Source of the DNA: an uncultured Acidobacteriota bacterium
GTDB lineage: Bacteria > Acidobacteriota > Polarisedimenticolia > J045
DNA length: 64,000 nt
Assembly: GCA_963702425.1 (NCBI GenBank)
Contig: CAVPCQ010000003.1
Coordinates: 54,685-118,684, forward strand
Reading direction: 5' to 3'
Numbering within the stretch: position 1 is the first letter of the stretch; every line of letters begins with the position of its first letter. The translations under genes were made by a program, and so were the position numbers. Shown in pieces: positions 1 to 64,000 of the stretch. The notes beneath the pieces were generated by a model, which saw nothing but the letters and a program-made list of their open reading frames with translations, ran no database searches and was not told the origin of the DNA.

Positions 1-195
1 GATCCGGTACTCGGCCCGGGCGGGAGCGGTGGAACTCGCCGGGGCCGGGGCCGCGGCCGGGGCCGCGGCCTCCTGCGCGGACGCAGGCAGCGTGCCGACG
101 CCCGGCGCGAGCGCGAACGCGAGCGCGAGCGCGGCGGCCCGCGGCGCGGAGAGGGTATGGCGAACGGAGGCGGTGATCCTGTGTTCTCTCGGCAT
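1..195 (-). CDS. N-terminus of a secreted protein, probably polysaccharide biosynthesis/export (Wza-like); runs off the window edge
   Basis: ATG at 195 with GAGG upstream. Translates MPREHRITASVRHTLSAPRAAALALALAFALAPGVGTLPASAQEAAAP...ARAEYRI: signal peptide (ASA|Q), Ala/Pro linker, then EYRI, matching the YrIGpgD start of Poly_export domains. Confidence 0.55.
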   Translation of the reverse strand, partial: MPREHRITASVRHTLSAPRAAALALAFALAPGVGTLPASAQEAAAPAAAPAPASSTAPARAEYRI

Positions 196-862
196 GGTGT
201 CCTCGTCACGCTCCGGGCTTTCCCGTGACCGCCCGGACGCTCCGCGCACGGCGGCTCCCCGGTCGGCCCCTGGCTCCCGTCCTTCGGGACAACTTCCCCG
301 GGAAATGGCTACGGCTCCCGGCCCGGGAAGTCAAGCTCCAAAGATCGTCGCCCGTGTTGTCGATTGTTTCCTCGTGTTCGACTTCTTGTCACTCCGGCCG
401 CGCCGGCGCGTTCAGCCCCTGAACAGCCCGCCCGGCGCAGCCCGTGGCCCCGACGCCGGGATAGAGAATACGGGGAAATCGCCGGCGGGCCACGTCTCGA
501 ACGGGGTCCTTCGGTGCCGCGCCGGTCCGCGCCGTGCCGCCGGCAAGGCCCTGGACGCGGCCGAAGGCGGAAGGGTGCGAGGCGAGACAGACAAGACAAC
601 GGGCGCTCTCGGCGGTTCATGGCACCGGGCATGGGCGGCATCTCGGCGACTTGCTTACTGGTAAGGATTCGCGCGTTCCCCGTCTGCCGGCGGCCTCATT
701 CGCCGAATTCCGCGTTGCCGGGCCGGGCGTATCGACGTAAACCCATGGCGGGACAGCTAGGGAGATCCTCAAGTTCGCGCCCTGCCCTTCAGGGTCGCCG
801 GCGGCTCGGGAAGGCCAGTCGGCGTTACCATCACCGGGCTGGACGCACCTGGGGGGTACCCG

Positions 863-1162
863 ATGAACTGTCTTCCGCAGGCCAGGGTGGATGTCCGGAA
901 TGTGGACCTGGGCTCCGAGCTCGTGATCTACGACGAGCGACACGGGCTCTTCCACATCCTGAACTCCACCGCCAGAAGGATCTGGCAGCTCTGCGACGGA
1001 TCGCACGGCGTGGATGACATCGTGGGCGAGATGACCCGCATGTTCCCGCAGACGGCCGTCGCGACGCTGCGGCAGGACGTGGAACGGACGCTGGCTTCGT
1101 TGAGGGAAAAGGAAGTCATCGTCTGGCCGGGCACGGAGAAAGCGGAAGAACGCGCCGGCTGA
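863..1162 (+). CDS. PqqD-family protein (stand-alone RiPP recognition element)
   Basis: 99 aa, ELVIYD..GLFHILNSTARRIWQLCDGSHGVDDIV...DVERTLASL, the classic PqqD/RRE pattern. Confidence 0.9.
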   Translation: MNCLPQARVDVRNVDLGSELVIYDERHGLFHILNSTARRIWQLCDGSHGVDDIVGEMTRMFPQTAVATLRQDVERTLASLREKEVIVWPGTEKAEERAG

Positions 1163-1230
1163 GCCGGAAGCGGGGAATACGCCAAGGGGATTCAGCCCGC
1201 TGGAAGCGGCGGATTGGGGACGGGAAACAG

Positions 1231-1431
1231 ATGAACGAAATTCGAAAGCCCGAACTGGAGTGCCAGGAGCCCGGCGAGTATGTCGCGCCGGAGATCCTGA
1301 CCTACTCCCCCGAGGATTTCCTCGGACTGCTCGGCCCTGCGCAGGGATACGGCGGCAGTTCTGGCGGCGAGAGCGGTGGTGGCCGCAGTTCCGGCGGCCG
1401 CGGCTACCGGCTCTACCCGGGGCTGCGCTGA
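1231..1431 (+). CDS. putative RiPP precursor peptide (lasso-like leader)
   Basis: 66 aa with YVAPEI (YxxPxL-type RRE-binding motif) and a Gly/Ser-rich C-terminal core; directly downstream of the RRE gene and followed by a terminator. Confidence 0.75.
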   Translation: MNEIRKPELECQEPGEYVAPEILTYSPEDFLGLLGPAQGYGGSSGGESGGGRSSGGRGYRLYPGLR

Positions 1432-1474
1432 CCGCTGCGGCGCGGCCTGGCCGCGTCGGTCCGAATTGAAGAGA

Positions 1475-1505
1475 AGCCCGGCGCTCGGTCGCGCCGGGCT
1501 TTTTT
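1475..1505 (+). terminator. rho-independent terminator
   Basis: AGCCCGGCGC-tcggtc-GCGCCGGGCT stem followed by a T run. Confidence 0.85.
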
Positions 1506-1549
1506 GTTCTTTCGGGGCCTGGCGGGTCGGCCGGACGCTTACCCTTGGC

Positions 1550-1578
1550 TTGACCCGCACCGGGACGGGGGCTACCAT
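1550..1578 (+). promoter_or_regulatory. sigma70-type promoter for tRNA-Arg
   Basis: TTGACC-17 bp-TACCAT. Confidence 0.6.
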
Positions 1579-1614
1579 CCCGCGTCTTCCGTGAGGGTTC
1601 CCTCGCGAAGCTGT

Positions 1615-1691
1615 GCGCCCGTAGCTCAATTGGATAGAGCACTTGACTACGGATCAAGAGGTTGGGGATTCGAGTTCCTCCGGGCGCGCCA
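1615..1691 (+). tRNA. tRNA-Arg(ACG)
   Basis: GCGCCCGTAGCTCAATTGGATAGAGC...CTTGA-CT-ACG-GA-TCAAG...TTCGAGT...CGGGCGCGCCA; cloverleaf with encoded CCA. Confidence 0.97.
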
Positions 1692-4197
1692 CCTCCAGCT
1701 CGTTGCGATAACGCCGGCCGGCCAGTTCGAAGTCGAGCTCCAGCGGAGCCCGGCCGCGGACGCGCATCGCGCCGCCGTGCTCCCCGCGCTGGTGGTGGAA
1801 CCGGCAGAGGGTGACCCGGTTGTCGGGGGCGTCGTCGCCGCCGTGGGCGCGGTAGAGCACGTGGTGGTCCTCGAGCTGGGCGCACGAGGTGCAGCCCGGG
1901 GCCATGCAGCGCCAGCCGTCGCGGGCGTAGACGCCGCGCGGGCCCCGGCGGGCGTCGTGGGTGGCGACGTACGAGGTCAGGAGCGCATACAGCCCGAGCC
2001 ACCGGGCGTCGAAGGGGGCGAGGTCGGCGGAAAACGTTCGGACGCGGCGCGCGGCGGCGTCGACCGCGCCGAGGAAGTCGGCGGCGAGGTCGAACGAGAG
2101 GATGAGGCGGAGCGGGGCGACGGCTGCGGAGTGTGCGGCGGCCAGGGCAGCGTACTTCTCGATCCGGGCCGTCGTCTCCCCGGGCAGGCGGCGCAGCGAG
2201 CGGTGCCAGTCGGCATCGGGGAGCGGGCGTGGCGGCGGGTGCGGCTGCGGGCCGCGGTCCGACGGGTCGACCGCGAGCAGCCGGAGCTTGCGGAGCGCGT
2301 CGCGCTCGTCGTCGAGGCGCTTGATCGTCGCCGACTCCGCGCGGGCCACCCAGTCGCGCTGCAGGTCGTCCGGCACACCGGAGCGGCCGAGGATTCGCAC
2401 GAGGCGCAGTGCTGCAAGGGACGAGATGCGGCCCGCGCGGTGGGCTTCTTCGACGGCGGGCAGATCGGACAGGGCGCGGGCCAGCGTGGCGAGGTCTTCC
2501 ACGGTGGAGCGCCCCATGCCGAGCCGGGCCTCCGCGTAGTGTCGGACGCTGTCGTAGCCGAGAGCGGTCCACGCGCGCTGCCGGGCGAGGGCGGCGAGGA
2601 CGTCGCCCAGTGCACGGCGGATCTCCTGCTCGATGTCGACCAGGGCGCGGAGCCGCGCCGCCAGCTCCGTCGCACTGCCGGAGCCGGCGTCCGCGAAGAG
2701 CCGATCGGCGCGCGCCAGCAGAGCGTCGGCGGCGGCGACCGTCGCGGAGCGGGCGGACGGCTCGGGATCGAGCGCGTGGGTGAGGCCGGCCGGTGGAAAA
2801 CATTCGGACGCCGGTGAAGGACAGTCCAACGCAGGTGGAAACATTCGGACGCCGATGTCGGGCAGCCAGACGAATTCGCCGGCTCGTGTCCGGCGGCGAT
2901 CGCCGGCGCGGGCCATGGCGAACCACGCGCGCCGCGTCGCGTCCCAGTGCTCTTCGCGCGCGACATCGTCATGGACGCGTGTCCGGCGCAGGCGCGCGAG
3001 CGCGCCGTCGAGATCGGGGCGGGGATCGAGGCCGGCCGCGCGCGCCTCGGCGACCAGCGCCTCCACGAAGTCCGCGGCGGAGCGTGGCGTACCGCAGGCG
3101 CGATCGTGGAGCAGGCGGACCTCGTGAAAGGCCGCGACGACGGGCGCCGGGAGGTCCAGCCGGACCGTCGCGCGCGGCAGGTGATGGTCGCCGTCCGGGC
3201 CGTCCTCGTTTCCCGGGCCGGGGAAGCACTCCTCCGCCCAGGCGAAGAGCGCCCGCCGGTCCGCCGCGGCGGCTTCTTCCCGCCTCCGCTCGGCCTCCTC
3301 GGCCGCGACGACCTCGTCGGGCAGGACGACGGGAATGCCGAGTGCCTCCAGGAAGCGGCGATTCCAGGGTAGCGCGGCCTTTTCCGCGAAGGCCGGCCCG
3401 GTGAGCAGCGCGGGGCAGGCCGACGCGACCCACGCCAGCACCGGATCGGGCGGACGGAACTGGTCGTCGCGGCGGCCGTCGGCGTCGACGGGAAAGGGAC
3501 GATCCGCCTGTCGGGACCGGCGGAGCCGCTCCTTGAGTTCGCGCACGCCGACCGCGCGGGCGAGCGCGATCCAGGTCGAACGGAACTCGTCGGTCGTGCC
3601 GCGGACGATGGCCAGCGCCGCGACGGTGCCGAGCGGCGGGCCACCGTCCTCCCCCGTCATCGCGTCGAGCAGTTCCTCGGAGTGGAGGGTCGCGCGGCCC
3701 AGCGCCGCGAGGTCGCGCAACCAGCGTCCCGTTCGCCCCAGCCGCTCGCGCGCGAAGTCCTCCGCCCGCGCGTACCCCAGCTCGAACCAGCCGTGACGCC
3801 GGGAGAAGGCGTCGGCCGCGCGGGAGAGCGGACGCGCCAGCCCGTGCAGGCGCAGGGAGAGGGTTGCGGCGAGAGCGTCGAGCCCCCTGAGATCGTCGGG
3901 CGGGTTGTGCGAGTCGAACGCGCGATGCGCCCCTTGCGTGCTGTTCGCGTCAAACGCGCAATGCGCCTGTGCCGCGACCCGTCCTGCGTTGGCCGTCGAC
4001 CGGGAGAACGAGCGCTCCAACCGCCGCCTCCGGCCGCCGAAGGCATCGCCGGTGCCCGGAGCTGCCGGGCCCGAGCACGAGCACGGGCGCGCCGTGGGCC
4101 GCGCCACGGGCTCGGCGGCAGGGTGACAGCAGAACGCAGATCCGGGGCTCCGCGCGAGTCCGGAGTCGCTTGCATCGTCGATGGTGACGATCGACAT
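1654..4197 (-). CDS. large HNH endonuclease with DUF222-like repeats (true start may be downstream of 4197)
   Basis: C-terminal RDGWRCMAPGC..LEDHHVLYRAHGG.D..NRVTLCRFHH; two W..LGY.....A..RLG modules. Confidence 0.8.
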   Translation of the reverse strand: MSIVTIDDASDSGLARSPGSAFCCHPAAEPVARPTARPCSCSGPAAPGTGDAFGGRRRRLERSFSRSTANAGRVAAQAHCAFDANSTQGAHRAFDSHNPPDDLRGLDALAATLSLRLHGLARPLSRAADAFSRRHGWFELGYARAEDFARERLGRTGRWLRDLAALGRATLHSEELLDAMTGEDGGPPLGTVAALAIVRGTTDEFRSTWIALARAVGVRELKERLRRSRQADRPFPVDADGRRDDQFRPPDPVLAWVASACPALLTGPAFAEKAALPWNRRFLEALGIPVVLPDEVVAAEEAERRREEAAAADRRALFAWAEECFPGPGNEDGPDGDHHLPRATVRLDLPAPVVAAFHEVRLLHDRACGTPRSAADFVEALVAEARAAGLDPRPDLDGALARLRRTRVHDDVAREEHWDATRRAWFAMARAGDRRRTRAGEFVWLPDIGVRMFPPALDCPSPASECFPPAGLTHALDPEPSARSATVAAADALLARADRLFADAGSGSATELAARLRALVDIEQEIRRALGDVLAALARQRAWTALGYDSVRHYAEARLGMGRSTVEDLATLARALSDLPAVEEAHRAGRISSLAALRLVRILGRSGVPDDLQRDWVARAESATIKRLDDERDALRKLRLLAVDPSDRGPQPHPPPRPLPDADWHRSLRRLPGETTARIEKYAALAAAHSAAVAPLRLILSFDLAADFLGAVDAAARRVRTFSADLAPFDARWLGLYALLTSYVATHDARRGPRGVYARDGWRCMAPGCTSCAQLEDHHVLYRAHGGDDAPDNRVTLCRFHHQRGEHGGAMRVRGRAPLELDFELAGRRYRNELEVARPEELESPTS

Positions 4198-4494
4198 GGG
4201 CGTGCCTCTTCGTCATCGCTACTCTACATGACAGTCAGGTGACTGTCAATGACTGGGGAGCGATTTGTTCTCCGTTCTGGGATGTCAGGTGGACCCGGCA
4301 ACTACGGGAGACGGTCGCCGTCGAGCAGGGCCATGAAGATCTGGAAGTCCTCATCTTTCCCGCTGCGAGGTGTTGCAGTCGTCAGCAGCAGGTGCTCGGT
4401 CAGGCCACCCAGCCGCTGACCCGGGCGAAGGCGCTTGGCGTGCATGATCTCGCGACCAAGGAAGGTGGCGGACAAGTCATGTGCCTGGTCGGCC

Positions 4495-4610
4495 GGGCCG
4501 CGTGCCTCGGCATCTCCGTCAACACGGTCCGCTCGCACCTCAAGCGGATCATGGTGAAGACCGGAGCCTCGCGGCAGTCGGACCTCGTGCGCATGGTGCT
4601 GCGCGGGCCG
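4495..4610 (+). pseudogene. LuxR-type HTH fragment
   Basis: LGISVNTVRSHLKRIMVKTGASRQSDLVRMVL with no recognisable N-terminal domain. Confidence 0.6.
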
Positions 4611-4855
4611 GGACCGCTGGTGCCGCGGGCGAGCGGTGAGGCACCGCTACGGGTGTCGCGGCGCGGGAGATGGGGCGTCGCCGGCAGGGCCGAGAGGGGC
4701 GCCCTCGGAGGCTGGAAGCCTGATCGCAAGAACGGCCCGCCAGTACCATCGCGATCTCGATCGCGAGTGCTTCGGCTCCCGCGGCAGCAACCTCCCGGCA
4801 CCGTCGCAGGCGCGCGATCCTGCCTTCCACGGTATCTTCATCCCCGGAGAACCCC

Positions 4856-5104
4856 ATGACGCGCATCCAGCCGACCGCTCTCGACCCCGCGCTGCAGGAA
4901 GCCCTTCGCCTCGTCGCCGACGGCGAGCGCGTCCTGCTCGAAGTGGACGGGCGCCCGATCGCGGCAATCGTTCCGCTCGACGATGCGGTTGCGCTCGAGG
5001 ACGCCGACGACCAGGCCGATCTGGACGCTTGCCGCCTCGCACGCGACGAACCCGGATCGATACCGCTCCAGGACGTGCTGCGCGAGCTGGACCTCGAGGA
5101 CTAG
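4856..5104 (+). CDS. type II antitoxin, Phd/YefM-like
   Basis: 82 aa, GERVLLEVDGRPIAAIVPL..LEDADD...SIPLQDVLRELDL; GGAG RBS; directly upstream of a RelE-like ORF. Confidence 0.75.
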   Translation: MTRIQPTALDPALQEALRLVADGERVLLEVDGRPIAAIVPLDDAVALEDADDQADLDACRLARDEPGSIPLQDVLRELDLED

Positions 5105-5107
5105 AGC

Positions 5108-5235
5108 GTGACCTACCGCGTCGAACTCAAGCCCGCGGCGCGGCGAACGTTTCTTGGCCTCCCACGACAGGTTCAGGTCCGCCTTCGGGACGCGCTCCGG
5201 GCGCTGTCGGAGGTCCCGCGAGGCCCAACCACCTC
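5108..5235 (+). pseudogene. RelE/ParE-family toxin, truncated
   Basis: MTYRVELKPAARRTFLGLPRQVQVRLRDALRALSEVPRGP; family similarity is then lost (no YRxRvGdYRi segment). Confidence 0.7.
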
Positions 5236-5456
5236 GACGGTCTGCCGCCGCCACTGTGATTCTCGCAACAACCCGCCCCTTGCCGCTCAAGAGAAGCGCG
5301 GGGCCGGTCGCAGCCGCACCAACGCAACCGACCCCGCGCTGGGGGAGAAAGGGGGCACCTACGGCGCCAGCTCGTCACCTCCGGCGCCCACGGCGCCCTC
5401 GGAGTACGCAGGGCGAAGCGCGCTACGCCGCGCGATGGCCCATCCCTGGCGGTGCC

Positions 5457-8400
5457 TCACGGTGAATCCCCCCTTGGATCGTCGCGGCCGAGGCTCCCCC
5501 GAGCATCCGGGTCGCGGTCCTTCACACATCCATACGCACGCGAACGCCCCGCCGAACGCGGACTTGCGGCGGTGTCGCGGCACGCCCACCGCGCCCTGCC
5601 GGAATCGTTCTCGTTGTCCTGTCGGCCCGGAGCCCGCGCCTCAGCGCAGCCCGAACTCCGCGCGCGCGAGCGGGAGCGACGCCGGATCGGCTCGCCGCGC
5701 TCGCCGGACTCGCTTCGCTCGCCGCGCTCGCCGCGCTCCCCCGCCCCCGGCTCCTCCCCCGCCTTCGGCGCGACGAGGAAGACGCGCTCCGCGGCGATGC
5801 CGCGCGTCGTCGTCAGGTAGTCCTGCGCGGCCTGCGCGCGGCGCTTGCCGAGCAGCCGCAGCTCGTCCTCACCCGCCGGAACATTGGCCAGGATCAGCGT
5901 CTCCATCTCCTCGACCGGCAGGTCCTTGGCGATCCCGAGCGCGGTGCGCGGCTTGGGGAACGACTCGGCACGGTACGCGGCCTTGAGCAGCGCCGGGTAC
6001 TCCTCGGGGGTCCAGGTCGCCAGCTCGATCGACGCCGGCGCCGTCCCCTTGCGGCCGAGCGCCTTCATCTGCTGCGCCTTCACCTTCTGCTCGAGCGCGG
6101 CGCGCTTGAGGCCGTCGCGGTCGCCTTCGGGATCGACGTGCCCGGTGACGTCGAGCGAAAGGCCGGGGCGGTCGGCCAGCGCCGCGGCAAGCTGGTCGAG
6201 ACGCGAGCGCGCGTCGTCGGTCAGCGCGGCGCTGCCGGGGTCGAACGCGATGTACGACAGGTCGCGATCAGAGCCCCCCTTCCCGGCCAGGAAGCGGAAC
6301 GGCGAGGTGACCGCCTTGGTGAAGAGGTTGCCGACCATCTTCCAGATCAGCGGCCAGACCCGGAACTGCGGGTCGTCGAGCGAGCCGGTGAGCGGGATGT
6401 CGACGTCGATCACGCCATTCTTGTCCTTCAGGAGCGCGATCCCGAGGCGCACCGGCAGCCGGGTCGCGGTCGGGCTGTCGACCTTCTCGCCCAGCGTCAG
6501 TTGGTCGATCACGACGTGGTTCTGCGCCTCGAGCTTCCCCTCCTGGACCAGGTAGCTGACGTCCGCCGAGAGCTTCCCCTTCTCGATCCCGTACCCGGCG
6601 TACTTGACCATGTAGGTCGAGAGGGGGGCAGCTCGATCTCGCGCGCGGTGGCGTCGATGTCGGCGAGGAGGCGCGGCGAGAGCAGGTTGAGCCGGCCGCG
6701 GATCGTCACCGGCGCGAGACCGTCGAGCTTCGCCGTCAGGTCGACGTCGGCCGGGTGCTCGGGCGTCATCTCGGTCACCGTCCCGGCGATCCCCGTGACG
6801 TTGGCGGAGTAGTTCGGCTTGACGAAGTGGTCGGTCGCGTCGAGCTGGCCGCCGGTGATCGTCACGTGGCCGAAGCGCAGGAACCTCGGGACGTTGGCGC
6901 CCGCCAGCGCGGGGAGGTCGGCGGAGAGCGGCACGGCCGGCGCGGCGGCGGGCTGCGGGCCGGAACTCCGGTCTCCAGCCTCGGCGGCGTCCGCCTCGTC
7001 GCTGGTGACCAGCGCGCGCCAGAAGTTGAGCGTGCCGTCCTCGTCGAGCACCGCGCGCAGGTAGAAGTCGGACAGCGCGATCTCGTCGACCGCGATCTGC
7101 AGCGGGTCGAGCTGCGCGTCGAGGCCGCCGAGGTAGAGCGACTTGACGTCGGCCAGCCGCTCGGTGCTCGCCTCGTCGAGCGTCGTCAGGTCCGAGACCA
7201 GGAGCGTCCCGCGGTATTGGGCCTGGATCGAGCCCTCCGTTCCGGCAGGGAGCGCGGCCTTGATCGCCCCCTTCGCCGTCGCTGCGCCGCCGGTCAGCGT
7301 GACCTGGACGTGCGGGTCGACGTAGGGCTCGAACGGCGGGAGCGGGATCTGCCGCGCCTCCACCGTCCCCTCGGCGGCGAGCGGCGTCAGCCAGAGCGTG
7401 CCGTCGTAGGCGAACTCGCCGGAAGGGGCGCCGGATGGTGCGGCGGATGGAGCGCCGGCCGCGATCCGCCCTCGCAACCGCGCGCGGATCGGCTTCCTGG
7501 CCTCGTTGCTGATCCCCGCCAGGTCGGCCGAGACGCGGGACAGCCGCGTCGTCACCGGCGGCACCGGCAGTTGGTCCTCGAAAGTCAGCGCGATCTCGGA
7601 GCCGACGAGGTGCTTCACGCCGATCCGCCACGGCGCCTCGCCCCCGGCGGCGCGAGCCTTGCCCGCCGGAATCGGCTTGAGGATCCGCGTGACGTGCAGC
7701 GTGCCGTCGGGATCGCGGCGCACGTACGCGGTCCCGCCGGCCGCGCGCACCTCGTCGAGCGCGATCGTCCGCGCCGCGAGGTCGGCGGCGCCGCCGGCGA
7801 TCTCGGCGCGCGTGAGGCGCAGCAGCGGCGTCGGCTCGCCGGGCATGACGACGACGACGTCGTGGACGGTTGCGGCGATCTCCCGGGCCGCCACGCCGAG
7901 CGCGCCGTCCTTCAGCGACGCCGTGTAGCCGGTGGCCGCGTCGAGCGTGCCGGCCGTCACCTCGACGTTGAGCAGCTCCGCGTAGTACGGGTAGAGCCGC
8001 TGCAGCCGGAAGCCCGTCAGGCGGACCTCGCCGCTCGATGCGAGCGGATCGAGCGTCAGCGTTCCGGTCTGCGCGAACGTCCCCTCGGCGTCGGTCGTGA
8101 ACGACGACTCGACGCGGGCCTCGGTCCCCGGCGCGTTGCCGAGCCCGCGCACCGTCAGCGCCACGTTGGCCAGGTCGGTGATGAACGGCCGGGCCGGGAG
8201 ATCGTCGCGCAGGCGGAACGAACCCCCGGTCACCGCGATCTCATCGACGGAGAACGCGAGGCGGCGGGACGATCCCGCATCGCCCTCCGGCCGCGCGGGC
8301 AGCGCCGGCAGCGCGTCCTGCAGGTTGAGCGTGCCGTCCGGCCGGCGGACGATCGTCGCCTCGGGCCGCTCCAGCCGGATCGTCCGGACGGCCGCCGACG

Positions 8401-9332
8401 GCGCGAGCAGGTCGACCTCGTCGAGCTCCACCGCGAGCCGCGCGAGCGACGCCAGCCGCTTCCCCGGCGGCAGGTCGAGCGCGACGCCCGAGAGCGCCGC
8501 CGTCCCGCGCAGCAGCAGCCGCGCGGGCGCGAGCGAGGCACCGCCCGGCGCGGCCGCGAAGACCAGCGTGAGGTCGGTGTCGAGCTTCCCCGACGGCAGC
8601 GCGAACGGCAGCGCCACCGGCGAGTAGTCGATGTAATCCGGGATCGGGAGCGCTTCGAACTTCAGCTCCAGCGTCGTCTCCAGCGTGTCCTTGAACGGCT
8701 TGGTGCCGCCCTGCAGCGCGAAGGGCGTGCCGTTCGCGCGCCCCGAGAGCTCGGGCTTCACGTCGACGTCGATCGCCGAGGAGAGATTCGAGAGGAACGG
8801 CACCCCCACGACCAGCTCCGCGACCTCGTGCTGCCGGCCGACCAGCCGGTCGTCGAAGCGGATCGAGCCGTCCAGCACCCGGATGTTGTAGAGCGCGAAC
8901 TTCTTCGGCGGCCCCTTCGATGGCGCCAGGACGTACTCCTCGACCAGGTCCTGCCAGTTGTAGGTCCGGTCCGGAAAGCGGACCACGCTGAGCGCCGGGC
9001 GCGTGACCGTCAGCGCGTCGAGCACCGGCGCGAAGCGGTAGAACGTGGCGGACGAGACGTTGGCGAACAGCTCCTCGACGCGGACCGCGTCGGCGGAACC
9101 GTCCCGCTCCCGGATCGTCAGCCCACGAATGGTCGCCGACGAGCCGGAACGGGTTGACGGCGACCGACTCGACCGTCACCGGCCGGTGCAGCAGGCGCGA
9201 GAGCTGCCGCGCGAGCTGCCAGCGCACGAGCGGCGGGCCGAGCAGGTAGCCGGCGGCGACGAACAGCACGCACGCGCCCAGCGCCACGATCGCCGCGCGG
9301 AGCAGGCGGCTTTTCGGCCACACGACGCTCAT
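5457..9332 (-). CDS. DUF748-domain protein (AsmA-like/OmpA-like C-terminus), split by frameshifts near 9130 and 6625
   Basis: N-terminal TM segment (MSVVWPKSRLL...), then PF.S...VKPELSG, DHFVKPNYS and LGIALLKDKNGVIDVDIPLTGSLDDPQF spread over three frames. Confidence 0.85.
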
Positions 9333-9500
9333 CGTGCCCTGCCGTCCCCGTGCCGCGGGCCCTGCGCCCGGGCGCGGGCCGATCTTGGCACATGCCCCGG
9401 CGGATCCGGAAGCGCCGGTCCCGGCGCGACCGGAAGCGCCAGTCCCGGCGCTGCGAGTGACGAGCGGCCGGCCGCCGATCCCCTTCCCCGTGGATAATGA

Positions 9501-9980
<480 letters not shown>

Positions 9981-10039
9981 GCCGGATCCACCCCGCGGGC
10001 ATTTTCCCCGACTGCCCTATAATGCGCCGCCGGTGACGC

Positions 10040-10129
10040 GGAGAGATGTCCGAGTGGTTTAAGGAGCACGCTTGGAAAGCGTGTGTACGGGTAACCGTAC
10101 CGTGGGTTCGAATCCCACTCTCTCCGCCA
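10040..10129 (+). tRNA. tRNA-Ser(GGA)
   Basis: GGAGAGATGTCCGAGTGG...CACGC-TT-GGA-AA-GCGTG, long variable arm, TTCGAATCCC...CCA; TATAAT at 10018-10023. Confidence 0.97.
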
Positions 10130-10181
10130 CATTCGACGCGCGCCCGGGACGCCGGCCGCCGCCGAATCCGGTCGAAATTGT

Positions 10182-10284
10182 GGGGCTCGCCCCTGTGCGA
10201 CCCGGTCCCGTGAACCCCGTCAGGCCCGGAAGGGAGCAGCGGTAAACGGATCGCCGGGTGCGCCGCAGGATCAGTGAGCCCCTC
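10182..10284 (+). ncRNA. ffs: signal recognition particle RNA (small bacterial SRP)
   Basis: Conserved TCAGGCCCGGAAGGGAGCAGC helix 8; GGGGCTC/GAGCCCC closing stem; upstream of dnaX. Confidence 0.93.
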
Positions 10285-10345
10285 CTTATCAAGGGAGGCG
10301 GGCCCGGCGACGGCCGGGCCCCCCCTCCTGCCCGGGGAGGACGGG

Positions 10346-12115
10346 GTGCCGCGACGGCCGCTGGCTCGGATCTACCGCCCGCAGCGCTTCTCCGAGGTCC
10401 TCGGCCAGGAAGCCCCGGTCCGGGCGCTCTCGGCGGCCGCGGCGCGGGGCGACGTCGCCAGCGCCTACATCTTCTCGGGGACCCGCGGGATCGGGAAGAC
10501 GACGATCGCGCGCGTCTTCGCCAAGGCGCTCAACTGCGACAAGGGGCCGGCCGCCGACTGCTGCGGCGAGTGCACCCCGTGCCGCGAGATCGCCGAGGCG
10601 CGCGCGCTCGACGTGCTCGAGCTCGACGCCGCGACGCACACCGGGATCGACGACGTGCGCGAGCTGCGCGAGGCGGCGCAGTACCCGCCGACGCGCGACC
10701 GCTACCGGATCTTCATCCTCGACGAAGCCCACCAGCTCTCGACCGCGGCCTGGAACGGACTCCTGAAGATCCTCGAGGAGCCGCCCCCCTACTGCGTCTT
10801 CCTGTTCTGCACCACCGAGCCGCACAAGATCCCGGCCACGATCGAGTCGCGCGCGCTGCACTTCGCCTTCCGCAGCCCCGCGCCGGCCGCGATCCGCGCC
10901 CACCTGGCCGAGGTCGCGAAGAAGGAGCAGGTCGCCGTCGAGCCCGAGGCGCTCGACCTGCTGGCGCGCGCCGCCGACGGCTCGGTGCGCGACGGCCTGT
11001 CGGCGCTCGACCAGGTGCGCGCGCTGGCCGACGGGCGCGACGACCGGACGATCACCGCCGCCGCGGTGCGCGACGCGCTGGGGCTGATCCCGGGCGAGGT
11101 CGTGACGCGCTTCCTGGCCGCGCTCCCCGGCGGCGACGCGGCGGCCGCGCTGGCGGTCGTCGCCGAGCTGGACCTCGAGGGGCAGGACCTGCGCTCGTTC
11201 GCGGCCGAACTGCTCGACCGCGTGCGCCACGCGGCGGTCGCGCGCGCCGTCGGGCGCGACGCCGACGCCGCCGAGCTGGCGGAGCTGTCGATCGAGCAGC
11301 TGGCGTGGCTGGGGAAGGTGCTCGACGAGACCGAGATGCGCCTGCGGCAGAACGCGCCGCAGCGCGTGCTGATGGACCTCGCGGCGGTGCGGATGACGCG
11401 GATGGCGTCGCTCCCCGCGCTGGCCAGCGTCGTGGAGGCGCTGGGCCGCAGCGGCGGATCCGGCGGCGGCGGCAGCTCAGCGGGCGGGACCGGGCGTCCT
11501 GCGTTGTCCGCCGCGCCGCAGCCGCGCGCCGCGCCGCAGCCGCCCGCCGCTCCCCCGCCCCGCCCGACGCGCGCGCGGACCGCCCCTTCCGAACCGCCGC
11601 CCGAGCACCGCCGCCCGAACCGCCGGCCGAACCGCCGCCCGAGCCCGCTGCCGCCCGCGACCCCGCCCGGCGGCCTGCTCGCCCCGCTCGGCGAGCAGCT
11701 GGCCGCGATCAGCCCGGCGCTCGCGAACTACCTCTCCGCGCTCGGCGACGCGCGGCTGGACGCGCGGGGGACGCTGGTCCTCGAGCTGCGCGCCGAGAAG
11801 CGGATCTGGAAGGACCGCTTCGCGCAGCCGGCGGCGCGCGAGGCGGTGCTCGAAGCGGCACGCCGCGTGCTGGGTCGCGTCCCCTCCGGGGTCGAGGTCA
11901 TCGTCGCCGGCAACGGTGCGGCCTCGCCCGGCCGCGGCCCCGGCGGCGCCGGAGCCTCGCGCTCGTCGCGCGCGCAGGTGCTCGACGAGGCCCGGCGCGA
12001 CCCGGTAGTGAAGGAGCTGTTCGAGCGCTTCGGCGCCGTGCTGCTCGACGGCCAGCCGCTGGACGACGGCGGCGGCTCCCAGGCCTGGCGAGATCGACGA
12101 CAGGAGGCATCGCCC
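10346..12115 (+). CDS. dnaX: DNA polymerase III subunit gamma/tau (no stop codon before ybaB)
   Basis: YRPQRFSEVLGQ, GTRGIGKTT, Zn Cys cluster, DEAH, LLKILEEPP; GTG at 10346 with GGAGG RBS (the upstream GTG at 10274 lies inside ffs). Confidence 0.93.
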
Positions 12116-12427
12116 GTGAAGCCGAACATCAACAAGATGCTGAAGGACGCCCAGCGCGCGCAGGAGAAGATGCAGGAGGAGATCTCCGCGCTGCGCTGCG
12201 CCGGGACCTCGGGCGGCGGCGTGATCCGCGCCGTCTGCGACGGCAACCGCAACCTGGTCGAGCTGACGATCTCGCCCGAGGCGCTCGAGGACCCCGACCC
12301 CGGGATGGTGTCCGACCTCGTGCTGGCCGCCGTCAACGACGCGCAGCGGGTCGTCGATGCCGAGGTCCAGAAGAAGATGTCGGCGCTGGCCGGAATGATG
12401 GGCCTGCCGCCGGGCCTCGGCTTCTGA
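12116..12427 (+). CDS. ybaB: YbaB/EbfC nucleoid-associated protein
   Basis: Own AGGAGG RBS and GTG; NINKMLKDAQ..GTSGGG..DLVLAAVNDA; dnaX-ybaB-recR synteny. Confidence 0.9.
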   Translation: MKPNINKMLKDAQRAQEKMQEEISALRCAGTSGGGVIRAVCDGNRNLVELTISPEALEDPDPGMVSDLVLAAVNDAQRVVDAEVQKKMSALAGMMGLPPGLGF

Positions 12428-12455
12428 GCCGCGGCGAGCCGCCGGGAGATCGCGC

Positions 12456-13061
12456 GTGGCCGACCTGCCGGAGCCGCTGGAGCGCCTCGTCTCGCGCCTG
12501 ATCCGCCTGCCCGGGATCGGCCGCCGCGGGGCGCAGCGGATCGCGTTCCACCTGGCAGGTGCGCCGGCGGACGACGTGCGCGCGCTGGCCGGGGCGATCG
12601 CGGCCCTCCCCGAGGCGCTCTCCCCCTGCACCGTCTGCGGGAACATCGCCGGCGCGGAGCTGTGCCCGGTCTGCGCCGACCCGCGGCGCGACCGGACCGC
12701 GCTCTGCGTCGTCGAGCTGCCCGAGAACCTGGCCGCGGTCGAGCGCACCGCCGCCTACCGCGGCGTCTACCACGTGCTCGGAGGCTCGATCTCCCCGCTG
12801 CGGGGGGTCGGCCCCGGAGACCTGCGGATCGACACCCTGCTGGCCCGGCTGGCCACGGGAGAGGTGCGGGAGGTCATCCTGACCACCAACCCGACGGTCG
12901 AGGGGGAAGCGACGGCCCATTACCTGGCCCGGCTGATCGCCCCGTCCGGGGTGCGCGTCACCCGCCCCGCGACCGGGCTCCCCGTCGGGGGAGAACTCGA
13001 CTTCGTCGACCAGGCGACCCTGGCCCGGGCCTTCGAAGGGCGGCGCGGCTTCGAGGACTAG
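12456..13061 (+). CDS. recR: recombination protein RecR
   Basis: LPGIGRRGAQR, C4 zinc finger, TOPRIM NPTVEGEATA. Confidence 0.96.
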   Translation: MADLPEPLERLVSRLIRLPGIGRRGAQRIAFHLAGAPADDVRALAGAIAALPEALSPCTVCGNIAGAELCPVCADPRRDRTALCVVELPENLAAVERTAAYRGVYHVLGGSISPLRGVGPGDLRIDTLLARLATGEVREVILTTNPTVEGEATAHYLARLIAPSGVRVTRPATGLPVGGELDFVDQATLARAFEGRRGFED

Positions 13062-13228
13062 CCCGTCCCCCGCCCGTCCCCCCACCCCGCCGCACGGTGG
13101 ACCGTCGTGGACGAGGGGGGCCGGGGGGACTTACATTCGCGCCGGTACTGCGCGTGCCCGATCCGAACGTCGCGGACCATCACGAACGCTGGCGGACGAC
13201 TCGCGCGACCGGCCACGAGGACGACGGA

Positions 13229-13729
13229 ATGCAGGGGACCGACCTGATCCTCCGCGAGGAGGAGCACCGCAAGATCAGCCGCCTCGCGGACCGTCTCCTG
13301 AAGGAGGCCAACGCCGAGTTCGTGGCCCTGATCGACCGCAACGGCCAGCCGATCAGCTGGTCCGGCGGGATGGAGGGGCTCGACAAGACGGCGCTGGCTT
13401 CGCTGGCCGCCGGCAACGTCGCCGCCACGGAAGGCCTGGCGCGGATGATCGGCGAGCAGCGCTTCCTCTCGATGTACCACGAGGGGGACCGCGACCACGT
13501 CTACATGTCCGCGGTCGGCGAGATCGGGATCCTGGTCGTCGCGTTCAACGAGCGCTCCTCGCTGGGCCTGGTCCGGCTGCGCGTGCGGCAGGTCACCCCC
13601 GACATGGAGGCCGTGATCCGCGAGGTGATCGAGAAGAGCAAGCGCGGGATCGACGCCGGCGACGCCTTCGCCCCGCTGGGCGAGATCACCGACGACGACA
13701 TCGACAACCTGTTCAAGGACGGGTTCTAG
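13229..13729 (+). CDS. mglB: roadblock/LC7 GTPase-activating protein MglB
   Basis: LIDRNGQ..LASLAAGNVAATEGLA..SSLGLVRLRV..EITDDDIDNLF. Confidence 0.9.
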   Translation: MQGTDLILREEEHRKISRLADRLLKEANAEFVALIDRNGQPISWSGGMEGLDKTALASLAAGNVAATEGLARMIGEQRFLSMYHEGDRDHVYMSAVGEIGILVVAFNERSSLGLVRLRVRQVTPDMEAVIREVIEKSKRGIDAGDAFAPLGEITDDDIDNLFKDGF

Positions 13730-13732
13730 GCC

Positions 13733-14326
13733 ATGCCCTTCATCAACTACGCCAGCCGCGAGATCACCTGCAAGCTCGTCTACTACGGGCCGGGGCTCTG
13801 CGGCAAGACGACCAACCTGCAGTGGATCTACCAGCAGTCCAGCCCCGAGGCGAAGGGGAAGCTGGTCTCGCTGGCGACCGAGGCCGAGCGCACGCTGTTC
13901 TTCGACCTGCTGCCGCTCAATCTCGGCCAGATCCGCGGCTTCAACATCCGCTTCCAGCTCTACACCGTGCCGGGCCAGATCTTCTACGACGCCTCGCGCA
14001 AGCTGATCGTCAAGGGGGCCGACGGCGTCGTCTTCGTCGCCGACTCGCAGAGCGCGCGCTACGACGCCAACATCGAGTCGCTGCGCAACCTGCAGGAGCA
14101 CCTCAAGGAGAACGGGATCGACTTCTGGACGATCCCCTACGTCCTGCAGCTCAACAAGCGCGACCTGCCGACGGCGATGCCGCGCGAGGACCTGGAGGCG
14201 GTGCTGCGGGTCCGGAACGAGCCGGTCTTCGACGCGGTCGCCCCGCAGGGGGTCGGCGTCTTCGAGACGCTGAAGGCGCTGGTCAAGCAGTCGCTGACCC
14301 GGCTGCGGACGGGGGCGACGGCCTAG
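13733..14326 (+). CDS. mglA: small Ras-like GTPase MglA
   Basis: MPFINY..KLVYYGPGLCGKTTNL, RTLFFD, YTVPGQ, NKRDL. Confidence 0.93.
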   Translation: MPFINYASREITCKLVYYGPGLCGKTTNLQWIYQQSSPEAKGKLVSLATEAERTLFFDLLPLNLGQIRGFNIRFQLYTVPGQIFYDASRKLIVKGADGVVFVADSQSARYDANIESLRNLQEHLKENGIDFWTIPYVLQLNKRDLPTAMPREDLEAVLRVRNEPVFDAVAPQGVGVFETLKALVKQSLTRLRTGATA

Positions 14327-14368
14327 TATCCTGAGCCCGCTCCGCGCCTGGCGCGGAAGGGGGCGTCC

Positions 14369-16869
14369 ATGGCGTGGTCGCGCGCGCCGTTCCGTCGTCG
14401 TCGCTCGTCGTGGTCGCTCATCTCCGCCTGTGCCGGCGCTTGCGTCGCGTGGTCCGCCGAGTTGCTCGTGCGGGTACAGGACGGCGACGGCGTCGCGCTG
14501 CCCGAGTGGTGCGTCAGCCTGCTCCGGGTCGGGCCGGTGCCGGCGGCGGCAGGGGGACGGGGCCGCGGCCGTGCCGCCCGGCGGGCGCCCCGGGAACCGC
14601 AGCGCGGCCGCCCTACGCGACCACCGACCTGGCGGGGCGCGCCGTCGTTCTCCGGCCTCGCGCCGGGCGTCTACCGGGTCGCCTTTCCCGGGACCGGCCT
14701 GGACGAGCGATGGCTGCTGACCCCGCCGGCTGGCGACGCGGTCTTCACGCTGCCCGACGAGCGCGCGCGCGCCGAGCTGACGCTCGTGCTGCCGCGCGGC
14801 GACCGGCTCGTCGTGACGATCGAGACCGACGAAGTCATCCGGCGCGTGCGCGTCGATCCGGCTGGTCGAGCAGGCGCGGGGGGGCGAGTTCGCTTTCGCC
14901 GCCTGCTCCACGCGGGAGGCCAGACGGATCGTCCCGCCCGGACGCTGGACCGTGACCGCGACGGGGCAGAACGGCGCGACCTTCGAGTCGCTCGCGCTCG
15001 ACGGCGTCCCCGCGCCGGGCGCGGTCGGCGAGATCGAGGTCACCGCGGGGGGGCGCACGCACGATCTCCGGCTGCGCTACGGGACGGGCTGCATGGTGCT
15101 CCGGCCGCGCCCGCTGGAACGTCGGCAACAGCCCGCCGGCCTCCGTCTGCGCCCGGCTCGTCGCGCCGGGGCCGCGGCTCGCGGCGGCGCTCGCCGCCGG
15201 GGAGAAGCAGCCGGACCACGTCTGCTTCTCGCTGGTCGACTCCGGCAACTGGTCGGGCCAGGTGGCGGACGGAACCTGGACGATCGCGCCGGAGGGCGAG
15301 CGGCTGATCGCTCGGAGCCGCCGTCGGCGACGTTCGAGTGCCGCGCGAACGAGATCGGGAGCTTCGACTTCGAGCTGCGGGCGCGCGACGAGGAGGAGAC
15401 GGACAAGCTGTACGTGAAGGTCGTCACGGCGGAGGGCGAGCCGGTGGGCGGCGCCGCGGTCGAACTGTTCCCCCGCGACGCGGGCCCAATGGAGACCGCG
15501 GAGCCGCTGGCGTCTCGACCCAGAGCTTCGGGCGCGAGGGCGTCACCGTCTTTCTCCGCGCGCCGCGCCGGGAGCTGGTCGCGGTCGCCACGCACCCGGT
15601 GTACGGCGACGGCCGGCTCGAGCTTGGGCTGCGGCGCGGCCACGTCGTGCTCGCGCTGGAGCGGCGCGCGACGCTCGCGATCCAGGCCACGGGGCCGGAC
15701 GGAAAGGCGTTCCGCGGGGTGGAGGTCACGCTCGACGCGGAGACCGACGAGCCGCTGCCGAAGACCGCGGCCTCCGGCTTCCGCGTGGCGCAAGGCCCAG
15801 GCGCACCGCCGCGCCGTGACCGACGCCACCGGCCGCGCCACGCTGCAGGGGCTGCGCCCGGGGCGCTGGCGGGTGCGGCCCGCCATCACGGGCCCGACGC
15901 GGCCCGCTGGTCGGCGTCGATCCTCGTCGCGGAGAACGAGCGCGTGCCCGAGACCGTGGTCGACGTGCCCGGAGACCGGGCAGGTCCCGCTGGCGATCCG
16001 CGTCCGGCCGGCGACCGCGATCGAGCTGCGGCTGGCCTGCGACGACGACGGCAAGGTGCCGATGCGCGCGTCGGTCGCGCTGCTCGAGCCGCACGCCGAC
16101 GCGCCGTGGCGGAGCGCGCTGCCGATCGGGAAGCTCGAGGCGGCGAAATCGCTCGACGGGCTGGCGCTCGGCGGGCCCCAGCTCGACCGGCTCGTCGCGG
16201 GACCGCTCCCCGCGGGGACCTTCGCGATCGCGATCCGCCCCGAGGGGTTCGACCGCTGGACCTTCGCGCCCGGCACCGAGGATCCGGCCCGCGCGGGGGT
16301 CCTCGCGCTGAACGAAGGCGAGGCGCTCGAGCTCGGCACCTGGGAGCTGAACTGCCGGCCGTCGATCCTGCTCGTGCCGGAGTGGCGCGAGCCGGGGCCA
16401 GACGCGCCGCCCGACATCGCGCGCGCCGAGGCCGCGGTGGAGCCTGGCGCCCGAGGGCGCCGCGCGGCGCGACGCGACGGCGGGGCCGCCCGTCGCGGCG
16501 CCGGCCCGAACGCCGTACCGCCAGCCCCTGCTGAACGCGCTGCGCCTGACGGGCCTCGACCCCGGCCGGTTCACCGCGACGATCGCGATCACCGACCGCC
16601 TGCTGCTGCCGGAAGGCGCGCGGCCCGAGGGAGACGGTTCGGCTGTCGCGCTGGAGCGCGGGCGGGAGCTGGTGCGGCGCGTGCCGTTCGAGTCGCGCGC
16701 CGGCAGCCTCGACGTCGTGAGCGACGCCCCCGCGATCCTGCTGCTCGACGCGAACGGCGCGACGGTCGCGTTGCTGGCGCGGGCGTCGAACGGTGTCTTC
16801 CGCGCCGGCCCGCTCCCGCCGGGGGACTATCGCGTCCAAGCCTGCCGCGATGCGGCGTGTGCCGCGTGA
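14369..16869 (+). pseudogene. secreted carboxypeptidase-regulatory-like (CnaB/Ig repeat) protein with multiple frameshifts
   Basis: Signal peptide-like start; repeated motifs GLAPGVYRV, TDATGRATLQGLRPGRWRV, GPLPAGTF and GPLPPGDYRV scattered over different frames. Confidence 0.6.
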
Positions 16870-16949
16870 GGGCGCTTCGCTCGGCGAGGTGGCGATCTCC
16901 GCCGGGGCGGTCGCCGCGGTCCCGTAGCCCTCGCTTTCGACAGCAGACC

Positions 16950-17313
16950 TCAGGTCGGGATCCACCAGCGCCAGGATCCGCGCCGTCGCGTCGCGCAGGA
17001 TCTCGTCCGGGACGGAGCCGCGCTCGCGCGGCCGCGCGGACCCTCCAGTCGAGGGCAGTCTTGAGCTGGTCGCAGAGCACCGCGCCCTGCACGATCGAGG
17101 CCGCTCGGCGGAGCCCGACCTCGAACGGATAGCCCTTCACGTTCGACGTGAGCGGGCAAGACGAGCGCCAGCCCGCACACTTGCGGTTGTACGACCGCGG
17201 CGAGATCACGAGCGCGCGGGCGCCGGCCCGCCTGCTCGCTGCCGGCCTGCGGGTTGAATTGCAGCCAGACCCGAGGTCGCCACGCTCCGGGACGTAGACG
17301 CCCCGGCCGTCAC
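16950..17313 (-). pseudogene. mazF: MazF/PemK toxin, frameshifted
   Basis: Pieces YVPERGD, WLQFNPQAGSEQAGRR, VISPRSYN, PLTSNVKGYPFEV and AVLCDQLK in shifting frames. Confidence 0.75.
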
Positions 17314-17586
17314 CAGGCCTCCCGGCCGACCGGGCCGCCGGAGTCGAACTCGTCGTGCCGGTTTTCGTCGGTGACCCAGGCGGAGCAGCTCGTCGAGCTC
17401 GCTACCTTCCGGGGGCGGTGACGCGAGGGCGGATCACGAGGCCCCCCACGATGAAGCCTCGCGGTGTCGACAGGGATAACGCCAGGATCCGATCTCGGAG
17501 CCGGCCGACACCCCGGCCTCCTCCGCGAAGGCCTTGGGGATCCGCAGGCCGAGGCTGTTTCCCCACTTCCGGATGGTGGTCTGCAC
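17310..17586 (-). pseudogene. mazE: MazE/AbrB antitoxin, frameshifted
   Basis: GTG start, QTTIRKWGNSLGLRIPKAFAEEAG ... VTDENRHDEFDSGGPVGREAW. Confidence 0.8.
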
Positions 17587-17599
17587 GGCGTCCTCGATG

Positions 17600-17617
17600 G
17601 ATACACAATGAGTATAC
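17600..17617. promoter_or_regulatory. putative mazEF operator/promoter
   Basis: AT-rich imperfect palindrome GATACACAATGAGTATAC just upstream of mazE. Confidence 0.45.
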
Positions 17618-17666
17618 TGCCGTTCGACCCGACGGGCCCGTTCGCACCGCCCCGCGCCCTTCCAGG

Positions 17667-17695
17667 TTGACGGCCCCCCGCCCCGCCCCTAGAAT
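17667..17695 (+). promoter_or_regulatory. sigma70 promoter of the rplU operon
   Basis: TTGACG-17 bp-TAGAAT. Confidence 0.7.
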
Positions 17696-17724
17696 CCCGC
17701 GCTTCGCGTCTTTCGGGAGGTTTC

Positions 17725-18045
17725 ATGTCCTTCGCAGTCATTGCGGCGGGCGGGCGGCAGTTGCGCGTCGAACCAGGCGAACTGGTGCGCGTCGACCGGC
17801 TGCACAGCGCGGCGGGTGATCAGGTCACCTTCGATCGCGTCCTGCTCGTCGGTTCCGATGCCGGGCTCAAGGTCGGCACGCCGGTCGTGGCGGGCGCCAC
17901 GGTCACCGCGCGCGTCATCGAGGAGCGCCGCGAGAAGAAGGTGCTGATCTTCAAGAAGCGCCGGACCAAGACGTTCCGGAAGATGCGCGGCCACCGCGAG
18001 TACTTCACGCTGGTGCGCATCGAGGCGATCGAGCCGGGCAGCTAG
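17725..18045 (+). CDS. rplU: 50S ribosomal protein L21
   Basis: [26 protein letters not shown]. Confidence 0.96.
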
Positions 18046-18056
18046 GGGGTACGGAA

Positions 18057-18314
18057 ATGGCTCACAAGAAAGCCGGTGGTTCGTCCCGCAACGGTCGCGA
18101 CAGCCAGTCCCAGCGGCTGGGCGTGAAGCGCTTCGGCGGCCAGGTCGTCAAGGCCGGGAACATCCTCGTCCGCCAGCGCGGGACCCCGATCAAGCCCGGG
18201 CCGAACGTCGGGCGCGGCAAGGACGACACCCTCTTCGCGCTCGAGGACGGCGTCGTGACGTTCAAGGATCGCGGCCGCATGGGCCGGTTCGTGTCGATCG
18301 TCCCGCAGGCCTGA
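18057..18314 (+). CDS. rpmA: 50S ribosomal protein L27
   Basis: [26 protein letters not shown]. Confidence 0.98.
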
Positions 18315-18343
18315 GGCGGCTCGCCTCTCGGGCCGCGGACCGG

Positions 18344-19384
18344 GTGTTCATCGACGAAGTCAGGCTCGCCCTCGCCGGCGGTCACGGTGGCCGGGGGTCG
18401 GTAGCGTTCCGCCGCGAAAAGTTCGTCCCGCGCGGCGGCCCCTCGGGCGGTGACGGCGGCGCCGGCGGCTCGATCTGGCTGGTCGCCGACCCGGCCCAGA
18501 ACACCCTGCTCCGCTACCGCTACGAGAAGGAGTTCACCGCGCCGCGCGGCCGGCACGGCGAGGGCTCCCTGAAGACCGGCAAGTCGGGCGACGACATCGT
18601 CCTGCCGGTGCCGCTCGGGACGCAGGTCCTCGACACCGACGGCGTGCTGCTGCTGGCCGACCTGGTCGAGCCGGGGCAGCGTTGGCGCGCGGCGAAGGGG
18701 GGCCGCGGCGGCAAGGGGAACGCCCACTTCGCGACCGCCACGCGCCAGGCGCCGCGCTTTGCGCAGCCGGGCGAGGCGGGCGAAGAGCGCGTGCTGAAGC
18801 TGATCCTGAAGCTGCTCGCCGACATCGGTTTCGTCGGCTTCCCCAACGCCGGCAAGAGCACGCTGATCTCGCGCATCTCGGCCGCCAAGCCCGAGATCGC
18901 CGACTACCCGTTCACGACGCTGGTCCCGCACCTCGGCGTCGTCGACGCCGGAGATCACTCGTCGTTCGTCGTCGCCGACCTGCCCGGCCTGATCGAGGGG
19001 GCGCACGCCGGCAAGGGGTTGGGCGACCGCTTCCTCAAGCACGTCGAGCGCTGCCGCGCGCTGGCCTTCCTGATCGACGTCTCCTCGGCGTCGCTGCGCG
19101 AACCCGTCGAGGACCTCACGATCCTGGAGCGCGAGCTGGTGCTCTACAGCCCGGGACTGGCGGCGCGGCCGCGCGTCGTCGTCGCCACCAAGCTCGACGC
19201 GCTGGACGAGCCGGAGCGGCTGGAACGGCTGCGCGCGGCAGCAGCCGAGCGCGGCGTGGGCTTCCTGCCGATTTCCGCCGCGACCGGCCGGGGGCTCCCC
19301 GACCTGGTGCGCAGCTTCGCCACGCTGGCGCGTGCGCCGCGGCCCGAAGCGGCCGCGATCGCGCTGCCGGAGCACGACGCGTGA
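18344..19384 (+). CDS. obgE: GTPase ObgE/CgtA
   Basis: FRREKFVPRGGPSGGDGG, GFPNAGKS, YPFTT, DLPG. Confidence 0.97.
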   Translation: MFIDEVRLALAGGHGGRGSVAFRREKFVPRGGPSGGDGGAGGSIWLVADPAQNTLLRYRYEKEFTAPRGRHGEGSLKTGKSGDDIVLPVPLGTQVLDTDGVLLLADLVEPGQRWRAAKGGRGGKGNAHFATATRQAPRFAQPGEAGEERVLKLILKLLADIGFVGFPNAGKSTLISRISAAKPEIADYPFTTLVPHLGVVDAGDHSSFVVADLPGLIEGAHAGKGLGDRFLKHVERCRALAFLIDVSSASLREPVEDLTILERELVLYSPGLAARPRVVVATKLDALDEPERLERLRAAAAERGVGFLPISAATGRGLPDLVRSFATLARAPRPEAAAIALPEHDA

Positions 19385-20013
19385 GGGTCGGCGTCTACGG
19401 CGGGACCTTCGACCCGCCGCACCGCGGGCACCTCGCGGTGGCTTGCGCGGCGCGCGACGGCCTCGCGCTCGACCGCGTCGAGCTGGTCCCGTCGCACACG
19501 CCGCCGCACCGCCGGCCGACCGCAGCCTCACCGCTCGACCGCCTGGCGATGGTCGCGCTGGCGACCGCCGGCGAGCGCGGCCTCGTCCCCTCGCCGCGCG
19601 AGATCCGCCGCGGCAGCGTGTCGTATACGGTCGAGACGCTGCGCGAGATCCGGGGCGAGCAGGCCGACGCCGAGCTGTTCCTGGTGCTCGGCGCCGATGC
19701 CTACGACGAGCTGCCGACCTGGAGCCGGGCCGACGAGATCCAGCGGCTGGCGCACCTGGCGGTGCTGCCGCGGCCGGGCAGCGCCGGCGTCTCCGCGGTC
19801 CGGCCCGACGACGGGCCGCGCCTGCGCCGGCCGGGCGAGGCCCCGCCGGCGGGCGGCCTCGCGCTGTACCGCGTCGAGATGGAGCCGATGGCGATCTCGT
19901 CGCGCGAGATCCGCCGGCGCGTCCAGGACGGCGCGCCGGTCGAGGCCCTCGTCACACCGGCCGTCCTGGGGTATATCGGGCGGCGCGGGCTGTACCGGTC
20001 AGGAGGAGCATGA
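19381..20013 (+). CDS. nadD: nicotinate-nucleotide adenylyltransferase
   Basis: GVYGGTFDPPHRGH, SYTVETL, ISSREIR. Confidence 0.93.
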   Translation: MRVGVYGGTFDPPHRGHLAVACAARDGLALDRVELVPSHTPPHRRPTAASPLDRLAMVALATAGERGLVPSPREIRRGSVSYTVETLREIRGEQADAELFLVLGADAYDELPTWSRADEIQRLAHLAVLPRPGSAGVSAVRPDDGPRLRRPGEAPPAGGLALYRVEMEPMAISSREIRRRVQDGAPVEALVTPAVLGYIGRRGLYRSGGA

Positions 20014-20402
20014 CGACCAGCGCGGGGAACGCGGGGAACCAGGGCAACGCAGGCGAGGAGAAACTGCTCGGCGCGGCCGTGCGCGCGCTGCTGAGCCGCA
20101 AGGCGGAACGCCCGGTCGTGCTCGACCTGCGCGGGCACGAGGCCTTCACCGAGTACTTCGTGATCTGCCACGGGACCTCAGATCGGCAGGTCAAGTCGCT
20201 GGCCGACGCGGTCGAGGACCAGGTGCGCGAGGAGACCGGCCGCAAGCCGTCGAGCGAAGGCTACGCGCGGGGCGAGTGGATCCTGCTCGACTACGGCGAG
20301 CTGGTCGTGCACCTCTTCCTCGAGGACGCGCGGGAGTTCTACCGCCTCGAGGGGCTGTGGGGCGACTGCCCGCAGATCGACGTCGCGTCGTTCGGGGAGT
20401 AG
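20010..20402 (+). CDS. rsfS: ribosome silencing factor
   Basis: EYFVICHGTSDRQV..WILLDYG..REFYRLEGLW; AGGAGG RBS. Confidence 0.93.
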   Translation: MTTSAGNAGNQGNAGEEKLLGAAVRALLSRKAERPVVLDLRGHEAFTEYFVICHGTSDRQVKSLADAVEDQVREETGRKPSSEGYARGEWILLDYGELVVHLFLEDAREFYRLEGLWGDCPQIDVASFGE

Positions 20403-20462
20403 GGGTGGCGGCGCCTGGACGGGGCGACGACCGCCGCGGTAACTTGGCTTGGGGAGGATGAC

Positions 20463-20786
20463 GTGGCCGGACCGAGCCGCCCTTCCGCGCGCGTGAGGAT
20501 CGCGTTCGATCGCGAGGCCCTCGTGCGATTCTGCCTGCAGCGCGCCATCCGGCGGCTGGGGTTCTTCGGCTCCGTGTTGCGGGACGATTTCGACGACCGG
20601 AGCGATGTCGACATTCTGGTCGAGTTCCTCCCCGGCCACACGCCGGGTCTCGCGTTTTTCGAGATGGAGGAGGAACTCTCGCGCCTCCTGGGTCGCCGCG
20701 TCGACCTGAATACGCCGGCCTTCCTCAGCCCGCACTTCCGCGACGACGCACTGCGCGGGGCCGAGATCGTCTATGAGCAGGCGTGA
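20463..20786 (+). CDS. minimal nucleotidyltransferase (MNT antitoxin)
   Basis: FFGSVLRDDF..SDVDILVEF..LLGRRVDLNT. Confidence 0.88.
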   Translation: MAGPSRPSARVRIAFDREALVRFCLQRAIRRLGFFGSVLRDDFDDRSDVDILVEFLPGHTPGLAFFEMEEELSRLLGRRVDLNTPAFLSPHFRDDALRGAEIVYEQA

Positions 20787-20910
20787 CCCGCGGCTCCGGC
20801 TGATCCACGGATACGACGCGGTGGACCTCGCGATCGTCTGGCAGATCGTCCAACGTGATCTCGACCCTCTCGTGGCCGATCTCGACAGGCTACTCGCCGA
20901 ATGGGAGTAG
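20773..20910 (+). pseudogene. HEPN/DUF86 toxin with an in-frame internal deletion (45 aa)
   Basis: MSRRDPRLRLIHGYDAVDLAIVWQIVQRDLDPL..: the N-terminus is joined directly to the C-terminal IHGY..VD..IVW segment. Confidence 0.75.
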
Positions 20911-20912
20911 GG

Positions 20913-21383
20913 GTGGCGGCCGGGGCCGCGCTGGTCGTCGCCGCCGTCGGCCGCACGCGCCGCGGCCCGTATCTCGAGCTGGAGCAGGACTACCTGGCGC
21001 GGATCGCGCGCCTCGCGCCGGTGCGGCGCGTGGCGGTCGCGCAGAGCCGGCGCGCGTCGGCCGCGGAGCGGCGGCGCGAGGAGGCGGGCGCGCTGCTGGC
21101 GCTGGCCCCGGCGCGCGGGACGCTGGTCGCGCTCGACCGGCGCGGGAAGGGCCTCGCGTCGGAGGAACTCGCCGCGCGGCTCGCGCGCTGGCGCGAACGG
21201 GGCGAAGTGGTCTTCGCGGTCGGCGGCCCCGACGGGCTGGACGACGCGGTGCTGGAGGCCGCCGGGTTCACGCTGGCCTTCGGGACGATGACGCTGCCGC
21301 ACGAGCTGGCGCTGACCGTGCTGCTCGAGCAACTCTTTCGCGCACTGTCGGACGCGGCCGGTCACCCCTACGGGAAGCATTAG
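20913..21383 (+). CDS. rlmH: 23S rRNA (pseudouridine1915-N3)-methyltransferase
   Basis: LDRRGK..SEELA..FAVGGPDG..MTLPHELA..EQLFRA..HPY. Confidence 0.9.
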   Translation: MAAGAALVVAAVGRTRRGPYLELEQDYLARIARLAPVRRVAVAQSRRASAAERRREEAGALLALAPARGTLVALDRRGKGLASEELAARLARWRERGEVVFAVGGPDGLDDAVLEAAGFTLAFGTMTLPHELALTVLLEQLFRALSDAAGHPYGKH

Positions 21384-21416
21384 CGGGCGAGAGGCGCCGC
21401 GCTCGGCGCCGCGTCC

Positions 21417-21490
21417 GTAGGCGCCGGCCTCCGTGCCGGCCCGCTTTCGCGTTCGGGCCAGACCGGGCCGGCACGGAGGCCGGCCCCTAC
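21417..21490. repeat. inverted pair of GTAG-type REP-like elements
   Basis: GTAGGCGCCGGCCTCCGTGCCGGCCC ... GGGCCGGCACGGAGGCCGGCCCCTAC; another copy at ~50580-50604. Confidence 0.7.
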
Positions 21491-21536
21491 AGGCGTGCCA
21501 CGTGCATCCAGCGGGTGCACAGAGTCGGTGCGAGCG

Positions 21537-22085
21537 TCAGGGCAGGCAGGCGATCCGGCGGCCGCGCTGCTCGAGGAAGCGCTTGACGTTGTCGCGCAGG
21601 CGGTGCTGGTCGGCCTCGCTCATCCACGGGTTGGCGAGGTGCTCGACGACGTCCTCCGGCGTCATGCCGAGGCGGCAGCCTTCCTCGACCGCGACCGCGT
21701 ACCCCTCGATCTCGGTCCAGCGATCGACGTAGGCGGAGCCGCGGTCCCACAGGTCGGCCCCCTCGAGGTGCTGCCGGACGTGGGTCAGCTCGTGCAGCAG
21801 GTCGAGGTAAAGGTCGAGATCGCTGCCGGTGCGGTAGTACTCGTGCGTGACGACGATGCACGGCACGTCGTCGTCGACCCAGCAGTAGCCGTCCTCCTCG
21901 GCGATTTCGACCCGGGACGTGCGGAGCAGCAGCTCGGCCGGGTGGGCCGACGATCCGATCCGGGCCAGCGCCGGGCTCTCCGCGGCGCGGGGCAGGAGGT
22001 CGAGATAGGCGTGCATGCCGGGGCCCAGCGTCCGGTGGACGAGCGCGTAGGACGGGAGCTGGATCGCCTTCGCCACGGTCGGCAT
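21537..22085 (-). CDS. hypothetical protein with HExxH (zincin-like) motif
   Basis: YLDLLHELTHVRQ..TEIEGY. Confidence 0.7.
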   Translation of the reverse strand: MPTVAKAIQLPSYALVHRTLGPGMHAYLDLLPRAAESPALARIGSSAHPAELLLRTSRVEIAEEDGYCWVDDDVPCIVVTHEYYRTGSDLDLYLDLLHELTHVRQHLEGADLWDRGSAYVDRWTEIEGYAVAVEEGCRLGMTPEDVVEHLANPWMSEADQHRLRDNVKRFLEQRGRRIACLP

Positions 22086-22224
22086 CCTCGTCGCGGGGAG
22101 CCGGAAGCCTAGCCGATCCGGTCCCGGCGCGCCGCCGCCGCGGACCCGCCTCCGGCGACGCCGCAGCCGACCGCCGCGAACCCGCGCCCGCGCCGCTCTC
22201 CGGGCATACAATGCCGGCTCGTCG

Positions 22225-23163
22225 ATGCGCCCTTCCCGCCCCCCATCGCTCCCCGCGTTCGCCGCTGCTGCTGCCGTCGCCGCGCTTCTCGTCGCCGGCT
22301 GCGGGTCCGCGCGGCGCGAGCTCCCTGCGCTGCCCCTCCCGCCGGCTCCCCCCACCGTCGAGGTCGCCCCGCGGATCGGCCTCGCGCTCGGCGGCGGCGG
22401 GGCGCGCGGGTTCGCCGAGGTCGGCGTGCTCCGCGTGCTGGCCGAGGAGCGGATCCCGGTCTCGATCATCGCCGGGACCTCGGTCGGCGCGCTGATCGGC
22501 GCGCTCTACGCCGACAAGCCGACCGTGTTCGACATCGAGTACGAGGCGCTGGCGATCGAGGAGTCCGACCTGCTCGACCGTTCGCTGCTCTCGCTGATCT
22601 CGGGCGGCGGCTACGCCAAGGGGGAGCGGATCGAGTCCTACCTCGACACCCGCCTGGCGCACGCCGCGATCGAGGACCTGCCGCTGCGCTTCGCCGCGAT
22701 CGCGACGGATCTGCACAGCGGCGCGACGGTCGCCTTCGAGCGCGGACCGGTCGCGCGGGCGGTGCGCGCGTCGGCCGCGATCCCGGGGATCTTCGCGCCG
22801 GTCGAGATCGACGGGCAGCTCTACGTCGACGGCGGCGTGAGCAACCCGGTGCCGGCCGACGTCGCGCGGCGGATGGGGGCCGAGGTCGTGATCGCGGTCT
22901 CGATCCCGCGCGAGATCCCCGCGAAGGCGCCGCGGACGCAGGTCGGGATCGCGATGCAGGCGATCGGGATCATGGCCGCCGAAATCAGCCGCTGCCGCGA
23001 GCGCGAGGCCGACGTCGTCCTCAGCCCCGAAGTCGGCGACGTCGCGTTCGACGACTTCTCCCAGAAACGGCGGCTGATCGAGGCCGGCATGGCCGCGACC
23101 CGGGCCGCGTTGCCGGAGATCCGCCGCGCGATCGCGGCCAAGACGAAGAGGGTTCCCCAGTGA
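22225..23163 (+). CDS. patatin-like phospholipase, lipoprotein
   Basis: Lipobox LVAGC; GGGARG, GTSVG, DGG motifs. Confidence 0.9.
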   Translation: MRPSRPPSLPAFAAAAAVAALLVAGCGSARRELPALPLPPAPPTVEVAPRIGLALGGGGARGFAEVGVLRVLAEERIPVSIIAGTSVGALIGALYADKPTVFDIEYEALAIEESDLLDRSLLSLISGGGYAKGERIESYLDTRLAHAAIEDLPLRFAAIATDLHSGATVAFERGPVARAVRASAAIPGIFAPVEIDGQLYVDGGVSNPVPADVARRMGAEVVIAVSIPREIPAKAPRTQVGIAMQAIGIMAAEISRCREREADVVLSPEVGDVAFDDFSQKRRLIEAGMAATRAALPEIRRAIAAKTKRVPQ

Positions 23164-23702
23164 CCGACCAGAGCGAGCCGAAGGCGGGCCGGCGCGGTGC
23201 CCCGCTCCACCGGATCGAGCCGAAGGAGTGGTCGACGCGGCCGTTCCACGTGCTCAACGAGCAGTGGGCGCTGCTGGTCGGCGGGGAGCATCGTCCCAAC
23301 CCGATGACGATCAGCTGGGGCGGCTTCGGAACCCTCTGGGAGCTACCGGTGGTGACCGTCTTCGTCCGGCCGGTGCGCCACACCTACGGGCTGCTCAACG
23401 AGAGCCCCTTCTTCACCGTCAACTTCATGCCCGAGCCGTTCCACCGGGCGCTCGAGATCTGCGGCGAGGTCTCCGGCCGGGACGTCGACAAGTGGGCGGC
23501 GACCGGGATCCACCCGCTCGCCGGCGGGGTCGTCCCCGTGCCGCGGGTGGCCGAAGCGCGGACGGCGATCGAGTGCCGGGTCCTGGCCCACCTCGAGATC
23601 GACCCGGCGCGCTTTCTCGACCCGGCGATCGACCGGCACTACCCCGCGGCCGACTACCACCGGGCCTTCATCGGCGAGGTGCTGGCGGTCTGGGTCCGCT
23701 GA
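23160..23702 (+). CDS. flavin reductase-like protein
   Basis: NPMTISWGG..VFVRPVRHT..CGEVSGRDVDK. Confidence 0.85.
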   Translation: MTDQSEPKAGRRGAPLHRIEPKEWSTRPFHVLNEQWALLVGGEHRPNPMTISWGGFGTLWELPVVTVFVRPVRHTYGLLNESPFFTVNFMPEPFHRALEICGEVSGRDVDKWAATGIHPLAGGVVPVPRVAEARTAIECRVLAHLEIDPARFLDPAIDRHYPAADYHRAFIGEVLAVWVR

Positions 23703-23785
23703 CGGGACGCCGCTCCCGGCCGCGGGACGCAACCCCGGCGCGTTGCTTGACCGCGTTGCAGCCGGGGGCTTAGTCTCGCCGCGCG

Positions 23786-25160
23786 ATGCGCTTTCGGACG
23801 TTCGTTTCGGTGCTCGTCCTGCTCGGCCTGGCGGCGGGGGTGGTCTTCCTCCTGCGTCCCAACCGCGTCGTGCTCGAACAGCCCGTCGACGATCCTGGGA
23901 CGGTCGATCCCGGTCTGGGGGCTGGTGCTCGGCGCGCTGGCGCTGGGGATCCTGATCACGCTCTCGTTCCTCGTCTCGGGGCTGGGCCGCAAGGCAGTGG
24001 AGCGCGCCTTCTTCCTCTACAGCTCGCGCCACCGCCAGGCCGCCGGGCGGGCCCTCGAGCGCGGCAAGCAGGCCGAGCTGGACGAGCGGGAGGAGGACGC
24101 GATCGCCGCCTTCCGGGAGGCCGCCGACAAGGCACCCGACGACTACGACGCCCACATGCGGCTCGGCAACGTGCTGCGCCGGGCGGGGCGCCACTCCGAG
24201 GCCGTGCTGGCGCACGATCGGGCGCGACGCCTCGAGCCCGACGCCGACGAGCCGCTGCACGCGTTGGCGCTCGACCAGCTGGCGGCGGGAAACACGGCGG
24301 ACGCGCGCCGCACGCTGACCCGCCTGGTGGACCGCAATCCGCGCAGTGCGGTCGGGCCGCTGCGTCGGCTGCGGGACCTCGAGATTCGCGCCGGCAACTG
24401 GAGCGCGGCGTCGCGCGCGCAGCGCCGGCTCGAATCGCTGTTCTCGCGCACGCGGCAGCTTCCCGAGAACGACCGCCGCCAGGGCCTGGGGATCCGCACC
24501 GAGCTGGCGCGCGCCCGCGCGCTGGCCGGGCAGTCGCGCTCGTCGCTCGCGCTGCTGCGTCGCGTGCTGCGCGACGAGGCGACCTTCCTGCCGGCACGGG
24601 TGCTGCTGGCCGAGCTGCAGGCCGAATCGGGCGAGCACGATGAGGCCAAGGAGCTGCTGCAGGAGGGGTTCCTGCTGACCGGAGAGCCCGCGCTGCTCGA
24701 GGCGCTCGGCGAGCTGGACCTCGAGCGGGAGCGGCCGGACGACGCGATCTCGACCCTGCGCGGGATCGTCGCCTCGCGGCGCTGGCCCGCGGCCGCGCGG
24801 CTGGCGCTCGGCCAGCTCTACTCGCGGCTGGAGATGCTCGACGAGGCCGCCGTACCGTTCGAGGACCTGCTCGACACCCAGGGCGAGACGCCCTACGTGC
24901 AGTCCCTGCTGGCCCAGGTCGAAGAGCGCCGCGGCAACATCCACCGCGCGGCGCACCTCTACCGCTCGGTGCTGCAGGGGGGCGGCCGCGGCGTGCCGGC
25001 GGCTTTCTGCCGCGAGTGCCTGGCGGAGCTGCCGCACTGGGTCCCGCTCTGCCCGCAGTGCGGCGCGTTCGGCGCCGCCACCACGCGCACCTCGCCGGAC
25101 GAGATCACCCTCACCGGCCGGATCGCGAGCGCCCCGGTCTATCCTTCCAGCGAGATATGA
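23786..25160 (+). CDS. LapB(YciM)-like TPR protein with N-terminal LapA-like TM region; frameshift near 23885
   Basis: Two TM segments, TPR repeats, C-terminal CREC..WVPLCPQC rubredoxin-like motif; TTGACC-18-TAGTCT upstream. Confidence 0.75.
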
Positions 25161-25918
25161 GCCCCGGCCTGGGCTGGATCGCGAAGGCGCTCGACGAGCT
25201 GGCTCCGGCGCTGGCGCTGTTCTGGCCCGGCCCCTGCTTCGCCTGCGGCGCCGACCTGCCGCTGGCGGCGGAAGCGGGGGCCTGTCCGGGCTGCTGGGCC
25301 GCGATGCCGCGCCGCGTGGGGCCGGGATGCCCGGTCTGCGACCTCCCCGGCGCGTCGATCGCCTCCCCGCTCGACTGCCCCGACTGCGACGCGGCGCGGG
25401 CTGCCGCGCTCGACGGTGCGGGCTCGCTGGCCGGCTTGGTCGCCGCGTTCGAGTACCGCGACGCGGTCGTGGCGTTCCACCGACGCTTCAAGTTCGGCGG
25501 CGACGCGGCCCTGGCGCGCCCGCTGGGCCGCGCGATGGCGGCCGCGTGGGCGGCGCGCGGCGACGGGCGCCCTCAGCTCGTCGTCCCGGTGCCGCCGGAC
25601 CCGCTGCGCTGGTCGGTGCGGCGGCGCGCGCCGCGGCGGCTGGCGCGTGCCGTGGCGCGGGCCCTCGCGCTCCCGGTCGCGCCGGGGGCGCTGACCAAGC
25701 GCCGCCCGACGCGGGCGCAGACCGCGGCGGTGGGTGCGGCGCGGCGGACGGCACTCGCCGGCGCCTTCGCCGCGCGGGAGCCGCTGGTCCGCGGGCGCTT
25801 CGTGCTGGTCGTGGACGACGTGGCAACGACCGGTTCGACCCTGCGCGAGGCGGCCCGCGCGCTGGCGGCGGCGGGCGCCGAGCGGGTCGTCGGTCTGGTG
25901 CTGGCGCGGCGGCCTTGA
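25157..25918 (+). CDS. ComF-family amidophosphoribosyltransferase-like protein
   Basis: N-terminal CxxC repeats; LVVDDVATTGSTL PRPP-binding motif. Confidence 0.88.
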   Translation: MSPGLGWIAKALDELAPALALFWPGPCFACGADLPLAAEAGACPGCWAAMPRRVGPGCPVCDLPGASIASPLDCPDCDAARAAALDGAGSLAGLVAAFEYRDAVVAFHRRFKFGGDAALARPLGRAMAAAWAARGDGRPQLVVPVPPDPLRWSVRRRAPRRLARAVARALALPVAPGALTKRRPTRAQTAAVGAARRTALAGAFAAREPLVRGRFVLVVDDVATTGSTLREAARALAAAGAERVVGLVLARRP

Positions 25919-26022
25919 GGCGGCCCCCCCGCCGCGGCGGCCCTGAGGCGGCCCTCGCCATGGCGCCCCCCCGGTCGCGAGGCTAGGATCGCCGCCGTTT
26001 CTCCCCTCGAGGAATCGCCCCC

Positions 26023-26988
26023 ATGACCCGCACCCCGCCCCTTCGCTCCCGCCGGCTCGGCCTCGCCCTCGTCCCCGCCGCGCTCGCCGCCGCGAGCCTG
26101 GCCGCCGCCATCGCGGCCGCTCCCCCGGCCGCCGCGCCGCCCCAGGCCGCGGCGAACATCGCGCTCGACGGGTTCGTCTTCGAGTCGGGCCAGCCGGTCG
26201 CCGGCCAGCTCGTCGTGCGCAACGACGGCGGCGGCTGGCTGAAGGTCGACGACCTCGGCGACATCGCTTCGTCGCTGCGTGTGACGCTGCCCGGAGGCGA
26301 GGAGATCAAGCCGACACACGCCGACGCGTTCGGCGCGGCCAGGACGAAGGAACTCGGTCCCGGCGGGTTCGTGGGCGTGAAGTTCGATCTGCTCGCGATG
26401 TTCCCCCAGCTGACCAAGGAGGGGAGCTACAAGCTGGCCCTCAGGCGCAGCGGGATGCCGTCGCCGAGCGTCGCGTTCCGCGTCATCCCCGCGTTCGACC
26501 CGGCCAAGGCCTACCGCCTCCTGCTCGGCACGCCCGACGGCGAAGTGACGATCGACCTGGCGCGCGACGCCCCGCAGTCGGTGCGCACGCTGGTGACGCT
26601 GGTACGCACCGGCTTCTACGAGAAGGCGACGATCGGCGCACTCCGCCCGGGTTTCGCCCTCTCGATCGTCTCGGCCCAGCCGAGGGGACCGCGCATCGAG
26701 TCGGCGGAGCGGACGACCCGCGAGCTCCTGGCGGGCACGGTCGTGCTCGAACCCGGCGTTCCGGACGCCGCGGGGCTACCCACCTACAACGAGCCGGTGC
26801 TGCTGGTGCTGCTCGCGCCGCGGCCGGACTGGCAGGGGCGCGTGACGGCGGTCGGTCAGCTGGCCGGCAGCGACGAGGCGCTCTCGAAACTGATCCAGCG
26901 CCCGACCAGCGGCGAACGCGGGCTACCGCCGTGGAAGCCGGTCGCCCCGCTCACGCTCGAGTCGGTGCGGGTGGTCGAGAGCCCGTAG
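26023..26988 (+). CDS. secreted protein with a degenerate cyclophilin-like domain
   Basis: Signal peptide; GEVTIDL..DAPQSVRTLVTLVRTGFYE; catalytic motifs are poorly conserved. Confidence 0.6.
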   Translation: MTRTPPLRSRRLGLALVPAALAAASLAAAIAAAPPAAAPPQAAANIALDGFVFESGQPVAGQLVVRNDGGGWLKVDDLGDIASSLRVTLPGGEEIKPTHADAFGAARTKELGPGGFVGVKFDLLAMFPQLTKEGSYKLALRRSGMPSPSVAFRVIPAFDPAKAYRLLLGTPDGEVTIDLARDAPQSVRTLVTLVRTGFYEKATIGALRPGFALSIVSAQPRGPRIESAERTTRELLAGTVVLEPGVPDAAGLPTYNEPVLLVLLAPRPDWQGRVTAVGQLAGSDEALSKLIQRPTSGERGLPPWKPVAPLTLESVRVVESP

Positions 26989-28648
26989 CGGCCTCCACGA
27001 TCGCGACCAGCTCTTTCAGGCCGAAGGGCTTCGCGACGAAGCCCAACGCGCCCTCGGCCAGCATCCGTCGCAGCGGCTCGCCGGGACGCGAACCGGAGGC
27101 GACGACGACCCGCACGGTCGGGTCGAACGCGCGCAGCGCGCGGAAGGTCTCGGCACCGGAGAGTTCCGGCATCAGCAGGTCGAGCAGCACCAGGTCGTAG
27201 CGGCACCCGGCACGGTAGAGATCGACCGCGGCCTTCCCCGACGGGACCGCGAGCGGGCGCCAGCCGACCCCCGCCAGGAGTGCTGCCACCGTCTCGCGAA
27301 CCGACGCATCGTCGTCGACGAGCAGGACGCTGACAGCGGCCGGCAACGCCTTGCCCTCCGGTGCGACGCGCTGCCCCGCCGGCAGGTAGAGGTCGGCCGC
27401 CTCGAGTCGCCCGCGAACCGGGTCCCAGCGCAGCTCGAGGTAGCCGCCGTGCGCCTTCGCCGCCGCGAGCGCGGCCTGGAGCGCCGGCTCGCCGACCGGT
27501 ACCGGGCCCGGTTCCGGATCGACCCGCGGTACGTGGCCCCGCGCCGCCGCGAGCGCGAACCGGACGAACCGGCCGGCGCGCGCGCCCGGGCGCGTTGCCG
27601 CGAACTCGGTCCCGAGGGTGACCGGCGTCACGCCGACGTCGATTCCGCAGGGTGGATCGGCGCACGGCGCGAGCGCCTGCACTAGGTCGTCGAGGCTGGG
27701 CGCGATCAGTGCCGGGTCGACGGTGACCTCGGATGCGGTCTCGGTCGCGAGCCGCAGCGTGATGCCGTCCGGCAGCCAGCCGCGCCAGGCCCCGGCCCTG
27801 AGCGTGACCAGGTCGGCGGCGCGCATCGTGCGCCGCGCCGGCACGGGCGGCTCGCCGAGCAGCCGCGCCAGGCGCGCGGCGAGCCCGCGCGCGCGGCCCA
27901 ATTCGGCGGAAAAGCCGCCGAGGTAGGCCGTCAGCACGGGGTCGCGCGCGGCGCGGCGTGCCGCAAGCTCTGCCAGCGGCGCCGCGTGGTCGAGAAAGTC
28001 GGAGAGCGCCTGCGCGATCCCGGCCGCCAGCGCGTCCGCGCGCCGGTCCCGCTCGGGGGGCGGCTCGTGGAGCGCGCCGCCGTCGTAGGACCGCGGGGTG
28101 AGCATGGCGCTGCCGGGCACTTCCTCGCGTGCGGGCTCCGCTGTGGCAGGCAGCGCATCCAGGGCACCGGGCGCGTCGGGTGCGGCCTGTTGCGCAGCCG
28201 GTCCGGAGGCCGTGGGCCCCGGCTCGACGGGCCCGGGCTCGCGAGCGAGGAGGGCACTCACGGCGGCCCCGGCCAGCCGGTCGACGAAGCCGCGCGCGTT
28301 GCGCTTGTCGAGGATCGCGGCGACCCGCGCGCCCTGCATCGGCCGCGCGGGGTGCTCGGCGTCGGCGATCAGCACGACCGGCGGAGCGGCCCCGTCGACG
28401 CGCGACAACCAGTTCCGGGCGTCGTCGATCGCGGCCGTGGAGCAGACGAGCAGATCGAAGTGCTCGGCCGCGAACGCCCCGGCCTGCTGCGGACGGGTGC
28501 GAACGTCCGCGTCGGGCCATGCGCGCTCGAGCGCCTCGCGCACGACCTCCGCGTGGTCGGGATGCGGCTCGAGCAGCAGGATGCGCGGTGCGGCCGGCGG
28601 CGCGTCTGCGTCGCGGGCGCTCCGACCGGTCTCGTCCTGCCAAGCCAC
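26951..28648 (-). CDS. hybrid sensor-kinase-like protein with degenerate kinase core and intact C-terminal receiver
   Basis: C-terminal VLLVDDD..DLVLLDLLMP..ASG..KPF; H-box-like LAAGIAQ; GTG at 28648 with GGGGAG upstream. Confidence 0.7.
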   Translation of the reverse strand: MAWQDETGRSARDADAPPAAPRILLLEPHPDHAEVVREALERAWPDADVRTRPQQAGAFAAEHFDLLVCSTAAIDDARNWLSRVDGAAPPVVLIADAEHPARPMQGARVAAILDKRNARGFVDRLAGAAVSALLAREPGPVEPGPTASGPAAQQAAPDAPGALDALPATAEPAREEVPGSAMLTPRSYDGGALHEPPPERDRRADALAAGIAQALSDFLDHAAPLAELAARRAARDPVLTAYLGGFSAELGRARGLAARLARLLGEPPVPARRTMRAADLVTLRAGAWRGWLPDGITLRLATETASEVTVDPALIAPSLDDLVQALAPCADPPCGIDVGVTPVTLGTEFAATRPGARAGRFVRFALAAARGHVPRVDPEPGPVPVGEPALQAALAAAKAHGGYLELRWDPVRGRLEAADLYLPAGQRVAPEGKALPAAVSVLLVDDDASVRETVAALLAGVGWRPLAVPSGKAAVDLYRAGCRYDLVLLDLLMPELSGAETFRALRAFDPTVRVVVASGSRPGEPLRRMLAEGALGFVAKPFGLKELVAIVEAATGSRPPAPTRA

Positions 28649-28752
28649 CAGTCCCGGACTCCCCGAGGTGATGGTGCCCGCGGCGCGCCGCGAACACAAC
28701 CCCGTCGTCGCGGTGCTCCGGGCGGCAGCGATCGCCGTACGGGTCGTCCGCC

Positions 28753-30090
28753 TCAGTCGTCTCCGCCCCGGCGCTCCCACAGGTGCTCTCGCGTTTCCGC
28801 CACGATGACGCCCGACAGCAGCAGCAGCGAGACCAGGTTCGGCACCGCCATCAAGCCGTTGGCGATGTCGGCGAACGACCAGACCGCCGGCAGCGAGGCG
28901 ACCGAGCCGACCATGACCGCGACGACCCAGAGCAGCCGGTACGGGACGATCGCCCGCACGCCGAACAGGTACTCGGCCGCCCTCTCCCCGTAGTAACTCC
29001 AGCCCAGGATCGTCGAGAAGACGAAGGTGAGCAGGCCGACCGTCAGCACGGTCGGGCCGATCCAGGGGATGTGCGAGAAGGCGGCGTGGGTCAGCTCCGC
29101 GCCCTTCATCCCCCGGGCCCAGTCGCCGGTGTTGACGACCACGAGCCCGGTCATCGCGCAGACGACGACCGTGTCCCAGAAGGTTCCGGTCGAGGAAACC
29201 AGCGCCTGCCGGACCGGGTTGGCGGTCCGTGCCGCAGCCGCGACGATCGGAGCGCTCCCCAGCCCCGACTCGTTGGAGAACAGCCCGCGCGCGACCCCGT
29301 AGCGCAGCGCCTCGCGCATCGTCGCGCCGGCGAAGCCACCGGCCGCGGCCTGCCCCGTGAAGGCGCTGGAGACGATCAGGGAGATGGCCTCGGGGAGCGT
29401 CTCCCAGCCCATCACCAGCAGGATCGCGCAGCCCGCGACGTAGAAGATCGCCATGAACGGGACCAGCCCCTCGCAGACCCGCGCGATCGACTGGATCCCG
29501 CCCAGGATCACGACCGCGGTGAGCGCGGTCATCAGCGCGCCGCTGACCCAGGGGGAGACCCCGAACGAGGTCCTGACCATCGACGAGATCGAGTTGGCCT
29601 GGACCATGTTGCCGATCCCGAAGGCGGCGACCGCGGTCAGCCCGGCGAAGATCAGGCCCAGCCAGCGCATCCCGAGCGCGCGCTCGAGCACGTACATCGG
29701 CCCGCCGGCCATCATCCCGCGCTCGTCCTTGATCCGGTACTTCACCGACAGGAGAGCCTCGGAGTACTTGGTCGCGATTCCGAAGACGCCCGTCAGCCAC
29801 ATCCAGAGCACGGCGCCCGGACCGCCGAGCGAGACGGCGGTGGCGACGCCGACGATGTTGCCGGTGCCGATCGTCGCCGCCAGCGCGGTGGTCAGCGCGC
29901 CGAACTGGCTGACGTCCCCTTCCGCGCCGTGGTCGGCCTTGACCGAGAGCCGGATCGCGCGCCCCAGGTAGCGCTGGATGACGCGCGTGCGGAGCGTCAG
30001 GTAGAGGTGGGTGCCGACGAGCAGGATCAGCAGCGGCGGCCCCCAGACCCAGTCCGCGATCTTCGCGAGCAGCGCTTCGAGCTCGTGCAT
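28753..30090 (-). CDS. alanine/glycine:cation symporter (AgcS family)
   Basis: LAATIGTGNIVGVA, GGPGAVLWMW, GVARGLFSNESGLGS. Confidence 0.93.
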   Translation of the reverse strand: MHELEALLAKIADWVWGPPLLILLVGTHLYLTLRTRVIQRYLGRAIRLSVKADHGAEGDVSQFGALTTALAATIGTGNIVGVATAVSLGGPGAVLWMWLTGVFGIATKYSEALLSVKYRIKDERGMMAGGPMYVLERALGMRWLGLIFAGLTAVAAFGIGNMVQANSISSMVRTSFGVSPWVSGALMTALTAVVILGGIQSIARVCEGLVPFMAIFYVAGCAILLVMGWETLPEAISLIVSSAFTGQAAAGGFAGATMREALRYGVARGLFSNESGLGSAPIVAAAARTANPVRQALVSSTGTFWDTVVVCAMTGLVVVNTGDWARGMKGAELTHAAFSHIPWIGPTVLTVGLLTFVFSTILGWSYYGERAAEYLFGVRAIVPYRLLWVVAVMVGSVASLPAVWSFADIANGLMAVPNLVSLLLLSGVIVAETREHLWERRGGDD

Positions 30091-30132
30091 GGGCTCTTCT
30101 CCCGGGCGCTGCCGGCCGCGCGGGGGCGCGCG

Positions 30133-31852
30133 TCAGTCCCTGGTCTCGTGGTAGAGCTTCTCGCACAGGTCGCGCTTGACCTTGCCCGACGTCGTGCGCG
30201 GGATCCGCGGCACGAAGAGCACGTCGTGCACCGGGACCCCGTGCCGGGCCAGGACGTAGCGCTTGACCTCGTTGATCAGCTCGGCCTGGTCGGAGGATAT
30301 CAGCCTCTCGACGTACGACTCGAGATCGCCCAGGCTGGCCCCCTTCCACCAGCCCCGCGGACCGCCGAGCTTCATGAAGGCCTGCAAGGCCGCGATCTTG
30401 GCCCGGACCACCGGGGTCATGCGGCCGAGCGGTACGGTCAGCACGATCAGCGCCTCGCGCCCCTCGATTTCCAACGAGAAGACGTGGACCTTGCCGCGCT
30501 CGATGAACGGCAGCTCCTCGAGGTCGGCGACGATGTCGTGGGCGTAGTAGTTCCGCCCGTTGATGATCATCAGGTCCTTGAGTCGGCCGGTGACGTAGAG
30601 CCGGCCGTCGTCGTCGAGCATCCCGAGGTCGCCGGTGCGCAGCCAGCCCTCCTCGAACGGCTGCGCCCCGGTCTCCTCGTCGAGGTAGCCGTCGGTCACC
30701 GACGTCCCCCGCAGCAGGACCTCGCCGGTCTCGAGCGGCGGCGCCACGGTGCCGTCGTCGCGGCGGATCCGGATCGAGAGGTCGCCGACCGCCCGGCCGA
30801 CCGCCGGAACCTCGATCCCGTCGACGCGGCGCGTGACGATCGGCTCCTGGAAACGGGGGCTGGTGGCGATCAGGGTCGCCTCCGCCAGGCCGTACACCGG
30901 GTGGAGCGCGCGCCCGTCGAACCCGACCCGCGCGAACTTCTCGGCGAAGCGCCGGAGCGACGCCGGGCGCACCGGCTCGGCGCCGACGAACAGGACCTCC
31001 CACGAGGCGAGGTCGATCCGGCGCTCGTCCAGCATTTCGTCGCTGATCCGGTCGGTGCACAGGTCGAGCGCGAAGTTGGGGCAGACGGAGATCCGCGCGC
31101 CGATCCGGCTGATCGTCTCGAGCCAGGCGATCGGCTTCATCAGGAAGCGGATCGGGTTCATGATCACCATCTGCCGCGGCGTGACGTAGAGCGTCGTGAG
31201 GAGGGCCCCGATCAGCCCCATGTCGTGGTAGAGCGGCAGCCAGCTGCAGGCGGACTCGTCGCGGTGGCGGCGGCCGATTTCGGCGATCAGGCGCGTGTTG
31301 TCGAGGACGTTCTCGTGGGTGAGCCGGACCCCTTTGGGGCGCGAGGTGCTGCCCGAGGAGAACTGCACGAAGGCGAGGTCGCCCGGGCTCACCGCGGCCG
31401 GCGGCACGGTCCGGCACCGGCCCGTCGACGTCGAGCGAAGACGGCACGAAGTCGATCAGGCGCGCGGGGGAGACGTGCTGGAGCTCGTCGTTCCCACCGA
31501 TCAGCTCGGGCTGGGTGAAGACCGCCTTCGCCCCGGTGCTCGCGAGCAGCCCGGCGACGAAGGGCAGCTGCGCGCCCGCCGCCTGTCCCATCGTCAGCCC
31601 GCTGACCGACAGCGGCACCGCGCCCAGGTGGAACAGCGCCAGGAAGCCGGCCAGCACGTCGGGATCGCTGGTCGGGCAGACGACGACGCGGTCCCCCCGC
31701 TCGATCCCCTGCGCAGCGAGCGCCGCGGCGTGGACGAGAATCTTGCGATGGAACGCGGGCCAGGAGAAGGCGCGCTCCGTGCCGCGGGCGTCGACCAGCG
31801 TCAGGCCGTGATCCTCGCCGCCGTCCGCGAGCCCGGCGACCAGTTCGACCAT
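30133..31852 (-). CDS. fatty acyl-AMP ligase-like adenylating enzyme; frameshift near 31410
   Basis: QFSSGSTSRPKGV, SWLPLYHDMGLIG, YGLAEATL, TGDLG, GRLKD, PRTTSGK. Confidence 0.85.
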
Positions 31853-31866
31853 CGTGCGCGGCCCGC

Positions 31867-32964
31867 TCACAGGACGGGGATCTCCTGCGTTAGGCGCCCC
31901 TCGATCCGCTCGAAGACCTCGTCGAGCGAGCGGCCGACGATCGTCAGGCCGTGGTTCTTCAGGCCGATCACCGCGCGCGACGGATCGGGCGCGGCGAGCA
32001 CCAGCCCGGCGACCTCGTCCGCCAGCTGCCGAGTGCCACAGGGCCAGCTCTGGAGCGTGGCCGGCACCCCGTCGATCCAGGCGTGGACGTGGACGATCGC
32101 CCCGGCCTCGGGGACGGCGCGGTAGATCGTGAGGTGCTCGATCGCGTCCACGGAGACGCGGGCGGCCGGATCGGTCCCGGGGGGAACCGAGAGCAGGATC
32201 GTCCGCGTCGCTTCGTCGTAACCCTTCACCAGCAGCAGGTCCTGCCCGATGCGCGAGAGTTGCCCCTTGTCCACCCCGCGGCCGGTCATCCAGAAGCTCT
32301 CCGCGTCGCGCCGCGCCGAGAGGTTGCCGTAGGAGAGCTGCTTGAGGCCGAAGTACTTCATCACCAGGCGCATGTCGCGCTCGGTCAGCACGTCCCTCAT
32401 GTCGAAGACCGTCGGCAGCAGGTGGAGTGCGGCCAGGCGCCGGCCGGCCGTGGCGAGGGCGCGGGTCGTCGCATCGCCGTCGTGGAGCTCGCGCGGCAGG
32501 TCCTCGTCGAGGCGGTTGTCGATCACGAGCCGCGCCCCGGCCAGCGGCGCGACGGTGTCGAGCACCTCGGAAGCCAGCGCGTCGCCCGCCGGCCGCGGGC
32601 GGAAGCCGAGTTCCGGCGTCATGAAGAAGGCCCGGCCGGCGAACGCCCCGGCCTGCACGCGGTGGACGACGAGATTCGACATCGTCTTGACCAGCGCGGC
32701 GTAGGTTGCGCGCTTCAGCGCCGCCTCGTCGGCGAAGTCGGTGCCGTCGCTGTCGATGAGCGTCGCGAGGAAGACCGACGGATCGGGACGCAAGTAGTTC
32801 GGCCGCGCGTGCTCCAGCGTCGTGGCGTTGACCACCAGGTCGACCTCCGGGTCGTCCGCGGGCACCGTGACGAACCCGCGCGCGGGGAGGCCCTGCTCCA
32901 CCGCGGAGACCAGCGCGAGCAGGGCGCGCGACAGCGCCGCGTCGCGGACGACCGCCGCCTTCAC
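31867..32964 (-). CDS. class II aldolase/adducin-family protein with long N-terminal extension
   Basis: SYGNLSAR..FWMTGRGVDK..SVDAIEH..IVHVHA..NHGL (three metal-binding His). Confidence 0.85.
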   Translation of the reverse strand: MKAAVVRDAALSRALLALVSAVEQGLPARGFVTVPADDPEVDLVVNATTLEHARPNYLRPDPSVFLATLIDSDGTDFADEAALKRATYAALVKTMSNLVVHRVQAGAFAGRAFFMTPELGFRPRPAGDALASEVLDTVAPLAGARLVIDNRLDEDLPRELHDGDATTRALATAGRRLAALHLLPTVFDMRDVLTERDMRLVMKYFGLKQLSYGNLSARRDAESFWMTGRGVDKGQLSRIGQDLLLVKGYDEATRTILLSVPPGTDPAARVSVDAIEHLTIYRAVPEAGAIVHVHAWIDGVPATLQSWPCGTRQLADEVAGLVLAAPDPSRAVIGLKNHGLTIVGRSLDEVFERIEGRLTQEIPVL

Positions 32965-33227
32965 GCGGCATCCCCCGCGCCGGCACGCGCCGCTTCGACC
33001 AGCGCGATCAGCCGCGAGAACGGCGCGCCGACCAGCTCGGGGACGCGCTCGGGCGGGACCTCGATCCCGAAGGCGTCCTCCGCGTCGAGCAGCAACTGGA
33101 GCAGCGCGGACGAGTCGTACCCCAGCTCGTAGTCGAGCCGCTCGTCGTCGCCGACCCGCGAAATCCGCAGTCGGGAGCGGGCGATCACCAGGCGCTCCAG
33201 CCGCTCGCGCGTGTCGGTGGCGGCCAC
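32961..33227 (-). CDS. acyl carrier protein
   Basis: 88 aa, acidic, LGYDSS phosphopantetheine site, EDAFGIEV. Confidence 0.88.
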   Translation of the reverse strand: MAATDTRERLERLVIARSRLRISRVGDDERLDYELGYDSSALLQLLLDAEDAFGIEVPPERVPELVGAPFSRLIALVEAARAGAGDAA

Positions 33228-33233
33228 GAGCGC

Positions 33234-34568
33234 CTACCCCGGACCCTCGATCCCGGCCATGACCTCGGGCGACCGGGCGCCGCCGGCCACGGTGATCGTC
33301 TCGAGGCCGTGAGCGCCCGGCCCGCTCTCCGCCCGCCGCAGCTGCCAGGCGAAGAAGAGGCCGAGGATCCCCGTGATCGAGAAGATCCACATCCCCGGAC
33401 GGTAGCCGGCCGGGTTGGCGGCGCTGGCGTCGAACGCGGTGTTGGCCCAGCCGATCAACAGGTTGAAGCCGAACAGCCCGATGTTCTGGATCATCGTCAT
33501 CAACCCGTATGCCGTGCCGAGCTTGTTCTGCCCGACGATGTAGGCGACCGACGGCCACATCACGGCCGGGATCATCGAGAACGAGATCCCCATGATCGCC
33601 ATCGGCACGTAGAGCGAAATGCTGCTGTAGGCCATGATCAGGTAGACGGGCACCAGCAGCAGCGAGCCGAACATCATGAACTGCGTGCGCCTGCCGACGC
33701 GATCGACGAGCAGCCCGAACAGCGGCGTGCAGATCATCGCGAACAGGGTCAGCATCGACGACAGGAAGCCGGCCTCCTCGCGCGACACGCCGTGCGCGTC
33801 CTGGAAGAACTTCACGGCGAAGGTCTGGAACGGGAAGATCCCGGAGTAGAAGGTCACGCACAGCGCGACCACGAACCAGTAGGAGCGCCCGAAGGCGCGG
33901 ATGTCACCGAATACGACCTTGTCGGACGAGCCGGCGGTCGCCATGTCGTAGCGCTTCATCGCGCCCGATTCCATGATCCAGTAGACCGCCCCTGCGATCA
34001 ACGACACGAAGCCGAAGACGGTTGCGATCAGCAACGGCCCCTGCCAACCCTGGTAGGCGTCGTGCGCCCAGGTCGGCGAGTTGAGCGCGGCGAACGAGCC
34101 GAGGCGCGCGATCGTCAGGTTGATGCCGAAAGCGAAGGAGAGCTCCTTGCCGCGGAACCACTGGGCCAGCGCGGTAGTGATCGCGACGATCAGCGATTCG
34201 GCGCCGAGCCCGAACAGCAGGCGGCCCGCTGCCATCATCGGCAGGGTGGGCGTGAGCGCGGTGAGGACCGCCCCGAGCGCGCAGAGCATCGAGAACAGGA
34301 AGGTCGACTTCTTGACGCCGATGCGGTCGATGATCAGCCCGCCGATCAGCACCATGATGATGTTCGGGAAGCTGTAGATCGCGTTGAGCAGGCCGATGTT
34401 GTCGTCGGTGAAGTTGAGCTGCTTGACGAGCACGTCGGCCAGCGGGCTGATCGAGTCGTAGACGTAGTAGTTCCCGAACATCGCGAGGCTGAGCACGACC
34501 AGCACGGCCCAACGGTAGGCCGGCGGCGGGGCCGGCAGGGCGCGCGTCGCGACGGGATCGGCAGTCAT
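33234..34568 (-). CDS. MFS transporter (MFSD1-like)
   Basis: ~12 TM segments; GNYYVYD, GLIIDRIG, GRLLFGLGAES, WFRGKEL. Confidence 0.88.
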   Translation of the reverse strand: MTADPVATRALPAPPPAYRWAVLVVLSLAMFGNYYVYDSISPLADVLVKQLNFTDDNIGLLNAIYSFPNIIMVLIGGLIIDRIGVKKSTFLFSMLCALGAVLTALTPTLPMMAAGRLLFGLGAESLIVAITTALAQWFRGKELSFAFGINLTIARLGSFAALNSPTWAHDAYQGWQGPLLIATVFGFVSLIAGAVYWIMESGAMKRYDMATAGSSDKVVFGDIRAFGRSYWFVVALCVTFYSGIFPFQTFAVKFFQDAHGVSREEAGFLSSMLTLFAMICTPLFGLLVDRVGRRTQFMMFGSLLLVPVYLIMAYSSISLYVPMAIMGISFSMIPAVMWPSVAYIVGQNKLGTAYGLMTMIQNIGLFGFNLLIGWANTAFDASAANPAGYRPGMWIFSITGILGLFFAWQLRRAESGPGAHGLETITVAGGARSPEVMAGIEGPG

Positions 34569-34592
34569 CGGGTCTCCGGAGGACGCGGGAGT

Positions 34593-35558
34593 TTACTCCG
34601 GCCCGGGGACGATCGCGCGCAGAGCGGCCGGCAGAACGTCGATCGTCACCGCTCCGGCTCCGGTCGCCACGATCTCGCCGTCGGCGTGAATCGGGATCCC
34701 GGGCGTGAAACTCGCCGTAAGCCGCCTGAACCGGCCGAACTCGAAGCGGGGCTCCTCGCCCAGCTCGGCGCGAAGCGCCCGCCACAGGAAGCGCAGCACC
34801 TCGATGCGGCTCGACGGGCCGACCCGGGCGTAATCCAGCAGCCCGTCGTCCGGCCGGGCCGCGGCGGCCATCACGAAGCCGCCGCCGGTGGTGCGGCCGT
34901 TGGCGACCGTGAAGAGGATCACCGCGCCTCGGAACGGCCGGCCGTCGATCGAGGCGTCCGTCTCCCACGGGCCGGGCCGGGCCACCATCGAGGCCAGCGC
35001 GGCGAGGGCGTAGGCCGGGAATCCGTGCAGCGGCAGGCGCCGGGCCCGCACGGCCACGTCGCCGTCGAAGCCGAGCCCTGCGGCGTTGACGAAGATCACC
35101 TCCCGCCCGTCGGCAACGAGGCGACCGAGGTCGAGCGCGAGCGTCCGCTGTCCCGCGAGCGCGAGCGCCAGCGCGGCCCGCGGCTCGAACGGCAGGCCGA
35201 GCGCGCGCGCAAGGTCGTTCCCCCGCCCCGCCGGCACCAGACCCAGCAACGGACGCGTCGCCGGGTCGGGCTGGCCGGCGACGAGCCCGGCGGCCACCGC
35301 CTGCAGCGTCCCGTCGCCACCGACCGCCACCACGCGGAGGACCCCGCGCTGCGCCGCCTCGCACGCCGCCGCGAGCCCGTCGCCGAAGCTCCCGGTCTCC
35401 CGCAGCGCGAAGCCGGAGCGGCCGGGAGCGCCCCCCGCCGCCGCCGCGCCCCCCGCCGGCGCCGCCGCGCGCTCCGCCAGTGCCGCGCGGAGCGCCCGCC
35501 GGCGCGCCGCCGTGCCGGCGTTCCGGTTGACGACGACGAGGGTGCCCGGCGCGCTCAC
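34593..35558 (-). CDS. diacylglycerol/sphingosine kinase-family (YegS/DgkB-like) lipid kinase
   Basis: VVVNRNAG, GGDGT, PAGRGNDLARALG, GLGFDG, DDGLLD, HADGE. Confidence 0.9.
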   Translation of the reverse strand: MSAPGTLVVVNRNAGTAARRRALRAALAERAAAPAGGAAAAGGAPGRSGFALRETGSFGDGLAAACEAAQRGVLRVVAVGGDGTLQAVAAGLVAGQPDPATRPLLGLVPAGRGNDLARALGLPFEPRAALALALAGQRTLALDLGRLVADGREVIFVNAAGLGFDGDVAVRARRLPLHGFPAYALAALASMVARPGPWETDASIDGRPFRGAVILFTVANGRTTGGGFVMAAAARPDDGLLDYARVGPSSRIEVLRFLWRALRAELGEEPRFEFGRFRRLTASFTPGIPIHADGEIVATGAGAVTIDVLPAALRAIVPGPE

Positions 35559-37915
35559 GGCGGACCGGTTCGCAGCGCCTCCAGCCGCGCCGCGTGCCGC
35601 CGGAGCCGGGCCCCGCGCGCGCCGGCGAAGCGGACCACCGCGTCGAGGATCGCGTCCGGATCGAGGTGCGCCTCCTCGAGCACCTCCTCGACCGTGCCGC
35701 CCGTGCGCCAGCGGTCGTCCCAGTCGGCGCAAAGCGAGGCGGAGAGGGCGTCGCCGTCCGGCAGCCAGCGCGCCAGCGACGCGCGCGAGCGGTTCGTGAT
35801 CCCCAGCGCGTCGAGCCGGTCGGTCTCGGACAGGACGCGCTCGCGGTAGGCCGCCTGCTGGCGGTCGAATAGCTGCGGGCTGAGCGCGGCAACGATCTTC
35901 AGGTTCAGCCCGCGGCGCTCGAGCTCCGGCAGCAGCCCCACGAGGTTTGCCGTGCTCGACGCGCCGGTGACCACGATCACGCCGTCGCGCGGCATGTCCG
36001 GCCGCGCCTCGCGCAGCAGGTAGGCCCCGTGCGCGGCGTCGAACCGGGAGGGAAGCTGCAGGGCACGGCGGTCCGGCACGAGAAGCGGCGGGCGAACGAG
36101 GTGCAGCGCGAGGATCGGGAACCCGCCCGCCAGCGCGGCCGCGATCAGCACCGGGACCTCGTTGGGATCCCACGGGTGCAGGTCGCAGACCTGCCCCTCC
36201 GGGAAGAGCTGCGACACCGCCGGTGCGAAGACGCCGAAGTGGGTGCGGCTGTCCTCCGCGGTCTCGGGGCCCGAGTGCCCGAGCACCCACAGCACCGGCC
36301 CGATCTTCAGCTCGGCATCCTGCGCCATCTGGGAGTAGAGCCGCATCGGCCCGTACTGCAGGTAGGCAAACGCCCCGTAGCTCGAGTGAGCTGCCGCGAA
36401 GCCGTTCCAATCGCGTTCCGGCGCCGGGTCGAAGTTGACCGACGCGATCCCCGCCGCCATCGCCGCGTTGGTGAACTCCGTGATCTGCGCCGGCAGCAGC
36501 ACGCCGTCGGGGTTCGCCGTGCGCTCGTAGTCGCCGAAGCCGGCGCGCCCCTCGAAGTCGCGCGCGAAGAGCGCCAGGCTCGTCGACTCGGCGAGGTCGG
36601 CCGAGAGCGCCAGAAACAGCGGCCGTCCGTACGCCTCGCGGGCCCAGCTGTTGGCCCAGGCGCCCCAGCGACCCATCGCGACCTTGTTCGAGACCCGCGT
36701 CCCGGGCGTGAACCAGAGTGCCTCGGGGTAGGCTCGCGCGTCGGTCAGCCGCGGGTCGCGCCACGGGTTCCGGGCCCCGGCCGCCGCGAGGCCGCCCGGC
36801 CGCTCCGGAACCGCCTCGCCCAGCTCGACCAGTCGCTCGGCAACGAAGCGGCAGCTCTCGCCGTCGTCGAGCAGGACCGAGAGCGCGACGCGCAGGTTCG
36901 CCGCGGCGCGCGCGCGGCGCGCGGCGGGATCGGACGGTGCCGGCTCGCCGAAGCCGTCGAAGCGCACGCCGTAGCGCTCCTGGAACGGGCGCTTGGTCTC
37001 CCAGAACGCAGGCGCGCCGGCGGCGTGCGGCACGCCGTGGCTCGCGCTGTCGAAGCGGCCGTAGCCCCGCCCCTTGCGCGTGCGCGCCCAGACCGCCGCC
37101 GGGCGGCCGCCGGGCTCCGGATCGAGCGTGGCCTGGTAGAGGGCGCGCGCGAGCTGCGCCGGGCTGGCCCCGTCGGCGACGCCCGCGACGCGCCAGCCGT
37201 GGCTCGCGAACCAGTCCGTCGGCGTCCCGTAGATGACCGCCGAGGCCGGCCGCGGGTCGATCCCGAAGTCGTTCCAGTCGAGCAGCACGACGAGATTGTC
37301 GAGACCGAGGCCCCAGGCCGCATTCAGCGTCTCGTGCGTGCTGCCGGCGGTCGCGCCGCCCTCCCCTTCCAGCGCGAAGACACGCACGCCGGGCAGTCCG
37401 CCGCGCCGGAGCGCGAGCGCCATCCCGGCCGCGGCGGGCAGGCCGTGCCCCGAGGGCCCGGTGTTGAACTTCAGGAAGAGCGACCTGCCGGCGAACTCGG
37501 CGTGCCCGGGAAGCCCCCCGCGGCGGCGCAGCGCCAGGAGCTCGTCGGCGCGGAGCGACCAGCGCGCGGCATTCGCGGCGGCGAACCGCGGGTCGCCCGT
37601 CGCGGCCGCCCGCGCGGCGAGCGCCTCGTGGAGCGCGGCCAGCAGCGCGTAGACCGCCGGAACGGTGTGACCCGCGGCGAGCACGAAGCGGTCGGCGCCG
37701 ACCTTCTCCGGATGCCGGAGGTCCCATCGCATCGCCCCCGACAGGGCGAGGGTGACCAGCATCGGGACCTTCGAGCGCGAGCCGCCGGGGTGGCCCGACT
37801 GGCGAAAGTCGAGCGCGAAGTCGACCAACTGGTCGACGACGTCGATCACGGTCTCGAGGCGCGGCAGGTCGGGGCTGAGGCGCGCGAGCGCCTCCTCCCA
37901 TGGGGGAGCAGCCAT
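35555..37915 (-). CDS. divergent transketolase-like ThDP enzyme
   Basis: SGHPGGS, DRFVLAAGH, GLPGHAE, NTGPSGHG, SADLAES, HSGPETAEDSRTH; GEG in place of GDG. Confidence 0.85.
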   Translation of the reverse strand: MAAPPWEEALARLSPDLPRLETVIDVVDQLVDFALDFRQSGHPGGSRSKVPMLVTLALSGAMRWDLRHPEKVGADRFVLAAGHTVPAVYALLAALHEALAARAAATGDPRFAAANAARWSLRADELLALRRRGGLPGHAEFAGRSLFLKFNTGPSGHGLPAAAGMALALRRGGLPGVRVFALEGEGGATAGSTHETLNAAWGLGLDNLVVLLDWNDFGIDPRPASAVIYGTPTDWFASHGWRVAGVADGASPAQLARALYQATLDPEPGGRPAAVWARTRKGRGYGRFDSASHGVPHAAGAPAFWETKRPFQERYGVRFDGFGEPAPSDPAARRARAAANLRVALSVLLDDGESCRFVAERLVELGEAVPERPGGLAAAGARNPWRDPRLTDARAYPEALWFTPGTRVSNKVAMGRWGAWANSWAREAYGRPLFLALSADLAESTSLALFARDFEGRAGFGDYERTANPDGVLLPAQITEFTNAAMAAGIASVNFDPAPERDWNGFAAAHSSYGAFAYLQYGPMRLYSQMAQDAELKIGPVLWVLGHSGPETAEDSRTHFGVFAPAVSQLFPEGQVCDLHPWDPNEVPVLIAAALAGGFPILALHLVRPPLLVPDRRALQLPSRFDAAHGAYLLREARPDMPRDGVIVVTGASSTANLVGLLPELERRGLNLKIVAALSPQLFDRQQAAYRERVLSETDRLDALGITNRSRASLARWLPDGDALSASLCADWDDRWRTGGTVEEVLEEAHLDPDAILDAVVRFAGARGARLRRHAARLEALRTGPP

Positions 37916-38040
37916 CGGCCCTGGACGATGGCACATCGCGCGGGGCCGGAAAGGGGCGCCGCGGTCGCCCTGCGCGGTCCCTGTCAGTTTCCGCTTGCCC
38001 TGCGCGCCAGACCGCGGTATCAGCAGGCCCCGGAGGTGTG

Positions 38041-39522
38041 ATGGTTCGCAGCAAGTCTCGAGGGAGAAGTCCGGACCACGGACGGCGCACGTTCATCCGA
38101 CGCTCCGCGATCGCTTCGGCAGCCCCGGTCGTCCTCGGGCACCTCGCGTGGGCGGAAGAGATGGGCGGCGCGGCGGGCGCGGACGGGACGGCAGCCCTCC
38201 CGCGCGTCGTGCACGTCCACCATGGCCACGCCGCACGCTGGCCGCGCACCACCGGGATGTACCGCGACTACCTCGACCAGGCCTCGATCGACCGGATGCT
38301 CGATCAGGCCGTGATGGTCCTCAAGGACGCCGGGGTGGATGAGGCCTGGCAGCGCGTCTTCCCGCGCGCCGCGCCGGAAACGCGGAAACTGGCGATCAAG
38401 GTGAACCTCAACAACTCGATCGACACGGCCGACGGCGCGGGGAACGTCATCGACGCCGTTCCCGAGCCGTGCATCTCCGTGATCAAGGGCTTCGTGCGCA
38501 CCGGCGGGCTGTCGGGCAACTGCACGATCTACGACGCGACCAACACGGCGCCGAGCCGCTGCCTGGCGACCTGGTTCAAGAACCGCGTCAAGGCCGTTTT
38601 CCCCGACGTGAAGTTCTCCGCGTCCTGCGGAGGCGAGGGGTTCGCCCCCGGAGACGACGACGCCCCGTCCGGCGACGCGCCGGACCCGCGCCAGTACGTC
38701 ACCTGGAGCCCGGCCTACGTCAACCAGCCGCCCGACACGCGGATCGCGTCGGTGGTCCTCTCGAGCGACTACCTGGTCAACGTGCCGATCGTCAAACGGC
38801 ACGGCCAGGCCAACGTGACGCTCGGGTACAAGGCTCACCTCGGGTCGATCGACCGGGCCGACCGGATGCACGAGTGGCTCTTCAACGACGTACCCGAGGC
38901 CTCCGTGCTGGCCGACATCATGGGCAGCCCGGTCGTACCCGGCGACCCCGCGGTGCGTTCGCTCGCGCAGCGGACGGTGCTGACCGTCGGCGACATGCTC
39001 TACGGACATCCCTGCAAGAATTTCGACGTCGTCCCCCGGCCGTGGGCGATTTTCCGCAACGAGTGGCCCTGCAACCTCGTCGTCTCGGACGACCCGGTCG
39101 CCGCCGACTCGGTGATGATCGACATCCTCGAGGCCGAGCCGGCCAGCGACGGGGGCTGCGGCTCGAGCCGGCCGTGGGCACGCCGCCACCTGCAGTTCGC
39201 CGAGGCCAAGGGCCAGGGCGTGCACGACCACGTCGCGCTGCCGCAGGGCCAGCGCTTCGACCCGGCCCGGATGACCTACACTCGGATCGACTACCGCTTC
39301 GTCGAACTGAACTCCTCGGGAGCGCTCCTGACCGTGACGCGGCTCGCGAACGGCGCCGTGCTGCTGCAGTGGACGCACTACTTCCCGGGTGCGTGCGAGG
39401 TCTGGCGCGCGACGAAGCCCGACTTTTCCGACGCGCTGCTGCTCGGGGCCTCGCCGGCCGGCCGCTTCCTCGACAACAGCCCGCTGCCGAAGGCCTTCTA
39501 CAGCGTGCTCTACGGCGGCTGA
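38041..39522 (+). CDS. Tat-exported DUF362-domain protein
   Basis: GRRTFIR twin-Arg signal; IKVNLN, LVNVPIVKRH..VTLGYK, DPVAAD; GGAGG RBS. Confidence 0.8.
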   Translation: MVRSKSRGRSPDHGRRTFIRRSAIASAAPVVLGHLAWAEEMGGAAGADGTAALPRVVHVHHGHAARWPRTTGMYRDYLDQASIDRMLDQAVMVLKDAGVDEAWQRVFPRAAPETRKLAIKVNLNNSIDTADGAGNVIDAVPEPCISVIKGFVRTGGLSGNCTIYDATNTAPSRCLATWFKNRVKAVFPDVKFSASCGGEGFAPGDDDAPSGDAPDPRQYVTWSPAYVNQPPDTRIASVVLSSDYLVNVPIVKRHGQANVTLGYKAHLGSIDRADRMHEWLFNDVPEASVLADIMGSPVVPGDPAVRSLAQRTVLTVGDMLYGHPCKNFDVVPRPWAIFRNEWPCNLVVSDDPVAADSVMIDILEAEPASDGGCGSSRPWARRHLQFAEAKGQGVHDHVALPQGQRFDPARMTYTRIDYRFVELNSSGALLTVTRLANGAVLLQWTHYFPGACEVWRATKPDFSDALLLGASPAGRFLDNSPLPKAFYSVLYGG

Positions 39523-39539
39523 CGGGGTACGATCGCGGC

Positions 39540-41435
39540 ATGCCAATGTCACTGCGCCGACCCCGGCTGTCCGCCGCGCTCCTGCTGCTCGCCGGGACCG
39601 CCCTGCTGGTGTTCGCCGCCGCCCCCCCCGCTGGCGTCCCCCTCCCCGGAACGCAGCCGCGCGACGGGAGCGGCGATCCGGCCTTTCCCCCGTTCGCCAA
39701 CCACGCCGAGCCGGGGCTGCTCGACGTGCCGGGACGCTGCAGCGTCTGCCACGGCGGCTACCGCGCGCCCGACGTCGCGCCTTTCGAGCCGCACGACACC
39801 TGGGCCGGCTCGCTGATGGCCAACGCCGCGCGCGACCCGCTCTTCTGGGCCGCGCTCGACGTTGCCAACCAGGACGACGCGAAGCTCGGCCACGTCGGCG
39901 TCGGCGACTTCTGCCTGCGCTGTCACGCTCCCAAGGCCTGGTACGAGGGGCGCTCGAGCTGCGAGAACGCATGGGGCCAGCCGTTCGACGGGAGCTGCCT
40001 GCAGGGCACGCCGGAGCGCAACAACACCGACTTCGAGGGGATCGTCTGCGCCAGCTGCCACCGGATGTACGACGCCTCGCAGCCACCGGAGGGGGAGTTC
40101 GCCGATCCGCGCGCGCCCTACGCCGGGAACGCGCAGATCTACCTCTCGCGGACGCCCGAACTGATGTTCGGCCCCTTCGCCGACTCCGTCCCGACCGGCC
40201 ACCAGTTCGCAGCGACGCCGTTCCAGCGCTCGGCCGCGCTCTGCGGGCAGTGCCACGACATCACGAACCCGGTGAAGAACCGCCGCGACGCGCAGAGCGG
40301 GGCCGATCTCGGCTACCGCTTCCCGATCGAGCGGACCTACCGCGAGTGGCAGCAGTCGGAGTACGCGCGCGCCGGCTCGCGCGTCGCCGCGACCTGCCAG
40401 GCCTGTCACATGCCGCGGCCCGACCTCGACGCCGACGGCCGGGCCGACGCCGCGACGGCCTGCTCGTCGCCGCCCGGCCCGCGCGGGACGGGCACGGAGC
40501 TCGAGGGCCCCTACCGCACCCACCAGTTCCAGGGCGCGAACGTCTTCATGCTCGATCTGCTGGCGGGCGAGTACGGCGTGCCGCTGCGACGCACCGCGGC
40601 CTACGCGCAAGCGCGCACGGCGACGCTCGACCTGCTGCAGCAGCGGACCGCCGAGCTGCGCGTCTCCGCGACCCGGCTGGTCTTCTCCCGCCGCTATCTC
40701 CCGGTCGACGTGCGGGTCACCAACCTTGGCGGGCACAAGTTCCCGACCGGTTACACTGAGGGGCGGCGCGCCTGGCTCGAGGTCGCGGCGGGGATCGACG
40801 CCGACCGCGACGGCTCGCTCACCGAGGCCGAGACGAACTGGTCCTCGGGCCGCTACGACGCCGCCAGCGCGACGCTGCTCGACGACCCCCACCTCAAGGT
40901 CTACGAGGCGAAGCACGGGGTGTTCGACTACAACGGCAACGGCCGCTGCGACACCGTGGACGCCGCCACGGGACACGAGATGTTCCACTTCGTGCTCAAC
41001 GACTGCGTCGTCAAGGACAACCGGATCCCTCCGCGCGGGTTCCGGCCGGACGCCGAGACCGAGCCGGTCGGCGCCCGCTTCGCGAACGATCCCGCGAGCG
41101 GCGGGCTGGCGAACTGGGACGACACCCGCTACCCGGTCTGGATCCCCGCCCGGGCCACCGGCTCGATGCTCGTGCGCGTCCGGCTCTGGCACCAGGTCGT
41201 GCCGCGCGAGTACTCCCGCTTCCTCGCCGCCGAGAGCCGCTCAACCTGCGATCCGTTCGACTATGGGTGCGACCCGACCCAGCCCGACGAGCGGCCCAAC
41301 CGCGGCGAGAAATTCGCTGCGCTTTGGGAAGCCTACGGCCGCTCCGAGCCGGTGCTGATCGACGAGGCGGTGGTAACGATCGACGTCCGCCCGCGGACGC
41401 AGTGGCTGCACCGCAGTGGGGGACAGCAACCGTAA
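39540..41435 (+). CDS. secreted multiheme cytochrome c (5 CxxCH)
   Basis: Signal peptide; CSVCH, CLRCH, CASCH, CGQCH, CQACH; GHKFPTG. Confidence 0.88.
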   Translation: MPMSLRRPRLSAALLLLAGTALLVFAAAPPAGVPLPGTQPRDGSGDPAFPPFANHAEPGLLDVPGRCSVCHGGYRAPDVAPFEPHDTWAGSLMANAARDPLFWAALDVANQDDAKLGHVGVGDFCLRCHAPKAWYEGRSSCENAWGQPFDGSCLQGTPERNNTDFEGIVCASCHRMYDASQPPEGEFADPRAPYAGNAQIYLSRTPELMFGPFADSVPTGHQFAATPFQRSAALCGQCHDITNPVKNRRDAQSGADLGYRFPIERTYREWQQSEYARAGSRVAATCQACHMPRPDLDADGRADAATACSSPPGPRGTGTELEGPYRTHQFQGANVFMLDLLAGEYGVPLRRTAAYAQARTATLDLLQQRTAELRVSATRLVFSRRYLPVDVRVTNLGGHKFPTGYTEGRRAWLEVAAGIDADRDGSLTEAETNWSSGRYDAASATLLDDPHLKVYEAKHGVFDYNGNGRCDTVDAATGHEMFHFVLNDCVVKDNRIPPRGFRPDAETEPVGARFANDPASGGLANWDDTRYPVWIPARATGSMLVRVRLWHQVVPREYSRFLAAESRSTCDPFDYGCDPTQPDERPNRGEKFAALWEAYGRSEPVLIDEAVVTIDVRPRTQWLHRSGGQQP

Positions 41436-41479
41436 GCCGGTAGGCCGGTCGAATCGGGGACAGCAACCGTAAGCCGGTA
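41419..41479. repeat. 24-bp direct repeat x2 (dispersed repeat family)
   Basis: GGGGACAGCAACCGTAAGCCGGTA at 41419 and 41456; related copies at 49279-49369. Confidence 0.85.
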
Positions 41480-41489
41480 AGTCGTCCGC

Positions 41490-42491
41490 TCAACCCATCG
41501 CCGCGATCAACGCGTCCGCGTACTGCCGCGTCGACGCCGACCCGCCGAGGTCGCCCGTACGGACCTTGCCGTCGCCCAGCACCCGCCGCACCGCGTCCTC
41601 GACGCGGTCCGCGGCCGCGCCCTCGCCGAGATGCCGAAGCATCATCACCCCCGAGAGCAGGAGCGCGGTCGGGTTGGCGATCCCCTTCCCCGCGATGTCG
41701 GGGGCCGAGCCGTGGACCGCCTCGAAGAGCGCGACCGACTCGCCGATGTTCCCCGACGGCGCCAGCCCGAGGCCCCCGACGAGCCCCGCGGCCAGGTCGG
41801 AGAGGATGTCGCCAAAGAGGTTCTCCATCACCAGGACGTCGAACTGCTTCGGGTCCATCACGAGCCGCATCGCCGTGGCATCGACGATCGACTCGGCGTA
41901 CTCGATCTCGGGGAACTCCTCCGCGATCCGGCGCGCGATCGTCAGGAACAGCCCGTCGCTCAGCTTGAGGATGTTGGCCTTGTGGATCGCCGTCACCTTG
42001 CGCCGCCCTTCGCGCCGCGCGACCTCGAAGGCGAAGCGCAGGATCCGCTCCGAGCCGGTCGCGGTGACGATCCGCAGGCTCTCGATCACCCCCGGCACGA
42101 CCTGGTGCTCGATCCCGCTGTAGAGCCCTTCCGTGTTCTCGCGCACGACGATCAGGTCGACGTCCGTGAAGCGCGTGGGCACGCCCGGCATCGACCGTGC
42201 GGGGCGGTAGTTGGCGTACAGGTCGAAGGCCTTGCGCAGCGCGACGTTGACCGACGGGAAGCCGCCGCCGACCGGTGTCGTGATCGGGCCCTTGAGCCCG
42301 ACGCGCGTCGCCTCGAGGGAGGCCAGCGTCGCGGGCGGCAGCGGGGTGCCGGTGGCCTCGAACGGGCCGAGTCCGGCCGGCACCTCGTGCCAGGCGATCA
42401 CCGCGCCGGAGGCGTCGATGATGCGGCGCGTCGCATCGGCCACTTCGGGGCCGATCCCGTCACCGGGGATCAGGGTCACCTCGTGGGGCAT
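41490..42491 (-). CDS. isocitrate/isopropylmalate dehydrogenase family (NAD-IDH-like)
   Basis: IPGDGIGPEV, SVNVALRK, RENTEG, NLFGDILSDL, FEAVHGSAPDIAGK. Confidence 0.9.
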   Translation of the reverse strand: MPHEVTLIPGDGIGPEVADATRRIIDASGAVIAWHEVPAGLGPFEATGTPLPPATLASLEATRVGLKGPITTPVGGGFPSVNVALRKAFDLYANYRPARSMPGVPTRFTDVDLIVVRENTEGLYSGIEHQVVPGVIESLRIVTATGSERILRFAFEVARREGRRKVTAIHKANILKLSDGLFLTIARRIAEEFPEIEYAESIVDATAMRLVMDPKQFDVLVMENLFGDILSDLAAGLVGGLGLAPSGNIGESVALFEAVHGSAPDIAGKGIANPTALLLSGVMMLRHLGEGAAADRVEDAVRRVLGDGKVRTGDLGGSASTRQYADALIAAMG

Positions 42492-42509
42492 CGCGCTCCT
42501 TTCTCACCC

Positions 42510-42552
42510 CCGGCGTAGCCCGGCGTAGCCCGGCGCAGCCTGGCGAAGCCGG
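42510..42552. repeat. 10-bp tandem repeat (CCGGCGTAGC-like) x4
   Basis: cggcgtagcc cggcgtagcc cggcgcagcc tggcgaagcc. Confidence 0.7.
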
Positions 42553-42553
42553 C

Positions 42554-43297
42554 TCAACCGAAAACGGTCTCGAGCTTGACGTAGGCGGAGTGCATCGTCT
42601 CGGCCGCGGCCTTGGCCTTCGCCGCGTCCCCGGTCGCCACCGCGGCAGCGAAGGCGTCGACTTCGCGGCCGAGCGCCGCGCGGGCCTCTTCGTAGGCGGC
42701 GGTCTTCGGCGCGAACCGCTCCGGCAGCGGAGCCTTGGCCAGGGCCGCCATCTTCTCCTGCAGCTGCGGGACGGTGGCCTTCACCGCCGCCGCGTCGTAG
42801 GGATCGAGCTGGTGGTGATAGAGCGGGTAGAGAACCTGGTGGAAGGCGTCGAGCTCCTTCGTCACCGGGCGGATCGTGCGCACCAGCTTCTCGAACTGCG
42901 TGTGCAGCGCCTCGGCCGCAGCCAGGAGGCGCGCGTCGTCGCCCGACGCGGCGGCGGTCTCGTAGTCGGCGACCGTCTTCTCCAGCGCCGCGACCCCCTG
43001 CTTCCACGCGGCCTCCTTGTCGCGCAGGATCCCGGGCAGCGGCGCCGCCGCGACCTTGGCCGCGCCGGCCTTCACTTGCGGCAGCAGCGCCTCGAGCTGG
43101 GCGATGTCCTTGGCCGGCCAGGCCTCGTGCCAGATCGTGGCGATCACCTCGTGGAAGGCGAACAGCTCGGGGACCTGCCAGCTGGTCTCGGCGTGGGCCG
43201 GAGGCGCGGCCGCCGGCATCTGTTCGGCGTAGGCGCCGGAGACCGCAGTGATTACCGCACAGAGGAGGAGTGTTAGGGTGGCCCGTCGGGTGCGCAT
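42554..43297 (-). CDS. secreted helical protein with internal duplication
   Basis: Signal peptide (AYA|E); two halves ELFAFHEV..WH..LH and ELDAFHQV..YH..MH. Confidence 0.75.
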   Translation of the reverse strand: MRTRRATLTLLLCAVITAVSGAYAEQMPAAAPPAHAETSWQVPELFAFHEVIATIWHEAWPAKDIAQLEALLPQVKAGAAKVAAAPLPGILRDKEAAWKQGVAALEKTVADYETAAASGDDARLLAAAEALHTQFEKLVRTIRPVTKELDAFHQVLYPLYHHQLDPYDAAAVKATVPQLQEKMAALAKAPLPERFAPKTAAYEEARAALGREVDAFAAAVATGDAAKAKAAAETMHSAYVKLETVFG

Positions 43298-43325
43298 CGA
43301 TCGTCCTTTCGTGGGGGTGGAGATT

Positions 43326-44384
43326 CTACCCGCACTCCAGTACGAACTTCCCGCCGCGTGCGGCCTCCTCCAGCGCCCGCCCTGCCTCGGCCAGCGGGAA
43401 CGAGGCCTCGATCAGCGCGTCGAGCGGCAGCGGGTGGCGCTCGAGGAAGGCAAGCGCTTCGGCGAACGAGCCGCAGCGCGAGCCCTGCAGCCGGACCTCG
43501 TTCACGACCGCCCGCGTCAGGTCGAAGCGCGCCACGGGCTGCCCGGGCGTCGACTTGAGCGCGACCGTGCCGCGAGGCCGGACCAGGTCGAGCGCGGTCG
43601 CGAGCCCCTCGGCGCTTCCGGTCGCCTCGACGACGAGGTCCGCGCCGCAACCGTCCGACAGGGACCGGACGCGGTCGAGCAGCGCCGACGGCGCGGCGGC
43701 GAGCGGGTCGTCCGGCGCGACCCGCGCGGAGATGTCGGCGACCTCGACCGCGAGTCCGAAGGGCGCGAGCCGCTGCCGCGTCCGCTCGCGGCCGACGGCG
43801 ACGACGCGCGCGCCGAGCCGCTCGGCGACCAGCGCGATCAGCGCCCCGAGCCGGCCGGCACCCAGCACCACGACCAGCTCGCCGGGGGCGACCGGTGACA
43901 GCGCAACGGCCTGCAGCGCCGCCGCGAACGGCTCGACCAGCACCGCCGCGTCGTCGTCGAGCGAATCCGGCAGCGCGACCAGCGTTCCCACCGGCACGAC
44001 GATCTCCTCCGCGAACGCGCCGTCGGCGCCGGCGATCCCGGTCACCGTCCGCGTCGCGCAGTGGGTCGGGAGCGCGCGCGCGCAGAGCGGGCAGAGCTGC
44101 TCCGTGCCGCGCGCGGCGCAGTGGCGACTGATCTCCGCGGTGACGCGCCGGCCGAGCCAGGGCTCGTCGGTCCGGCGCGCCACCTCGATCACCTCGCCCG
44201 ACCATTCGTGGCCGAGGACCAATGGGAGCGGCACGCGGTAGTCGCCGCGGTAGATCGCGACATCGGTCCCGCAGATGCCGGCCCGTCGCACGCGGGCGCG
44301 GGCGTCGCCGGGCGCGAGTGCCGGGCGGGGCCGCTCCTCGAGCCGGAGCTCGAGCGGGGCGGCGAGGACGGTGGCTCTCGGCAT
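43326..44384 (-). CDS. zinc-dependent (MDR) alcohol dehydrogenase
   Basis: GICGTD, GHEWSG, Cys cluster, EPFAAA, GAGRLG. Confidence 0.9.
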   Translation of the reverse strand: MPRATVLAAPLELRLEERPRPALAPGDARARVRRAGICGTDVAIYRGDYRVPLPLVLGHEWSGEVIEVARRTDEPWLGRRVTAEISRHCAARGTEQLCPLCARALPTHCATRTVTGIAGADGAFAEEIVVPVGTLVALPDSLDDDAAVLVEPFAAALQAVALSPVAPGELVVVLGAGRLGALIALVAERLGARVVAVGRERTRQRLAPFGLAVEVADISARVAPDDPLAAAPSALLDRVRSLSDGCGADLVVEATGSAEGLATALDLVRPRGTVALKSTPGQPVARFDLTRAVVNEVRLQGSRCGSFAEALAFLERHPLPLDALIEASFPLAEAGRALEEAARGGKFVLECG

Positions 44385-44749
44385 CCGGCCGGCCCTCCCG
44401 TTACGCCCGCGCCCGGAGGGGTGCAGCGACCGGGCCGATGAAGGCCGTATGCACGAAGTCCGGGAAGATCTCGCCGTCGTTCTCGAGCCACGGTTCGTGC
44501 GGGATCCAGCGCGCGAGGGCGAAGAGGGCGCCGGCGAGGCCCAGGCAGGCCAAGGTGAAGACCAGCGGCCCGCGGCCAATTGACGGGCCCCAGGCGGTCA
44601 CCGCGACGGCGCTGAGCTGCGCAGCCGGCCAGACCAGGACGGGAACGATCGCCTCGACGTGCCCTTCCAACGGCTCTCCCGGAGAGAGGAGCGATTGTAC
44701 CCGGAGCCTGCGCCGGAGCCCTTTCCCGGCCCCCGGACGCGGCCGTTTC

Positions 44750-44779
44750 TTGACAGCCCCCTCCCCGCCCCGCTAGCCT
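44750..44779 (+). promoter_or_regulatory. sigma70 promoter, probably giving a leaderless transcript
   Basis: TTGACA-18 bp-TAGCCT, with the GTG start 7 nt downstream. Confidence 0.55.
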
Positions 44780-44786
44780 CCGCCGC

Positions 44787-45077
44787 GTGAAGCCCCTCGT
44801 GCGGGAACGGCTGCAGTCCTGGATCGCGCTGCTCGGCGTGCTGGCGCTCGCCGTCACGATCCTCGCCCCGTTCGTGCACCACCACGGCCTCGCCGACGAG
44901 CACTTCGCGTGCCCCGTCTGCCAGATCGCGTCGCACCACGGCGCCGTCCTCCCGAACAGCGCCGCGGTTCCCGCGCCGGACGCCGGCGCGAGGCCGATCC
45001 GGGCCTCCGAGGCGTCGCTCCCCGGCTTTGCGCCGCTCTTCGCCCTCCCCGATCCGCGCGGCCCGCCGCTCGCCTGA
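44787..45077 (+). CDS. DUF2946-like CxxC/His-rich leader protein with RGPP arrest-type motif
   Basis: TM segment, HHHGLADEHFACPVCQIASHH, C-terminal DPRGPPLA*. Confidence 0.75.
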   Translation: MKPLVRERLQSWIALLGVLALAVTILAPFVHHHGLADEHFACPVCQIASHHGAVLPNSAAVPAPDAGARPIRASEASLPGFAPLFALPDPRGPPLA

Positions 45078-45158
45078 GCTGTTGCGTGCTTCGTGTCGCC
45101 GCGTGTCCTCGCGGACGCGCGCGCCGTTTGCCTTGGATCGAAAACGAGGACGAAAGAG

Positions 45159-46565
45159 ATGCGCAAGACGATCGCGACCCCGCTCGCGCTCCTGTTCGCG
45201 GCGACGTGTGCCGCGGGCGCGAGCCTGGCCCAGACCGAACCGGCGGCCTCGCCGCCGCCACCACCCGCAGTCTCCCCGGCCCCGGCGCCGGCGCCGGCCC
45301 CAGCGCCGATCACCGCCACCGGCCCCCGTGGCCCGGTCGACCCGGTGGGACTGGTCCCCTACAACGTGCTGGGCGACAGCAGCGCCAGCGTCTCCTCCGG
45401 GTCGTCGTTCAATCCGATGATCTCGGTCATCTTCGACGGCGTCTTCTACCGCGACGACGTCGGCGGCGCCGGCTCGGAGATCCTCTCCGAGGCCGACGGC
45501 TTTCACCTGCACGGCGGCGAGGCAGGTCACTCCCACGGCACGTCGGAGGAGGGGTTCTCGATCCGCGAGACCGAGATCGCTTTCAGCGGCACGGTCGACC
45601 CCTACTTCGACCTGTGGGCGATCCTCGCCGTCGCCGGCGACGGGATCGAGGTCGAAGAGGTCTACGCCCAAACGCGGTTCATTCCCGGCTTCCAGATCAA
45701 GGCCGGCCAGTTCTACAGCGGGATCGGCTACGAGAACTCGCAGCATCCGCACCAGTGGGATTTCGTCAACACCTCGCTCCCCTACGAGCTGATCTTCGGG
45801 GGCTCCCTCAACGAGGCCGGCCTGCAGCTCAACTGGCTGCCGAAGCTGCCCTTCTACACCCGGATCGGGATCGAGGCGGTGCAGGGGGAGAACCCCGCGG
45901 TGGCTTCCTACATCGGCGGCGGCGACGACACGCCGTACTTCGAGAGCGCGGCCGGACCGCGGCTCTTCAACGCCTTCGTCAAGGTCGCCCCCGACGTCGG
46001 CTACAGCAACGCGCTGCAGGTCGGCGGCTTCTACGGTACCGGCCGCACTCACCAGGAGCTGCACGACGAGGACGAGGACGGCGTGATCGACGAGGCCTTC
46101 CAGGGCACGACCGAATTCTGGGGGTTGGATGTCGTCTACAAGTACGACTCCCCCAGGGAGTACGGCCAGGGCGATCTGACGCTGCAGGGCGAGTACATCG
46201 CGCGCGGCCGCGACCTCGACCTGGTGGCCGAAGCGGGCGAAGCGGTGGAGCCGGTGCCGTACTCGTTCGACCAGGACGCGTTCTACGTCCAGGGGGTCTA
46301 CGGATTCGCGCCGCGCTGGACGCTCGGCCTGCGCTACGACCAGGCCGGCTCGACCAACGAGGTCCGGGGCGGCGACGAATCCGAGGACTTCGGCACGACT
46401 TCCCGGTGGTCCGGAGACGTGACGTTCAACCCGACCGAGTTCTCCCGCGTGCGGGTGCAGTACGATCGGTCGGACGTCGCCGTCGACGGCGGCGCCGAGC
46501 AGGTCAACGCCTATTACCTGCAGCTCCAGATCAGTCTCGGCGCGCACGGCGCGCACAAGTTCTGA
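45159..46565 (+). CDS. putative metal (Zn)-regulated outer-membrane beta-barrel/porin
   Basis: Signal peptide, FNPMISV, HLHGGEAGHSH, VDPYFD, QHPHQWDF, terminal GAHGAHKF. Confidence 0.8.
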   Translation: MRKTIATPLALLFAATCAAGASLAQTEPAASPPPPPAVSPAPAPAPAPAPITATGPRGPVDPVGLVPYNVLGDSSASVSSGSSFNPMISVIFDGVFYRDDVGGAGSEILSEADGFHLHGGEAGHSHGTSEEGFSIRETEIAFSGTVDPYFDLWAILAVAGDGIEVEEVYAQTRFIPGFQIKAGQFYSGIGYENSQHPHQWDFVNTSLPYELIFGGSLNEAGLQLNWLPKLPFYTRIGIEAVQGENPAVASYIGGGDDTPYFESAAGPRLFNAFVKVAPDVGYSNALQVGGFYGTGRTHQELHDEDEDGVIDEAFQGTTEFWGLDVVYKYDSPREYGQGDLTLQGEYIARGRDLDLVAEAGEAVEPVPYSFDQDAFYVQGVYGFAPRWTLGLRYDQAGSTNEVRGGDESEDFGTTSRWSGDVTFNPTEFSRVRVQYDRSDVAVDGGAEQVNAYYLQLQISLGAHGAHKF

Positions 46566-46577
46566 GGAGGGATCGCC

Positions 46578-47468
46578 ATGCGAAAGCTCGTCCTCACTGC
46601 GCTCTTCGTGCTCGCCGCCGCCCCCTCCGCCGAGGCCAGGCTCAACCTCGTCGCAACGACTTCCAGCATGGGGATGCTGGCCAGGACGGTCGGCGGCGAC
46701 CAGGTCAAGGTCACCGTCCTCGCGCCGCCCGACCGCGACGCCCACTACCTGCTCGCCAAACCGAGCATGATGATCGCGCTGCGCAACGCCAACCTGCTCG
46801 TCTCGGTCGGCGCCGAGCTGGAACAGGGCTGGCTCCCGGCAGCCATTCAGAGCGCCAACAACCCGAAGATCCTCGTCGGGCAGCCCGGCTACTTCGAAGG
46901 TGCCGCGCAGATCGACCTGATCGAGAAGGGCGGCGTCGCCGACCGTTCCAAAGGCGACGTCCACCCGCTCGGAAACCCTCACTTCTACATGGACCCCGAG
47001 CGGATGGCGCAGATCGCGGGCGCGCTCGCCCTGCGGCTCGGCAAGCTCGACCCGGCCCACGCCGCCGAGTTCGACGCGCGTGCCGCGTCGTTCGCGAAGG
47101 CGGTCGAGGCCCGGGTGCCGCCCTGGAAGCAGCGGGCGGCCGGCGCGCCAGGGGTCGTCTTCTACCACAAGGACGGCAACTATCTGACGAGCCTGCTCGA
47201 GGTCCCGGTGCTCGGCTACGTCGAGCCGCTGCCCGGGATCCCGCCGTCCGCGTCGTCGCTCAAGGAGCTGGTGACCAGCCTTTCCGGGAAGAAGGGGGTG
47301 ATCCTCTACACCACCTTCCAATCGTCGGATGGCCCGGCGTTCCTCGGCAAGAGCCTCGGCTGGAACGCCCAGCAGCTGCCGCTCGAGGTCGCGCTCGACG
47401 GCGACGCCGCGGCCTACCTCGACCTGATCGACAAGTGGGTCACGGCGGTGGCAAGCTCGCGCTCGTGA
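46578..47468 (+). CDS. Zn/Mn ABC transporter substrate-binding protein (ZnuA/TroA-like)
   Basis: DAHY, GAELEQGWL, GDVHPLGNPHF, PGIPPS. Confidence 0.9.
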   Translation: MRKLVLTALFVLAAAPSAEARLNLVATTSSMGMLARTVGGDQVKVTVLAPPDRDAHYLLAKPSMMIALRNANLLVSVGAELEQGWLPAAIQSANNPKILVGQPGYFEGAAQIDLIEKGGVADRSKGDVHPLGNPHFYMDPERMAQIAGALALRLGKLDPAHAAEFDARAASFAKAVEARVPPWKQRAAGAPGVVFYHKDGNYLTSLLEVPVLGYVEPLPGIPPSASSLKELVTSLSGKKGVILYTTFQSSDGPAFLGKSLGWNAQQLPLEVALDGDAAAYLDLIDKWVTAVASSRS

Positions 47469-48031
47469 GCGAGCCCCTGCTGCAGGTCGCGGATCTCGTC
47501 GCCGGATACAGGGGGCCCGTCGTGGGCCCCCTGTCGTTCGCGGTCCGCGCGGGCGAGATCGTCGGCCTGACCGGTCCCAACGGCTGCGGCAAGTCGACGA
47601 TCCTGCGCGCGATCATCGGCTCGGTGCGCGTCTTCTCCGGCTCGGTCGAGCGGCGTCCGGGGACGCGCGTGATGGTCCAGACCCAGCGGCCGGTCAAGCT
47701 GCCGGAGATGCCGATCACGGGGCACGAGCTGCTCCACCTGACGCGCGCCAAGGACCGCGACGCCCCGCCCGCGCTGCAGGCGCTGCTCGACCCGCGCGTC
47801 GACCGCCTGTCGGGCGGGCAGTTCCAGCTGCTGCAGGTCTGGGCCGCACTCGGCAGCCCGGCCGACCTGGTCTACCTCGACGAGCCGACCAACAACATGG
47901 ATCCGGGGACGATCGAGACGCTGGGCGACCTGCTGCTGGCCTGGCGCGAGCAGCGCGGCGTGCTGGTCGTGACGCACGAGCACGAATTCCTGGAACGCAT
48001 CGCGACGACGATCGTCGAGGTCGGCGCGTGA
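47465..48031 (+). CDS. ABC transporter ATP-binding protein
   Basis: GPNGCGKST, LSGGQ, LDEP, VTH. Confidence 0.9.
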   Translation: MSEPLLQVADLVAGYRGPVVGPLSFAVRAGEIVGLTGPNGCGKSTILRAIIGSVRVFSGSVERRPGTRVMVQTQRPVKLPEMPITGHELLHLTRAKDRDAPPALQALLDPRVDRLSGGQFQLLQVWAALGSPADLVYLDEPTNNMDPGTIETLGDLLLAWREQRGVLVVTHEHEFLERIATTIVEVGA

Positions 48032-48816
48032 ACATCGGGCTCGTCTTCGATCGGCTGTTCCTGCTGCCGTTCCTGAACGGGCTGGCACTGGCGCTGCTGC
48101 TGCCGGTGCTCGGCTGCTACATCCGGCTGCGCGAGGAGTGGCTGGCGGCGCTCGGCCTGGCGCAGGCGGCCGCGGCGGGCGTCGTGCTTGGCGGGATGTT
48201 CCTCGAGCCGGTGCTGCTCGTTGCGCTCGTCGCGGCGGCGCTGGCGGCCGCGGCCAAGGCTCTCGTCGGCCGGACCGGCAACGATGCCTACGCGGTGATG
48301 ATCCTCTTCGGCTGGAGCGTCGCGCTGATCGCTGCGGCCAACTCGGTCCACGGCGACGACCTGTCGCGCGCGCTGATCCAGGGGCAGCTCTACTTCACCG
48401 GACTGCCGCACCTCGAGGGGCTGGGTTCGCTCGTGTTGGTGACCGCGGCGGTTCTCCCCTGGATTTCGCGTCGGCTGCTCCTGGGCCGATTCTTCCCGGA
48501 CTTCTTCCGCGCCAACGGCCTCGGGACCCCGCACCACGACGTCGTCTTCGATCTGCTCGTCGCGGTGACGCTGGCCTTCGCCGCGACGGCGATCGGAGTC
48601 TTCGCGGCCTTCGCGCTGGTCTTCGTGCCGCCCTGGATCGCCTTCCGATTCGCGCCGGGCTGGAAGAAGACGCTGATCGGCAGCGTCGCGGTCGCGGTGG
48701 CCTGCTACCTGGTCGCGTTCGCGGCGGCGATCCTGCTCGACCAGCCGTTCGGGCCGGTGCTGGTCGCGGTGCTGCTCGTCGCCTCGCTCGCCCGGCTGCT
48801 GCGCCGGCACCACTGA
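48028..48816 (+). CDS. metal ABC transporter permease (ZnuB-like)
   Basis: Multi-TM; overlaps the ATPase stop codon. Confidence 0.85.
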   Translation: MNIGLVFDRLFLLPFLNGLALALLLPVLGCYIRLREEWLAALGLAQAAAAGVVLGGMFLEPVLLVALVAAALAAAAKALVGRTGNDAYAVMILFGWSVALIAAANSVHGDDLSRALIQGQLYFTGLPHLEGLGSLVLVTAAVLPWISRRLLLGRFFPDFFRANGLGTPHHDVVFDLLVAVTLAFAATAIGVFAAFALVFVPPWIAFRFAPGWKKTLIGSVAVAVACYLVAFAAAILLDQPFGPVLVAVLLVASLARLLRRHH

Positions 48817-48862
48817 ACCGGAGCGGGGCCGGGGCCGGGCCGCGTGCGCCACGCGCAGGCGC

Positions 48863-49225
48863 TCAGCGGGCGGCGAGCCAGAGGACGACCAGGGCCAGCA
48901 GCACCGCGTCGATCGCCAGCGCGGCCAGCATGACGAAGGCCAGGCGACGGTTGGCGCGCCACAGGAGGACCGCCTCGCGCACGGGCGCGCCGCCGGCGCG
49001 CTCGGGGTCGGCGTAGACCTCCTCGAGACCGGGCGGGATGCGCCACGGAACCCAGCCGGCGAGCGCCCCGTCGTCGTAGGCCGGTCCCCCGGCGCGGCCG
49101 GTCTCGCGCAGCGCCCGCACGACCTCGCTGTGCAGCGCCGGCGTGCGGGCCGCCGCGAGCATGAACATGCCGAAGCTCGGCGCCAGGACGAAAACGACGA
49201 TCAGCAGCAGGATGGCCGGGTCCAC
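48863..49225 (-). CDS. small membrane protein, hypothetical
   Basis: GAGGAG RBS, GTG start, two TM segments. Confidence 0.55.
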   Translation of the reverse strand: MDPAILLLIVVFVLAPSFGMFMLAAARTPALHSEVVRALRETGRAGGPAYDDGALAGWVPWRIPPGLEEVYADPERAGGAPVREAVLLWRANRRLAFVMLAALAIDAVLLALVVLWLAAR

Positions 49226-49277
49226 CGCCGCGCGCTCCTCAGGTCGGCCCGAATCGGGCAAGTCAGTTTCGCACAAA

Positions 49278-49369
49278 CGGGGACGGCAACCGCAAGTCGG
49301 TAAGCCGGAGAAGGCGGGGAAAGCTGTTCCCGTTTCGGCTGGCTTGCCGACAGACGGTTGCTGTCTCCG
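49278..49369. repeat. inverted pair of the GGGGACAGCAACCG repeat forming a long hairpin
   Basis: CGGGGACGGCAACCGCAAGTCGGTAAGCC ... GGCTTGCCGACAGACGGTTGCTGTCTCCG. Confidence 0.7.
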
Positions 49370-49393
49370 CTTCAGGCATACTCCCGCCGCGCC

Positions 49394-50122
49394 ATGTGCA
49401 CCCTCAGCTGGATCGTCGGGCCGGACGGCTACGCGGTCTTCTTCAACCGCGACGAGCGGCGCTCGCGCCGCCCGGCGGAGCCACCGCGGGTCGAGTCGGC
49501 CGGGAGCGTCCGTTTCGTCGCTCCACGCGACGGGGAGGCCGGCGGAACCTGGGCTTTCGTCAACGAGCGGGGCGTGTCGGCTTGCCTGCTGAACCTCTTT
49601 CGCGACCACCCCTTCCCGCCGGGCCACCCGCCGATCAGCCGCGGGCTGCTGGTGCTGGGGCTGGGAGGTTCGACGACCGTCGCGGCCGCCGGGGAGGCCC
49701 TCTCCCACGCTGACCTCGCGCGCTACCAGCCGTTCACGCTGGCCCTCTTCGGCGTGGGCGAGGCGCCGCGCGCCCTGCGCTGGGACGGCGCATCGATCGA
49801 GGCCTTCCCACTCGACGCCGCCGCCCTTCCGCTGACCTCGTCAGGCCGCGACGCCGACGGCGTCGCCCGATCCCGCCGCGGCACCCTCGCCCGCCTCGCC
49901 TCCCAGCACGGCGGGATCACGCGCCAGGCGCTCGACGCCTTCCACCGCAGCCACCACCCCGACCGCGGCCCCTACTCCCCCTGCATGCACCGCGATGAAG
50001 CCGAAACGGTCAGCCTCACCACGATTCTCGTCGAAGGAACGGCAATTCAACTCTCCTACCAGCCAGGAGCACCGTGCGAGGAACGGCCAGTCGTAACCGT
50101 CCACCTCGCCCCCGGAGGCTGA
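49394..50122 (+). CDS. NRDE/TANGO2-family protein
   Basis: MCTL, FNRDE, GGTW, SRG motifs. Confidence 0.9.
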   Translation: MCTLSWIVGPDGYAVFFNRDERRSRRPAEPPRVESAGSVRFVAPRDGEAGGTWAFVNERGVSACLLNLFRDHPFPPGHPPISRGLLVLGLGGSTTVAAAGEALSHADLARYQPFTLALFGVGEAPRALRWDGASIEAFPLDAAALPLTSSGRDADGVARSRRGTLARLASQHGGITRQALDAFHRSHHPDRGPYSPCMHRDEAETVSLTTILVEGTAIQLSYQPGAPCEERPVVTVHLAPGG

Positions 50123-50193
50123 GACGCGAGAATCCCCCCTCGGGGCGCCCGAATGGAGCCCGCGCCCCGAGGGGGGATTCTCGCGTCTCAGCC
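50117..50193. terminator. perfect 32-bp inverted repeat between convergent genes
   Basis: GGCTGAGACGCGAGAATCCCCCCTCGGGGCGC-13 nt-exact reverse complement. Confidence 0.75.
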
Positions 50194-50565
50194 GTTCAGC
50201 GGCGCCCGAGCAATGACGAACTCCTCGACTGGATGACCGCCAATCAGGTGCTCCTGAACGATCCGCTCCGCGACCTCGATCGTGACCCCCCGGTACCACA
50301 CCCCCTCCGGGTAGACGACCGCGATCGGTCCGTCCTGGCAGATCCGCAGGCAGTCGACCCTGTTGCGCAGCACGCACGGATCGCCGGCTCCCGGTCCCTC
50401 GAGGCCCAGCTGCCTGAGGCGATCCTTGACGTAGGCCCAGACCGCCGCGCTCTCGTCGTAGGTCGAGCACTTGGGCTTGGTCTGCTGCGCGCAGAGGAAG
50501 AGGTGCCGGCGCGCGCGGCCGACGTTGAGCTTGTCGAGCTTGGGCTGGAGCGCGTCGTCGGTCAT
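50188..50565 (-). CDS. thioredoxin-like [2Fe-2S] ferredoxin
   Basis: [39 protein letters not shown]. Confidence 0.9.
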
Positions 50566-50640
50566 CACGCTGGCCTTTCGGGCCGGCACGGAGGCCGGCC
50601 CCTACGGTTCGCGCCTGGCCCGCAGGATGGCGGGGCGTGG

Positions 50641-51501
50641 TTACGAGAACAGGATGTTCGCCAGCTCCGAGCGCGCGGTGTCGACCGCCGGGATCCCCTC
50701 GCCGAGGTAGTCGAACAGCGCGAGCAGCGCCTTGCGCGCGCCGTCGTCCCAGAAGGCGCGGTCCTTGCGCACGATCGCCAGCAGCTCGGAGAGCGCCGGC
50801 TCGATCTCCCCCTCCAGCCAGTGCGCCCCGGCCAGCGCGAAGCGCGCGGCGCTGTCGGCCGGGTTCGCCGCGACCTTGGCGCTCGCCGCCGCGAGGTCGC
50901 CGGCCTGCTCCCCGGCGTCGAACATCGCGAACATCAGGCGCTCGCGCTCGGCGGCGTCGTACTCCTCGGTCCCGGCGGGGATCCGGTCCAGCAGCACCAG
51001 CGCCTCGGCCCGCTCGCCGCGCCGCGCCAGCACGCGGGCCAGCTCGAGCAGCGCGGTCTGGTCGCTCGGGTTGGCCGCGAGGACCTTGCGCAGCACCGTC
51101 TCGGCCTGCGCGTACTCGTGCTCGGCCAGCAGCTTCTTCGCCGACTCCAGGCTGGTCTCGGCCGCACTCGGCACGACCTGCTTCAGCCACTGCTCGACGA
51201 CGTCGCGCGGCTGCGCGCCGAGGAACGACGAGACCGGCCGCCGCTTGTGGATCGCGACGACCATCGGGATGCTCTGGGCCTGGAAGGCCTGCGCCAGCTC
51301 GGGATTCTCGTCGACGTTCACCTTGGCCAGTACCGCCCGCCCCTCGAGCTTGACGATCTCCTCCTCGAGGATCGGTCCCAGCGTCTTGCACGGCCCGCAC
51401 CAGGGGGCCCAGAAGTCGATCACGACGACCGCCTCGTCGGACCTGTCGATCACGTCCTTCTCGAAGCCGGCAGTCGTCACGTCGTAGGTCGTGGCACTCA
51501 T
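50641..51501 (-). CDS. cnoX: thioredoxin-TPR chaperedoxin (CnoX/YbbN)
   Basis: DFWAPWCGPCK followed by TPRs, DDGARK, RSELANILFS. Confidence 0.85.
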   Translation of the reverse strand: MSATTYDVTTAGFEKDVIDRSDEAVVVIDFWAPWCGPCKTLGPILEEEIVKLEGRAVLAKVNVDENPELAQAFQAQSIPMVVAIHKRRPVSSFLGAQPRDVVEQWLKQVVPSAAETSLESAKKLLAEHEYAQAETVLRKVLAANPSDQTALLELARVLARRGERAEALVLLDRIPAGTEEYDAAERERLMFAMFDAGEQAGDLAAASAKVAANPADSAARFALAGAHWLEGEIEPALSELLAIVRKDRAFWDDGARKALLALFDYLGEGIPAVDTARSELANILFS

Positions 51502-52416
51502 CGGGGCGTCCTTTCGGGTTCGGAGAGCCCGGCGCGGCGTGCGATCGACACCAGCCGTGCGGGAGCCCGTCCCGTTTCGAGGTTCGAGAGGTAATACCGC
51601 GTGAAGCCGAGGCCGGCCAGCGCCGAGAGCGTCGCCGCCGCGACCGCCTCGGCCGACATTTTCTGCTCCAGGAAGTCGGCCGACAAGCCGGCGACCGGGA
51701 CCGGGATGAACTGCGAGAGCGTCTCGAGCGTCTGCCGGCGCGCGCTGCGGTAGAAGAAGACCCCCGCGAAGGTCGGCAGCGCCAGCCCGCGCCGCGCGGC
51801 CTCCTCGGCGAAGGCAGCGACCGGCGCCAGGTCGTGGTGCGAGACGATCTGCGTCAGTAAGGAAGTCCAGCCCCGCGCCGTGATCGAGCAGCAGCGAGAC
51901 CTGCTCGGCGGGATCGCGATACGGGTTGACCCAGCCGCCGAGCAGCAGCCCCGGCTGCTCCGCGCGCAGCGCCTCGCGCAGCTGCCAGCTATGCGGCAGG
52001 CAGCGCGGGATCGCGTCGTGCGTGTCGCCCCCCAGCACGACCAGCGCGGGGAAGCGTTCGCGGCGCGCACGGGCGGCGTAGCGGCCGCAGTAGTCGAGCG
52101 GGTGCTTGAGCGTCAGGAACGGGACGATCCGCTCGCGCCGCGCCGCCGGGCCGAGGTTGCGCACGAGGTGGCCGAGGTTCTCCTCCTCGCTGCTGCCGAT
52201 CGCGTTGTCGGTCAGGAAGACGACGGTGTCGGTCGCCGACAGGCTCTGGACCGCGTGGTAGGCGTCGATCCAGGCCTCCATCGCGTGGACCCCCTCGAGG
52301 TCGCGCCGCGGCGGGCGCAGCTCGACCGCGACCAGCGGGCGCGGGTCGGCCAGGCGGTCCTTCAGCCGGACCGGCGGGGTGGCCGTCCGGCCGGGCGATT
52401 CGAGGTCGGCGAACAC
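51498..52416 (-). CDS. methylenetetrahydrofolate reductase-like protein; frameshift near 51858
   Basis: VELRPPR, LTDNA, VVLGGD, GWVNPY, LTQIVSH; divergent from metH. Confidence 0.6.
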
Positions 52417-52533
52417 GGGGCGGGACTGTGCCCCCGGGGTGAGGCGGTGTCAACGCGGGCGGCGGCGGAGGCGGGTTCCCGAGGCCAGGAGCCCGGTCTG
52501 GCAGATTACTGTTATGGCTGTATGCTTATCTGC

Positions 52534-52785
52534 ATGAGAACGACCCTGGACCTCGACGACGAGCTGATGAAGCTCGTCCGCCGGCGCGCAGCGGATGCGG
52601 GGACGACGATCACGGCCGTGATCGAGGAAGCGCTGCGCGAGGCGCTCGTGCGGCGGCGCCCCGACGACCGCGTCTACTCCTTCCAGTGGGTCACGACCGA
52701 AGGGCGGCTGCGTCCGGGCGTCGATCTCAACGACCGCGACGCGCTCTACGACGCGATGGAAGGGAGCGGCGAGGACGGGCGGTGA
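52534..52785 (+). CDS. VapB-type (RHH) antitoxin
   Basis: MRTTLDLDDEL..TITAVIEEALR..GVDLND. Confidence 0.85.
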   Translation: MRTTLDLDDELMKLVRRRAADAGTTITAVIEEALREALVRRRPDDRVYSFQWVTTEGRLRPGVDLNDRDALYDAMEGSGEDGR

Positions 52786-53225
52786 TCGCGGTCGACACCA
52801 ACGTGCTGGTCCACGCGCAGCGCCCCGGCCGCCCGGAGCACGCGCCGGCGCTGGCCTGGCTGCGGCACCTCGCCACCGGGTCGATCCCCTGGGGGCTCCC
52901 GGTCTTCTGCCTCGGCGAGTTCCTGCGCGTCGTCACCCACCCGCGGCTGTTCGACCCGCCGACCCCCGTCGCCGACGCGCTGGCCGCGCTGGAGGGGCTG
53001 ATGGCCAGCCCGAGCATCCGCGTGCTGCTGCCGGGGCCCGGCTTCCCGCGGCTGCTCGCGGAGTGCGTCCGGCGCGGCGACGCGCGCGGGAACCTGGTCT
53101 TCGACGCGCAGATCGCGGCGCTCTGCCTCGAGCACGGCGCGACCGACCTCCTGACCTGCGACCGCGACTTCGCGCGCTTCCCGGGGCTGCGGCTGCGCAC
53201 GCTCGACGAGCCGCCGCTGCGCTGA
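52782..53225 (+). CDS. VapC PIN-domain toxin
   Basis: IAVDTNVL, EFLRVVTHPR, GNLVFDAQIAA, TCDRDF. Confidence 0.9.
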   Translation: MIAVDTNVLVHAQRPGRPEHAPALAWLRHLATGSIPWGLPVFCLGEFLRVVTHPRLFDPPTPVADALAALEGLMASPSIRVLLPGPGFPRLLAECVRRGDARGNLVFDAQIAALCLEHGATDLLTCDRDFARFPGLRLRTLDEPPLR

Positions 53226-53253
53226 GCCACGGTCGCGAGCTATCCTCCCCCCC

Positions 53254-56200
53254 ATGCCGCGCCCGACCCTCGCCGAGCTGCTGCGCCAGCGGGTCCTCGT
53301 CCTCGACGGGGCGACCGGGACGCGCCTGCAGCAGGAGACGCTGACCGCCGCCGACTTCGGCGGCGCGGTGCACGAGGGGTGCTACGAGGCGCTGGTCCTG
53401 CACCGGCCCGAGCTGATCGCGGCCGTCCACCGCGAGTACCTCGAGGCCGGCGCGGACATCGTCGAGACCGACACCTTCGGCGGCACGCCGCTGGTGCTGG
53501 CGGAGTTCGGGCTGGGGGACCGGGCGCGGGAGATCAACCGGCGCGCGGCGGAGATCGCGCGCGCCGCGTGCGATGCGGCGGAAGCCGCCGACGCCGCGGG
53601 CGCGGCACCCGCCGCCGGCGCCCGCCGCCCGCGCTTCGTCGCCGGCTCGATGGGCCCGACGACCAAGTCGATCCTGCTGACCGGCGGCGTGACGTTCGAC
53701 CAGCTCGCGGATCACTACCGCATCCAGGCGCTGGGCCTGGTCGAGGGCGGCGCCGACTACCTGCTGGTCGAGACCTGCTCCGACCCGCTCAACGTCAAGG
53801 CCGCCTTCTGCGGGATCGACGACGCCTTCGCGGAGCTGGGGCGCGCGCTCCCGGTCGCGCTGTCGGTGACGGTCGAGGCCTCGGGCGTGACGCTCTGCGG
53901 CCAGAGCGCGGAGGCGTTCTACATCACGGTCGAGCACCGCGATCTCCTGTACATCGGCCTCAACTGCGCGGTCGGCCCGTCGTTCATGGCCGACCCGGTG
54001 CGCTCGCTGGCGGCGATCGCCGAGTGCCCGATCGCCTGCGTCCCGAACGCCGGCCTGCCCGACGAGAACGGCCGCTACGGCGAGTCGCCCGAGCACATGG
54101 CCGCGGTCTTCGAGCGCTTCCTCAACGAGGGCTGGCTCAACGCGATCGGCGGCTGCTGCGGCACGACCGCCGCGCACGTCCGCGCCTTCGCCGCGCTGGC
54201 ACCGCGCCACCGGCCCCGCGTGCCGCTGGCGACGCGCTGGGGCCGGGTCTCCGGGATCGAAGTCCTGTCGCTCGAGGAGGAGCGGCGGCCGCTGCAGGTC
54301 GGCGAGCGGACCAACGTGATCGGCTCGCGCAAGTTCAAGAAGCTGGTCGCCGCGGGGGACTTCGAGCGCGCGGCGGAGGTCGGGCGGGCGCAGGTCACGG
54401 GGGGCGCGCACATCCTCGACGTCTGCCTGGCCGATCCCGACCGCGACGAGGCGGCCGACACCGGCAGGCTGCTCGACGCGCTGACCCGGATGGTCCGCGT
54501 CCCGCTGATGATCGACTCGACCGACGCCGCGGTGATCGAGGCGGCGCTGAAGAAGATCCCCGGCAAGGCGATCATCAACTCGGTCAACCTCGAGGACGGC
54601 GAGGAGCGGTTCGAGCGGATCGTGCCGCTGGCGCGGCGCTACGGCGCGGCGCTGGTCGTCGGGACGATCGACGAGGACCGGGTCCAGGGGATGGCGCTGA
54701 CCGCGGCGCGCAAGCTGGCGGTCGCGCGCCGCGAGCACGACCTGCTGACGGGCAAGTACGGCCTGCACCCGACCGACCTGATCTTCGACCCGCTGGTCTT
54801 CCCCTGCGCCTCCGGCGACGTCAACTACAAGGGCTCGGCGCGCGAGACGATCGAGGGGGTGCGGGCGATCAAGCAGGCGCTCCCCGGCGTCAAGACGATC
54901 CTCGGCGTCAGCAACGTCAGCTTCGGCCTGCCGCCGGCTGGGCGCGAGGTGCTCAACTCGGTCTTCCTGCACGCCTGCGTGGAAGCCGGGCTCGACCTGG
55001 CGATCGTCAACTCCGAGAAGCTGGTCCGCTACGCGCAGATCCCGGACGACGAGCGCGAGGCGGCGCTGGACCTGCTCTACGACCGCGGCGAGGACCCGAT
55101 CGCGCGCTTCACCGCGCTCTTCCGGGAAGAGCGGCGCCGCGACACGGACGACGCGCTGGCGCGGCAGCCGATCGAGACGCGGCTCTCGCGGCGGATCGTC
55201 GAGGCCCGGCGCGAGGGGCTGGAGGAGGACCTCGAGGAGGCGCTCTCGCGCTACCTGCCGCTGGACGTGATCAACGGCCCACTGCTCGACGGGATGGGCG
55301 AAGTCGGGCGGCTGTTCGGCGCCAACGAGCTGATCGTCGCCGAGGTCCTGCAGTCGGCCGAGGTGATGAAGGCCGCGGTCTCGTACCTCGAGCGGTACAT
55401 GGAGCAGGGGGCCGAGCCGCAGAAGGGCACCGTCGTGCTCGCCACCGTCAAGGGGGACGTCCACGACATCGGCAAGAACCTGGTCTCGATCCTGTTCGCC
55501 AACAACGGCTTCGCGGTCAAGGACCTGGGGATCAAGGTCGACCCGGTGACGCTGGCCCGCGCGATCGAGCAGCACCGGCCGGCGATCGTCGGTCTGTCGG
55601 GACTGCTCGTGAAGTCGGCGCAGCAGATGGCGGTCACCGCGGCCGATCTCAGGGAGATGGGGATCGCGGTCCCGGTCCTCTGCGGCGGCGCGGCGCTGAC
55701 GCGGAAGTTCACCGAGACGCGGATCGCGCCGGCCTACGACGGGATCGTGCTCTACGCCAAGGACGCGATGGACGGGCTGGCGCTGGCCAACCGGATCGTC
55801 GACCCGCGCGAGCGGCCGGCGCTGGAGGCGGCGACGGCGCGGCTGCGCGAGGCGGTGGCGGTCGGGGCAGGCGTCGGCGCGGACGGCCCCGGCGGCCCCG
55901 GTGTTTCTGGAGGCGCCGTCGCGACGCTCGAAACCGCGCGGGCGGCGGAGCCCGCAACGCCGGCCGTACCGGTGCGCGCCGTCTCCCCCGCTCCCGACAT
56001 TCCGAAGGCCCCCGGCTTCGAGCGCCACTGCCTCGAGGCCAACGCGCTCGAGATGCTGGGCTGGGTCAACGACCAGATGCTCTACGGCCGCCACCTCGGC
56101 GTGAAGGGGAACGTCCGCGGCGAGCACGGCGAGGGGAACGAGAAGCTGGCGGCGCTGAAGGAGCTGGTGACCGGCCTGGTGCGCGAGGGGCAGGCCGAAG

Positions 56201-56787
56201 GCTGGCTCCGGCCGCGCGGCGTCTTCCGCTTCTTCCCCGCCGCGAGCGACGGCGACGCGCTCGTGCTGCGCGAGCGGCCCGACGGGCCGGAGGTCGCGCG
56301 CTTCGTCTTCCCGCGCCAGCCCGACCGCGAGCGGCTCTGCCTCGCCGACTGGGTCGAGCCGGCGGGCGGCCGCCCCGACAGCGTGGCGATGTTCGTCGTC
56401 ACCGCCGGGAGCGACGTGCGCGCGCGCGTCGAGGCGCTCAAGGAGAAGGGCGAGTACCTGCGCTCGCACGCCCTCGCGGCGACGGCGCTGGAGCTGGCGG
56501 AGGCGACCGCGGAGTGGCTGCACCAGCGGCTGCGCACCGCGTGGGGGATCGCCGACCCGCCGGGGCTGACGCTGTCGGACATGTTCCGAACGAAGTACCG
56601 CGGGATCCGCGTCTCGTTCGGCTACCCGGCCTGCCCGGCGCTGGAGGACCAGGCGACGCTGTTCCGCCTGCTCGAGCCGGAGAAGATCGGCGTCCACCTG
56701 ACCGACGGCTTCATGATGGACCCCGAGGCGTCGGTGTCGGCGCTGGTGTTCCACCACCCGGAGGCGCACTACTTCGTGGCGGGGTGA
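53254..56787 (+). CDS. metH: cobalamin-dependent methionine synthase
   Basis: LDGATGT, GLNC, GGCCGT, GERTN, GDVHDIGKN, SFGYPACP. Confidence 0.96.
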   Translation: MPRPTLAELLRQRVLVLDGATGTRLQQETLTAADFGGAVHEGCYEALVLHRPELIAAVHREYLEAGADIVETDTFGGTPLVLAEFGLGDRAREINRRAAEIARAACDAAEAADAAGAAPAAGARRPRFVAGSMGPTTKSILLTGGVTFDQLADHYRIQALGLVEGGADYLLVETCSDPLNVKAAFCGIDDAFAELGRALPVALSVTVEASGVTLCGQSAEAFYITVEHRDLLYIGLNCAVGPSFMADPVRSLAAIAECPIACVPNAGLPDENGRYGESPEHMAAVFERFLNEGWLNAIGGCCGTTAAHVRAFAALAPRHRPRVPLATRWGRVSGIEVLSLEEERRPLQVGERTNVIGSRKFKKLVAAGDFERAAEVGRAQVTGGAHILDVCLADPDRDEAADTGRLLDALTRMVRVPLMIDSTDAAVIEAALKKIPGKAIINSVNLEDGEERFERIVPLARRYGAALVVGTIDEDRVQGMALTAARKLAVARREHDLLTGKYGLHPTDLIFDPLVFPCASGDVNYKGSARETIEGVRAIKQALPGVKTILGVSNVSFGLPPAGREVLNSVFLHACVEAGLDLAIVNSEKLVRYAQIPDDEREAALDLLYDRGEDPIARFTALFREERRRDTDDALARQPIETRLSRRIVEARREGLEEDLEEALSRYLPLDVINGPLLDGMGEVGRLFGANELIVAEVLQSAEVMKAAVSYLERYMEQGAEPQKGTVVLATVKGDVHDIGKNLVSILFANNGFAVKDLGIKVDPVTLARAIEQHRPAIVGLSGLLVKSAQQMAVTAADLREMGIAVPVLCGGAALTRKFTETRIAPAYDGIVLYAKDAMDGLALANRIVDPRERPALEAATARLREAVAVGAGVGADGPGGPGVSGGAVATLETARAAEPATPAVPVRAVSPAPDIPKAPGFERHCLEANALEMLGWVNDQMLYGRHLGVKGNVRGEHGEGNEKLAALKELVTGLVREGQAEGWLRPRGVFRFFPAASDGDALVLRERPDGPEVARFVFPRQPDRERLCLADWVEPAGGRPDSVAMFVVTAGSDVRARVEALKEKGEYLRSHALAATALELAEATAEWLHQRLRTAWGIADPPGLTLSDMFRTKYRGIRVSFGYPACPALEDQATLFRLLEPEKIGVHLTDGFMMDPEASVSALVFHHPEAHYFVAG

Positions 56788-57037
56788 CGGGGCGGCGGCC
56801 GCCCGCCGGCATCCGGACCGTCTCGGCACCGCGCGCTCGCCCCTTGCCCGGCCAACACGGCGGCTGCCCTCGACCGACCGCCGAGCGGCGGTAGGACAGC
56901 CGCCGTCCTGGCGCAGCGCCCGCCGCCCGCGGCCGCCTCGACCCGGGCCGCCGCGGCCCCCGGCTAGCCGATGCCCCCTTCGCGGGACACCCCGCGGGGT
57001 CCCGACGGCCGGCCGAGCGCCCCGGTTTCTCCGACGA

Positions 57038-60000
57038 TCAGGGGCAGGAGCGGCCGGCGCGCGGCGCACCGTCGCTCCGGCTGCCGAGCGAGCCGCTCCC
57101 GCAGGCGTTTTCCGCGCGGACGAGGTAGAAGAAGGCCGTCGCCGGCGCGGGCGGCGCGGTGTCCACGGTGCGTGTGTCCGAACCGTCCGTCTCCACGCAG
57201 GCCGCGCCCGGGAAGTCCCACGGGGTCGCGGCACGCAGCGTGTCGTAGCGCAGGACGCTGGTCCAGGCCCCCGGGTCGGCCGGGACGTCCCAGGCGACCG
57301 TCTCACGGTCCCGCAGCAGCACGACGGTGCCCGTCTCTCCCGGCGCCCACCAGAGCGTCGGGTCGGCCTCGTTGCAGTCGCGAGTGGCGCAGCGTCCGTC
57401 CCGGTCCCCGTCAGGGCCGTCGCCGGTCGGATGGAAGCGGCCGCTCGTGCAGTCGTCGCATCCGTCGAGGTCGACGTCCGAACAGGCCGCAGCGTCGAGC
57501 GGCGAGCGGTCGCTCGCGTTGAGGACGCTGTCGCCGTCGATGTCCGGATCGACGCAGTCGGGCTGGCCGTCGCCGTCCATGTCCAGCTCGGGGGCCCCGC
57601 ACCCGCAGGAGCCGGGCGTCGTCTTGTTCGGGTCGGTTGCGCACTCGTCGCACGGATCGGGGAGACGATCGCCGTCGGAGTCGGGAGAGCACGACGTTCC
57701 CGCGCCGAGCCAGGTCCCCGCCCTGGCGCTGCAGTCGGCCGCGGAGAGGAGCTGGCAGGTCGAACCGGTGCAGCACCCGCCGCCGGCCTCTCCCTGGCAG
57801 CTCAGCTGCATCGAGCCGGTGCCTCGATACCCGCGGTACCCCCCGACCCGGATCAGGATGCCGCTCCCGGCCGTCACCGGGACGGTCAGGCGGGAGCCGG
57901 TTCCACAGGCGTCATCGTTGCACGCGATCGCGGAGGGGCCGGTCGGGCACGCGCACCCCGGATAGACCGCGACCTTCGAGTCGTAGCTGACGCTGCACAG
58001 ATCCACGGTCAGCTGCCCGCTGCAGGAGGGCGTGTAGCAGAACCAGGCATCCGTGCCGACCTGGGAGTCGCCGCTTCCCGAGCACAGCGCCGGTTCGTCG
58101 GGTCCGTCGGTGGTGGCCATCGAAGTGGACAGCCAGGTCCCCCCGTCGAACGCGGTCAGCGCGTCCGCGCAGGCGTCGTTCTCCTCGAGCACCCGCAGAG
58201 GGATCGCCTGCGCGAGCGGCGGATCGCCGAGGTCGGTATCCCACACCTCGAAGGTCACGACGTGGTCGCCCGCCTGCGTCGGGCTGCCGGAGACCCGTCC
58301 CGCTCCGTCGGCCTGGAGTCCCGGAGGGACGTCTGCGTAGCTGTCGAAGCCGTACCCCGGGCAGCCGCCCCCCACCGGGATCGACGCGCTGTACGGCCGG
58401 TTCGCCGTAGCCTCGGGCAGCCCGGGCACGAAGGCCAGGTCGGTCGGCAGGAGGTCGGCGTAGGAGGCGACGGCTTCCAGCACGCTCCCGGTCGCCGGGT
58501 CGATGCGGACGAGGGTTCCGGAATAGTCGGCGTTGTTCTGCATGCCGTACATCCGCGCCTTCAAGGTGTCGAAGGTCAGCCCCGTGATGTGGTCGTACGC
58601 CCCGCCGAACGGCCCGACGGCCGAGCCGGCCCCTGTCGCGCTGTTGAGGACGATGAGCTGGTGGGTCGCGTTGTCGGCGCCGTAGAGCGTGTTCGTGCCG
58701 GGGTCGAAGGCGAGGGCCTCCACGCCGGAGAAGCCGACGGCGCCAACGACCCGGACCGCTCCCGAGTAGGGATTGACCGTCACCAGGCTCGAGCTCGAGA
58801 GATCCACGCCGTAGAGCGTGTTGGTCGCGGGATCGAAGGCCAGCGCGTCCAACGCGGAGTAGGGAGTCGTGGTGAAGGCGGTCGCCGCACCGGTCGCGAG
58901 ATCGATCGTCACGAGTTCGTCGAGGTCGATCGTGTCGCTGACGCCGTACATCATTCCCAGGTTCGGGGCATACGCCAGCGCGGCGAGCCCCGGCCTGCCG
59001 AACGGCCCCACGTCCGTCAGGCCGAAGAACGTGGAATCGACGCGCAGGAGGTGATTGAAGTAGGCGCCCCATCCGCGGCCGATGTACAGCCCGGGCGGTG
59101 CGACGATCTGGGGCGCCTTGGCGAGGTCGATCGAGAGCGGGAAGGTCCCCACGGCGCCACCGTAGCCGGCCACGCGGAGCTCGAGCGGCTTGTCGGCGGT
59201 CACGGCCAGCTGGACCTTCGACCGTACTCCGCAGGACCCGCCTCCGTCGTCGTTGCAGGCCAGCTCCTTTCCTCCGCAGCCGTCCTGCACCGAGAGCACG
59301 CTGTCGTTCAGGGTCCCGGTGGCGATGCAGGTGTCGATCGTCACGAAGCCCTGGCAGACGGGGGTGTACTGGAACCAGACATCGGCCGCGCTGCCGGCAC
59401 ACGTCGCGGCGGTCTCCGTGTCCGCCCCGGTGTTGTCGCCCTGGACCCCCGCGGAGCCGACCGGCAGGGCAGACGCGCAGCGGTCATTCCCGGGGGCGCA
59501 GGTCGGGAAGAACGGTCCACAGTAGCCTCCGTCCTGCAGCGCGAGGCGGAAGCGCCCCGTGGCGGACCCGTAGCCGTGGACCATGACGTGATAGATCCGG
59601 CCGGGGGCGGAACACCAGGTCACCTCGGATGCGGGGCGGCAGGCGTCGTCGTCGGCCGCGACGCACGCGCGGCCGCCGCACCCGGCACAGTAGACCGAGA
59701 GCTGCGAGTCGTAGTCGGTCGACGCGTCGCACAGGGACGCCGTGACCAGGTTCCCGGTGCCGACCACGGTGAACCAGACGCCGGGTGCCGTGTCCTCCAC
59801 GCCGGCGCAGCCCGGTGCGAGGTCGAGGGTCGCGCCGCGCGTGCTCCCGGCGGTCGTCGACGGAACCGTCAGCGGCGTGGCCTGCTCGCACCGGTCGTTC
59901 GGGACCTCGCACGCGACGCGGAGCGTGAAGCTGCCGCTCGCGTCCTCGAAGCCGGCCACGCGGATCAGGAAGGTCTGGCCGGTCTGCACCGGATGCGAGA

Positions 60001-63000
60001 CGCAGGCGTCCCACCCGCCGCAGGGATCGCCCCCGCAGTCGTCACTGCATGCCAGTTCGTGGGACGGGGTGGAGGGGCACGAGGGGTCGAGCAGCGAGAT
60101 GACCGTGTCGAAGCGGGACCCGCAGGCCGAAACGCTCAATTCGCCGTCGCACGTCGCGGTGTAGCGGTACCACACGTCGGGAGCGTCGCTCGAGCGCGCG
60201 CAGTTCGCGTCCCCGCCCGCGGAGGCGCCGTACGTGGTGCTGGAGAGGACGCCGTCGGAGATCTCCTCGGCGTCCTGGCAGGTGTCGTTGCCAGGACGCA
60301 GCTCCCAGATCCCGCGGCCGTAGGTCGCGGCCCGCATCACGCCTCCCAGCCCGCCCACGGGGGTCAGAACCAGGTCCGTCACCCGCGTGCGGGGCAGACC
60401 GAAGTCGAAGGGCGACCAGCTCGTGCCGCCGTCCGTGCTCCGGTAGATCCCGGTGTCCGACCCGATGAAGAGCGTCTGGTGGTAGGTGGAATCGACCAGG
60501 ATCGCGTTCACCGGGGCATCCGGCAGGTTCGGCTGGTGCGTGACCGGGTCGCGGCTCAGGTCGGTCCAAACCCCCTGGCTGTCGACGCGGAAGACGTGGC
60601 CGGTCCCGAAGCCGGCGACGGTGACGTAGACGGCGAGCGGATCGCCCGGATCGACCGCGAGGTCGGTCACCGGCCGACTGGGCCGCCCGGCGCCGTCGAG
60701 AGCGGACCAGCTCGCCCCCTCGTCGCTCGTTCGCCAGACCCTTCCCGCCTTCGTCCCGGCGTAGTAGACGGAGTCCGTCGAGGGGGAGAAGGTCAGCGCC
60801 TCGATCGAGGCCCCGAGATCCGGGCTATTCCTCTGCCACGACGCAGCCGCGTCGTCGGTCCGGTAGACTCGAAAGTGCAGGGTCCCGTTGCCGTCCCGCT
60901 CGCCGCCCGAGGCGATCAGCAGCTTGTGATCGAACGGAGACATCACGAGGGGCGCGATCCAGGGCGACCCGTCCCGCTCGAGACCGTTGCCGTGCGCCGG
61001 GTAGAGGTCCCTGTCGTTGGTGGTCTTCGCGATGTACAGGCCGGGCGCGGTGACGTACCAGGTGCTTGCTTCCGCGATGGCGGCGTACCCCCCATCGCCT
61101 CCCAGCGGCAGGGTCCAGGCCCCTGCTCGCAGCTTGACGGCCCCGTTGTCCTGCGCGCCGGCCAGCAGGAAGCCGGGATTCGCCGCGTCCTGCGACATCC
61201 CGCGCTCGAACTGGGTGAGCGAGAGGTCGGTGTTCAGGTTGGAGAAGGTCGTCCCTCCGTCGAAGGTCGCGGCCATTCCGCCGTCCGTGGCCCAGTAGAC
61301 GCGCCGGGGGTTGCCGGGCGCGAAGGCGATCGCCTGGACGTCGGCGTGGATCCAGCCCGGGCCCTTCGGCTGGTCGAGCCCGATCCAGTTCCGACCGCCG
61401 TCCGCGCTGCGGAAGCCGCGCACCAGCCCCAGGTAGAGCTTCCCCGGATCGATCGGATCGACGGCGATGGCCTGGTCGTAGCTGCACTGGCACTGCAGGT
61501 CGGCCCCGATCACCGACAGCTGGTAGCCGCCCTGGGTGCCGCCGGCCCCCTCGACCTGGACGTAGTACGTCCCGGGCGGGATCGAGCTCCACATGCCGAT
61601 GTTGATGCGCTCGTCCTTGGACCCGTGCAGCCCCTCGTTCGCCACGACCGTCCAGGTCCCGACCTTGAGCGGTTGTCCGGAGCTGTCGAGCATCCGCAGC
61701 ACGGGATCGAGACCGCTCCCGTTCCGCGCCGCGGAAACCTCGGCCCCGAAAACGTTCCCGGCGATCGCGACCCGGTAGAGGTCGATGTCGGTCGCGCCGA
61801 GGATGGCTGCCTGAACGACCTGACCCGTCTCCAGCGGGTTGGCCCCGGCGACGGTGTTGTTGGGCTCGGACTCGACCAGGTCGAGGGGCGCGCTCTGCCC
61901 GTCGGCGAAGTGGCGCGGATGGCCCGTCAGGCGCGTCCAGTGCCGTCCATCGTCGGCGCTCTTCCAGACCCCTTTCAGGTTCTCGCCGACGTAGGTGTCC
62001 TGGACCGAGGCGAAGAGCAGGGTCGCGTTCGACTGGGGATCGACGACTGCGGCCAGCACGATCCGGTTCAGGAAGTTCGTCGGAAACTCGCCGTTCTGGT
62101 CCACCAGCAGAGACCACGAGCCGGCGGCCCCGCCCTGGCTCGACTTGTACACGCCGACGCCGGACCGCGCGGCGTACACGGCGGCAGAGTCCTGGGGATC
62201 GAGGACCAGGTCCGAGAAGTAGCCATCGAGCACCCGGGTCCAGCTCTGGCCGCCGTCGGGCGACCTCCATACGCCGGACGAGGCCGCCGCGAGCACGACG
62301 CGCTGGGTGGCCGGATTGGGCTTCGCCCCCGGCACGAGCGCCAGCTTGTGAATGCGGGCTCCTCCCGGAGTCGCGGCGAACTCCGCGGCCCCGTACTGCG
62401 TCCAGGTCGTCCCCCCGTCGAGCGATTTCAGGACGCCCGCTCCTGCAAGTACCTCTCCCGTGCCGGCGTACACGATGTTGTGATCCTGCGGGTCGATGGC
62501 GAGGCAGAAGATCGACGCCGACGCCTCGAAGTCGGTGAGCGGCGTCCAGTGCGCGCCGCCGTCGATGGTCTTCCAGACCCCCCCACTCGCCGCGCCGATG
62601 TAGACGGTGTTGCCGGTCGTGTCCGTCCAGTCGACGGCGATGGCCCGCACGCGGCCGCTCGAGTTCTTCGCCCCTTGATCCACCACGATCGGGGCCGGTC
62701 CGATGCCGTACCAGCGGTTGCCCTGGACCGTCTGCTGTTCGGCACGCGGCGCGCCCTTGCCAAGGGGTGCCAGGAGCTCGTCTCGGAACTCCCAGGCGCG
62801 CCTCAAGGCGCCGGCTGGAACTTGCCCCGTATCGTCCAGGTGCCGCGCGGCATCGATCGCTTCCCGCAGCCTGTACGTTCCCAGCACCTCGCCCTCGGCC
62901 TCCCCCGCCTGTTCGGCGGCGGTCTCGCCGAGCGTTCCCGCTGTCGCGCCTTCTTCCTTTCCCGGCTCCTCCGGGGCGAGCGGCGCGGCGACGGCCGCGA

Positions 63001-63103
63001 GGAACTCGAGGTCCGAGGCCACGAGGATCGCAGCCACGAGGAGCGGGACCGTGCACCACACCCGCCCCCTGGACGCCTTCGGGCACGATCGCATCCGGAG
63101 CAT
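57038..63103 (-). CDS. giant secreted Cys-rich multidomain protein (BNR/Asp-box propeller, PPC domain, NDxC repeats, Ig-like, TSP3-like Ca repeats)
   Basis: Signal-like N-terminus; many SxDGGxxW motifs; ESEPNN..DIDLY; four NDxCxxA repeats; DxDGDG repeats; ends FFYLVRAENACGSGSLG..CP. Confidence 0.85.
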   Translation of the reverse strand: MLRMRSCPKASRGRVWCTVPLLVAAILVASDLEFLAAVAAPLAPEEPGKEEGATAGTLGETAAEQAGEAEGEVLGTYRLREAIDAARHLDDTGQVPAGALRRAWEFRDELLAPLGKGAPRAEQQTVQGNRWYGIGPAPIVVDQGAKNSSGRVRAIAVDWTDTTGNTVYIGAASGGVWKTIDGGAHWTPLTDFEASASIFCLAIDPQDHNIVYAGTGEVLAGAGVLKSLDGGTTWTQYGAAEFAATPGGARIHKLALVPGAKPNPATQRVVLAAASSGVWRSPDGGQSWTRVLDGYFSDLVLDPQDSAAVYAARSGVGVYKSSQGGAAGSWSLLVDQNGEFPTNFLNRIVLAAVVDPQSNATLLFASVQDTYVGENLKGVWKSADDGRHWTRLTGHPRHFADGQSAPLDLVESEPNNTVAGANPLETGQVVQAAILGATDIDLYRVAIAGNVFGAEVSAARNGSGLDPVLRMLDSSGQPLKVGTWTVVANEGLHGSKDERINIGMWSSIPPGTYYVQVEGAGGTQGGYQLSVIGADLQCQCSYDQAIAVDPIDPGKLYLGLVRGFRSADGGRNWIGLDQPKGPGWIHADVQAIAFAPGNPRRVYWATDGGMAATFDGGTTFSNLNTDLSLTQFERGMSQDAANPGFLLAGAQDNGAVKLRAGAWTLPLGGDGGYAAIAEASTWYVTAPGLYIAKTTNDRDLYPAHGNGLERDGSPWIAPLVMSPFDHKLLIASGGERDGNGTLHFRVYRTDDAAASWQRNSPDLGASIEALTFSPSTDSVYYAGTKAGRVWRTSDEGASWSALDGAGRPSRPVTDLAVDPGDPLAVYVTVAGFGTGHVFRVDSQGVWTDLSRDPVTHQPNLPDAPVNAILVDSTYHQTLFIGSDTGIYRSTDGGTSWSPFDFGLPRTRVTDLVLTPVGGLGGVMRAATYGRGIWELRPGNDTCQDAEEISDGVLSSTTYGASAGGDANCARSSDAPDVWYRYTATCDGELSVSACGSRFDTVISLLDPSCPSTPSHELACSDDCGGDPCGGWDACVSHPVQTGQTFLIRVAGFEDASGSFTLRVACEVPNDRCEQATPLTVPSTTAGSTRGATLDLAPGCAGVEDTAPGVWFTVVGTGNLVTASLCDASTDYDSQLSVYCAGCGGRACVAADDDACRPASEVTWCSAPGRIYHVMVHGYGSATGRFRLALQDGGYCGPFFPTCAPGNDRCASALPVGSAGVQGDNTGADTETAATCAGSAADVWFQYTPVCQGFVTIDTCIATGTLNDSVLSVQDGCGGKELACNDDGGGSCGVRSKVQLAVTADKPLELRVAGYGGAVGTFPLSIDLAKAPQIVAPPGLYIGRGWGAYFNHLLRVDSTFFGLTDVGPFGRPGLAALAYAPNLGMMYGVSDTIDLDELVTIDLATGAATAFTTTPYSALDALAFDPATNTLYGVDLSSSSLVTVNPYSGAVRVVGAVGFSGVEALAFDPGTNTLYGADNATHQLIVLNSATGAGSAVGPFGGAYDHITGLTFDTLKARMYGMQNNADYSGTLVRIDPATGSVLEAVASYADLLPTDLAFVPGLPEATANRPYSASIPVGGGCPGYGFDSYADVPPGLQADGAGRVSGSPTQAGDHVVTFEVWDTDLGDPPLAQAIPLRVLEENDACADALTAFDGGTWLSTSMATTDGPDEPALCSGSGDSQVGTDAWFCYTPSCSGQLTVDLCSVSYDSKVAVYPGCACPTGPSAIACNDDACGTGSRLTVPVTAGSGILIRVGGYRGYRGTGSMQLSCQGEAGGGCCTGSTCQLLSAADCSARAGTWLGAGTSCSPDSDGDRLPDPCDECATDPNKTTPGSCGCGAPELDMDGDGQPDCVDPDIDGDSVLNASDRSPLDAAACSDVDLDGCDDCTSGRFHPTGDGPDGDRDGRCATRDCNEADPTLWWAPGETGTVVLLRDRETVAWDVPADPGAWTSVLRYDTLRAATPWDFPGAACVETDGSDTRTVDTAPPAPATAFFYLVRAENACGSGSLGSRSDGAPRAGRSCP

Positions 63104-63689
63104 GACGCCTCCAGGAGCCGGCAGAACATTTCCGATCCCGCGCCCGAGAAGTTGACGTGGAGGTCGCGGCGCGGTGCAACTCGCGTCGGACGGTGCGCGA
63201 CGGCGCACCTCCTGCCCTCGCTGGGATCGAGCCGGCACGCTCACGCAGTCGCCCCCCGGAGCCAACGCCAGAGTACTCCTGCTCCCAGCCCCGTCCCAGC
63301 GGCGTCACGCGACTCGTTACCGATGGGGACCGATGCGCGTGCCGGCTTGCGCTGGGCGCATCCGCTTACCGCAAGTCGCACTCGGTGATCAGAGCGGACC
63401 ACGGCACGCCGGGGCCCCGCACCTGTTCGCGGGTTGAGCGGGCGGCGCAGCCGGACGTTGCCGGCGCGGGAAGGACTCGCGCGGAGCGGCGGGCGACGGC
63501 ATGGGCGGCTTCGCGGCCGCGGTCCGGCGCTCGCCGTCCCCGGCCCGGCGGCGTGCTGCGTCGCGTGGGGGGCGGAGAGGGAAGCGCGATGAACGGCTTG
63601 AAGCAGCCTCGGTTCCTGTGGTAGCTACCATCCTTCGGTCGGGCAGTTCCGCCCGGCGAAAGAGTAGGGAGGGTCCGGAAGAGGAAGAC

Positions 63690-63920
63690 GAGTGTCGCCT
63701 GCTGATCGGGTTCGTGCTGGTACTGGCGCTCGCGCTGGCGATCGGGACGGCCCTGGCCGCCAGGAAGCCGCCCAGCGGCGGCGGGAAGGCCTCCCCGGAC
63801 GTGCGGGACCCAGTGACCTGCGCCGACGGCGTGACCTATTCCAACCAGTGCTACGCCGACGTGGCCAAGGCGCCGAAGCCCTGCTACCCGTCCGACGGCG
63901 GCCCGGTTCCGACGGAGTGA
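63690..63920 (+). CDS. small secreted Kazal-like protein (start uncertain)
   Basis: Signal peptide LLIGFVLVLALALAIGTALA; DPVTCADGVTYSNQCYA..C. Confidence 0.6.
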   Translation, partial: ECRLLIGFVLVLALALAIGTALAARKPPSGGGKASPDVRDPVTCADGVTYSNQCYADVAKAPKPCYPSDGGPVPTE

Positions 63921-64000
63921 CGGGCTCACCCCGGTCTTGATCATCTGATTGCGTTCGCCGCGACCCGTCTCCCTCCCGGGGCCGGGGCGCGTCTCATCGC

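Follow-up and report, generated by a model that had tools for sequence, protein, structure and literature searches.

A four-gene core conserved in Acidobacteriota, encoding a lipid-type kinase, a carrier protein, a long class II aldolase-like protein and an acyl-AMP ligase, as a possible envelope-lipid module

Introduction

Pairs of a kinase and a class II aldolase-fold enzyme acting on ketose 1-phosphates, such as FucK/FucA, RhaB/RhaD, MtnK/MtnB and the DHAP shunt, represent the classic layout of ketose-1-phosphate catabolism. Acyl-AMP ligases of the FAAL type are known in pairs with carrier proteins (mycobacterial FadD32 and FadD28, the FAALs of Legionella and E. coli), and FAALs with acyl carrier proteins (ACPs) are common starters of natural-product pathways. 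Dedicated carrier proteins also serve in the decoration of LPS or lipid A, as in the case of AcpXL/LpxXL of rhizobia and AlmEFG of Vibrio. For proteobacterial sphingolipid synthesis, a triad of Spt, an ACP and an acyl-ACP synthetase is described in PMC9386255, and CC_1160 is named a ceramide kinase in PMC11324152. In the anisomycin pathway, according to PMC11387542, an aminotransferase and a keto-acid-using transketolase (AniQ/AniP) act through deamination, transketolase condensation with an aldehyde, and re-amination.

The operon described here encodes a transketolase-like (TK-like) enzyme, a lipid-type kinase, an MFS transporter, an ACP, a long class II aldolase-like protein (ALD) and a FAAL-clade ligase. 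A first-pass annotation of this DNA had noted no characterised cluster with such a combination, and our literature searches likewise turned up none.

Results and Discussion

Organization of the operon

The window analyzed here is a 64,000-nucleotide stretch of DNA from an uncultured acidobacterium of soil or sediment. The six genes lie on its minus strand in the order TK-like, kinase, MFS, ACP, ALD, ligase, at distances of -4, 24, 6, -4 and 14 nt. Both overlaps, of the TK-like stop with the kinase start and of the ACP stop with the ALD start, have the form GTGA, which suggests translational coupling. The ligase is followed at 42 nt by a gene of a sodium:alanine-family symporter (28753..30090, minus strand; Pfam Na_Ala_symp, 458.9 bits). 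The coordinates thus bear out the first-pass description of six co-oriented genes with overlaps or gaps of at most 25 bp, the largest gap being 24 nt, and of an amino-acid symporter behind them. The six genes are a genuine operon. The reported absence of ketosynthase, NRPS condensation and acyltransferase domains held for the six operon proteins in Pfam searches, and the same searches detected none in 24 further ORFs scanned in the window. Except for the ACP and the Pfam domains, every family assignment given below falls under the curated whole-protein cut-offs.

The ligase and its carrier protein

The ligase gene (30133..31852, minus strand; Pfam AMP-binding, 137 bits on the C-terminal part) is split in the window over two frames, 31417-31852 and then 30133-31407. 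Its span of 1720 nt is no multiple of 3, and it contains an extra base, at alignment column 443, in comparison with the intact 1719-nt genes of two genomes of the same genus (G001 and G003); intact orthologs encode 572 aa. Each of the 4 public runs used, from 4 studies, gave a site-spanning contig with one base fewer at 31408 or 31410, and in one of these runs (X4) the version without this base accounted for 5.57 of a depth of 11.1. As the extra base is missing from the contigs of all four runs, an indel introduced in assembly is the most likely cause of the break, and the natural gene is most likely intact.

The top NCBIfam model of the intact orthologs was the FAAL subfamily NF006624 (PRK09192), which they matched at 300-313 bits, the cut-off being 600; scores for the remaining FAAL models were under cut-off as well. 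The best 18 solved relatives were mostly of the FAAL type (E 3.7e-66 to 4.2e-34), and non-FAAL ANL enzymes followed at E 4e-23 or weaker. By these models and solved relatives, we place the ligase in the FAAL clade. The ACP (88 aa; 32961..33227, minus strand) carries a PP-binding domain (28.3 bits, Pfam cut-off 20.8) and the conserved Ser expected to take phosphopantetheine, the residues D38-S39 being invariant in 12 orthologs. The operon therefore resembles the described FAAL/carrier pairs both in the best models and most solved relatives of its ligase and in its dedicated ACP with an invariant Ser. In contrast to these pairs, it encodes no PKS, NRPS or acyltransferase as a receiver of the acyl group, and its ligase scores 313 where the FAAL model demands 600.

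The kinase and the long aldolase

The kinase (321 aa; 34593..35558, minus strand) contains a DAGK catalytic domain (DAGK_cat, 71.4 bits) and a YegS C-terminal domain (YegS_C, 66.7 bits), both over their Pfam cut-offs, and belongs to the YegS/DAGK family. It scored 102.9 against NCBIfam TIGR00147, under the cut-off of 118.65, which its Bacteroidales counterpart clears with 171.3; within the genome of the window, the operon kinase is the top match of this Bacteroidales cassette kinase.

In ALD (365 aa; 31867..32964, minus strand), the Pfam Aldolase_II domain (65 bits, cut-off 22.2) covers residues 202-355 only. The AF2 model of the protein (pLDDT 91.0) matched class II aldolase-fold proteins in Foldseek searches, 2irp at E 1.4e-8 and others more weakly, with many FucA/AraD entries among them. 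In 24 ALD sequences, G213-N214, S271, D273, H292, H294, H338 and P308-C309-G310 are invariant. The fold, the predicted metal ligands D273, H292, H294 and H338, and the GN phosphate loop are those of the class II aldolase/adducin superfamily, and we assign the C-terminal part, from its sequence and model, as a class II aldolase-fold metal domain. The highest NCBIfam match of ALD was MtnB (methylthioribulose-1-phosphate dehydratase; TIGR03328). The score of 39.6 bits is well under the equivalog cut-off of 137.05, and the match is limited to residues 213-296, so ALD is not supported as an MtnB.

An alpha/beta domain at the N-terminus, spanning roughly residues 1-150, appears CoaB-like in the model. 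VIA-align gave Z scores of 10.3-12.2 with CoaB entries (2gk4_B 12.2, 5int_B 11.0, 4qji_A 10.4, 6tgv_A 10.3), compared with at most 9.8 for flavodoxin-like folds. Foldseek support was weak (E 3.8e-4 or weaker, TM at most 0.55), and identity was 11-17%.

The linkage of a kinase to an aldolase-type protein with a phosphate loop and metal ligands resembles the ketose-1-phosphate pairs. However, the operon kinase comes from the DAGK/YegS family of lipid kinases, ALD has an additional, possibly CoaB-like domain of 150-190 residues, and the unit includes an ACP and a FAAL.

Inheritance of the four-gene core

Orthologs of the kinase, ALD and ligase occurred in an identical set of 17 of the 41 related genomes, with the ACP alongside. 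Where the contigs are long enough, the kinase, ACP, ALD and ligase genes adjoin one another, as they do in 11 fetched loci from 6 genera; short contigs show a part of this row. In one genus (g4), the TK-like gene, an aminotransferase gene, and the kinase, ACP, ALD and ligase genes form a single block. The kinase and ALD trees resolved the same supported groups. All four genes were present also in two other acidobacterial families (f17 and f35), where the ACP gene comes after the ligase gene. The kinase, ACP, FAAL-clade ligase and ALD are a four-gene core inherited as a unit in Acidobacteriota. That the operon would be a set of chance neighbours without a shared function is very improbable. Although the TK-like, MFS and symporter genes differ between genera, the identical phyletic pattern of three genes in 41 genomes, adjacency held across families despite reordering, the GTGA overlaps with the coupling that they suggest, and the congruent trees all speak against it.

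The neighbours of the core in other lineages include genes of lipid and envelope synthesis. In f17 and f35, the core is followed by kdsB-pyrG-kdsA on the same strand; two of these three loci also have kdsD, and L180 has kdsC and lapB. In family f18, the neighbours of ALD in L181 are an Lgt-like gene and genes of a FAAL-like ligase and a PlsC-like acyltransferase, and those in L182 are an Lgt-like gene, an SDR gene and a flippase-like gene. In other phyla, ALD and the kinase occur together in 20 of 28 genome loci, in a cassette with PEMT-DUF3419, GNAT-like, LysA-like decarboxylase and FtsX/ABC genes. The lipid character and the FAAL-to-ACP loading proposed in the first-pass annotation agree with these neighbours, as they do with the predicted FAAL placement and the invariant ACP Ser. 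In 6 Actinomycetota loci, ALD lies among housekeeping genes without the kinase, ACP or ligase, so its substrate need not be a lipid.

The kinase-ALD-ligase-ACP block followed by kds genes is reminiscent of LPS and lipid A decoration with AcpXL/LpxXL or AlmEFG. However, the search for an acyltransferase of the LpxXL or AlmG type gave none, the ligase is FAAL-type and not amino-acid activating, and kds genes do not adjoin the module in the family of the window.

Proposed function of the module

We tentatively propose, as a real possibility, that the core is an uncharacterised module that builds or decorates a lipid of the cell envelope. The FAAL would adenylate a fatty acid and transfer it to the ACP, a step suggested by family membership and adjacency. 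A lipid-like alcohol or ketol would be phosphorylated by the kinase, as its family suggests. The metal centre of ALD, which retains an aldolase-type phosphate loop and ligands of one Asp and three His, may then act on the phosphorylated alpha-hydroxy-carbonyl intermediate, with aldol, retro-aldol, dehydration, epimerisation and decarboxylation as candidate reactions. We infer each catalytic step, and likewise the direction of biosynthesis rather than breakdown. If this proposal is true, the product is probably an envelope lipid that nobody has described.

Several observations count against a role in envelope lipid synthesis. The operon encodes no acyltransferase, ketosynthase, reductase or thioesterase to use the acyl-ACP, and the family scores are below cut-off (transketolase 117 of 488, MtnB 39.6 of 137, FAAL 313 of 600, the YegS subfamily 102.9 of 118.65). 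The class II aldolase fold, moreover, is also that of oxygenases and decarboxylases among the Foldseek matches.

Bacterial sphingolipid synthesis, as described in the papers cited above, is similar in that the operon unites a specialised ACP with an acyl-activating ligase and a kinase of the DAGK family. However, no alpha-oxoamine synthase (Spt) of the kind that marks sphingolipid clusters was detected in the operon by Pfam. The only PLP enzyme encoded next to the module in relatives, considered as an Spt, was rejected: this Aminotran_1_2 protein is aspartate aminotransferase (AspAT)-like (6f77, E 4.3e-69; NCBIfam aspartate aminotransferase models), which deprives the sphingolipid analogy of its best candidate support.

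It is unlikely that the product is instead a soluble secondary metabolite or signal of the alpha-hydroxyketone or aminopolyol type, exported by MFS or MMPL transporters. The frequent use of FAAL and ACP pairs at the start of natural-product pathways, the patchiness of the module (of 301 genomes sampled across the phylum, 22 have ALD) and the adjoining exporters would fit such a product, as would an aminotransferase-plus-transketolase logic like that given for AniQ/AniP in PMC11387542. On the other hand, PKS, NRPS and a tailoring set are all absent, and membrane-lipid enzymes are the partners in other phyla. Moreover, the module is vertically conserved in whole families (16 of 22 genomes in f1, 13 of 15 in f17) and adjoins Kdo/LPS genes, both of which suit envelope housekeeping better than a mobile biosynthetic gene cluster.

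Accessory genes of the operon

In addition to the core proposed to act on an envelope lipid, the family of the window has the TK-like gene, the product of which may provide a ketol unit. This first gene of the operon (35555..37915, minus strand) encodes 786 aa with three Pfam domains over cut-off (Transketolase_N 67.9, Transket_pyr 30.4 and Transketolase_C_1 28.3 bits). A longer ORF begins at 37936, and translation from the ATG at 37915 gives a product identical to a 786-aa database protein (P0001). Equivalog-level similarity to transketolase (EC 2.2.1.1) was not found, the best NCBIfam equivalog giving 117.4 bits where its cut-off is 488. The nearest solved relative is a transketolase, matched over partial stretches at E 1.4e-23. 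The alignment to it retains SGHPG, GEG...N (GDG...N in the transketolase), SHG and GHSG...AEDSRTH, in which we take GEG...N to be the ThDP-Mg motif and a His to be catalytic. The protein is thus predicted to be a transketolase-like member of the ThDP superfamily with PP, Pyr and C-terminal domains.

The TK-like family has many members, which are well conserved and share a length of about 786 aa. Its gene adjoins the module in genera g1, g4 and partly g6, sits elsewhere in g3, g5 and g6, and was not found in g10; 6 genomes without ALD have it. Among 80 metagenome loci of the family, only 1-2 contained other genes of the operon. The usual neighbours encode xylose-isomerase-like TIM barrels, 2-hydroxyacid and aldehyde dehydrogenases, GntR regulators and ABC transporters, and these contexts mostly resemble carbohydrate or hydroxy-acid metabolism, which also counts against an envelope lipid as the product.

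The TK-like gene is adjoined in most related genera by the gene of an AspAT-like aminotransferase, which may be a further addition to the pathway. By its description in PMC11387542, the AniQ/AniP pair is similar in this respect; however, the aminotransferase is missing from the genus of the window, and the homologues of about 600 aa mentioned in that paper are shorter than the 786-aa TK-like enzyme. In the genus of the window, the operon has instead the MFS gene (444 aa; 33234..34568, minus strand; Pfam MFS_1, 137.5 bits), the product of which presumably moves a substrate or product. Its NCBIfam matches were generic and all under cut-off. MFS orthologs at this operon position were restricted to four genomes of the genus (G001-G004), and weaker relatives adjoin the TK-like gene in L067 (31% identity) and L108 (39% identity). 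The co-conservation implied by a single six-gene pathway in the first-pass annotation therefore stood for the kinase, ACP, ALD and ligase, shared in 17 of 41 genomes and found in f17 and f35, and failed for the TK-like gene, often unlinked as in the metagenome loci, and for the MFS gene, confined to its own genus.

This distribution also bears on a pathway in which a TK-derived ketol would be joined to the FAAL-loaded acyl-ACP, giving an acyloin, polyol or sphingoid-like lipid to be phosphorylated by the kinase and exported by the MFS protein. The overlap of the TK-like stop with the kinase start, the single block in g4, the ThDP and His motifs kept in the alignment, and the amino-ketol scaffold made by the anisomycin aminotransferase and transketolase (PMC11387542) are in its favour, and a chain from a TK product through the kinase to a class II aldolase-type enzyme would be chemically coherent. 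We consider it improbable, however, as the core persists with the TK-like gene absent or unlinked in g3, g5, g10, f17 and f35, core genes accompany the TK-like family in just 1-2 of the 80 metagenome loci, the aminotransferase is missing in the genus of the window, and no enzyme known or predicted here would couple a ketol to acyl-ACP.

The sugar- and hydroxy-acid-type neighbours of the TK-like family would fit with catabolism or salvage. An imported ketose-like or aminopolyol compound, with the MFS protein and the Na/Ala symporter as importers, would be phosphorylated and then cleaved by the aldolase. The TK-like enzyme would feed the fragments into central metabolism, and FAAL and ACP would recycle a fatty acid set free on the way. 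The classic kinase and class II aldolase pairing and the two transporters flanking the cluster in its own genus point the same way. Nevertheless, we hold this to be quite unlikely: the kinase is of a lipid-kinase, not a sugar-kinase, family; a FAAL with an ACP of its own serves for loading in biosynthesis; the partners elsewhere are biosynthetic or envelope-related (PEMT-DUF3419, GNAT, Lgt-like, PlsC-like, kds genes); and both transporters are genus-specific. The symporter gene follows the ligase gene in four loci (L001, L059, L060 and L082), all of the genus of the window, and in no other genus.

Two further genes accompany the proposed envelope-lipid module. An MMPL-type transporter gene adjoins it in g4, and nearby exporters such as this one and the FtsX/ABC genes of the cassette in other phyla speak for the proposal. 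Divergent from the operon, a DUF362 protein is encoded at 38041..39522 on the plus strand (Pfam DUF362, 37.1 bits); the ORF caller placed its start at 37900, and the Met at 38041 is the likelier one. Its N-terminus is of the twin-arginine type (...GRRTFIRRS...). DUF362 orthologs adjoin the TK-like gene or the kinase gene in loci of the same genus and in L061, L067 and L077, one occurs in L108, and in L066 a DUF362 gene identified by Pfam lies by the TK-like gene.

Operon Structure and Integrity of the Ligase Gene

The cluster lies in a region of 70-75% G+C and, as assigned with Pfam, consists of minus-strand genes for a transketolase-like protein (TK-like, 35555-37915, 786 aa), a YegS/DAGK-family kinase (34593-35558), an MFS transporter (33234-34568), an 88-aa acyl carrier protein (ACP, 32961-33227), a class II aldolase-like protein (ALD, 31867-32964, 365 aa) and an AMP-binding ligase (30133-31852). 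As the first-pass annotation had described, the six genes are co-oriented, contain two overlaps, and are followed by a sodium:alanine-family symporter gene (28753-30090, minus strand). Both overlaps proved to be GTGA start/stop overlaps; the remaining genes of the six are spaced by 24, 6 and 14 nt, and 42 nt separate the ligase from the symporter gene. Clearly, the operon is real. The absence of ketosynthase, condensation and acyltransferase domains, also noted in that annotation, was borne out by Pfam searches of the cluster proteins and of 24 other ORFs of the window. A scan for promoters and terminators returned no promoter-like sites and two terminator-like sites, both intragenic, against 3.2 expected. 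Divergent from the operon is a gene for a DUF362 protein with a twin-arginine-type N-terminus (about 38041-39522, plus strand; Pfam), whose orthologs adjoin the TK-like or the kinase gene in several genera (loci L061, L066, L067, L077 and L108).

The ligase gene of the window is split over two frames, its span of 1720 nt being no multiple of three. Its orthologs in three related genomes (G001, G003 and G007) occupy a single frame, and a DNA alignment with orthologs revealed one additional base in the window gene, at column 443. We aligned contigs of four public sequencing runs (X1-X4), from four studies, to the window. In all four runs the contig spanning the site lacked base 31408 or 31410; these contigs covered 431 nt (X1), 509 nt (X2), 247 nt (X3) and 548 nt (X4, at 5.57 of 11.1 depth), with 5, 11, 3 and 28 other differing letters, respectively. 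Because of the intact orthologs and the run contigs, which contradict the alternative that the ligase is a pseudogene, we attributed the break to an assembly indel and took the gene to be intact, with 572 aa. In the closest relative (locus L001 of genome G004), the ligase gene carries a different additional base, 75 nt upstream of that in the window, and the MFS gene is also broken. Single-base frame breaks at differing sites were seen in the MFS and ligase genes of two close relatives with few-contig assemblies (L001:8396-9728 and 11114-12830; L060:11681-13014), and this scatter fits assembly indel errors and not gene decay.

Conservation of a Four-Gene Core

All genomes used here are metagenome-assembled; the counts come from group samples of mutually non-independent relatives, and a gene given as not found is not thereby shown to be absent. 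Among 41 related genomes (40 relatives and that of the window), ALD orthologs were present in 17, and orthologs of the kinase and of the ligase (54-100% identity) in the identical 17, which belong to genera g1-g6 and g10 of the window's own family, f1. Additional ligase matches of 39-43% identity occurred in three genomes (G030, G032 and G034), the last of which is flagged as unpublished and contributed this match only. The order kinase-ACP-ALD-ligase was contiguous in 11 loci from six genera, and short contigs showed fragments of it with the order unchanged. In genus g6 the core is split into two parts, ALD-ligase and a part in which the kinase and ACP genes follow those for the TK-like protein and for an AspAT-like aminotransferase (AT) of relatives.

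The remaining genes were more loosely attached. TK-like orthologs (at least 52% identity) were found in 21 of the 41 genomes, including six without ALD; the gene shares a locus with ALD in g1 (the window's genus) and g4 only, lies apart from it in g3, g5 and g6, and no copy turned up in g10 among these genomes. The MFS and symporter genes were in position only in the window's own genus. The view of the cluster as one co-conserved pathway held for the kinase, ALD and ligase, with the ACP contiguous, and did not hold in general for the TK-like protein and the MFS transporter. These results show that the four-gene core is co-inherited and stays together through rearrangements, and it is highly improbable that the genes of the operon are neighbours by chance.

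The Core in Other Acidobacterial Families and Phyla

Relatives of ALD were found in 22 of 301 sampled Acidobacteriota genomes: four of five in f1 (the window's genome counted), 13 of 15 in f17, both in f18, and one each in f35, f78 and f84. Families f17 and f35 have the genes arranged as kinase-ALD-ligase-ACP, whole in loci L180, L185 and L186 and partial in L176, L177 and L179, with ACPs 33-37% identical to that of the window. In all three loci with enough flank, kdsB-pyrG-kdsA follow directly on the same strand (kinase-to-kds blocks L180:8080-19048, L185:4024-11767 and L186:2752-11849); kdsD comes next in L180 and L186, and L180 also has kdsC and a LapB-like gene. The kds genes beside this block hint at a link to LPS. 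In f18, ALD adjoins a FAAL-like ligase, an Lgt-like gene and a PlsC-like acyltransferase in one locus (L181), and an Lgt-like gene, an SDR and a flippase-like gene in the other (L182).

A scan for ALD with one genome per species gave 28 loci from several phyla, at only one of which, L001 of the close relative, all six genes stood together. A YegS-type kinase lay within 10 kb of ALD at 20 of the 28 (18 by tblastn, and L025 and L026 by ORF clustering). The eight others comprise six Actinomycetota loci, in which ALD lies by ilvD and gatB, and two from Bacteroidales, where the contigs break off 0.7 and 2.3 kb upstream of ALD. One cassette is common to Bacteroidota, Aminicenantia, Planctomycetia, Trueperaceae, a Bacillota-labelled genome and low-GC Acidobacteriota, and is present in f78 and f84. 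It runs through the kinase, a PEMT-like/DUF3419 fusion (BtaA family), a 369-aa GNAT-like protein, a LysA-like PLP decarboxylase, ALD, an FtsX permease and an ABC ATPase (for example, L017:4656-12866; also L008, L011, L013-L016, L019-L021, L023-L027, L183 and L184). The 369-aa protein (ORF cluster F3) was placed in a GNAT acyltransferase group by the ESM Atlas only (score 0.98), and matches in a PDB profile search with F3 were all at E 0.099 or weaker. The cassette looks like an undescribed lipid head-group pathway of its own. A zinc-type alcohol dehydrogenase (ORF cluster F7), encoded in the window at 43326-44597 (minus strand), occurs near ALD at eight loci (Actinomycetota, Chloroflexia and the window), which may be chance, as such dehydrogenases are common.

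The best match of the Bacteroidales kinase in the window's genome is the cluster kinase, and the ALD and kinase trees agree on the supported groups, namely f1, f17 with f35, and the other-phyla cassette. Taken together, these data show that the kinase-ALD pair recurs across phyla and that it is repeatedly associated with membrane-lipid, LPS and exporter genes. That the product is a soluble metabolite or signal appears improbable beside the membrane-lipid and LPS associations.

Enzyme Families of the Core

Among NCBIfam models, those of FAAL subfamilies fit the ligase best (300-313 bits; cut-off 600), and its 18 best solved relatives are mostly of FAAL type (E 3.7e-66 to 4.2e-34), with non-FAAL ANL enzymes following from E 4e-23. 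The Asp-Ser of the ACP is invariant in 12 orthologs. The kinase has DAGK_cat and YegS_C domains (Pfam) and scores 102.9 against the YegS subfamily model, slightly under the cut-off of 118.65 (NCBIfam).

Clustered at 90% identity, the ALD family forms at least 2803 clusters with E 1e-30 or better, every one of which bears a generic name. In the predicted structure (pLDDT 91.0), the C-terminal half has a class II aldolase fold (best Foldseek match 2irp, E 1.4e-8); further matches include FucA, AraD and APIP, as well as three oxygenases, TqaM, POD and NovR. Across 24 sequences representing six phyla, no variation occurs at G213-N214, S271, D273, H292, H294, H338 or P308-C309-G310. Residues 1-150, modelled alone (pLDDT 90.8), came closest to the CoaB/phosphopantothenoylcysteine synthetase fold (VIA-align Z 12.2, 11.0, 10.4 and 10.3, against at most 9.8 for the next folds). 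As identity to CoaB is 11-17% and the Foldseek matches are weak and flavodoxin/CoaB-like, this likeness may serve as a fold-level lead only; the ESM Atlas gave no match above 0.75 for the domain. A role of ALD as an MtnB-type enzyme of MTA salvage was rejected, since its score is under the cut-off and the acidobacterial module contains no SAM enzyme.

The TK-Like Family and Its Aminotransferase Partner

The TK-like protein has all three transketolase domains (Pfam) and scores 117 against transketolase equivalogs, far under their cut-off of 488 (NCBIfam). Aligned to a solved transketolase, it keeps SGHPG, GEG...N, which we take to be the ThDP-Mg motif, SHG and GHSG...AEDSRTH, the retained residues presumably having their usual roles. 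In a search for its family, which proved both large and well conserved, 4619 of 8000 scored candidates passed E 0.001, the best 120 of them being 53-100% identical and 671-857 aa long.

At 80 metagenome loci (L089-L168), the commonest neighbours of the TK-like gene were xylose-isomerase-like TIM barrels (15), split transketolases (8) and D-2-hydroxyacid dehydrogenases (7), followed by HpcH aldolases, GntR regulators, aldehyde dehydrogenases and ABC permeases; AT adjoined it at 13 loci, and core genes appeared at one or two. Enzymes acting on hydroxypyruvate are known from three of these neighbour families, which makes hydroxypyruvate a reasonable guess for the donor substrate, and the TIM barrels, D-2-hydroxyacid dehydrogenases and AT together suggest a hydroxypyruvate-linked reaction. 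For the operon itself, catabolism or salvage, the latter already raised in the first-pass annotation as a reverse route, seems quite unlikely to us.

The window protein falls into a clade of eight rows (FastTree, SH-like support 100), five of them AT-adjacent. Its sister (support 98), from genus g12, is adjoined by a weakly similar MFS gene (31% identity) and a DUF362 gene. The AT orthologs are mutually 63-79% identical; none was found in the five own-genus genomes or for the g12 sister, and the best match in the window's genome (36-37% identity) looks like a housekeeping AspAT. The AT gene of relatives (about 400 aa, Aminotran_1_2) was first taken as serine palmitoyltransferase-like, and the sphingolipid-type reading based on it was dropped because PDB and NCBIfam searches give an AspAT-like enzyme. 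A natural precedent for the AT and TK-like pair is AniQ/AniP of anisomycin biosynthesis, in which the aminotransferase is reported to yield the keto acid, the transketolase to condense this acid with an aldehyde, and the aminotransferase then to re-aminate what is formed (PMC11387542).

A Possible Envelope-Lipid Module

We tentatively favour the core as an envelope-lipid module, with odds a little short of even. The FAAL-clade ligase would load a fatty acid onto the ACP, the kinase would provide a phosphorylated intermediate, and the metal site of ALD might act on a phospho-alpha-hydroxy-carbonyl group; a ketol could come from the TK-like enzyme in genomes that have one, and the MFS transporter may carry substrate or product. 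The earlier proposal joins an acyl-ACP to a sugar-derived ketol unit, for which the TK-like enzyme would be the source; this enzyme shares a locus with ALD in two genera, and we regard such chemistry as unlikely.

A broader extension of the envelope-lipid reading, which we consider possible and rather doubtful, is that the kinase and ALD define a widespread, undescribed route to new phosphorylated envelope lipids or LPS decorations. The acyl and amine modules feeding this pair would then differ by phylum: FAAL/ACP, with or without TK-like protein and aminotransferase, in Acidobacteriota, and PEMT-BtaA-like, GNAT and decarboxylase proteins in Bacteroidota, Planctomycetota and others. The hallmark of the route would be the two-domain ALD, carrying out a C-C or C-O step on a phospho-ketol bound to a lipid.

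The first-pass annotation knew of no characterised cluster of such composition, and none appeared in the titles and opening lines of abstracts in literature listings, including those on DUF3419, on betaine lipids, on class II aldolase/YegS/ACP/lipid kinase and on lipid A/FAAL/ACP/Acidobacteria. As a unit of four genes that is kept across families, recurs with other lipid genes in several phyla and includes an enzyme fusion without precedent, the core offers a testable entry to lipid or LPS modification. It also gives functional context to two large, generically named families, the 365-aa long aldolases and the 786-aa transketolase-like enzymes. The genes are borne by Acidobacteriota and by Bacteroidales of peat and sediment, abundant and mostly uncultured bacteria whose envelope lipids serve as environmental markers with poorly understood genetics.

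Other Features of the Window

A patatin-like phospholipase is encoded some 7 kb downstream of the cluster (22051-23163, plus strand). Two long ORFs without a Pfam match overlap on opposite strands at 39389-41192. A very long ORF at 57038-63304 (minus strand; 2088 aa from stop to stop) contains Sortilin-Vps10, T9SS-associated galactose-binding-like and DUF6923 repeats.
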